A stretch of DNA of 64,000 nt from Yuukianura sp. NJ FZ-2021 (GCA_046563655.1 CM102285.1:11036001-11100000), one strand, 5' to 3'. Positions 1 to 64,000 are shown, counted from the stretch's first letter. Translations and numbers: made by a program. The notes: a model not told the origin generated them from the letters alone.

Positions 1-603
1 TCCATCTACTATGACTTTTTAGCTTATCCTTTTATGCTTATGAGAGTTGCAGTTATTCATGCCACACTGATTTTCAATTGTAGTAGTTTAGATTTATAGC
101 ATACAACTGTCAAAGCATTGATTTGAACTCTTAATCTAACTAACAATATAATTTCACCTTACTTAAATAACTTTGTTTCAAGCCGAAGCCGAATGCCGAG
201 GAAATGACGATGGAAAGACAAAATTTTCATTTTAACAAAATAGGCTTCAAATTAATTCTTCAGTTAACGATAATTTAGTACTGCAACTGCAAGTCGCGCA
301 ATGACATTGTTACATCTTGCAGGTCAATCCAAAGGGCATGTCATTTTTGACTAACTTTTTACGTACTAACTGCTTCAAAATTGTTAAATTGCTTCATGAT
401 GATTCAATATTCTTGTTTCAATGCGCGATTTATTAGTAAAGCCAAAAATCGGATCAGAAACGTAAAAAACGATAGCAATTTGGTTAAGTTGCGTCAAAAT
501 AAATCGGTTTGCTAAGTTATCGCTAACAGGTTTAATCTCTATGAGGGGAAACTGTTTAGGTTAAGGACTCCTTCCTTGAAGTGTTTTGAAGCTGAATGAC
601 GCT

Positions 604-2011
604 TCAGGTTTGTTTACGTCTCTTAATTGTCTTTTTCAATTCATTTGCGGACGATGAACTGACTGCATTCGGCACATCGTCGGATAATGATGAGATTGAC
701 ACTTCTGGTTTGATAAGTCGAATGTCATCATAACACTCTCCCTCGTACATCTCGATTGCTTTGGCCGATTGATCCAACTTGGATATAATCCACTGGAACA
801 AGATGACAATTAACAGAGAGAAAGCAAGTGGAGGTACGATGGCATAAAATAACATCCAGAAGCTGCTTGCGTGTAAACACAAAACAGTTAATCGAATGCT
901 TAAAACTGTAGCTAACTGCAGAATTGGAAACTGACGTGTGGTTTGTTTTATAGGTCAAAGGGATTATTCCACTTACTAAGCGTAAGCTAAGAACTATAAA
1001 TTAACTTCGAATTGGGTTTTATTCAATTACTGAATAACTACTGGAGAATGACAAGGACAACTAAATATGTTTACTCTTGTTCTCCATTGGAAATGGTGTA
1101 GGAACGCTGCAGCGGAAGGGTTCCACACTTGTCAATGACGACAGGACTTAAGGGCCGGTCATTCTGACCAGTTTTGACTGTTCGCTCAATCTTGTGCACC
1201 AAGTCCTGGCCTTCGACGACCTTCAATTGAGAACAAAATGAATTCAATTCGTACTAGAAATGAATTAATTGAGATATGTTTTGAAAAATCTCAATTAACT
1301 CATGATGAAAACAATCACCTTTCCAAAAACAACGTGCTTCCCATCCAGCCATTCAGTTTTGCGAGCAGTGATGAAGAACTGGCAGCCATTTGTATTCGGA
1401 CCACTATTGGCCATCTGAAAACCATAAAAAGAGGTCAGAGGCCAAAATAATATAGTTGGATTACTTCATCTTTGAACTGATTTGGGGCGTACGCTTAGCA
1501 TTCCAGGGCCCAAGTGCTTGACAGTAAAGTTTTCATCTGGAAATGATCTGCCGTAGATGCTCGTAGATCCAGTTCCATCTCCACGAATTATGTCACCACC
1601 TTAAATTGTAATTAGAATCAATTCATTATCGCTTGAGGCAGTAAAAAATTTAAGTCAAGTTAAGTTGTAGACTGCTTTTGAAAGACTTGCTGACCTTGAA
1701 TCATGAAGTTTTTGATGACGCGATGGAATTGGCTTCCAGTGTAGCTTCGTCCATTGACCCCCTTCGTGCAAATTGTTTTGAAGTTCTCTACTGTGTTAGG
1801 AACGACGTCTCCAAAGAGTCCGATGACCAAGCGTCCTGCCCTTTGACCTCCAATTGACATGTCAAAGTAAACCTGGTCTGTCACGCGAATATCTTGAGCC
1901 TGTTAACAAAGAAAAAAGCATTACAACAAAATACTGGAAAAACGTAAGCGTTCTTATACTAACCGCTGCAAAGCTAAAGACGACGCAGACAAGGAACGGT
2001 AGAGTTTTCAT
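604..2011 (-). CDS. Secretory-pathway cyclophilin (PPIase), cyclophilin B/NinaA-like, 6 exons, with a probable C-terminal transmembrane exon
   Basis: Manually spliced GT-AG exons 2011-1964, 1899-1695, 1599-1493, 1414-1319, 1220-1075 and 862-604. They give a signal peptide ([16 protein letters not shown]), then [13 protein letters not shown]...[14 protein letters not shown]...[39 protein letters not shown]...[15 protein letters not shown]. If the last intron is not spliced, the frame stops at TAA 1073-1071. Confidence 0.93.
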
Positions 2012-2544
2012 TTTGCGAAATTTTTGCAAAACTGAATCTGTTATTGCGAATTTAGTTTTGCACTGATGCGCAGAGCAAGGGTAAGCGACAACTGAAGGCT
2101 GATTGGTAACCAGTTTGCGAAATCACCAGTTCTAGGGTCATTATACTAACAGGATTATATTGCCCAGAGGCCACCTTACGTGATGCAGAAGCCAAATCAA
2201 TGCCTACACCAGTCTTGGTAGCTGTAGTAGTCTTGAATCCTGTAGTATTGAATACATGCGATGATCAATTTGTTTTCTAATCCATAATCCATAATTTGTT
2301 TCTTAATTAAAAATTTAATTAAATCACGGAAGCAAAACATCGATTTCAAAAATACTTTTCACTTTTTAATAAGATTTTCTATTTTTTTTTTCGTTTCGTT
2401 GTTTCTTTGGTAGATTTCTTTGTTTCAGTCTTCCCAATTCATCAGTCTCGACTGCTTGTTTGAGATCAATATTTAGCAGTTGTCATCTACAAAACAAAGA
2501 TGCAACATTGTAATACGCATTAGTTCAGAAGTGATTAGCGAATT

Positions 2545-5356
2545 ACGTGGATGATTTACATGAGGTATTGAGATACGCGTAAGGATTCGGCGGCGGAATG
2601 CTTTTGCCTTTGACCGTGAAAAACCTGAGGGAAAAAAACGTGTGTAAAAGTTCGTAATGCCAAAATTATAAAATAGAAACTGGAATTCAATGTTAGTGTA
2701 ATACTTGGAGGCTCCATTTTCAACGGAGAAGCACATTTTGGCTTCAAAATGGATATTGGATTGTGCGTAGAACACTACAGTCAGTTTCTGAGAACAGCGA
2801 GCTTGAATGACCCCATTGACCGGGACGATGTCAATGACCTCGTTCGGAGATGCCACGACACCTCCAAAGGTCATAGGCTGCTCAACATAGTAGTGGAAGT
2901 ATGTCAACTCATCGTTGGGCTCATTTTCAGTATCACGAAGGCCCAGGAACGACATGAGTTTCATTCGGCAAAATTTATCATAGAAGTACCGCATTCGTTT
3001 CTTATGTTCGTCGCAACGTGCAGTGTCTTCTTCACGTTCTCTGAAATTTTCAAACAAAAATTTCGTTTAAAATTCCAAATCGCAGTTTAAATTGTCAGTT
3101 ATGGATGTTTACTCATCCTCGTCTTCTTCAGGTTCTGAACAAGGCGCTGGTGATTGTCGGAGCTCTGCCTCTTGATTTCCCTACAAAACCCGAATTATAT
3201 TTTCGTACATTTTGTTTTGTTTTTCAAGAACGATGAAAACCTACCCCAATTTGAAGAAGTTCTTGTTGGTACATATCAAAACCCGATGCGGTAAATAGTA
3301 ATTCCATGTCCTGGATATTGTCTGGCTCCGCATCGGTTGGAGTGACGACCTTCATCTCAATTGAATCGACGACAATATAGACCTTGTAACTGATACAGAA
3401 CTTTCCGGGATTGGTCACTGTAAACTCTTGGATCTGTTCTGTTCCATTATAAACTTCACCAAAGTCAATTTCATCTCGCTCCAAAGTCACAGTTGGGAAA
3501 AACAAAACTCCCGAAAGAGGAATCGATTCCTGGAAAAAAAATTCGAGACAAATCGAAGAAACTTTTCACCTTTTTTCACAATTGTTCAAATCCTTAAAAT
3601 CGTAATTTTTTCGTATGAAATGTCTGTCATATTTGTCTTACATCGCTTTTTGGATGCTGTTCGTAAATGCAGTCTAATGTTCCAGTGAAAGAAGTCAATC
3701 CAGAATCTTTTGCAAGACGACTAATGTCAAAGGTCAAGGGCAGATGAACAATTTCCTTTGGTGCAAATTCATGTTTCCATTCTTCAATAGTTGTTTTGTC
3801 TTCAATTACTCCAAAGGGCGAGGCCGTATGTAGTATTACGGCCAATGGTGAATTGCACGGATTTTCAATAGTCAGCGTAACTAAATACAAATAGATTTTT
3901 ATGAGGTTGGTACAATTTTCGAATTTAGAAAAGAAAAATTGAAAACTGTTACTTACTAATGTCTTGGTAAATGTTCGAGTAGTCTGTCGGATTCGGTTCA
4001 ATTTTAAATTCAATTGAAGACTTCGAGAATTTCAATTTTGGCAGTGCAAATTGTGCAGTGACTTTGATTTTTTGTGCTAAAGTGGGCACATAGATTTGGT
4101 CTTTAGCGTTGAGCTCCACTTTCCTGCCAGTCTTTCGGCCAATGTTGGCTCGACTAATTCGTTTCTGAAGTTGCTTGTCTGCAACATGAGGCATTTCAGC
4201 GTAGACCCAAAGCGAAAATCCCATTTCAGCGTTCTTAGGACTAAAACACCAAATGACTTACAATAAACCGGTTGTAAACCGCCCATACTGATAATAGCGA
4301 AGCAATAGGCCCCCCGAAGGGGGTTTGTTCCCCCCACTTTCCTGCCTCCCCCCCCGGGGGAAGTGGGGGGTGTGTTTTCCTCACTTTACCGCCCCCCCCC
4401 CGGGGAGTAGGGGTGTGTTTTCCCGCTTTTTTGCTCCGCACCCCAGGAAGCGTAGGGGTGTGTTCCCCCCACTTTCCTGCCCCCCCCCGGGGTAGTGGGG
4501 GTGTGTTCCCCCACTTTCCCGCCCCCCCAGGGGGTTTTGACAGGTGAGACGTGACAGCTGAGGCGTGACAGGTGACACCCGGCAAGTGACACTTGAGGGT
4601 GACAGGTGACACGCGGCACGTGGCAGGTGACACCCGGCAAGTGACAAGTGACAGGTGACACCCGGCACGTGACAGGTGAGAGGTGACACCCGGAAAGTGA
4701 CAGGTGACAGCTGACACCCGGCAAGTGACAAGTGACACCCGGAAAGTGACAGGTGAGAGGTGACACCCGGCAAGTGACAGGTGACAGCTGACACCCGGCA
4801 AGTGACAGGTGACACCCGGAAAGTCACAGGTGAGAGGTGACACCCGGAAAGTGACAGGTGACAGCTGACACCCGGCAAGTGACAGCCGTGACAGCCGTGA
4901 CAGGTGACACCCGGCGCGTGACAGGTGAAGTGACAGATGAAGTGTGACAGGTGACAGTTGAGTGTGTTAGTCAACTGCGTAATGGATTTTTTGCTAAGCA
5001 GAAAACCAACTACCATGCCAATTGCCTTTCCAGTCTCACAAGCAGAGTCTTTGTTACATACACTTGCATTACAAATGACCTTTAAAATCCATTTTGACCC
5101 GGAAACAGGTGACCTAGGGTCACACATTCCACACAAAAGTTGTTAGTCTCAATGAGATGAACAACTTTTGTAGAGGTCATTTTCCATGTTACCGGGGATG
5201 AAACCGGTTGACCTTGACCTTTGACCCGGAAGGAGTTGACACCCGGGGGTCATATTCAATAGTGACCAAGCCCGGGTCATGACATGGTCACTGGTGAAAA
5301 CCGGAATCAAATCGGGCCAGTAGTTTCTGAGATAATTAATCTGGACAGACAGACAG

Positions 5357-5387
<31 letters not shown>

Positions 5388-8300
5388 AACCACTTTTATC
5401 ATAATAGCTTCGCTATTATAATAATTATTACGTTCATTAACTGAAACATTAAGTTTGGTAAATTCCAAATGTCTTACACATTCGAATGGGCCTTGATTGT
5501 CAGCGTAAAGGTTTCTTCCTTGGTCAAAACCTTTTTCAATGGAGAGATTTCGAAAGCTGACTCTCTAGCGTAATAGTAATTAGAATTGAATTAAAGAAAC
5601 CCTGTTATATGCTATATTACTCAATTTCGTATGATCCAATTACTTTATTTTGCGTCGAAGTGCTTTTGACGGTACTCTGACTAGCGGCAACTCGCCAATG
5701 CTCTTGTACTTTCCCTTCTTGCTGTCGTAAATATTCGGATTTACTGGTGGGTCTTCGCCTTCAAACTTCCATTCCAAGTGTTTAGTGAGGGAGCCTAAGA
5801 TTTAGAATCATTAAACTAAACAATATAACTACCTACTTTCCGTTAATTACAAATTAACTAAAATTATTAAAACTTACCAGGATTTGTAAGTTGGTACGTA
5901 AGGATGCTAGGAGAATGACTAGGGAGAAAATTATGTCAATTACGTTGAAGCGACAACCATTATAGTAAAATGTTGAATACTAGAAACAAAATCGTACATG
6001 AAAATATAACCGAAATCCACGACGCCATCATCCAGTTCTGGTTCGAAGAGAATAGCACAACCGAATCCGTTTGCCACCGCCTCGATGTCAGTACTTTCCG
6101 AGTTTCCAGGAATCTGGAAGCGGAATTTAGCAATGTGAGCTCCAATTTCATTCAAGGTGACGGACACTTGGATGGGGGTTTCAGAATGTGGTTCAGCAGT
6201 TCCCGTTTCTGGTTCGATTTCCCATACTTCTCTCATTCCACCTCCTTTGATCTGTGTTTTTGGATTCAAACAGACTTACAAGTACGTCTCAAAAATTTTT
6301 AAAAATGTTCCAAAGACAAGCCTTACCAATGTAAACATAAATGGAATTGGAATTGATGCGCTGTTGATGACATTGAAGGTCTCAGTAGCTTTGACTCGTA
6401 CTTTTCTCTGCCCCAGATCAATTTGTGGTCGATCAATTTTTAGGGCACCAAATGGAGATACTGAGTGACATGACACGACCAGGTCAATCTCAGGATCGCA
6501 TTTTCCTGCCACGTAAAACCTAAGAGAAAAAGGCAATCAATCAAATATATTTTAGTAGAGGTCATAATGAACAACAATTTGCCAGAATCTTACTCGATGA
6601 TAGCATTGCAGTCGCCTGTGGCCTTGGTTGTGGCTTTGAAAGGAATTGTAGTGGATTCCTGGGGTTTGATTATTCCCAAGAATTCATCCGAGGTCAACAA
6701 CACGGCATCGGTTTTCTGAAATTTTGAGAAAATCGTAACTTTTTGAATCCAACTTTTACTAAATAGTTTGATGACAATATCAAACCTCAGGCACGCAGCA
6801 ATAGACAGCTGACAAAGGACTTGGATTGTGAATTGTAAAGCTTCCGTCGCAAGGATACCTCGCTACACAATTCACAATGATTGGTCCATCAGGCTTGATC
6901 AGTGTTGGAACTAAACACTTTGCTTCTACTGGCAATGTCATCAGTACTTCTGGATCTGTCCCAAGACGAACTGCAATTTTACGACTGTAGTTTCCATAAC
7001 TGGCAGCAGTCATAGTTATCTTCAACAAAGTTAATGTCACTTCGCAAATGTTATTACTGTTTTTCATTAATAACAGCTAATTCAAAAACGTTACAGTAAG
7101 ACGCTGAAATCCTTTGGGTTCCAACGTGAACATTGCCGGATCAATGGTAAATTCACGTGGAGCTATTGTAAACACAAAGTCCGGGTCACGAAGAGCGTTC
7201 AAGATGTCTTCCGCTTCCAGAACTTGTTCGTTTCCATCGGGCTCAATTCCCAAACAAAAGTCGAGTGACAGCATGGTCCCGTTCAGGAGAACGATTTGTC
7301 GCTTCTCAGGAAATCCTACAGCGAACAACATTTTTTACAACCTCAAAAATGAAAACGATTCAAGTAGAGCTTCACGGTTCCCGGATCCCATCGGGATTCG
7401 GAACCGCGGTTCCCGGTTCCGAATCCGGTTCGGCTCCTGATACTATCACCGGTTCCCAATCTCGGTTCCGGTTCGGTTCCTTAAAAATCCGGGAACCGGG
7501 AACCGCCACGGTTCCGGTTCCCAATCCGGTTCCTTAGTGATGAGGGATCCGGGATTTACTAGAGCTCCTCAGAGGAAGGTTTTGCTAAAAAAATAGGAGC
7601 TTATTCTTGCATAGAAGCTACGTTTCTTCTGAAATTTGTTAGTTTCAAAGTTTATCTACTAAAATATAATCCAGTTTTGGGGTCAACAACACAGTTTGCA
7701 TAGTTAGAAATCGACAATAACTATATTTAGCTCGTAATTATTTTCACTTACCTGCCTAACATGTTGTACTCAGACCGCGAACCCAAAGGAAATTAGTGAT
7801 TTCAAATTAACGAACTAACGTGGAAACATACTGCGGGGTTTAACCGTTAAATTGAAGCTTTGATAAATTAATTGTTTGTTTAAAATTCAATCAGATAATT
7901 TTTTGAATTGGAAACTTGAAGTAAATTAAATTTACGTTGATAGGGATAACCTCTAGTGAGTAAGCTGAAATAATAGTAAAAGGAAACGTAGCCTAGAATA
8001 TAGGACTATTGGTCCGGTTCCCAGAACCGCGGTTCCCGGTTCCGCTCCGGTTCCGATTCGGTTCCTCACTAATGGACCGGTTCCCAATCTCGGTTCCGGT
8101 TCGGTTCCCGAGGAAATTGGGAACCGCGTGTCGGTTCCGGATCCGGATCCGGATCCGCTCCCTGCAAAGAACCGGAACCGTGAAGCTCTAGATTCAAGTC
8201 CAAGTCATCCTTTACCGTACGATACTTCACCAAATCGTAAAACATCTTCTGAGAAGCGTAGTTCGGGAAAGGTTGTTTTGCCTCTAGAAAAGCAGAACAC

Positions 8301-11300
8301 AACATTAGAATTGGATTTTGAAAAATATGAAAAGCTAAATAATTTTGAAAATGACAAACTTGAAGCTAATCGACATCAGTTCGTTCGTTTCGTTGACTTT
8401 GAACCGAAACTCTTCAAAGATCGACCTAGCCTTGCCCTGTGGAAGGTAGTAGAGGAAGAATGCACCGAATTCCCCTGGACTGAGCGTCACCGTTTTCGGA
8501 TTGATTTCAAAGACACCGTCCATCATGCCAACAATTCCATCGAATGTAATCGTGCCTTCGACTTGACTTAAGTTCGTCACTGGGACCTAAGATTTCAGTT
8601 GTTATTTGTATTAGCATTTGCATTATCTTAGCTTCATTAACAACAAAAATGAATCTTTAAATTCGTAACCTCATAGGTATGTCCTCCTCCAACAACGACA
8701 TTTCCAGCGTCAAGGACATCAAACCCAAACTTAAATTTTGGGCCCAAAGCCCTGCCGATAAAACGAATTTCGGATCGTTCTTCCAGTCCTTCAATTTGAC
8801 AAAACCCCTCCGACACGAACATTCCAGGTTTCATTGGATTGAACCAAACCAAAACATCAATGGAACTCTGGGGCTGCAATTCTCCAATCTAAGACAAAAT
8901 CAATCGCGCAATTAAAAAATCATGAGAATTTTTTTCAGTTAAAATGAGAAACAAACCAGCGGTTCAATTCGAAATGTGTCATCGGCATAAAGTGGTTCAT
9001 TATGTAAATCTCCAGCATCCTTTTGTGATTTGATGATCTTGTTTATCCCGAGACTGTCGCCGCGACTGTACAATCGATGCTTATCCCGCTCGGCATTTGA
9101 CCCATGATCTCCACTCCCGTCTATTTGGTCTTTATGATGATGCTGCAAATCTGTTGACTCACGAGTTCTACCGGTTTCAAACAATTAGTAAAACAAGCCG
9201 ACAAGAATAATTTGGTTATAGAGCTTACGATAGCAAAAATGAACTTGAGGAGATATAGTTCTTCCACAGAAACTTTGTCTTGTGAGGGCCATTGTTTCGA
9301 ATCGTAACTCTTCCAGTGCTGACCATTCCAATGAAAGTGTCTTCAAATTCAACATCCAAAGGACTGAAAGTTATGTCTTCACCAACAGCTTCAGCTTCCA
9401 ACTCCACATGAACCACTTCTCCTATAATTGTTTTGTAATACTGATTTTCACATTTCAGAATCACAAGAAAAAAAATGTTTACTTTGCATTTATATGATGG
9501 TAAAAGTCTAAACTAACCAGTTTCATACTTCACTCGAAGAAATCCTTTGGAACAACCAAGTGATTTGGATTTGTAGGACAATGTCAAATTGATAGCAGCA
9601 TTCGGCGACACGATTCCTTTCGTTGGAGTCACACCGAACGGCCTTAATAAAAATTGCAACTGGCTCAAAACGCCGCACTTCTGTGATATGAGTAGGTACT
9701 AGTAATTGAAGATTCTTTTGCCTTACTCAATGGTATTGACAACGAATTTCGCAGGTCTTGTTCCAATGTTGAGAACAGTAAAGAGACGACTGTTTGCGTA
9801 ATTCACAGGAAGTTGTCCAAAATTTATTTTGTCTGGAAAATCAAGGATTCCACGAGCCCCGAATCCTAGGAATGAAATACAAAACGAAAGTTAGCGTAAC
9901 TAACAATATGCGAAAAAACATGCGTATTTGACGTTACCAATAACTGGAATCGCAATTCTGGTTCCATTGACTCCAATGATTAGTTTATGGTAGTAGTCTT
10001 CTTCATCTTGCGGTTTGAAGAACACGGAAACTGTTGTAATGAGTCCGGAAGCAAACTTTCCAATCTTTCTGGAATTTTCGTCAATGACAAATGGTCCATC
10101 CTCGGCCATCCGGAAACTGATCTTTTGCATAGTCTGTTCAAAAGAATAAAAGAAAAAAAAACACTTCCATCTGAAAAAATTGCATTCGAAAGGAAAGGTT
10201 GATGTAAAATTGTATCGCAGTTGCTCGGGGACATGTAACGTACCTTGTCAATATTCCTAACCGTGACGGTTGTCATAAATTTTTCTCCAGCTCGATACTT
10301 TTGAAAAGCCAGAATAGACGGTTCGACGGAAATCTTGAATCCATTTGAAGAGAATTTCAAACTCTTGTGTTGTTCTAAAAGTAACGCTTGACGTTCCTCC
10401 GAAGTATAGTCCAACTCCCTCAGTAAATGTGAAGGCGAAATCTGGGAATAAACACTTGAATTTTTCAAAACGAAACGGAATGACTTTGGAAATTTACATT
10501 TTCAGTAAACTTAACCTTTGGTATATCTTTTGGTTCACACGGACTCAACTGACAATTCCATGCCAGTTTGATAGCTGGTAAACACCCATAGTCTCTCATC
10601 AACCGAACAAGCAGGGTTGGCAAAATGACGTCTTTTTCACGAAAATGACGTCAAAAACGTTTAAAACGTTAAAAACGCGTCAAAAACGTCAGAAACGTCA
10701 GAAACCTTTCCTCCAAAAATTGAAATCTTTAATTCTAAATTGCCGGTTAACCTACATTATAAACCTGCTATTAGATTATAACGTATAACCGCTCTGGGTG
10801 TTCAGCATGTAAGAATGGCGTATTCGTAGCGTAAAAATAACGAGCCAGTTGCTTGTCAATCCTTTTCGAGTAAGTCTTTCTGAAACCGGTAAATCTGGAA
10901 AAAAAATTGACCATCGATATTTTTGATTTTTTTGAAACTTGGCATGATTGAAGGTACCACCAAAGGAGAATTTTTGGCTATCTTGATTTTGACCTTTGAC
11001 CTTCAAGATGGCGGCCAGGTCAGGGCAAAGTTGGTAAAAGTGGCCCCTTTGGACTAGGATAACTCCGGAACGAAGCCACATATCGACATGGGGTCAACGG
11101 CAAATTGAATCCCATTAAATTCCCCAGATCCATTTTTCTTGCGGTGTCCCTAGGTGCCCTTGACCCTTGAGGTCAAGGGTCAGCCCTTATGACAACCCTT
11201 GGCAAGTAATACCTCATCGGAAAGCTCTCGTCAAGCTGATTCGGAATATATATATGTATTGATGTTTTCGAGTGACCCCTTGGCCTACAGAGGTCATGGT

Positions 11301-22147: not shown

Positions 22148-23750
22148 TCAATTAACGGACGAGGCGCACCGGCATTGACATTGCGGATTGGGGGCTGGTT
22201 GGTATTGGACCGGAACTTGATGATTGAGGCAAGAAGATTGTGACATCACTGGCATCATGACCGGCATGGCCATAATTGGCACCATTTGAGGAACGATGTG
22301 TTGTTGCTGGTGCAGAGGAGGGTGATGGCAAGTAGTAGTAGAGCTGTAGTATTGTGGTTGAGCAGCAGTTTGAGAACATCCGACATTGGTGTGACGTACT
22401 CCAGTTCCCCCGTGGTTGCTGCAAGGACATTGAACTTGAATGACAATCGGGATGTTGTGGGACGAAGGCACGCTCATGACGGAATGCGGATGTTGAGCTC
22501 CGTAGATTTGAAGTTGGCACTGGGTTGCAGCGGAAGCACTAGTTGCGCTGGATGAAATTGACGAATTCGGTGAAACATTCCGTTCATCCTTTACTGAAAG
22601 TCTAGGTACAACGGAATCCTGTTTGCGATCTTGTTGGAGCATTTTTTCCCGCTCCCGGTATGAATCGACGAAAGATGTAGCAGATGAAGCGTCGGAAAAC
22701 TTTGGTTTTGGATCGACAGCGTTCCCGCCTTGGAAGACACCGCTGCTACGCATGTCCCGAAGGCTGAGTCTGTGTCCATAGATCACACCGTTGCTACCGT
22801 TGCTGTTCTTCGATTGCCGTTTAGGAGTCGAGTGAGGCGGGGAACTCGGAATGCTACCAATGGAGGTAATATTACTAATCGCAGTGATGTCCATGATTCC
22901 CACGGTAAGCGTATCGTCTTTTTCTTTGTTCGGAGGGGTCTTTCTAGTATAGTCTTCCGTTTTTGCGTAATTCTTATTAGCAATGGCAATGGGCCCCGCT
23001 GTACTCTCTCTTTCCTTTCCCATGCAATACTTCATGACTTGGTTGATCATTTGCTCCGACCCTTGTCCTTCAGATTTGGAACCCATGAAAAAGCTAGTGA
23101 GACTCTCCCGAGTTGAGGTTTCCGGCTGCTTTGTTCTCAAAGCGGCGAAGTTGATGTTGTCGTCATCTCTGAGCGGAGGAAGTTGTGAGCGAGCCTTGAA
23201 GTATTCACCAATACTGCGATTTCCACCAACTAGTGAAATCCTGAAGAAAACAATAAGTTTAAAACGTGTACTATTACAACAATAGACGAATTCAAGGGTT
23301 ATTCAACGTACGCTGACATTCTGCTCGCCATAGAAGTATTTCCGAATTCGGTTGCATTCGTAGTATTGAATCTCCGTATCGAGTCCGCATCTTTGTCTAA
23401 GCGTTTGGCCAATGAAGTCAGTGACATATCATGAAACTGGTCATCGGTAACGTTGTAATTGTTATTTCCACCGCCGCCATTGTGAAATGCTCTGTAAGGA
23501 TAAGTCATAATAGGAACATAAATTAATTTAAACTATTACTAAAGTGTGAGGAGACGACAGCGTTTAAGTCCACGACCTGCCATTACTAGACCCAAAAAGT
23601 AAATGCATTTTACATGGAATCAAGGTGAGTATTTCTCCCGAAATCTACAGCATCCCAATCAATCGACGACGTAAGCTGTTGGTTCGGAATCGAAACCGGC
23701 GATGCGTTGTATCGGGAATTAGCCGGAACCTGGCCTCCTCGTTGGTTCAT
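22148..23750 (-). CDS. Uncharacterised ~469-aa low-complexity (S/Q/P/H/C-rich) protein, 3 exons
   Basis: Exons 23750-23614, 23491-23312 and 23240-22148 join in frame at GT-AG sites (1,410 nt in total). The 330-codon ORF of the supplied track is its last exon. Confidence 0.7.
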
Positions 23751-26150
23751 CCTTACACCAGCTGCTGTTTACCCAATTGACATTTAATCAGGACTGGATT
23801 ACAATTAAGTTCAAAATCATACAGCAATTACAGTTAGGCAGGTAGTGGTTCTGGAAGCTAGTAAATTGACTTTACAAGGCAAGTACCGTTATGTTTAATC
23901 ATAGCAAATCAAAATTAACGAACAATCAAAATAAACTTGCGTCGTTCAAAAACACAATAACATCTCCCCCTCTCGCACATCTCGAAATACATTAGGAATG
24001 GGCGTATTCCGAAAGTCTCATAATAAAGGGCAAGTAATTCATGTATTTTGCAGAGATAAAAGCATGTTAAACACAAATACCTGATTTTAATTACATTAAT
24101 TAAAATATTTAATTTTTATCTGTTATTTTATTGTTATAATTATTCTGTATTATTAATTACTAAAAACCAATTAAATTTAGATGCCCACCTGTGGTTGGGG
24201 ATTAGTAGATGTGTGGTAACCGCTGCATCAGTTCACACCCCGCCTAAAAGATGTTATCTCTTTATCAAGATTTGAATCGCGGGTTTTTGAATCCTATTGC
24301 ATTTGAACCCTGCGATTGTAGAGAAACGTTTTGTAATCGACGCAGTGCCGAACTACGATAGGAATTCTTATGTGGTTTGTTTGTATTTGTGTGGTGCTCT
24401 CTGGCAGTCAACGAGTGAAAGTGGGAAAACAAAGAGAAGAAAGGGAAAGTAAACACCTCTTTGCTTCTGGAAAGTGGAAGATCTCTTCGGAATTTTTTGT
24501 TGGAGAAGATGAAGAAGACGAAGATCTGTAAGTAAAGAGTGCAGAACAGTAAATAGTGGGAGTTGCATATGTAGAAAGTGCTGGGAAGAGTGTCCAGACA
24601 GAAGTCGGATATAACCAGTAAGTAAAGCTATAGGATTCCACTACTGCAATCCATTTGGTAACACGTAACTTCTTCCCTTATCTGTCACGCACTTTTTCTA
24701 AAGGGAATTGTTATGACTCGGCAGGTGATAACCACCACCAAACCACCTAAACACATGAAGAAGTGTCCAGCAGGAAGAAGATTAGAAGAACACAAAGAAC
24801 GGCTATTCTAACTGAATACGGTATGGACAGTAGCCTTAAGCTTCCCCCATATCATCATAACAAGTCAAGATCGTAAAGGAGAACTGAAATCGGAAAGACT
24901 TTGCTTTGTTCCTCGTCACCTTTTGTACAACTTAGCAGAAATTGCAGTCTCCAAGATAATGGTACCCAGAACCAAACCGTGAGTCACAAGAAACGGGCAT
25001 AAATTCCTATAATTTATTTACGCCTGACTGTCAGAGCAGTCCACCACCAACTTACCCAACTACTTCATTGCTTAGTCAGCCACTGCCTCTATTGGTTGCC
25101 TTCCCATTCGTACTTTTGCTAAAAGGTGAGTGAGCTGGAGATTTTAAGTACTGTTTGTATTCTCGGTATCTCGGTACTTCATATTTTAAAGTGCGTATTC
25201 AAATTGAACAGGCAGAAGGTTATCAACCGGTAGTTCACGCTAGCTCATCTTCGTTACTTATTGACAGACGTTGTCATTGCGGAAGTTGCGGTAAACATTG
25301 CCAACTATACAACCAAAAACACGTTCGGCTGGGCGACATTAAGGAGAAAGCTGGGTTTTTGTTAACTAATTCCTACTAGTTTGTGTAGCCTGGTTAGAAT
25401 GGTTACCGGAATGTCGACCTGGGAACTGATATCGAATCACAGCTCTTCGACTCAACCTTTTTTAGTCGAAGAGCATTGATTCGAAGTCGGGTCCACTTTC
25501 CATTCTACACGACCACGCTGGATCTTTAGTTTTACATAACCTAACGAACTTGCTGCTTTGTTTGGGTCAATGAGTTTTGGTTTTGCCAGTTCAGAAAGAG
25601 CAGAAAGTTACATAGTAAAGTGCTGCACGGACTACTGCCGAAGAATAATAGTTCAGTCAGTCAGTGAAGAAAGTCGTAATTTGATTCTTTTAGTTGATCG
25701 ATTCCTTATGGTTGTATTGTTCCCAAATGTCTGCGCTGATAGTTCCCTCGCCCTTTAAATCTACAAAGATAACTCCAATTTGATAACTACTTTCGATCAA
25801 TGCTTTAGTAAACTGGTTTCTAATGATTTTTTTTGGTGTTATTTCAGATATAATGCTGGCTGCTGTACTCTGATTGTCTCATTCTACTAATAGTGAAAGA
25901 TCGGTCTAAATCCAAAATACTGCCTCCAAACTACCGGCCTGTTCGTTGGTTCTTGAAATGATGAGCAAACTCTCCACTGAAACTGTTTCGTCAATAACCG
26001 TGTAGTGGTCAAGCGTTGTTTACGATATTAGCCAACAACGATACTCACTGTTATACTCTCAACGTCAAGACTTCATTCAAGTGAACTATAACACCGTCAC
26101 CGGGGAACAACAGAGCAACATACAACGAGCAAAACCACATCACTTCAACA

Positions 26151-29100
26151 ATGGCCTCCGAAGCTTCAACTAATGCGCCGAATCTGGACATGGAATCGTT
26201 ACCACAAGATGTCAAAAATAAATTGGCTGAGCTTGAACTGGAACTTTCTGAAGGTAAGTGCCCATGTTTCTGTACAACTCGCTTTCTTTTCCTTATCCAC
26301 TGCTTTGGTTGCTACTATTTTGATATGAGTATTGGAACGAAGGAGGGCGTAACACGCAAGCATTCCCACCCAGATTCGCTGTATAAGAGCGTAAAAAGCG
26401 CAAACGCATTGCAGTACTAACTACAAACAGAACTTAAGAATATGAACAGCAGGCGCACCTCGCGTAGTAACGAAATCCATGAGTTGTAAACAGACCGCCA
26501 CTGTAACACGGCACAAGTTAGCCGAACAGCGCACGTTAACGCAACACGGCACAGGTTAACACTGTTGCAAAATTAATTGATTAAATGTGCCGAATTTTAA
26601 AAATTCGCACCTTTGTCAACATTTTATTTGTAACTTCTTCCTATTACGCCATTCGTAAATTTTTGAAAACGATTTCAGTTCCCTCTCCTGATATTGTAAA
26701 ATAAGTTTCCTTATGGCATCGAAACGTAGCATCACTTTTTCCTAATTATGTGGAACGCAAAATTGCATAAGGTGTGGTAAATTTGTTCAAAATAACACCG
26801 TACTTAGCTAGGAAATGAAAGTGGATCAATTTAACAATTTTGGTTATGGCTTATTAGTCCTGGTTGTTTATTGCCGTAAGGATTGAATTTTCGTTCCTTT
26901 TTAAGGTGCAACACTTTGTCAATTTTACACCTTTGACTTTTTAACAGTCACCACTCCAATGTCTAAACTCCAAAAACCAACAAATTATTATTATTAGGTC
27001 CTCGTTCCTTAAAAAAACGTTGACCGATTTTCACTTGGCCAATAACGTATGAAGCAATATTATTTTTTAACATGACAAAACTATGCTAAAGTCAAAGTTC
27101 TCGTGGGATTCCCGATAATTAATTTTTCCTGAATTTTCAAGCTTCATATTTTACAAATTCAAAATCAAAAGAAAGGCTTATCAAATTGAATCTTTTGGTG
27201 ACTGTGAAGTCCTGTATTCGACATTTGTTAATGATCTGCTGATCCGCAATACACATTTAATAATCCAAAGTGGGCGATGGATGTGAGATGTGATTGTTTG
27301 GAGAAATATCATTTGTAAAAAATTGAATACATGAATAAGGAATGGATATGGAGAGGGCGAGATCGTAAAGAAAGAAAAATATTTTTGAAATCTGATCTTG
27401 CAGACTTAATTTGGCAAACAAGGCATTGGCAGTTACAATTGTTGAATTTAAGGATCTGTTCCGAACTTGTTAAGTGCAATGACTCTCCCTTCTTTAAAAC
27501 TTTAATTTGTTAGTTGTTCATTTTTCTTACTTTGGTTTTTTGGGGTGTAGAATCCGACACTTGAGAAGAGTTAGATTGTGCTTTTGTTGATCATGATGAT
27601 GATGAAAATGAGAGCAAACGATAACGAGAGGGGTGAAGGAACAGAGATTCACGAAATCTTCCTTATTCTTCAATTCCTTCATCTCGATGATGGAAAACTT
27701 CTGTTCGGATGGGGGTGTTTGGCCGGTTTGTTCATCTTTTCCCATGTCCTGGCTCAGTTTTTGGCCAATGAACAGACGAACAACAAAGTCAAAGTTTCAT
27801 TCAAACCAACAACATCTATCTTACAACACTTCATATTTTTTGGAGAGTTTAATCGACACTTGTCAGACGAAATGTTTTTGGTAAAGAGTTTTCAAAACTG
27901 AACGTGTGGTTGTGGTTGAATATTTTCCATTCACGATTATTATTCTGTTCCAGTATTGAATTACGGTGGTGCTGTCTGCAGTTGTTGCTGGAAAATTTAA
28001 GATTTTAGAAAGTTTGTGCGTATGGACTTGTGTGAAGTTTTGAATTTGTTGACGTAGTGTAATCAATTCCTGTTCCATACTAAATTTACTTTGCATAGAG
28101 ATCTACAGTTGCTTTCATCTTCTTCCTGATCTGTGTGTGTTTGAGGACGTGGTTAGCCTTACTATTGTAAAGAGTAGAACTGAAAGGTGATTTACGGGAG
28201 AGAATAGGATGGGAACAATGCCTATTTGCTAGCCATTGTATTGTATCTTATTAGAAGGAAAAAGTTGAACATGCTGTTGAATATAAACTAGGGCTATTGG
28301 AACAACAACAATGAATTAATGTCTATTCGTGCTAGAGATTTCGTTGGGAGGGAAGCTGAATTTTAATTTAATCTAACAGAGTTGAATTCATCAAGCCGTT
28401 TGGATTTTTCATCGGAGTTGGTGTTAGAATGGAGGCAGAAGCTGCTCAGGAAGTGAAGTTTAAACTTTGTAAGTTACAAAATTACAAATTGTAACCCGCC
28501 CAACAGAGACCTTGTGTAACATGGTAAATTATACTCGGGCTACTCTCAAGATCCTAAGTTTTCTGTGGTTGGGAAAAAATACAACTCTCACTTCACGGAT
28601 TCCACCCTTCCCGCGCTGGCTGGTATGGGCAGATCAATGAGAATACTCATTGAGGTGCCCAAAGTGGAATTGAGTGCAACCCATGAAGTGAGAGTTGTAT
28701 TTTTTCCCAACCACAGAAAACTTAGGATCTTGAGAGTAGCCCGAGTATAGTAGTGTTGTGCGACACGGGAAACTTTTTGACGCAATTTTTAAGTCACTGC
28801 TCAGCTCACCGACAGCCGTGATGATGTGGAGTGAAAGTGAATTTGAAAAGTTTTTTTCCCTTGTGTAACTTCGTTCCGGTGTTCTATGTACTATATTGAG
28901 TTAGTGCCAATTGGCTCATTATAGCATCAACCATCCCCTCCTCGTTAGAAATCGTGTGAAAAGTCTTATTGAAGTTTTTATATACTTTAATTGGGGAGAG
29001 GGAGATGAATGAGAAGTTTTAGAAAGAATCTTAAATTGGATAACACGCCTTAAGTTGAACAATTTAGAGCTGCTTTTGAAAGGCTCAGTGAATGACAGGA

Positions 29101-32100
29101 GAGTGAGTGGATTGAAGGCCTGTCTTTGCCAAAAAATTGACACTTCTAGCGCTGTTTTTGTCCTTCTCACTAACTACAAAGTTGAAACTTCCAAAGTTGA
29201 TTATTTCAAAACGAGGCACGAATTTTCCATTTCTATTCAATTGGAAATTGGAATAAATCATTCCAAATTTAAAAAGTGACGTGGACTGGTGCATTGTGTT
29301 TTTGCTGATGCTGATGGTGGTGTCTGTGCCTTTTGTTCTTTCTTGATTGAAAAGAGGGACGTAATAAGTTGTGCATTTTTTTAGACTTGGGATTTCGCTT
29401 GTGCTAATTCCCATTCTCATCTTTATTACAACGTCCATTTTTGTAATACACAGGATCGTCTAGTATTGTTTTTGTTGTTGTAAGAAGACAAATAACTTCA
29501 ACTTCCCTCGTGTCGTGGCCCGTGTGAATTGTGGGAGACAATTTTAATGTTCTTCTTTGGTCTTCGTCCGTCGTGAACCTTTGTTAAAGTTTGAGTTTTG
29601 AAGATGTACGAACTAAAAGTTCCTCGTGTGCGAAATGGGAAATTTTGTTTCCGGTAAATTGCTTCAGCTTTTTGGAAAGAAATAAAGCTGGCAATTGCGA
29701 ATGACCATTCTTCATGAAGGATTTAGTCGTGGGACAACATCAGTTGTTGGTCAAAAGACTTTGAGAAGACGAGGGAAGTGTTAGTGTTTGGGTGTTTGTT
29801 GGGTTTTGAAATATGTAACAGTAACAAAAGTGTGGCAGAGGCTTTAACGCTTAAGGAAGACTCTTGTGCAAAAGTTGAGTTTAGTGTCATTTATGAAAGT
29901 GGGAAAATGAGAAGGAGGAAGTAACTATTACGAGGAGAGTTAGCGGAATTAGTGCCTTGTGCCTCGTGTTTTGTTGTTGAAGCTTGAAGGTCCCGTTGAG
30001 ACTCCTAGCTGCGTTCTTTTATTGAGCAATCATAATGATTTTAATGGAGTAATTATATTTCATGGCACTGATTCCTTTCTCTTCTGCTCTGACTTCTGTG
30101 GTTTCTTCTCAAGATTCATTTTCTACTTATCTCAATCCCATCAACGATCAACATCTCCTTATGTGTATTGCTCTCCTGGTGGAAATTGGAAAGGTGTAGC
30201 GTTGTTTTTTGTGAGTTGCGGTGATTATTAATTTGTTCGTGGAATCCCTTCGCAGTGTGCATAGTTCAAGGTCTAAAGGCGGAAAAAGTAATCAAGAAAA
30301 ATAGTTGGCCCTTGCCCTTGGTGGTTTCGGAGAGGAAAACGAAACTTCAAAGCTCCTTTTCCTTTGAAAACTGTTGCAAATCAAAATCCAAAGTTTTGGT
30401 GAATTGCTGTGCAAACTGGTCAGTTTAACATTTGAGTTCGGTGGAAGTTCAGTTAGTTGGAAGAGTAAATTTGATAAACATCAAGAAATTTCTCAACGAA
30501 TTTTGAGTGGGTGGATTTAGGCTAGAGATTTACAGATTTTGTAAGAGCAAGGACGGGATTGTGTAGATGTTTTCGGAAAATGAAGGAATTTAGTCTGGAG
30601 GCCCTTAATTTCAAATGTTATTTACAAAGCGTGAGACGTTTCTAAGCCCGTTTTTGGAAGTTAATTAAAGTTAATAGAGGAAATATGAAGACTCCATGGG
30701 AAAAACTGCGACAACTCATGGGTGGACGACCGAAGAAGGAAAAGGAACCAACAGATTCTTCAAAATTTGCACGGAGCTACTCTTTCAAAAGAACTTCAAT
30801 TCGAAGAAGTGGTCGTCGTTTGGTAAGATCTTCAAATGAAGATTCATTAGGACAGATTAGGTTCAATGGACAAGGGAGCCCGTCAATTCAGACTAAATTG
30901 GAGTCGAGGGAGGGCAGCAACCGTAACGGTCCACGAAGAAATACGGGAGAAGTGTCAGGAACTAATGCTGATAGAGTTCATCCGGCTTCCTCTTCTTCAC
31001 ATTCGGCTCGAGATGAGGGCAGGGATTCAAGTCACTCGAGTCAATTTTTGCCAAAAGTCGAGATGATTCCGCAAATTGGGAGGCGGGAGAGGGTTGAGAG
31101 GATTTGTCGTCTAATGAGTCAGGATTTGGATGGTGACGATGAGGAGGGGCCAGTAGTGGTCAATGGTCGCGGCAATCAGAATCACCAAGTTCAAGACAAA
31201 GGTCAAAGTCAAATTTTGCGGTCAAGTAGAAATTGGCAGTATATTGATGATGATGATGGTGATGCCTGCTTGGATTTGGAAATGACCTCGCCAGAATCTT
31301 GTGCAAATGGCCCGAGGAAAGCAACAAGCAAAAACTTTGGGAGTGACGCGAGTGAGGAATTTAGAAGAAGAGAGGAGTTGATTGCTGATTGTTGTGTGAT
31401 TGAGAGAATGGTGTCCAATGCCATAACTCATTCCATGGACAAGGAAGATATTGTAAACAGTTTGCAAAATGGAAAACCAATCTTTGGTGACCATGAAGAA
31501 GATGGAAAGGACGGAGGAACAGAGTTGACAGAGGATTTTCATTCCACAGTGTTGTTGGATAGTGGTTTCTATCAAAATTCTCAATCAGTTCAGCAAAATC
31601 AAAATTGGAAAGTTGGAAGTGGTGAAAGTCGAAGCAGTTATTTGGACACATCCATGGATTCGGCTGTTCCATCGCTCCCACGGTCTCAGGAAGGGGGTAC
31701 TACTCCTGCTCCTGGCACTTCCTTGAAGTTTTTTGAAGAAAATCCACGAAGTTTTTGGTGGACTCATCAAAAGCCCGGCTCAACTCTGACAGCTTCGTCA
31801 GCCGGATCAAAGGATTCTGGATTCTCATTGGGATTGAACTGGGCGTCTGGTCTAGCCAAAGTTTTTGGACGGAAAGATGCCATGGCTGGACCTGTTTTGA
31901 GTGTAAGTAGAGAAGGCTATTTTCAAAGAACCAATTTGAGACGCTCTTCTGGTCGGAGGGGAAAGCATCAGGTTCTGCGGGGTTCCGTCGTACGGAAAAG
32001 TGGAGCAAATCGAACAAGGCGGGTCATTGCATCAAAGAAACTGATTTCAGTTGGTGGCCCACCGATCCGAATTTCACCTGTGGTGCCACTGTATTCAGAG

Positions 32101-35100
32101 AATTCCCTAGACGAAATCCATCGAGTATACAATGTAAAGAGAGCTATCAGCCTTGGAAGACTTTGTGATGATGAAGCGGTATCTTTTGTAGTACCAGAAA
32201 GGCGAAAACCTCGAAATGGTAACAACAGTAGGCAGCAGAAAGTGATTCAATCTAGGAATGAGGCTCGTAGTCTAGGATATCATAGATTTGATACAATCGA
32301 AATCCGTCTCCCACGTCTTCGATGTGAAACGAATGAAGGAAGCAGTGCTATTTTGATTACAAAATCTCCAGAACCTTTGTCCTCTTCATTTTCTCGATCA
32401 AGAAGTAGAGGAGATGAAATTGGTAATTTTGGAAGAGGTGTTGGTGTTGGAAATGAAATTTGTGCTGAGAAGGTGAATGATGATGAGAGTGAAAGTGTGG
32501 AGTCTGATGTGAATTCTGAAAATGAATCCGAGGATCAACTTTTGGCGGGTGTGGGAGGATCAAAAGACTTGATGAAGAGGAAGGAAGGATTTGTTGGACG
32601 GAATAATCATGGGAAGCGAATTGTTGCGAAACCAGGCGGGTCGATTGTGAGAAGACGAAATAATAATGTCAATGGAAGTCTTGGCAGAAGATCTAAAATG
32701 GGATCAAATTTTGCACTACCTCGACCTTCTTTCAAAACTGGTAAGAATCATTTATTATATGATACCATAAAGTTTTTTTTTCGTTTTCGGAAAGCGGGTT
32801 ACTGGAGAATTGGAGTGGGAGAAAAGATTTCTTTTTCTTTTGAGTTGAATGGGCTAGTATGATTTGAAAGTAGGGCAGAGAGAAAGGTAATTGTGTTTCT
32901 GTGATATTTGAAACAGATTTGGGAATATTTATTACTAGGAGGAGGGAATTATTAATGTTGCAAGCTCTAACATTTTCGAAACCGAAATTCACCATTTTGA
33001 GGAAGTTTTGGTTAATTCAGATTGCAACACGTTTGATGTTGAACTTTGCCGGAATTAAAAAGTGAAAAATTCTAGGGATACTGAACCTCTATGTAAGTAT
33101 TCAGTTAGTTCACGTTCAACTTCAAATTGAAGATTTTCTAAAACTTTGTTGATTTCGAACTAATTATAATTAGTACTGAAAATTGAAAAATCAAAAATTT
33201 AATTTTAAATTCTTAATTCCAATTTGAGTTTTCGAAATTAAAAATTGGTTGGCGAAAGTTGGTGAAAGTGCTTTCACCACAAAGACAAATTTTATTTTCG
33301 TCGTCTAGTCGTTTTTTTTCGGTTTTATTCGAGTTTTTGTTTTAGGGTTTAGGTTTTAGATTTCTTTTTCTTTTTTTTTTTGTGAGAATTCAAGCGTAAA
33401 AGCGGTTTTGTCATAAAGTTTTATAACTTTTTAATTTTTCATTGTCTCCCTAAAACTTGTCATTTCTGTCCGTCTGTCGGCTGCTACTAGCCGTAGGACA
33501 GAAGCGGTTTCGAAATGATGACCTTTTGGCCTAAATTCCAAATAAAAAAAAACATAACAAGAGTACCATGTAAAAATACATTGAGGAAAGTTAATTGTGT
33601 ACGCATTCTCATCTTTATTGTGCCGCAATTTCTTTGTTGTGAGTTGAGTCTTCACTTCCTCAAAAAATACGTTGGATTGTAAATTGCTTTCGGAATTTTA
33701 TGCCTAAGTTTGTGAATAATGTGAATTGTGATCGTCTTTATTGTTGCTGTATAACTGAATAAGAGGATTTAAAATTTGCTGTAATTATAGAATGAACAAT
33801 GGGTTTAAGATGACGTTTTGAGCGCTGCACATCAAATTGTAATTGCATAGTTTGAAATTTTTTACAAATCCGGTTTAAACCTCTTTTTAGCTGTTTATTA
33901 ACTGCAAAGGGATTTGGGAATTGACTATTTTAAAAGGTGGTTAAACAAATCTTTGGAATTTGGAGCTTCTAAAATGTGTAGTTGAAAAGTTTTCGTAGAC
34001 AGCATGATACTTACTGAATAGTTTTAAAATCTGGTTTTTGTTAAGCGTTACTAAAGTTTCCTCCTGTTGGTTTTTTAGAAAACATTTTGGGAAGTTTTTG
34101 GGAGATAATGAAGCCTAAAGTTATTTCTAAAGCAGTGAGTTTATCCTCTTAAAAGTGCGTTTTTGAACACTTTACACGAGATGCAACCCTCCTAAAAAAT
34201 TGTATTTGTATTATTTGTTGATAGGGTGTTTGAAAAATGAGGGAGGATATGGTAGGGGGAAGCTTTTGAAAATTTAGTGTAGCTCAACATGTGGCATCTT
34301 CCCCGTTCTAAAAGTTCTGGATCAATTTTTTTGTGTTTTTTGTCTGTTACTGACTTCGTTTGAAGTACTAAGGGTCAGAGTCATGTTAACGTTAAGTTAA
34401 AGACCCTCTCTCTATTCAAACTTTGTGTAAAAATCGTCAAGAGGTCTGTTTTTAGACACTGTATTTTTAGTTTCAAAGGAGCCGTGGTGCTGGATTGAAG
34501 AAAATTGCTAAACTCTTTCAAAGTTCTAAGCAAATGTTTTAGAAGGAAGGTTTTCTAAAAAGAAAGAAGTTTTTTGTTGGACACTTTGAGAGGACTTGGA
34601 AGGTCAATTTGTGTTTGAACTTTGGTTCTTGGAATTTTGTATCTTTTTTGGGAGAGGGAGGTTCTAAGTGGATGAAATTGAAGTACTAAAAAGTGAAAGT
34701 ACAGTGTTCCTTTTCTATGGAAAAAGTTGTTCTTTAGTGACTTTTTGGCAGAGACTGTGATGTCAAGCGGCTCGAGGACATTCGCCCAGTGGGAAGTGTT
34801 GCTTTAGAATTGGGAATTTCGGAGTGTTTCAGCGTTTGCAAAGGGGTTTTCGGGTCTTTTTCTTGAGTCAAGCGCTGGAGATTGAGCAGAAGAAACCCCA
34901 AAGTAGGATGGGTTTGTGAACTTGGGAGAATGAGCTTGGGCTTAGAAGTTGGAAGTTCCACTATACGGCTTGGCTTCATGGTGAAAAGTGTAAGAATGGA
35001 ACTAACTCCATACCGGGGGAAATTTTGAGTTCAGTAGGACTCGAACCCTGGACTCGGTTTGAGTCCTTCCCCCTCGCTCTCCATCTCCCTTGAACTTTTT

Positions 35101-38100
35101 TCTTGAAAAAACAAGATCTTTTCCAATTTTGTGTTTCAAGTTTGTGCAAAGTTCTTATACAAGTTACGTTGGTTATTTTTTATTCATGCCTTTTCTCCAG
35201 TTGAGTTGCTCTCGGTTTCTTTTGTTACTTGAGAGGAAGACGGACTTGAGAGTGATTTAGTTTTTAATCCCATTTGTTCTGTTGGTTCTTCTCGGAGAAA
35301 AGAGACTTTCTCCATGTGAACTGAAGGGAATTACTTCCGCCGTTGTCAACGATTGAAGCCCAGTTGTGCGGAGTGTGGTTAATAATGAATTTGTTCCTAA
35401 GCAACAACTGAAGGTTAAACTGGCAGTAGAGGGAAGGAATTCAAATTGGTGCTCAGAGGAGGTTTGAATGGAACCTGAATTCAGAAAGTGCCATGAACTT
35501 TCACCCTAGTACCTCAACGTGCTCTGTGTACCTTTACGTTTTGTTCGTGGAACATTGAAAAAGTGAAGTTAGTGTTTCCTTCCCTACTGTATTGTTAAGG
35601 GAATTTGGAAATAAAATGTCGGGTATCGTATTTCTCTCTTCTTGAAATTGAAAGTTGGTTGTTTTAGCCTTTCCATGTCTTGGAATTGGAATTACTGAGG
35701 TGAGAGTATCATATGTCGGAATTCACGCTTCGGCAGTAATTGTCACGACACGAAATTCGGAAAGCTAAATTACTGTAACACTAACTTCCTGTTTTTTCGG
35801 GTCAAGCCGGGGCAAGTGTTAAAAATCACAACAAAATTTTAACTGCAATTTGATTTGATTCGGAAAATTCGGCTCAGTTTCTGCAAAAATTTTAATACTT
35901 TGGTGTCGCCTCTTCAGTTTTTATAAAAGTTCTTGTTACTTTTTTCATTGTTTTTAAAAAGTTCTGTTAGGATTTACGTTTTCATAATCCTTTTTTCTGT
36001 TTCTGTGTCATAATTTATAATTCATACTTTCAATTGTTTCTGTTTTTGGTGATAATTTATGTATGCATTCGTGCATTCATGACTGACGTGAATTCGGAAA
36101 GGAAGTTACAAATTGAAATTGGATTGTTCTGAAACATAGCTCGTTTGCAACTTTTGAAACAGAACAGGCACATCTAACATTTAGACGAGAAAAGTTTTTG
36201 AACTGGAGAGCTTGGATTAAAGGGTTAAGTGGAGTCGCATGACGGTTTGTATTCCTAAGTTCTAGTTTCAGTAGGATAATTCCATTTGGAGTAAATGCAT
36301 GTAAAACATGTACTATGCGGGATAGTGAAGGTCAAAGGTTAGCCTGAGTCGGATGACTTGAGAAAATCCATACTTACTTATGTAGTAACAAGAGTTTATA
36401 TACTTCCAGACACTCTGGTTTAGTAGAGTAGGATTTTCTGGAGATGATTTAGCGGAAAAATAAGCTTTGAGCTCCATTCCACCAACCATTCGCTCATCTT
36501 TTGAATGGATACTGGTAGGATGCGGATTTATTCATGTTGAAAGTGGCTAAATTGAGTCCTGGAAAAGCAGAATTTGTATGTGGGTGTTTCTTTTTTGAAA
36601 GAAAATGAATTGAATTTGAGACAGCTAAAATACCTATGCTTCCTGGGGCTGGCGCTGCCCGACGACAGCTCAAGCGTTTAGGTTGCATTCGAGCGGACTT
36701 TGATACGAAATGTGCGTGTGGGTTGTAGTTGTAGTTTTGGATGATTCATGTTTTGATGAGTTTTTGGGTTCTTTTTAAGCAGAAATTGTAAGTGTAGCTA
36801 TCTATGTTTTGTAAGTGATGAAGTGGGAGGCTGGGAGTCTGTGGTGCATTATACTGTTGCTGGGAATGAAGATGAAGTTGGTAGATTTGGGCTAGAATAA
36901 ATGCAATTTCCTCCTATTCATATCAAAGTTATTATCAGCATGGGAAGACTTTCTTTTTCGCTAGCACAGAATGACCTTCGTATCCTGTGTTAATATTTCG
37001 TGCGTAACGTTAGTTTGTTCATACATTTTTACTTGGTTGGTTAGTTTTTATGAGGTTTACTCTGGAATATGTTTTACCTTTAGCAGAACTGCAGCAGCCG
37101 AGGTGTCAGAAGATGACAAACGAGTTTTCGATAAAGGTCTGATAACGTGTACGGAGAAAGTTGTGTGCTTGGCATCTTGGATTTTTCAGGTTATAGTGAA
37201 AGTGGTATTATTTGAAATTTTGGATTTTGGTTTGAGACTTTTTTGGGGATTTTAATTTCTGTTAGGTTCGTTGTGTTTTTTTCCCCTGTTACACAAATTG
37301 CGTAATTTTTCATATTTTTGGAAGATTTTTTTTTAGTTCTGTTTGGAGAAAGTTCTGTGGTTTAATTGGCATCTCGGATTTTTCCGTTTGAGGTGAATCC
37401 TGAACAATTTTTTAGAGTTTTTCGAACTCTTTAAGAAAAGTTGAAGATTATTTTTACTTTTCGAGTTTATTTTTTCTTAATCTTGTTATGTCTTTATGTC
37501 TTTTTATTTTTACGTATGTCGTCCATGAATTTTGTTAAGTGCTTTCACTTCTCTGAAGCTGTCAACTTTGTTTCTTCATTTACTAGTTTTAAGGGCAATA
37601 AACTACTGTGTAAAAGCCTTAACTTCGTTGGAGTTTTGAGTTTGTAATGAGAAGCTTAGGCAGTTAAGAAGCTAAGTTATGGGAGAGGAAGGGTGGAGTT
37701 GATTTTTGGTCAAGTAGTAAATGAACTTGGATTTTGGCTTTCACTTTGAGTTTGTTACTTTTGTTAGGTTATGGTTAGTCTAACTAACCTAGAGAGATGC
37801 TCGGATGCTGGGGACGTGAGGAAGGGAGGTACGAAAGTTGATTTCGTCGTGTTGTCTCTGTGCTAAGACTAGAGCACAGGAGTGCGTAATGGAAGATGCA
37901 AGTACGGAAGGAAGGAGATAGCGATGCCATAAATCTTTGAAGGACTCTGAGAGGAGCATCTGTCGCCGTTCCCTGCTCAAAACGCAAAGTGTAACCTAAT
38001 ACAGTGCTAGAAGAAGAGAAAAGACATGGAAATTTTGGGCACTTACCCCTTCCTTGAGCACTTTTGCACTAGAATCTGTGCTTTAGAAGACAACTTTAGA

Positions 38101-41100
38101 CGCTAGAACGTCAAAAGTTGTCGTTTCCTTGAGGTCAGTCACTTTCCATTTTCTGCTTGGATGGAACTTGGATAGTTTCGTCTTGGTTTGTAAAATATTG
38201 GGTAAAGATGTCTTGGATTTTGGATTTCTTGGAGCTGTTTTGCCTAGTTTTTGCCGAAATTGGAAGTTTTGAGTGTCGGAGAAGGTGGATTCGTTTTTTT
38301 TTCTCGGCGAAATTGAATGTGTGTGCATTCGGAGGAAGTTGATTTATTGGGTTGTTAACCCGTTTGGACCATTTCGAGTTAACTTTCACAATGGAAAGGA
38401 GTTAAATGTCATGAGAGTTGGGTGTCGTATAGGAGTTACAAGTGTAATAAGTTAGGTAACTACGTAGGTGTGGCTTGGCCGGTGCCCTTTTAGTCTACCT
38501 TGTTCTTCAAATCTTTGGCAACCACCCAAGATTTTAAGTCGGAGGGAGAAGGGCGCGGTTTTTCAGTGCATTTTGATGAGTGAAGAGTTGAGAAGCTAAG
38601 GGAGTCGGGAGTGCTAAACACTTTCGGTTTTTTTGAGGGGTGCAGTGATAATACTCTTTAAAAATCAGCGTCAACTCCAAACGCACTTGGAGAAGTGGCG
38701 AATGAGTTTTCGGTTGTTTCTATTCGGTTTTCGGTTTTTAGAAACTCATTGAGTATCTTTCTTGTTGTCGTTTAACACTTTGCTTTGACTGAGTTTTGTT
38801 TTTAGATTTCATTCATTCCGGGTTTTCTCTTGACTAGGTTCCAAAAAAGTCAAAATTCAATTCCTCACTTTATTTTCCGTATCCTCCTCCACCCTGCTTT
38901 TAGCTCCGTTGGGAGTTTGAGTTTGGTATTTTTAGTTTAGCGTTTTTTTCAACTTTGACTTTTGGGTGGCTGGTGGGAACTTTAAGTCTGGGTGTAGTCA
39001 GTTTACTGTCTAAAAAATCTCTGCTTTAATTTCTTTTCCTGGCTGGAAAACAGTGGAATTGAGTCTGTTATATTATAGTTTGGATAGGAATTTAATAATG
39101 GTGGGATTATTTGCCAAGTGGAAACGGATCTCGCCTTCACACGTATGCCATTGACCTAGAAAAGACAGAGAGAATCTAAAGGATTTGGCATCGAATTTTA
39201 TCCATTACATTTTGTGAATTCTCAGCACATTTGGTGTGAAGATGAGAATTGAGAGGCTCAACTAAGGTCAAGTTTATATGTCTGAATGTTTTTGTGATGA
39301 CGGGGGTATAGTAGGCTTAAGTAGGATTTGGTAATTTTGCAATAACGTCTAATTTCGCCAAGGGTGGTGGTGGGAATTTAAAGATTTGAGGATGATTTAG
39401 TGGTCAATTGCTAGGATCCTCACGTCCTCTAAAAGATGGGGCGTGTCAAGAGGAGGCTTTTTGGCTTTTGGAATTTGAGAGAATAAGGTTTTTTGATTAT
39501 AATTTGATTCTCTGAGGGCATTGGGCTGTAATTATAATTTTTAAATTTTTATTATCTTGATGTTTAATACTGAATATGCATTTGAAATTACGGAGACGGA
39601 AGAGTATGCGAACTCATTTTATTTTGCAATATTGTGGAATGGAGATGACGCAATAATGTTTAGAATTTTACGTGCATCATGATTTGGAAGATGAGCTTTT
39701 CTCGTCTGGGATTTACAGAAGATGCAGAGACGCTGAGATCATTGATAAACAAAGGGAATAAGAAAAAGACGGACGGGATTTGAAAATTGTTACGAGAGGT
39801 AGAGAGACTTATTGTTGGGCATTAGAATTTAGGACTTGGTTAGAAGTTTATGGTTTGAAGCGAATGTAGGTAGATGGGCAGAGTGGGACCTATTAAACGT
39901 TCCTATTCGTTTATTTTTTGCATTTACGGTGCTTCTGATGCCACCAGGACTGAAATTCAACCTTTTCCGGAGCATTTGTAAGCAGCAGTGACGGTAGAAG
40001 TGAATACGAATTCGAGGGAATGACTGGGCGAGAGAAATATAACTTTTGGAGTCATCTGGAAAATGAAACTAAATTTGCAGCAGTCAGAGATGCTCCAGTT
40101 TTCTTGGTTTAATATTATTCTGGTGACGTTTTTTTTGTCGCGAAGATTCACTTTCGCTTCGAGACTTCCAAAGCGGCGAGCGGATCTTCTTGCTCTGACT
40201 CACCTTCCAGCGTTGAATAATTTTGTAGGAACCAGTGCCAAAATTTTGGAAGGAGCTGTGTAGCAGAAGAACTTATGGGCTGCTTTCTGCCTGTTTTTTC
40301 TCATAAAGAACCGAAACGACTAACCTTGGCTCGGATATGTCCGTGGTGCTGAAGGAAGTGAAAGGGATTTACATCTCGAATGCCAGGATTGGCATAAATC
40401 TTTTCAGCACAACGTTTAGGAGTTGCCAAAGAACCAATTTGGCTAGCCAGGTTAATGAATTCTTATTAAGATCCACAGCAAGAAAGCGCAAAGATGCTTA
40501 GAGAGGATTAAGGCAGCCTAGCATGTTAAGAGTACTTTGCAAAAATGAAAGAGATTAAAGTGCTTGCAATTTTTGTCTGGAGGGAATGAAACCGGCAAAA
40601 AATGATTTTTTTAAATAGGTGAGTCCCCTCCTGCGCATTTTTCTTTGGTTGATGTCACGTCCAAATTCAGAATTTGCAGAAGGATTGACCTGGGAAGTGG
40701 ATGTTTGCTATTTGTTTAACTGAATGATTCACTTTTTATGGTCATTTTCTTGTTTGTTTAAACTGAAAGATGACAAATTGGATTATGGATCCGGCAGAAT
40801 TCATGCTAAAAATAATCTGGATTTTTAGTTTGAAGTTTAAAGTGAAATTGAGATTTGCAGAGATTGGGGTGTGTTTTGCTACTTGTGAAATGAACTTGGT
40901 GTTAAAAGGTTAAATTGAAATTGATATATCAGACTTTTGACTATGTCTGTAAATAATAATATGTTCATGTTGTGTAGAGGAAACAATTAGTTTCATTAAG
41001 TGCCTTCAATTGAAATGACCGCTAAGGACCAGGGAGGTGATTTATAGTGTGAACAGTTCATCTTCTGACCATTTTGCTCCGAGCTTCACACTTTGCTTTT

Positions 41101-44100
41101 GCTTTATTAAGTTGGAATTTACTGTGACTCGGGGGATGAGTTTTATTATCACTGTAAGTTTTGTACTTTTGGAGAGACGAGCAGAAAGACTTTGGATGTG
41201 AGAAGAGCATTGTCTTATAGGAAAAAGCAATTTCATTGTTCATTCCACGAGTGAGTTCTAGTAAAGAAGGAACCCTGTCATTAAATTGTGATTAATTAAT
41301 GGGTTTGCAAGGTTTAATGTCTTGCTGTTACTGCGAAGTAACCAGGGAGGAGGGTACAGGCTGTGCAAAGTGATTTGTGGAGTTTCGTCGTTTTTAAAGT
41401 TCAACCAAAAGGATGCTGCAGATTTTTGGATTAGTGCGAAACGACGTGCGAATTATTTGGATTGGTGGGGCATGAGAATTTAAGCTGGACGAGAGATGAT
41501 GAACTTCTTAAGGTTCAAGTTGTAGTTTTGCAAACACACAGAAAAAAGAAGTGGGTGGGATTTGAAGTTTAAGTTTAAGTTTAGGCTGATGGTGATGACT
41601 ACGGCAGACGCATATTAGAGTGAACTGATTTCATTTTCATCTTGTCAAGTGAGAACATTTTCGGAACTTTTTGGATTTAGGAGTGACGGAAGAAGCAGAA
41701 CGTAAGAAAGAATGTCCAAGTTTGGAAGGAAAAGATAAGTCTTCTCCTGACATTCATTTTCTCCACTTCTTGTACGAAGCTCAAACTTAGGTTTTAAGTT
41801 TGGGAGGGATTTTGGTTTGTGCTGAAAATCTTTGGAAGTCTTTTCGAAAAGAAGAAAATCTCTTTTGCTTGCTTTTTGAAAGAAGTGGAGTGAATCGTGG
41901 AAGAAGGGAAACTTATCGTGTATTGATTGCCTCCAGATCAGTTCCACTTCTGAGAAAAACCCAGATTTTGTATTTATACATTTCAGTTTGGTGTGGTACT
42001 TTTTCTGCTAGTACCAGAAAATTGAACACTGTTTTTTCGGATCCGAATTTTACGAGAGGACTGGGCTTGTTTTGAATGTGTTGTTAGAGTTTGGGCTTTT
42101 GCGAAAAAGGAAACACGTTGTTGGATTAGTACTATATCTTGGTGAAGTTTGAAGAGTGAAGTGTTTTGTGATGTTTCGGGTTTTTTGTTTCTGATGTTGC
42201 GGATGCTGGGATTTCAAATTTCGGATCTTCTAAAACAACGTCTTGGCTCTTAGTCTAATAAAGTCGGGCTTTTCTCAGTGATTTGACAAGGCAGAAAACC
42301 AATGCCAAAAGATAACTTCAGAGAAGAGAGAATTACGATACTCATCGCCTTTTCCTTTTTTAGAGTTTGCAGAAAGTGACTTTAGAAACACTTTGAGTGA
42401 TGGCTAATTAAGAAGTGCCGGAGAACAAAGTGCTAAAGATTGTTATTTCGGATTTTGGCTTAATTATGGATAGTAGTCGACGGGGAAGAGGGAATAATGG
42501 GGCTGGTCTCCGTCCAATTCCACCGTATATTCCGTATCATCATCACCAGCACCCGCAGTTGACAGAACCAGCATTACCATGGACACCGAATCCGGTGTCA
42601 CTTCCGCCCCGAATTGGACCCGCCCTGGGAGAAAATACCCGGATTTTCCCCTGTCCTCCGTCGGAAGTGCCCACAGTTCCTCCAAGGACGGCAGCTCCAA
42701 CGAATGGGATCAGTGATAATTGGGTTGATTTGGAGGAACTGTATAGATGGCTACAGGAACTCGAAGATACGAAAATAGAAATTCCGAGAAACGACGGAAT
42801 CAGTGATGAAGACAGCATGGGTAAGGAAAACGGGGATTTTTTTGAGAAAAAGAAAAAAAAACAGGATTTTTTGAAAAGAAAAAGCGAGCTTGTTTCCGTT
42901 CGACTTAAACTGAACGACGCTTGAGAAATTAGGTCGGTGCTAAAAAGGAATGAAAAGACTTTAGAACTTAACCGGAGAAAAAGCTTCCTTGGTTTGGTGG
43001 CTTTTGTAAATGGCCTAACGAACTTCTGGAAGTTTCAGGAAATCGAATTAAACAGAGAGAGCTTTTATTTATTTGGTAGACTTTTTGTGGATTCACAGTA
43101 GTTTTCGTTAGCATTTCCTAGAAAATATTGGTGCAGTGCGAATAAATTGCACGAAAGAAGAGAAAGTGTCATTGTCAAAGTCGGTTTTTGAAATAAGCTA
43201 TGCCTAACGTTTGAAGTGGTGCGTGATGGTGTCCATTGTTTTGGTGTATAAGTGACAAGCTCATTTGATTTCAGCATTTTGAGCAGCCGCAAGCATAGGT
43301 TTTGTATTTTTAGACCTTGGAAAAGTGAGTAACGTTTATACAATGGTCATTTGAATGCGAATTGACGATTTGAAATTACTTTATCTCATCAGAGGATTAT
43401 TAAAATGAAATTGAGTTGCTTCTGCGTGCAGACGTTACTAAAAATGGGAAGGTTCATTTGAAATTTTTTGTTTTTGCAATTTCATTTTGTTGTGTTTTTG
43501 CACTTGTACATGTACTCAGGTACTTTTTGGGGAGTTGGAGTTGTGGCTTTGTACATAGGAATGAAAGATCTTGATAAGTGGGTTTTAAAGCACCAAACGC
43601 GTTTTTCGCAATGAGAATGAGTCATCAACGTTCTTTGTGTTGTACAAAAGTATCCACGCAAAAATGTAATCAAAAGGCGAAAAATTCTGTGTTTTGGTTT
43701 TTGCAACTTTTTTTTGAGTTGGGGGAGATTCGCATAATTTTTACGTTGATTACGAATCGAGCTTTGTAATTCCAGTTTTTGTTATTTATTACAAAGTGGA
43801 GGTTCGTGAGCGGAATTCAAAATAGGAACTCATTCCCTTATAAGGTTGGCTGAATCGTAAAATGTCCGGTTTTTTTGCGTGTTGTTTCGTTTTTTCGAGG
43901 TCATGACCTGAGCTTTCCTTTCTTGATGATTTTTTTTGGATTCTGGAAGGAAGATGATTTTTCGGGAGGGAAGATGGTAATTTTGGTATTAAATATTTAG
44001 TGTTCCGTTCTACTTTTTTTTCATCCCGTTGTGTTTCTTATCAAAATGATCGGAAGCTGTGGAGTGAAAGTCCTCATGTTCATCATCCGCTTTCTCCATT

Positions 44101-47100
44101 GTTTCCAAGTGAATGGGATCAAGCCTCTCTCCCTCTCTCTCTGCTGCTTGAACTCTGAACTCTTATTGACATATTGGTTTCAATGGGATTTTGGCTGGTT
44201 GCTTTTTGTTAATGGGAAAAGATAGGCTGGAAGAGGCCTGAGTAGAACGAATTCCATTGTGCCATTTCCCCTTTGTTAATCTCATCTCCTGTTCAAGTGG
44301 AAAAATCTAAGAGCTAGGGGTTTTTCACAAAAAAAAGAGGAAAAATAATGACAACCTGAAGCTGAGCTTTTAGTTTTTTTTACTTTCCCAATTTTTATTT
44401 TCTAGGACTGAATTTTTACAAGAGCGAAGAGCGTAGGCAAAATTATTGCCGTCACTTGCCTTTGTTAGTGCTGAATTTTGTTGGTTTTGGACTAGAGAAA
44501 TTGACTTGAAATTTTGGACGAAAGTAACAACTAAATATGTTTTTAGCTTTGTAGATGTTGTGTATGAGGGGAGATCGACTGCTTTTCAATACGATTTCCT
44601 GCAAGCTTTTTGTTAAAAACACAAGCAAAAATTCCTTGCAGAAAATAGGGACGAACATTTTCTACAAGCTTTTTTCTTGCAGAAAATGGAGGCGTTGTTA
44701 TAAGAAACATGCGGAAAATCCAGATGTTGTTATAAAAAGCTTGCGGAAAATCGAGGCGTTGTTATAAAAAGATTGCGGAAAATCGAGACGTTGTTATAAG
44801 AAACATGCAGAAAATTTGAGGAATTGGAATTTTGAAAAATTCAGCTGAAATTCAGCTTTTGGATATACTTGCCTTGCCGAAAATTCACGCGTACTCTACC
44901 GTCTTGAAATGTCGGTCTCGTGAAAAATTGACCTGTTCTCTAACTTTTTGACGTGTCCAAATTTTTAAAAATTCACTTGTACACTTACTTTTTGAGGATT
45001 TGGAATTTTGAAAAATTCAGCTGAAATTCAACTTTTGGGTATATTTGGCTTGCCGAGGATTCACGCGTACTCTACCGTCTTGAAATGTCGGTCTCGTGAA
45101 AAATTGACCTGTTCTCTAACTTTTTGACGTGTCCAAATTTTTAAAAATTCACTTGTACACTTACTTTTTGAGGATTTGGAATTTTGAAAAATTCAGCTGA
45201 AATTCAACTTTTGGATATATTTGGCTTGCCGAGGATTCACGCGTACTCTACCGTCTTGAAATGTCGGTCTCGTGAAAAATTGACATGTTCTCTAACTTTT
45301 TGACGTGTCCAAATTTTTAAAAATTCACTTGTACACTTACTTTTTGAGGATTTGGAATTTTGAGAAATTCAGCTGAAATTCAACTTTTGGATATATTTGG
45401 TTTGCCGAGGATTCACGCGTACTCTACCGTCTTGAAATGTCGGTCTCGTGAAAAATTGACCTGTTCTCTAACTTTTTGACGTGTCCAAATTTTTAAAAAT
45501 TCACTTGTGCACTTACTTTTTGAGGATTTGGAATTTTGAGAAATTCAGCTGAAATTCAACTTTTGGATATATTTGGCTTGCCGAGGATTCACGCGTACTC
45601 TACCGTCTTGAAATGTCGGTCTCGTGAAAAATTGACCTGTTCTCTAACTTTTTGACGTGTCCAAATTTTTAAAAATTCACTTGTACACTTACTTTTTGAG
45701 GATTTGGAATTTTGAAAAATTCAGCTGAAATTCAACTTTTGGATATATTTGGCTTGCCGAGGATTCACGCGTACTCTACCGTCTTGAAATGTCGGTCTCG
45801 TGAAAAATTGACCTGTTCTCTAACTTTTTGACGTGTCCAAATTTTTAAAAATTCACTTGTACACTTACTTTTTGAGGATTTGGAATTTTGAAAAATTCAG
45901 CTGAAATTCAACTTTTGGATATATTTGGCTTGCCGAGGATTCACGCGTACTCTACCGTCTTGAAATGTCGGTCTCGTGAAAAATTGACCTGTTCTCTAAC
46001 TTTTTGACGTGTCCAAATTTTTAAAAATTCACTTGTACACTTACTTTTTGAGGATTTGGAATTTTGAAAAATTCAGCTGAAATTCAACTTTTGGATATAT
46101 TTGGCTTGCCGAGGATTCACGCGTACTCTACCGTCTTGAAATGTCGGTCTCGTGAAAAATTGACCTGTTCTCTAACTTTTTGACGTGTCCAAATTTTTAA
46201 AAATTCACTTGTACACTTACTTTTTGAGGATTTGGAATTTTGAGAAATTCAGCTGAAATTCAACTTTTGGATATATTTGGCTTGCCGAGGATTCACGCGT
46301 ACTCTACCGTCTTGAAATGTCGGTCTCGTGAAAAATTGACCTGTTCTCTAACTTTTTGACGTGTCCAAATTTTTAAAAATTCACTTGTACACTTACTTTT
46401 TGAGGATTTGGAATTTTGAAAAATTCAGCTGAAATTCAACTTTTGGATATATTTGGCTTGCCGAGGATTCACGCGTACTCTACCGTCTTGAAATGTCGGT
46501 CTCGTGAAAAATTGACCTGTTCTCTAACTTTTTGACGTGTCCAAATTTTTAAAAATTCACTTGTACACTTACTTTTTGAGGATTTGGAATTTTGAGAAAT
46601 TCAGCTGAAATTCAACTTTTGGATATATTTGGCTTGCCGAGGATTCACGCGTACTCTACCGTCTTGAAATGTCGGTCTCGTGAAAAATTGACCTGTTCTC
46701 TAACTTTTTGACGTGTCCAAATTTTTAAAAATTCACTTGTACACTTACTTTTTGAGGATTTGGAATTTTGAGAAATTCAGCTGAAATTCAACTTTTGGAT
46801 ATATTTGGCTTGCCGAGGATTCACGCGTACTCTACCGTCTTGAAATGTCGGTCTCGTGAAAAATTGACCTGTTCTCTAACTTTTTGACGTGTCCAAATTT
46901 TTAAAAATTCACTTGTACACTTACTTTTTGAGGATTTGGAATTTTGAAAAATTCAGCTGAAATTCAACTTTTGGATATATTTGGCTTGCCGAGGATTCAC
47001 GCGTACTCTACCGTCTTGAAATGTCGGTCTCGTGAAAAATTGACCTGTTCTCTAACTTTTTGACGTGTCCAAATTTTTAAAAATTCACTTGTACACTTAC

Positions 47101-50100
47101 TTTTTGAGGATTTGGAATTTTGAAAAATTCAGCTGAAATTCAACTTTTGGATATATTTGGCTTGCCGAGGATTCACGCGTACTCTACCGTCTTGAAATGT
47201 CGGTCTCGTGAAAAATTGACCTGTTCTCTAACTTTTTGACGTGTCCAAATTTTTAAAAATTCACTTGTACACTTACTTTTTGAGGATTTGGAATTTTGAA
47301 AAATTCAGCTGAAATTCAACTTTTGGATATATTTGGCTTGCCGAGGATTCACGCGTACTCTACCGTCTTGAAATGTCGGTCTCGTGAAAAATTGACCTGT
47401 TCTCTAACTTTTTGACGTGTCCAAATTTTTAAAAATTCACTTGTACACTTACTTTTTGAGGATTTGGAATTTTGAAAAATTCAGCTGAAATTCAACTTTT
47501 GGATATATTTGGTTTGCCGAGGATTCACGCGTACTCTACCGTCTTGAAATGTCGGTCTCGTGAAAAATTGACCTGTTCTCTAACTTTTTGACGTGTCCAA
47601 ATTTTTAAAAATTCACTTGTGCACTTACTTTTTGAGGATTTGGAATTTTGAGAAATTCAGCTGAAATTCAACTTTTGGATATATTTGGCTTGCCGAGGAT
47701 TCACGCGTACTCTACCGTCTTGAAATGTCGGTCTCGTGAAAAATTGACCTGTTCTCTAACTTTTTGACGTGTCCAAATTTTTAAAAATTCACTTGTACAC
47801 TTACTTTTTGAGGATTTGGAATTTTGAAAAATTCAGCTGAAATTCAACTTTTGGATATATTTGGCTTGCCGAGGATTCACGCGTACTCTACCGTCTTGAA
47901 ATGTCGGTCTCGTGAAAAATTGACCTGTTCTCTAACTTTTTGACGTGTCCAAATTTTTAAAATTCACTTGTACACTTACTTTTTGAGGATTTGGAATTTT
48001 GAAAAATTCAGCTGAAATTCAACTTTTGGATATATTTGGCTTGCCGAGGATTCACGCGTACTCTACCGTCTTGAAATGTCGGTCTCGTGAAAAATTGACC
48101 TGTTCTCTAACTTTTTGACGTGTCCAAATTTTTAAAAATTCACTTGTACACTTACTTTTTGAGGATTTGGAATTTTGAAAAATTCAGCTGAAATTCAACT
48201 TTTGGATATATTTGGCTTGCCGAGGATTCACGCGTACTCTACCGTCTTGAAATGTCGGTCTCGTGAAAAATTGACCTGTTCTCTAACTTTTTGACGTGTC
48301 CAAATTTTTAAAAATTCACTTGTACACTTACTTTTTGAGGATTTGGAATTTTGAAAAATTCAGCTGAAATTCAACTTTTGGATATATTTGGCTTGCCGAG
48401 GATTCACGCGTACTCTACCGTCTTGAAATGTCGGTCTCGTGAAAAATTGACCTGTTCTCTAACTTTTTGACGTGTCCAAATTTTTAAAAATTCACTTGTA
48501 CACTTACTTTTTGAGGATTTGGAATTTTGAAAAATTCAGCTGAAATTCAACTTTTGGATATATTTGGTTTGCCGAGGATTCACGCGTACTCTACCGTCTT
48601 GAAATGTCGGTCTCGTGAAAAATTGACCTGTTCTCTAACTTTTTGACGTGTCCAAATTTTTAAAAATTCACTTGTGCACTTACTTTTTGAGGATTTGGAA
48701 TTTTGAAAAATTCAGCTGAAATTCAACTTTTGGATATATTTGGCTTGCCGAGGATTCACGCGTACTCTACCGTCTTGAAATGTCGGTCTCGTGAAAAATT
48801 GACCTGTTCTCTAACTTTTTGACGTGTCCAAATTTTTAAAAATTCACTTGTGCACTTACTTTTTGAGGATTTGGAATTTTGAAAAATTCAGCTGAAATTC
48901 AACTTTTGGATATATTTGGCTTGCCGAGGATTCACGCGTACTCTACCGTCTTGAAATGTCGGTCTCGTGAAAAATTGACCTGTTCTCTAACTTTTTGACG
49001 TGTCCAAATTTTTAAAAATTCACTTGTACACTTACTTTTTGAGGATTTGGAATTTTGAAAAATTCAGCTGAAATTCAACTTTTGGATATATTTGGCTTGC
49101 CGAGGATTCACGCGTACTCTACCGTCTTGAAATGTCGGTCTCGTGAAAAATTGACCTGTTCTCTAACTTTTTGACGTGTCCAAATTTTTAAAAATTCACT
49201 TGTACACTTACTTTTTGAGGATTTGGAATTTTGAAAAATTCAGCTGAAATTCAACTTTTGGATATATTTGGCTTGCCGAGGATTCACGCGTACTCTACCG
49301 TCTTGAAATGTCGGTCTCGTGAAAAATTGACCTGTTCTCTAACTTTTTGACGTGTCCAAATTTTTAAAAATTCACTTGTACACTTACTTTTTGAGGATTT
49401 GGAATTTTGAAAAATTCAGCTGAAATTCAACTTTTGGATATATTTGGCTTGCCGAGGATTCACGCGTACTCTACCGTCTTGAAATGTCGGTCTCGTGAAA
49501 AATTGACCTGTTCTCTAACTTTTTGACGTGTCCAAATTTTTAAAAATTCACTTGTACACTTACTTTTTGAGGATTTGGAATTTTGAGAAATTCAGCTGAA
49601 ATTCAACTTTTGGATATATTTGGCTTGCCGAGGATTCACGCGTACTCTACCGTCTTGAAATGTCGGTCTCGTGAAAAATTGACCTGTTCTCTAACTTTTT
49701 GACGTGTCCAAATTTTTAAAAATTCACTTGTACACTTACTTTTTGAGGATTTGGAATTTTGAAAAATTCAGCTGAAATTCAACTTTTGGATATATTTGGC
49801 TTGCCGAGGATTCACGCGTACTCTACCGTCTTGAAATGTCGGTCTCGTGAAAAATTGACCTGTTCTCTAACTTTTTGACGTGTCCAAATTTTTAAAAATT
49901 CACTTGTACACTTACTTTTTGAGGATTTGGAATTTTGAAAAATTCAGCTGAAATTCAACTTTTGGATATATTTGGCTTGCCGAGGATTCACGCGTACTCT
50001 ACCGTCTTGAAATGTCGGTCTCGTGAAAAATTGACCTGTTCTCTAACTTTTTGACGTGTCCAAATTTTTAAAAATTCACTTGTACACTTACTTTTTGAGG

Positions 50101-53100
50101 ATTTGGAATTTTGAAAAATTCAGCTGAAATTCAACTTTTGGATATATTTGGCCTTGCCGAGGATTCACGCGTACTCTACCGTCTTGAAATGTCGGTCTCG
50201 TGAAAAATTGACCTGTTCTCTAACTTTTTGACGTGTCCAAATTTTTAAAAATTCACTTGTACACTTACTTTTTGAGGATTTGGAATTTTGAAAAATTCAG
50301 CTGAAATTCAACTTTTGGATATATTTGGCTTGCCGAGGATTCACGCGTACTCTACCGTCTTGAAATGTCGGTCTCGTGAAAAATTGACCTGTTCTCTAAC
50401 TTTTTGACGTGTCCAAATTTTTAAAAATTCACTTGTACACTTACTTTTTGAGGATTTGGAATTTTGAAAAATTCAGCTGAAATTCAACTTTTGGATATAT
50501 TTGGCTTGCCGAGGATTCACGCGTACTCTACCGTCTTGAAATGTCGGTCTCGTGAAAAATTGACCTGTTCTCTAACTTTTTGACGTGTCCAAATTTTTAA
50601 AAATTCACTTGTACACTTACTTTTTGAGGATTTGGAATTTTGAGAAATTCAGCTGAAATTCAACTTTTGGATATATTTGGTTTGCCGAGGATTCACGCGT
50701 ACTCTACCGTCTTGAAATGTCGGTCTCGTGAAAAATTGACCTGTTCTCTAACTTTTTGACGTGTCCAAATTTTTAAAAATTCACTTGTACACTTACTTTT
50801 TGAGGATTTGGAATTTTGAGAAATTCAGCTGAAATTCAACTTTTGGATATATTTGGCTTGCCGAGGATTCACGCGTACTCTACCGTCTTGAAATGTCGGT
50901 CTCGTGAAAAATTGACCTGTTCTCTAACTTTTTGACGTGTCCAAATTTTTAAAAATTCACTTGTACACTTACTTTTTGAGGATTTGGAATTTTGAGAAAT
51001 TCAGCTGAAATTCAACTTTTGGATATATTTGGCTTGCCGAGGATTCACGCGTACTCTACCGTCTTGAAATGTCGGTCTCGTGAAAAATTGACCTGTTCTC
51101 TAACTTTTTGACGTGTCCAAATTTTTAAAAATTCACTTGTACACTTACTTTTTGAGGATTTGGAATTTTGAGAAATTCAGCTGAAATTCAACTTTTGGAT
51201 ATATTTGGCTTGCCGAGGATTCACGTGTACTCTACCGTCTTGAAATGTCGGTCTCGTGAAAAATTGACCTGTTCTCTAACTTTTTGACGTGTCCAAATTT
51301 TTAAAAATTCACTTGTACACTTACTTTTTGAGGATTTGGAATTTTGAAAAATTCAGCTGAAATTCAACTTTTGGATATATTTGCCTTGCCGAAAATTCAC
51401 GCGTACTCTACCCTCTCGAAATGTTGGTCTCGTGAAAAATTGACCTGTTCTCTAACTTTTTGACGTGACAAAATTTTTTGACAAAATTTCACTTTTACTT
51501 TTACTTTTCGAGGAATTCTAACTTTGGAAAATTCAGCTGTCGTAAAATCTTAAAAGTGAATTATAATTTATAACAACGTCTCGATTCTCCGCAAGTTTCC
51601 TTTAACAGCGGCTCGATTCTTCGCAAGCTTTTTTATAACCTCGGCTCGATTCTCCGCAAGCTTCTTATAACAGCGCTTCGATAACTCATGGTTGTGATGA
51701 TTTTTGATTTCGACAATTTTGTTGCAGAAGTTTTCTGCCGGTCATATTTTTGTGTCGCCTGCGGATAAACGTAGTGTTTTCAAAAATTCAGTTTATAATA
51801 GTTCTACTTCAGAGTTCCAAGATCGTAAGATAATGTTAAAAATTACTTTGATATGTTATTTTTGAACATATAAATGGGACATGCTTGTTTTCTGTTTGAT
51901 ATTTGTTGAAGGTCTCTTCAATCTTGAAGTCAAAAGTCGAGCACAGCATGTGAGATGGTTTATTTTTGGAGGACAGCAGTGTTTTGTTGAAAGATGTCAA
52001 ATGAGGCTGTGTGAGAAGGTTGTTTACAAGGGGGAGGTTTCTAGTTTGGCTTTTCCAAGGCTTTTTTAGAAGCCGAAAATTGAAATGAGGGAAGAAATAC
52101 GGTAAGTTTCAAAGACATTGTTCTAAGTAAAAAGCCTAAACAAAGGGATGTGATCTTTTAAGACTTGGTGAATGATGGTATGGGAAGAAAAGGAATTTTG
52201 TCGTTTCTTTGCCTCCGTTACCGTGTTCAGAGAAGTTATGGCCCCGGCGGAAGCTGTCGTGAGAGGAAATAGTGGATGAAATCCTATTTTACGTCTGATT
52301 TGATGATATGCACTGGTGGCATTGTTTGTTGGTTGTTCTTATGTAAAATAGAGCAACTAGGAAAAATGTCGAAGAACATTGCCCCATTTTCCCATTTTCT
52401 ACGGGTTCCCGCGTGTCTCATTTTCCTTCATCCCAAAATCTCCGATTTATTCTGTATCTCGGAGTTAGCGTTGTGTGAAAAGAGAATGCGCGTGGTTCCA
52501 GAGAAATCTCCAATAGTTTTATGAGATTCTATTTTGAGTTGGACTTTTTCTCATCAAAAGTTTGGAAATTTTGGTGGTGGTGGAGCAAGATGGTTGACGA
52601 CGACGGTGTTTTTTTGTTGAGATAGAAAATTGCCCATCTTCTTTTCGTATTCTGACGGTGATGAATTCTATCTTCTTCTTGGAAGCTAAGCCTGATGAGA
52701 TGAAGTTGGGTGTTTTGTGACGCAAAGTATTTCTAAAGCAGAATCACAATCAAGAGATCTATCATGTTTTAGGAGGAAAGTGAAAGTGGAGGCGGCTGGA
52801 ATGAATGTCATTACTCTTGTTGGCCAACTTTCTGTTAGGTTAAAGAAAGGAGCTATCCTGTTTTTTTTTTAGAAGATTCGCACACACCAGGATGGCTTCA
52901 TCATCATTTTCAAAATGAAATTTTGTAGAGTAGCAGGCGGATTTCATGTTCATTCATTCGCTTCAGCAGAGGAAGATCAAGACCTTGTCTTCTGCGTGTT
53001 CTCAAAAAGTTTTTGTATGAAACGAATCGAAGTTGGTCCCTATTAAAAGCAAAGACGAGGAAAATCGATTGGAAAGGATGAAATTAAGTAGAAAATTGAA

Positions 53101-56100
53101 GTGTATGATGGGAAAAAGTTTCGATTTTTGTGAGGAAATTAGAAACATTGTATTGATTTCAAAAATTAAGTTACAAGGAGGAGAAAGTTTCGATTTCGAA
53201 ATGCTTTCACCTTTTGGTGGGTTAGGCTTTGCTAGTGAATTTTTTAACTTTTCTTAATTTAAAAACTTTTTGGAAGAGGGGAGAATGTTATGGTATGGAT
53301 TATTAATTCTTTCGTTTTTCCTTACCTCGCAAAGTTTAGAAAAACTTTTTAAATTTTGGGGGTAGGCGACCGTTTTGTGTTTAGGGAAAGTTGACGTTTG
53401 TGATTTATTTGTGGATGTAAATGGAGTTTGGGAAATTGGTCCCATGATTTTTGAATGCTTCTAGGTAAGTAAGTTTATAGTTTACGGATTCTACATATTA
53501 GTGCTCTAGTGCTGTAGAAATGCTGACTGCCTTAAAAGTTGCTTGATGGGACAGGTCTCATTAAGGATTAAAGAAGAGGTATTTAATTCTGGTCTATTAA
53601 ACAGACCAGGAGAGAAACATTATTAAGTTGCGACGCACTTAAGTTAACTAAAACGAAGGAATACAGGAGAAGAAGGCGCTAGAAACTTAATTATATAATT
53701 TCCGTTTGTATCTTGTGCGGTTACGTGCGGAACGCGAACGCGGCAAACTGGGGACAGTTCGTTCGGATGTAGTGTTGGTTAATGCGACTGGAAATGGGAA
53801 TTGCTTTTTACGCGACCAAACGAAGAAAGTAAAGTATGGGTTGGCGCTGTTTTACTGTAATTTTCTACGGATTCGCGCTGTTTTACTGTAATTTTCTATT
53901 GATTCTTTGTTACAGGTGATATCACACAAAAGGGCTATGAAAAGAAGAGGTCTCGCATCCTGGCTCCCTACATTCCGAAACAATCGTTAGGTAACGTGAA
54001 AATTCACTTTTATCTTTTTGGATTTGGTGAAAGTTTGGATTTTTACTAAAGCTTTTCCTTTGTTGTTGTTGTTTGCAGCGTCAAATTCGAATGAAGGATC
54101 AGCTAGTCCAAGTACTCGGGCAAAGCGAAGGGCACACAGGAGACTGACGCGAAATGAAAGCAGATATCACTCAGGTTAGTGTGTAACTAGAAAACACAGA
54201 GAACATGAAATGTAACTTTGAAATTTTGGACAAAGACACATTGGAAATTCCGGCTAGCTTTCTTCTTCACCTGGGGACACTTTCTCCTTCCTCCGTAACA
54301 CGAAAGTCATTTAAACTAACTGTCACTCGGAATGGGATTTTGTCTGGAGTCTGACATGGGAGACTTACTTAACATCCATCTGATGGTATGATTGTAGAAA
54401 ACGGATGGAAATGTTTTGTTGTCAAGGCTCGGGAAGTAAAGTGGCGGCGTTCGTTGGAAGTAGGACGACTCTGTATTTCTATTTGGTAGAGCTTACAAAA
54501 TTTTGTATAGTAGCGCAGCGGAGAAGTTTTAGCAAAAGAATGAGAAACCCGGCAAATCTATGAATCCTGTGGAGGAATTCGGGTAATATTTTTAAACGTC
54601 AAGGAATTGTTAAGACGAAATTGTTCGGTTCTGCTGGTTCTATTCTTGAAAGTGGAAAGCGAAAGACCAGGGGTCTCACCTTTTATTTCATTTTATTTTG
54701 TAGAATGGGGGAAATTATGGGCTTGGAGGATGATAAATGGAAAGAAGTTTATGGGCTTTTATTATGTCTTTTTGTGTTATGAAGATCTAAAGAACTAGGC
54801 CAAGCCACACTGCATTGCGTAACTGACTAAAAACCAAACCCGCGTAACCAACTTTTTGCTAGGAAGAAGATGAAAGTTTATTGGAATGATGGTTTTTTTC
54901 TCGTGGTCTCTTGGTTTGGTGTAGCTCTGCGGAGTGTAAAGATGGAGGAGGGAAAAATCCATATCATCAAACACCATGAATCAAAGTTGACAATTTCAAA
55001 ATCCTCTTCAAGATTGGAGTCTCCTGGACTTATAGGACGAGAAAGTTTAGCTTTGGGAGCCATTGGTTTTGGTGTTGGAGTAAGCGTGAAATGACTTTTG
55101 GATAAAAGATTGTCATCGAGGAGTTTGAAAAGAAAATGACTGTTGGTTTTTTAAAACAGTTATTACTTTCCAAGGACATGAATCACAGGCTTCTCTTGTT
55201 TACTTTAATGAAGTTTGATAATATTTTAGGGCTTAACAATTTTGAGAGTGATGCTGGTGCTTAGTAAAGTGCAGGATGCACTTAATTGTGAGTTTGAGTT
55301 TATGTTTCGAATCTGGAATAAGAGCTGAGTCAATTGAAATTTGAGTGAATGGATTTGTTCAATTCGAAACACATTAAGATTCATAGTAACAATGACTAGG
55401 AATTTGAGAAGGGAAATGGGAATAAATGGTTGCCTTGTTGGATTTATTTCCGGGCGAGAGAGGATTGATCCCGCTTGTGGCCTACTCAATTCTTAATGTG
55501 TTTCTCGTGGTTTCAAAATGTATGACATCATAATGTCATTTTTCATTTTGAGTATCATTTATTATTAAGACGCAGAATTTAATGGGATATGGAGGTACAA
55601 AGCGCGCGTTGATGCTCATTCTAAGGACTTTGGTATATGTCAGGACCATCCATGGTTCTTCTAAATTGCGACTTCGAATTGTGAAATCTGGGGATAAACG
55701 TGTACTATACGATAAACGTATACGATAAGTCTTTAGCGGATAAAATTATTTCACGAATTCTGCGTTTTGAGAGGTTCTTAAAAATTCAAACTTGTTTTTT
55801 CTTCTTTTTTTTTTGCTGAGGTTTAACGCCATGTAATGCAACTGAATCTGCCCATTAAAGTATCAGTGACAAAAATTTCCCAGTTTCCTTTAATTACAAA
55901 CTGTCTAAAGTAAAAACTATTTTTAGGGTTTTTCTAATTTTTGTTTGTTTGTTTGAATTTTTCAATCGTTTTGAATTGAAATTGAAAAATGAACGAAACG
56001 AACGTGTACAAGGCCAATTTTTTTTTAAACAGACAAACTTGAGTTTTTGAAGTTGTTTAATAAAGTTGGTTGAAATTCGTCATTTTTAAAAGTTTATTCA

Positions 56101-59100
56101 TGTTTCGCTTTTTATACGAGTGTTAAAATAAGAGCGGGTTTGCGAGAAAGTTTAACTAGAGAAAAGTAATGCAAGAAAAGTAATGCAGTGTGGCAGAGGT
56201 TTTAGCTTATTATTTGAACACGCTCTCAACTCTAACTGGTTGCTCATGTGTACGACTGACGCAAGAGCGAAGAAAGTTATTTTCCATTTATCTAATTGGA
56301 ATTGGAGATGAATAACTTAAAAAGGGAGAGAAAGTGGGATGTCTTGGAGAGTGATATGAATATTTGGAAGGAAAAAAGTTTTGAGTGAAAGCCAACTAAA
56401 TAATAATAGTAATAACAATAATGACAAGGAGTTTGTTTATCTAACTCCGGGAAAAGTGTAGTTTTTTGGAAAGTTTTGAAAATGGCTGAAGTTGACTTTT
56501 TAGTTTGTGGAAAGTGGGAGGGAGGAAGGGAAAGTAGGCTGAGAGATAGGAGCAGGAAAAAGGAATTGTTTGACGTTTTGAGGTCTTGTCTTCTATCGTT
56601 TTTGTGTCTGTTTGGAATTCTGACAAGGGAAAACTTGCTTTCTCCTGTCAGCCACTTCTGCTTTTTCTGGTATGTGGAAACGGGGTAATAATAACAAATG
56701 GATGCTGCTCTTGAGCTGGTTTTTGGTTGTGGTCGATTGCATGTGAGCAGGGCTAAATAATTTGTAACGGTATATACTGGATTCTGAATTGAATGGGTGA
56801 AGGTGGGTTGGCAGGTTTTCCGTTTTGGTTGTATTGGTACTTTGTTATAAGGGTGTTCTAAGGTCGTACTTTAGATGGATTGGGTGAGATTAGCGTCAAG
56901 AGCTATCCACGAAATCCTCAGTTTTGTGAGTTAAGTTGTGTAGTGGATGGAGGACTTAGAGAGATACAGTTCCTGAGAACATAGAGGCATTAGGTAGGAT
57001 GGATGATCCATCTAATGATTTCTGATTTATTGCCTTTTCGTTTTTGCAGAAGTTCGGCAGGAAGCGGTACAACAAGCTTTGGCAGCAATGCAGACTCGAC
57101 CAAAACCGTCTCTGCCTATGCCGTCCAAACGTACATCTGTCATGGGAAGAAATACGGAGCAAGTACAGCACGATTCGGGTAAGACCTACTTTTTGAAATG
57201 ATGTAATTTGTTAAGGAATACCTACGCTGTGTTGAGTCATAAAATGTATTTGCTCTCGCCACTTACGAGCTTTCGGTACTGAATCATCCACTCCTTTTCA
57301 AACATGAATTGCGAAATTGTAGACCTCAAAAGGAGTTTCAGAAAATCAGTGGTTATAAGTTTTTTTTTTGTAGTTCACCAGAGTTGAGTACACTGAAAAG
57401 AAAATCCTCAAATCCTCTTGTACTCAGAAAAAAATTATTTTTCTTAAACTCTGGGAGCTTTTTGCTTTATAACGAAAAAAATCGACCAAGTCTATGTTTC
57501 TTTGTTGCTTTTTTGACAAACGATGGACAGAAATTCAAAAGAAAGTAAGAAAAATTTTTTTCTCAACATTCTGTCTCGAGGCTGAAAATTTTAGGTATTG
57601 AAGAGCCGAATTTTTTTTTACTCAAATTTTCACAAACCCATTTCGAAATATCGAAGTTCGATATTATTCAAAGCGGACAATATTGTTGTTGTATTCTTTG
57701 TACAAAAGGCGGTGGAAAATGATTTGTAGCACGACGAAACTCAAAATCATGCTCTCAAGTCCTCAATCCTCAAGAGGACGAGGACGACGCCTACCTATCA
57801 TCTACCACAGTACTTTTTGTCTCGGAATAAGATTCCTGTGGTGATGTAAGAGAATAGAGAAGTGGAAGTCTTTTGAAGCCCTTTAATTCATCAACTTTTG
57901 TGTATAAAGGCAAAAACATTGGTGAAAGTGGAATTAGAGGGAAGAGAACGAGACTTTCTCGACAGTTGGCTTTTTGTGAGAAGTCAGTGAAAGCAATTTT
58001 CTCAGTCAAAGGACCGCTGCTAAACAAATTAATTATAATAGGTTAACTGATTTGAAACAAGATTTATTATGGAATCGGAGAGCAGAAGGGGGTCTTTACT
58101 TTCTCTGACGTTGACTTCCCACAGGAAAGTACTAAAAGCGTCCTTGTGTAGAATACAGAATGATGAGTTGACAGGACTCAATGACTTGCGGGGTTTTGCG
58201 GCAAACGCTTAAAATCCCTTTGGTGTTCCTCATTTAGGAAGACACAGATTGATAAAGAAATGGAGCAGAACTGTTGAAGTACAGATCTCGTTGATTTTGG
58301 GGGTTAGGGAGTGTAGTTTAGAGGAAAATTCGAAAACTGCAGAGCTATAGTTTTAGTATTTAGAAACTAGGCCTAACATTAATTATGAAGACGAATGGAA
58401 CTCCAAATCTGAAGCGTCCTCTCTGGTTTTCACCTAAATTTTACGGATTTTAGGAGGAGACTTGAGGTTTTTGTGGTAAAAGGTTGCTATGCTCCTTGCT
58501 TTCACCTGATTTCTCACTGTCAACTAAAATCCGCAGCCTCATTAGGGCGAGATCCACTCTGCTGCTTTCTAATTCATTTAAATTGATGGAAAAGTAATTT
58601 ATCCGGGGAAAGGCTTCGTGCAGGCTTGAGTAGAAACGTGAGTGGATAGCTGCTAAACCGTGACTAAAAGTTGGTCCTACTAAGGTTAAAGTTTTTGTTG
58701 GAAAATAAGAATTTGTGGAGAAAGTTGTGATGATCTCAATTCTTCACTTGGTTTGGGTTAAGGTAAAGAGAGTAATTGGACTTTGAGTAAAAATGGGCTT
58801 GGTAATTAATCTCTGAGTGAGGTGAATGGGGAGAGAGCATGTAAGGGCATATCGAAGTTAAAGTGGCCCTTGGGAGAGTGGAGAAAGTTCGGACGGTGAA
58901 AGTAATAAGGAGAAAAGTTTCTCAAAGTGAAAAAGTTAAAAAACGACATGTTCTTTTTCGGATTAGGAAGAAAAGGCCTCTAGCCTTTTGCTTTTGCCTT
59001 GGTTTTCTTATTTGGGAAAGAAAGGAGAGAAAGCAAATGAATTCTTGGGAATCAGCCGTTGCAATGCACCAGACTTTCTCCAGTTGTGGGCTCAATTTTC

Positions 59101-62100
59101 TTCTGGTATTGTGTCTCTATCTGCCTTGGAGATTTCTGGTTCCCAGTAGACTAGGGTAGTTTAAGTTAGGTTTTTGGGTAGTATAAAGTATAATGCTGTC
59201 TGTGTTATGTGGAAAGTTTCCTATTGTCGTGTTCGTTTGAATAGAACAAGAAGAAAATAATTTGGACTTTCTCTTTTCTGAAAATCTAATAATGAAAGTT
59301 AATTCTATGCCTCTGGTTTTATAGGACCTATGTGTATTAGTGGATTTTGGTTTGTTATGTTCCTCCTCTTTGTAATAATTGGATTTGGATGAAGCTGAAA
59401 ATGAGAATTTTTTTTTCGCAGAAATTTTGCGGAAAGAGTTGCGCAAAATTTTGGCGAATGAAAAAGACCTTGTGGGGCTTTGGCAATGGTTTCCTGGGCT
59501 GAAAAAATCTAATGGCTCAAATTCATGAGAAAAGCACCCAGTGGTCCTTTGTGCTTGAAAATTTGTGAGTGATCTCCTGGGTGTGATAGGACTCGTTGTG
59601 TGCTTTTGCTTTTAGTAATAAGAAGATTCCCAGGAGTGCTGGCGACATTTTTTTTAAAGTTTGCGTTTTTCCTGTGCAGACTCGTTCAGAAAGATGAGAC
59701 GATGACTAATGAGGTAACGTTCGTTTTCGAGAAGTTAATCAGACTCAAAGTTTTTAGCAAGCAAAGCAAGTTCGCAGATAAAAAATGCAAAGAAGAATTG
59801 AAAAAAGTGGCGAACCCGGTTTGGAAAACAAAGCAGAAGAGTCAGCACTTTTTGCACGAAATTGCTACAGTGGGGAGCAATGTGTACACAAACATGAGAG
59901 TTGGTGAACTCCATTGTATTGGTGGCTCCAGGGAAGGAGAGTTGTTGATCTCTGAAGAATTTGAAATGCGGAAAACGTTATGATGGTGGTTGTATTTTTT
60001 ATTCTCAACCACTTTATAAAAACTCTCAATTGTACTAGTAGTGAGAGACCTCCTGACTTAACTGCACTTTTGGGCTCATTTAGTCATTAGCACATCAACT
60101 TACTAGTACTTTAACTTTACGACCTCCACTGACTGCTTGGATAGAGATCAGTCTTGGGAAACAAGTCAAGTTGGATTGAACTACACGCTCTTTACGTTTT
60201 TCAGCATCCGTGTTTGTTGTGACTTTTAAGAAAAGTGAGGATTTATCAGTACGGAGCAGGCAGACAAATGTTAGTTCTTTTTTGGAAGAGCTTCTGACCA
60301 AATATTTGTGGGCCGACCTTCGACATAACTCCATCAATAAGTGGAAAGTGATAGATAGGTGTGAAGTTTTTAGACTTTTTGAGGGTGTTAAGTCCCACCT
60401 CCTACGTGTCACTTTTTCAAATCAAAATTAATGGACTTGAGGAGATTTAAAGTTGAAATTGAGAGCAGGGATTTTTAAAAAGAAAAAAACGTTTGAGAAT
60501 TAATAGTGTGTGTGTGCTTTTGTCAAGTTCTGGTGTGCGTCATCCCTCCTGCTGCTTCTGAGAGATGCTCTGATGAAATGTGACTTGATTGTGTGTACCT
60601 ACGAAATTGTGTAAGTTTACCGAAAGGTTCAAAACATTGAAGTCTTGGCTTATTTCGTACTGTGGCGGGTAGTTACGAGCCTTGGTTAGGGAAAGAGACG
60701 CTGCTGCTAAGGTTAAGTTGATATTTCGGCTAGGTTAGTAACCTAACTTTAACGGAAACAGCAATGCTAGGACGAGGAAAAAAGCTTTAAGCTAGTTTTA
60801 TGACGGGATTTTCTTTGTGAATTGAACTCTTGTCCTGGTTGGCTCTACGAAAAGAATCAGGAAGCTAAGCTCCTCAAATTGGCCGGTCAAAACTTTTTGT
60901 GGGTTTTGCTATGGACAAATTGACGAGGTCACAGGTCAAATTGTCAAGGAAAGAAGTTTCAGCACAAAAAAAAACGAATTTGAAAGTGGACAAAGGACAA
61001 TGAGGATTTGACATATATGGAGAGTTTGTGCGGTTTTTTAACTTGCAGAAGCGGCTTCTTTGTGAATGAATGGAGATTATAAATTTTAGTTTTGTGAATA
61101 GGTCTGGTAGTTGTCAGTTTCTTTTCATTTAGTTAGTTGAAAATTATAATCTGATTGGAGAGTTGGGTGTGGATTGTGGAAGTGGAAGTTTGCAAGTTCT
61201 TTGAAGTGGACAAGGATTAAAGATTTGTTAGTATTGAATAGCCTATTAAAAGTTGTGAAATATCGGAGAACAATGGAGAAGATTTTTAATTAAAGAGGTT
61301 GGTGAGTCACTGTGCGTGAATGGTATGGATTTATAGATTTTTTGAAAGTTTTTGTCCTTTCTCGTTATGTTTCGCAAGATTGGTTTTTCCAATAATTTTG
61401 TTTTTCGAAATGTCAGTTCTATAATTGTGTTGATGCGACACTTGACACGTTTTAGGTGGCATTAGTGACCCTTGGACTTTGTGGACGTTTGTTTACCTGT
61501 CCCCTGCCAATAGTTCTATCATGGTTGTCTGTCTGTCGCCTCATGTCATAAAAACTAGACAAGAAATTCAATTTTAGAGACAACGTTCAAGGTTCTTTGC
61601 CATGAATTGTTCAAAGCCTCATCCTGACAATGAGTTTCTTTTGTTCTTTGTTACTCTTGGGCATTTAGAGTGGCTCTGAATCATCCCTAAATGCATTTTC
61701 GTACACTTGACTAACCGTCAATAATGGAGTGTTTTTATACACTGTTTTAAGTACGCGTTTGTGTCAGGTTCTTCGCTTTGAAAGAATAAAGAAGCGCGCA
61801 TCAACAAAAATAACTCATAAGCTGAGTACAACCTGATGATTAATCCTCATTCCTCAAACTGTTTGATCTTATAAGTTTGGAAAACCACAAAAGCCTTTTT
61901 CAAAAAGTATGTTTCTTGTTTCGAAAATTCCACGAACTGGTTGTGGTTTTTGATGTGATGGGTTTTCAGTTTTCTGAATGTGTTGAACTTTGAGAACGGA
62001 ACTTTGCTTGGTTAGGAAAAGTAAGAGAAAAAAAGTTGATTTTTCAAACTCTAACGGCTTGTAACTTACGTAGTTACTTGGAAAAAAAATGATTCAATAC

Positions 62101-64000
62101 CGGAAATGGGTAAAGTCTTTTAGTAAAGTTGATTCATATGACGCAGGGGAATCCTTTTGCTTTTCTTTTGTGTTTGTGAGTGTAATATTGACTGAACTTA
62201 ATTTCCGCCAAAAGGGCAGAAATAAAAGGAAATCAATATTGGAAATATTAGTAGGTCAGTGCGTTGTTCCAAGGAATTTTGAAGAGAGTCGTAAATTGTT
62301 GTAAACAGTGACAAGTGGAGAGAGTAATTTATATTTGTTAAAACTCGATAGTTAAAGGCTTAAGTGTTTTCCAATTTCTTGGGAAATGGATGATTTGGAA
62401 AGCTGGAGAAAGTCAGATTTTGGATTTCCTTGGTGGCGAAATCGATTGGGTAAATGCTCCATTTGTCAGTTTTTTTATAACCTCGTTTTTATTTTCCATT
62501 TCCTTCATGTTATATTCAAAGGACTTTCGTGCAACGACCGATTTTCTATTTTCGAAGCGACGGAATTAACTAGAAAGTCGTCAGGAAAGAGAAAGGCAGT
62601 GGACGGGACAACATAATTGTCGTGTTTTCTGTTTTTGTTTATTTGATTGCAATCTTTTGTTAGATTGATGGTTAGATTTTTTTTTGAAGAACACAACAAT
62701 TTTGGTACAAGACAAGCAGAGCTTTTGTTTTGTTGTCAAATTAAGTGATTTTAGGACAGAGTCATTAGATTTTTAGGAACTTTTTTTTTTGTATGTATTA
62801 ACCTTCGGATTAGGCTTAATTTTTGATAGGCTCATCAGATCAGATTGTTTTGTTTGTATTGGAATGTCTAATAGTTAGTAGGTTAAGTTAAAATTTTGAG
62901 CCGTGAATCGGAAGTTCAATTGTCTGAATGATAAGGTTGGAATTGTGTTCTTTTATCAACATGGCACAGTTCATTTTAACATAAGAACTCTGTGTGGATT
63001 TAGTGGACGAGTGAATCAGAATGTGGACGGTGTGTGACTGGACTGACAGCGACAGACAGTTTGGTGCTTATCGTGCAGAGGATGGATGATGTTGGGGAAA
63101 GGTGGGAGGGAAGATAGAGAAAGTAGGTAGTGAATAATGTAGGATTTTATTTGGGGAGTGACCGGACTGACTGATTACGTTGAATCCAGGACACCTAAGG
63201 TGATCTAAATAATGGAACAGGAAAAGAGGCTACATTCAAGCGGAAGAACCCTCTCTTCTCTCCATATTTATTGATTTTAAAACTGACAATAGGAAAAAAG
63301 TAATGTAGTTGGAGCGAGGAATTACATTTTGGCTACTCGTGAAGTTGCAATTCGAATTCTTGTTGTGTTTTTATGGTGAATTGGATACGGTTATAGGGGA
63401 TTATATTTTTCAATATTCTCTGCCTCCAGAAAGTTCAGAAAGTTTTGCAAGTGGAACCTGGTTCATGTGATTCGAAAAAAGTTTTCTGGTTGGATGCAGA
63501 AGAAACTCATGTTCTCGGATTGTTGCCTCCAATATTCTTCTCGTTTCTATTTATGAAATTGTGACAAAAAAGTTGTCGTGTGAAGTATGTTTTATGCATG
63601 CTTTACGGTTGACGTGTTGATGAATAGTGGAATTACTTTTGGAGCTTTGTTGAGGTGGTAGTCGAAAATTTACCTCCATGGTTCAGTTGAAGTGAAAGAA
63701 AAAACGTGTTATTTTGGGCCCTAACTTCTGGTGTGTTCGCGTGTAGCACTATTTTTTGAACAAAAAATAAAGTAACCTGTGCATTAAAATTCTGAAACAG
63801 ACGCAGCGAAGGTCATTTGAAAAGTGGACGTAAATTTTAAACAGTTTCTGTCTTTGTGTGTATAATTTCAGGTGACTCGAGTACAGACAATGACAGCGTA
63901 GGTAATGAGGAAGGTGACCTGGACGACCAAGGTTCTAATAGTCCACCCGAGGGAGGAAGTAGAGAACGTAGCGGTGGTGGTGGCAGTGACCGTGGACGGA
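26151..64000 (+). CDS. DIP2: Disco-interacting protein 2 (DIP2), 5' part; continues beyond the window
   Basis: Exons 26151-26253, 53916-53990, 54079-54174, 57050-57178 and 63872->64000, all phase 1. They spell LPQDVKNKLAELELELSE|GDITQKGYEKKRSRILAPY (DMAP1-binding domain), RRLTRNESRYHS|EVRQEAVQQALA..PSLPMPSKRTSV. Confidence 0.93.
28530..28749. mobile_element. ~220-bp MITE with ~65-bp perfect TIRs and TA flanks (Tc1/mariner-type) in DIP2 intron 1
   Basis: TATACTCGGGCTACTCTCAAGATCCTAAGTTTTCTGTGGTTGGGAAAAAATACAACTCTCACTTCA starts at 28530, and its exact reverse complement ends at 28749. Confidence 0.9.
30685..32740 (+). CDS. Large coding exon (685 codons, disordered S/R/G/D/E-rich); candidate alternative first exon of DIP2, or a nested gene (the ORF runs on to 32862)
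   Basis: A 725-codon ORF in otherwise ORF-poor intron sequence. A G|GTAAGA donor at 32740/32741 is in phase 1, and the translation after it looks intron-like. Confidence 0.7.
42466..42820 (+). CDS. Proline-rich coding exon (118 codons); candidate alternative first exon of DIP2
   Basis: ATG at 42466 opens a GC-richer island encoding MDSSRRGRG..PIPPYIPYHHHQHP..WVDLEELYRWLQELED. A G|GTAAGG donor at 42820/42821 is in phase 1. Confidence 0.6.
44680..44815 (+). repeat. About four copies of a ~31-bp subrepeat (GCGGAAAATCGAGRCGTTGTTATAA...), left flank of the satellite
   Basis: Visible imperfect tandem copies. The reverse-complement array lies at 51569-51682. Confidence 0.8.
44818..51540. repeat. 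176-bp satellite DNA array, about 38 highly homogeneous copies
   Basis: The same motif recurs at 45061 and 45941 (880 = 5 x 176). The first and last monomers are more diverged, for example cttgccgaaaattcac in both edge copies. Confidence 0.98.
51569..51682 (-). repeat. Three to four copies of the ~31-bp subrepeat in inverted orientation, right flank of the satellite
   Basis: TATAACAACGTCTCGATTCTCCGCAAG is the near reverse complement of TTGCGGAAAATCGAGACGTTGTTATA at about 44773-44798. Confidence 0.8.

Follow-up and report, generated by a model that had tools for sequence, protein, structure and literature searches.

A putative alternative first coding exon of DIP2 in Yuukianura sp. and its predicted disordered N-terminus

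The DIP2 locus and the open frames of its first intron

The window analysed here, a stretch of 64,000 nucleotides from Yuukianura sp. NJ FZ-2021, carries the first coding exons of DIP2 on its plus strand. In the parts of the literature drawn on here, DIP2 is described as conserved and as regulating diacylglycerol pools and neuronal morphology, and is treated as having one architecture, in which a DMAP1-binding domain is combined with two adenylate-forming domains (PMC9342972, PMC12055004, PMC6314549). The canonical first coding exon, 1a (26151..26253, plus strand, 103 nt), consists of 34 codons and one nucleotide and ends in phase 1 on the donor G|GTAAGT. Its product, MASEAS...LAELELELSE-G, includes the DMAP1-binding domain's first helix. 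Residues 15-34 match positions 3-22 of the 111 positions of the Pfam DMAP_binding profile (E 0.002), although the short length of the piece keeps this match under the gathering score. On the same strand follow the open frame that we call exon 1b (30685..32740) and, at 53916, the acceptor of exon 2.

Exon 2 (53916..53990, plus strand, 75 nt, phase 1-1) is entered at ttacag|GT and encodes (G)DITQKGYEKKRSRILAPYIPKQSL, thus giving G-DITQKGYEKKR. It covers DMAP_binding positions 24-45 (E 3.7e-7) and, at 31.4 bits, exceeds the cut-off of 27. Exon 3 (54079..54174, plus strand, 96 nt, phase 1-1, ...SNSNEGSASPSTRAKRRAHRRLTRNESRYHS) matches a DIP2 gene model of Allacma fusca, P0008, while exon 4 (57050..57178, plus strand, EVRQEAVQQALAAMQTRPKPSLPMPSKRTSVMGRNTEQVQHDS-G) matches this model and two unnamed ones, P0056 and P0072. 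Because exons 2 and 3 are both of phase 1-1, joining 1b to 54079 or to 57050 would also stay in frame.

The initial annotation had described exon 1b as an ATG-initiated frame of 2056 nt on the DIP2 strand, ending at G|GTAAGA in the same phase as exon 1 (26253) and as the exon 2 acceptor. Reading of the sequence confirmed these points, all three boundaries being in phase 1. The feature, defined by the open frame, its homologues and their alignment, comprises 685 codons plus one nucleotide. Its donor, GTAAGA, lies at 32741..32746 (plus strand), and the 32740/32741 boundary reads act G|GTAAGA. From the ATG at 30685 to the stop at 32862 the frame encodes 725 amino acids, and from stop to stop it extends over 738 codons (30646-32862). 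Upstream, the frame is closed by a stop 39 nt ahead of the ATG, and 1b has its own start codon. Given a stop-codon frequency of 0.058 in the three plus-strand frames of the surrounding intron, the chance of 738 open codons is about 6e-20. The third codon positions of 1b are depleted in C on the sense strand (C 0.11), as in the surrounding introns, where the GC skew is +0.23 to +0.30. This shared depletion fits with long-term transcription of the stretch in the plus direction.

The next longest open frame of the same intron has 170 codons and turned out to be another conserved exon. This newly noticed exon, 1c (42466..42820, plus strand), is a second alternative, and hence a third phase-1, first exon, and lies about 10 kb past 1b. 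It has 355 nt, i.e. 118 codons and one nucleotide, and its donor reads ATG G|GTAAGG in phase 1. Conserved motifs are NPVSLPPR and DNWVDLEELYRWLQELED; a Pfam scan of 1c gave no family match. By tblastn, 1c was detected at 19140-19586 of L002 (E 4e-16 and 5e-9), a metagenome contig from a distant springtail-like relative, where it starts with an ATG at 19167 and ends in phase 1 on a G|GTAAGC donor at 19545.

Conservation of exon 1b up to its donor

The initial annotation had also proposed a search for a syntenic frame in the DIP2 intron 1 of other arthropods, and L002 provides one, with exon 1b placed between 1a and 1c. The order on this contig is 1a at 3240-3327 (88 nt), 1b at 7790-9686 and 1c at 19167-19545, all ending in phase 1 on G|GT. 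These exons are separated by 4.5 and 9.5 kb, similar to the window's spacing of 4.4 and 9.7 kb. Comparing the intron of the window with L002, the only plus-strand conserved coding piece detected besides 1b was 1c.

At the protein level, database homologues of the 1b product comprised six of similar length and four longer ones, with identities of 31-48%. A profile search of a library of 1.8 billion proteins retrieved 68 relatives at E ≤ 1e-3, among them a hypothetical protein of the planthopper Laodelphax striatellus; 33 of the 68 had E ≤ 1e-10. Of all 68, 40 have a best match that begins at position 1 of the profile and at residue 1 of the protein, which is the pattern expected for an exon that carries the start codon. 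The homologues share with 1b the start motif MKxxxW/F-D/E-K/N-L/I-R, and the alignment of ten sequences contains 39 invariant columns.

The refuting observation foreseen at the outset, absence of conservation at the codon level, was not what we found. Over 504-662 codons, pN was 0.46-0.49 against a saturated pS of 0.76-0.79. Within the 95 codons of the conserved blocks pN was 0.17-0.26 and pS 0.83-0.86, with the choice of blocks biasing pN downwards. The amino acid conservation of 1b thus persists despite saturated synonymous sites.

Important insight comes from the 3' boundary of this conservation. In the ten-sequence alignment, the similarity to nine homologues runs to ...LPRPxxKxG and ends exactly at the donor. 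Beyond this point, the tails of the eight aligned homologues that reach it measure 1 to about 28 residues and have no similarity to each other, and the window has 40 codons up to the TGA (32741..32862, plus strand). As these tails differ in length and lack similarity, we interpret 32741..32862 as intron rather than coding sequence. In all three species with DNA the donor lies at the same codon, reading G|GTAAGA in the window, G|GTGAGA in a second sequence and G|GTGAGT in L002. This conservation suggests that the donor of 1b is used.

Several gene models already join homologues of 1b to DIP2. The Allacma fusca model P0008 (2354 aa; domains DMAP_binding, Mug62, AMP-binding and AMP-dom_DIP2-like) starts with about 730 residues homologous to 1b, which align to 65% of the query at 34% identity (E 1.9e-44 in the single-sequence search, 4.5e-129 with the profile). 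Its 1b homologue is joined directly to ...DITQKGYEKKR, and the junction, ...NFALPRPTIKL-GDITQKGYEKKR, is the one predicted for the splice of 1b to exon 2. It differs from the case of the window in the species and in a longer exon, and it is known as a database gene model, labelled ‘unnamed protein product’ at NCBI and ‘DMAP1-binding domain-containing protein’ in UniRef. Consequently, the exon is not as hidden as first claimed, the Allacma annotation having the same join; our literature search found no paper describing such a 1b-DIP2 isoform. In P0056 (2135 aa) and P0072 (2676 aa), an N-terminal 1b homologue is likewise fused to ...DITQKGYEKKR and DIP2 domains. In P0056 the join reads ...RRRPR-DITQ, with no glycine at the junction, and at least one of the models thus has another boundary. 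The Pfam DMAP_binding match begins at profile position 22 in P0008, 24 in P0056 and 9 in P0072. All three fused models may be ab initio predictions.

A probable alternative first exon and competing explanations

Altogether, the sequence evidence makes it probable that the stretch 30685-32740 serves DIP2 as a genuine alternative first coding exon and is joined to exon 2 by splicing in phase 1. The central proposal of the initial annotation is thereby backed by similarity bounded by the donor, by the conserved donor itself, by the synteny on L002 and by the three gene models. Most likely, 1b would have its own promoter inside DIP2 intron 1, with translation starting at the ATG at 30685. A splice from 32740|32741 to 53916 would rebuild the junction glycine, giving ...PRPSFKT-G-DITQKGYEKKR; phase, conservation and orthologous gene models all point to this join. 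Exon 2 would then be the common acceptor for 1a, 1b and 1c, which we take as three mutually exclusive phase-1 first exons in an arrangement that is conserved in a distant springtail-like relative. Regarding the promoter, a possible transcription start region is at 30420..30454 (plus strand), where a motif scan found initiator-like TCAGTT motifs at 30420 and 30449, i.e. 235-265 nt upstream of the start codon. This is a weak lead; the motif scan and the comparison with L002 detected neither a TATA box nor a conserved block upstream of 1b.

The main competitor is a separate gene lying within DIP2 intron 1. It could be an unspliced and locally polyadenylated frame of 725 codons, as in the nested single-exon gene named in the initial annotation, or its donor could splice to exons of the intron that do not belong to DIP2. 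Such a gene would agree with a Pfam scan of 41 profile hits, in which 39 were stand-alone ORF models devoid of DIP2 domains, and the Laodelphax striatellus protein is stand-alone too, but the same pattern also arises when ORFs are called by read-through on genomic contigs. Likewise, A[AT]TAAA hexamers are present at 33054, 33237 and 33541, 190-680 nt past the read-through stop, yet such hexamers are common in AT-rich sequence. What disfavours the unspliced form is that no homologue conserves the 40-codon read-through tail: in every one that reaches the donor, neither the sequence nor the length of the tail is kept, whereas the donor consensus is kept in all three DNAs. As for splicing to other exons, 1c, the one further plus-strand coding piece detected in the comparison of the intron with L002, begins with its own ATG after an in-frame stop. 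The phase of 1b fits exon 2, and three models fuse the exon to DIP2. Overall, we consider a nested gene unlikely.

It is very unlikely, in our view, that 1b is a real DIP2 exon but not a first exon, be it that non-coding leader exons (one or several) precede it, which would leave it the first coding exon, or that it is joined to 1c in a series 1b-1c-exon 2 instead of being mutually exclusive with 1c. A leader would be in line with L002, where one AG with a pyrimidine tract of 12/16 lies 55 nt upstream of the 1b ATG; in the window, however, the 200 nt upstream of this ATG contain no AG with a tract of 12/16 or better. The series would be in line with a strong pyrimidine tract and AG at about 42350-42372, upstream of 1c; as 1b and 1c both end in phase 1, the frame would be preserved with a phase-1 acceptor within 1c. 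Against it, an in-frame stop at 42409-42411 closes the 1c frame between the upstream acceptor and the 1c ATG. Furthermore, comparison with L002 shows poor conservation of 1c over its first 40 residues, as expected for a free N-terminus, and the Allacma model links 1b straight to exon 2.

Finally, the frame could be considered an ORF that arose by chance or from a transposon, or a pseudo-exon in decay, given the low complexity and predicted disorder of the product and a Pfam scan of 1b that detected no family at E ≤ 1. These origins are effectively refuted by the alignment with its invariant columns, the 68 relatives, the conserved donor and the pN to pS comparison. The improbable length of the open frame, the syntenic orthologues and a frame with no disruption seen in the three species with DNA also speak against them. 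Regarding a transposable element, the Pfam scan to the same threshold revealed no transposon domain, and the orthologues are syntenic.

The predicted N-terminus and its possible role

Returning to 1b as an alternative first exon of DIP2, the resulting proteoform would retain the two adenylate-forming domains and the greater part of the DMAP1-binding domain. The first helix of the latter would be exchanged for a mostly disordered, basic, Ser-rich region of 685 residues. The DMAP1-binding domain (Pfam PF06464) would be incomplete, 1a supplying profile positions 3-22 and exon 2 starting at 24. The replaced part thus amounts to about 22 of 111 positions, about a fifth of the domain instead of the half that had been suggested.

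The disorder that had been proposed was borne out by prediction. AlphaFold2, run with the ten-sequence alignment, gave a mean pLDDT of 42.3, and values below 50 for 606 of 685 residues. Only two short helices were confident, at residues 5-11 and 133-145. The composition (GRAVY -0.91; Ser 13.4%, Arg 10.5%, Gly 9.6%; pI 9.6) completes the picture of a product predicted to be mostly disordered, basic and rich in Ser, Arg and Gly. Conserved islands are found at residues 1-48 (net charge +12), 126-146, 352-420, 501-508, 541-560 and 649-685. The N-terminal helix is followed by a conserved polybasic Ser/Phe cluster, RSYSFKRxSxRxSGRR, and residues 26-50 carry a net charge of +9. A further conserved block reads PRSFWW...SKDSGFSLG...LSVSxEGYFQRT, and additional motifs are FVxPERRK, RLPRLxCE and the C-terminal RRxSTL...LPRP. 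The claimed richness in RxxS motifs did not exceed what the Ser/Arg-rich composition predicts, as eight were observed compared to 9.6 ± 2.8 in 2000 shuffles.

The effector domain of MARCKS and similar sequences are polybasic Ser/Phe membrane switches and PKC substrates. The 1b cluster resembles them in its Ser residues flanked by basic and aromatic ones, but it is shorter and without the lysine runs of MARCKS. This comparison by composition and conservation is a lead and does not place 1b among such switches. The 1b N-terminus would likely act in localisation or partner binding via its linear motifs, and phosphorylation of the polybasic Ser cluster could be a means of control. A more far-reaching model starts from at least three N-terminal proteoforms of hexapod DIP2, derived from mutually exclusive phase-1 first exons, of which 1b drops helix 1 of the DMAP1-binding domain. 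It takes the deeply conserved polybasic Ser/Phe module of 1b as an electrostatic membrane switch controlled by PKC or another basophilic kinase, which would place this diacylglycerol-regulating enzyme at membranes and release the enzyme on phosphorylation, as a built-in feedback arm of the recently proposed DIP2-DAG-PKC axis (as outlined in the part of PMC12055004 used here). Such a switch appears unlikely to us at present.

Given its relatives in insects, 1b probably belongs to an old switch between N-terminal proteoforms in hexapod DIP2. The very large N-terminal extension of myosin-15 is largely unstructured. As in 1b, this extension is added to a conserved catalytic body by a giant alternative exon in the long MYO15A-1 isoform, and the isoforms have distinct roles, according to the portion of 10.1101/2025.02.19.639121 consulted. 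However, MYO15A is an unrelated vertebrate gene and sequence, and its exon is a cassette exon instead of a first exon, making this an analogy only. Closer to the present case, the DIP2 locus produces several mRNAs differing at the N-terminus, and the DMAP1-binding domain was dispensable for the neuronal functions tested, as described in part of a 2019 study (PMC6314549). N-terminal variation at the locus is thus tolerated; in that description, however, the isoforms are presented as with or without the domain and not as an exchange of the first helix for a conserved disordered region of several hundred residues (PMC6314549).

A large alternative N-terminus shared from springtail-like genomes to insects would break the DMAP1-binding domain and add conserved linear motifs. 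Knock-outs, rescue constructs, antibodies and N-terminal tags based on the canonical start would then miss or mis-handle a major DIP2 proteoform. The polybasic N-terminal module of 48 residues would offer a handle on DIP2 localisation or regulation. In many annotations 1b is apparently called an orphan ‘hypothetical protein’, and its recognition would correct hexapod gene models.

An open frame in the first DIP2 intron

On the forward strand, one open frame extends from an ATG at 30685 to a TGA at 32862 (725 codons; 738 codons from stop to stop, 30646-32862). At 32740|32741 it reads ...TTC AAA ACT G|GTAAGA. An exon at 30685-32740, hereafter exon 1b, measures 2056 nt (685 codons plus one base), which puts its end in phase 1. 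Exon 1a, the canonical first coding exon of DIP2 (ATG 26151 to 26253, + strand, 103 nt), has the same phase at its donor, G|GTAAGT. The common acceptor exon, exon 2, starts at 53916 on the + strand after ttacag (75 nt, phase 1-1) and reads (G)DITQKGYEKKR. Because exon 2 and exon 3 (96 nt) are both of phase 1-1, exon 1b would join in frame to 54079 or 57050 too. Given a stop-codon frequency of 0.058 among + frame codons of the intron around it, the probability of 738 open codons is about 6e-20; frame, donor and phases are thus all present as the initial annotation had described them, far beyond chance. Between the 1b donor and exon 2 lies an intron of 21.2 kb that includes a long satellite.

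The 685-residue product (P0001) had no Pfam family match at E <= 1. A homologous-protein search returned six relatives of similar length and four longer ones. One of the former is P0002 (685 aa, E 2e-114, 44% identity across 98% of the query); a further three derive from JGI metagenomes, and a weak match is to a named hypothetical protein of the planthopper Laodelphax striatellus. The alignment of ten 1b products contains 39 invariant columns clustered as islands: MKxxSWDKLRRLMGGRKK...SSxFQRSYSFKRxSVRKSGRR at the N-terminus, IGRRQRAENIxRLMS, ETPRSFWWTQKPGSTxTTSSGASKDSGFSLG...KGPVLSVSKEGYFQRTNLRR, IFVPPERRK, RLPRLRCE...VLITK and KVIAKP...VYRRxSTLYRRxKLGPNFALPRPxxKxG. A profile derived from this alignment matched 68 of 1.84 billion representative proteins at E <= 1e-3, 33 of these at <= 1e-10; 40 of the 68 have a best match that starts with profile position 1 on the first residue of the protein. 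The examined sequences begin MKPITFEN/S-I/L-R...KKK...SFKRSDSFKRISIRKSYLDRG and retain SSKDSGFSFS, KLSVSRDGYFKRT, DPMIFVPPEKRK and ...RAPSTLRR. Judged by the style of their sequences, these unnamed relatives would be insect proteins; the only named relatives are from Allacma fusca and Laodelphax striatellus.

At the DNA level, exon 1b could be compared between three species, namely the window and two further loci, L001 and L002 (a third locus, L003, is identical to L002 across 1545 nt). No frame disruption was found in these three. Values of pS were 0.76-0.79 (saturated) and of pN 0.46-0.49. In 95 codons from conserved blocks, a choice that itself pushes pN down, pN was 0.17-0.26 and pS 0.83-0.86. 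Only pN and pS are given, without a dN/dS ratio, because synonymous sites are saturated (pS >0.75).

An antisense gene at 31770-31916 (-) was considered and rejected: its frame matches L001-L003 but mirrors the conserved PRSFWW...SKDSGF block, and minus-strand frames in the exon 1b region reach at most 120 codons. Within exon 1b, the + strand also carries the donor-like strings GTAAGA (30823-30828) and GTAAGT (31905-31910), the latter in the invariant LSVSxEGYF codons. These may be cryptic donors, though out of phase for exon 2.

Donor conservation and the link to DIP2

In all homologues that reach the donor site, similarity persists to ...LPRPxxKxG and ends there, and the read-through tails beyond are unlike each other in length and sequence. 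In all three species with DNA, a strong donor splits the glycine codon at the same position; the window has G|GTAAGA, L001 G|GTGAGA and L002 G|GTGAGT. Unrelated tails beyond a conserved donor indicate that an exon ends here, rather than a protein. The conserved coding exon has a start codon of its own and a conserved phase-1 donor; strand and phase both match DIP2, and so does the synteny. On the 24-kb metagenomic L002 contig, whose 1b is about 30-34% identical to that of the window, exon 1a (MASEIMIDVAQLPQEIRDKLAELELELSE-G|GTAAGC, 3240-3327) is followed by exon 1b (7790-9686) after 4.5 kb, compared with 4.4 kb in the window.

The join itself is found in public gene models. With the alignment as query, the sole match among proteins of 2294-5000 aa was P0008, an Allacma fusca model of 2354 aa with DMAP_binding, Mug62, AMP-binding and AMP-dom_DIP2-like. 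Its sequence, ...NFALPRPTIKL-GDITQKGYEKKRNRLLAPYIPKQ..., is precisely what joining 1b to exon 2 should give. A Pfam scan took in 41 of the 62 new profile hits, the remaining 21 being shorter or weaker, and revealed two further DIP2 fusions, P0056 (...SSLRRRPR-DITQKGYEKKR) and P0072 (...HSTLRRDFYC-GDITQKGYEKKR).

Comparison of the window with L002 detected another conserved + strand frame in the DIP2 intron, exon 1c, from ATG 42466 to 42820 (355 nt, 118 codons plus one base). It ends on G in phase 1 at the donor ATG G|GTAAGG. Its L002 orthologue runs from ATG 19167 to 19545 (donor G|GTAAGC, phase 1), and the gap from 1b to 1c is 9.5 kb there and 9.7 kb in the window. Both contain NPVSLPPR and an identical DNWVDLEELYRWLQELED. 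Exon 1c had no Pfam match. Its acidic amphipathic stretch is loosely like the exon 1a helix LAELELELSE, although it lies 17 residues farther from the junction. No further conserved coding pieces were found between 24000 and 57500 of the window in comparison with the three loci.

The evidence has to be weighed against a single-exon gene nested in the DIP2 intron. Such a gene also predicts what is seen in 39 of the 41 scanned homologues, which are stand-alone ORF models; this is what ORF callers produce on genomic contigs, though a nested gene looks alike. However, the donors conserved in three of three species, together with similarity that stops at the donor, mark an exon end and argue against it. 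We consider it likely, therefore, that 30685-32740 is a first coding exon of DIP2, whose donor would be spliced to 53916. The reading as an alternative first exon appears largely right, given the conserved coding exon, its donor, the synteny and the fused models; two details, the extent of domain replacement and the RxxS content, had to be corrected.

At the junction, exons 1a, 1b and 1c would each contribute the first base of one shared glycine codon, and they seem to be three mutually exclusive first coding exons of DIP2; serial splicing of 1b to 1c is unlikely. A 5' leader exon ahead of 1b is likewise improbable: no good splice acceptor was found just upstream of 1b in the window. Exon 1b would instead have its own promoter. 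A motif scan upstream found two initiator-like TCAGTT motifs, at 30420 and 30449, and comparison of window and L002 gave no conserved block upstream of 1b (top blastn match 23 nt, E 0.06).

The exon 1b product and its possible role

On the Pfam DMAP_binding profile (111 positions), exon 1a covers positions 3-22 and exon 2 positions 24-45, and in the fused models P0008, P0056 and P0072 the match begins at position 22, 24 or 9, the domain's first helix being lost there. From these positions, exon 1b replaces the first helix, about one fifth of the DMAP1-binding domain, and not the half proposed originally.

AlphaFold2 with the ten-sequence alignment gave no confident fold (mean pLDDT 42.3; below 50 in 606 of 685 residues), with only two confident short helices, 5-11 and 133-145. 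This prediction agrees with the disordered N-terminus of the initial annotation; as the alignment is shallow, it lends support but is no proof. In the Protein Atlas, the model of the insect-like homologue P0019 has a mean pLDDT of 0.36, and comparison with this atlas offered no usable lead (top scores 0.82 and 0.84 against a level of 0.9). The product contains 13.4% Ser, 10.5% Arg and 9.6% Gly (pI 9.6, GRAVY -0.91), with a net charge of +9 in residues 26-50 and acidic stretches at 151-300 and 576-625. The supposed richness in RxxS motifs did not hold, with 8 observed and 9.6 expected from shuffles; several of the sites are conserved in the alignment.

The 1b N-terminus would work via short linear motifs. 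As a guess, its first 48 residues, which pair a short helix with the polybasic Ser/Phe cluster RSYSFKRxSxRxSGRR, could form a module through which basophilic kinases switch localisation or partner binding. By analogy, this module would resemble membrane switches that are PKC substrates, of which the MARCKS effector domain is one. If true, such a kinase-controlled module would be notable in light of the DIP2-DAG-PKC axis proposed in PMC12055004.

At least one public annotation, that of Allacma fusca, already contains the 1b-DIP2 join, which is therefore not new as a gene model. N-terminal proteoforms from alternative first exons are commonplace. The available portions of the eLife papers on DIP2 make no mention of N-terminal DIP2 isoforms, and searches of open full-text literature found no description of the 1b isoform. 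Novelty would be lower still if existing annotation lists a Drosophila orthologue of 1b among the DIP2 isoforms. What is added here is an apparent conservation across hexapods, a DMAP1-binding domain that is broken, and exon 1c as a third exon.

Composition of the intron and neighbouring sequence

The DIP2 introns are asymmetric on the sense strand. From 27000 to 64000 (+) except 44815-51539, GC skew is +0.23 to +0.30 and AT skew -0.06 to -0.13, and 5-mers of the TTTTG, GTTTT and TTTGG type outnumber their complements by a factor of 3-6. GC skew is 0.14 from exon 1a to 1b, about 0.25 past 1b, and 0.005 in the 26 kb upstream of DIP2; only 11% of third codon positions in exon 1b are C. The sense strand looks depleted of C, unusually strongly and in association with transcription. 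The 176-bp satellite at 44815-51539 (38.2 copies, 99% identity) has no GC skew and is therefore presumably a recent expansion.

Two tandem-repeat blocks, 13024-13968 and 4241-5142, are open in several frames, with the repeated peptides AHKLRYCAQTALLRTNCAT and CHLSPVTCRVSPVT-like, and are probably micro- or minisatellites, not genes. A Ser/Gln/His/Pro-rich open frame of 384 codons at 22148-23302 (-), which lies upstream of the DIP2 start by about 3 kb, may be one exon of a neighbouring gene that is transcribed divergently. Frames at 1071-1902 (-) read like what we take to be a cyclophilin-type peptidyl-prolyl isomerase.
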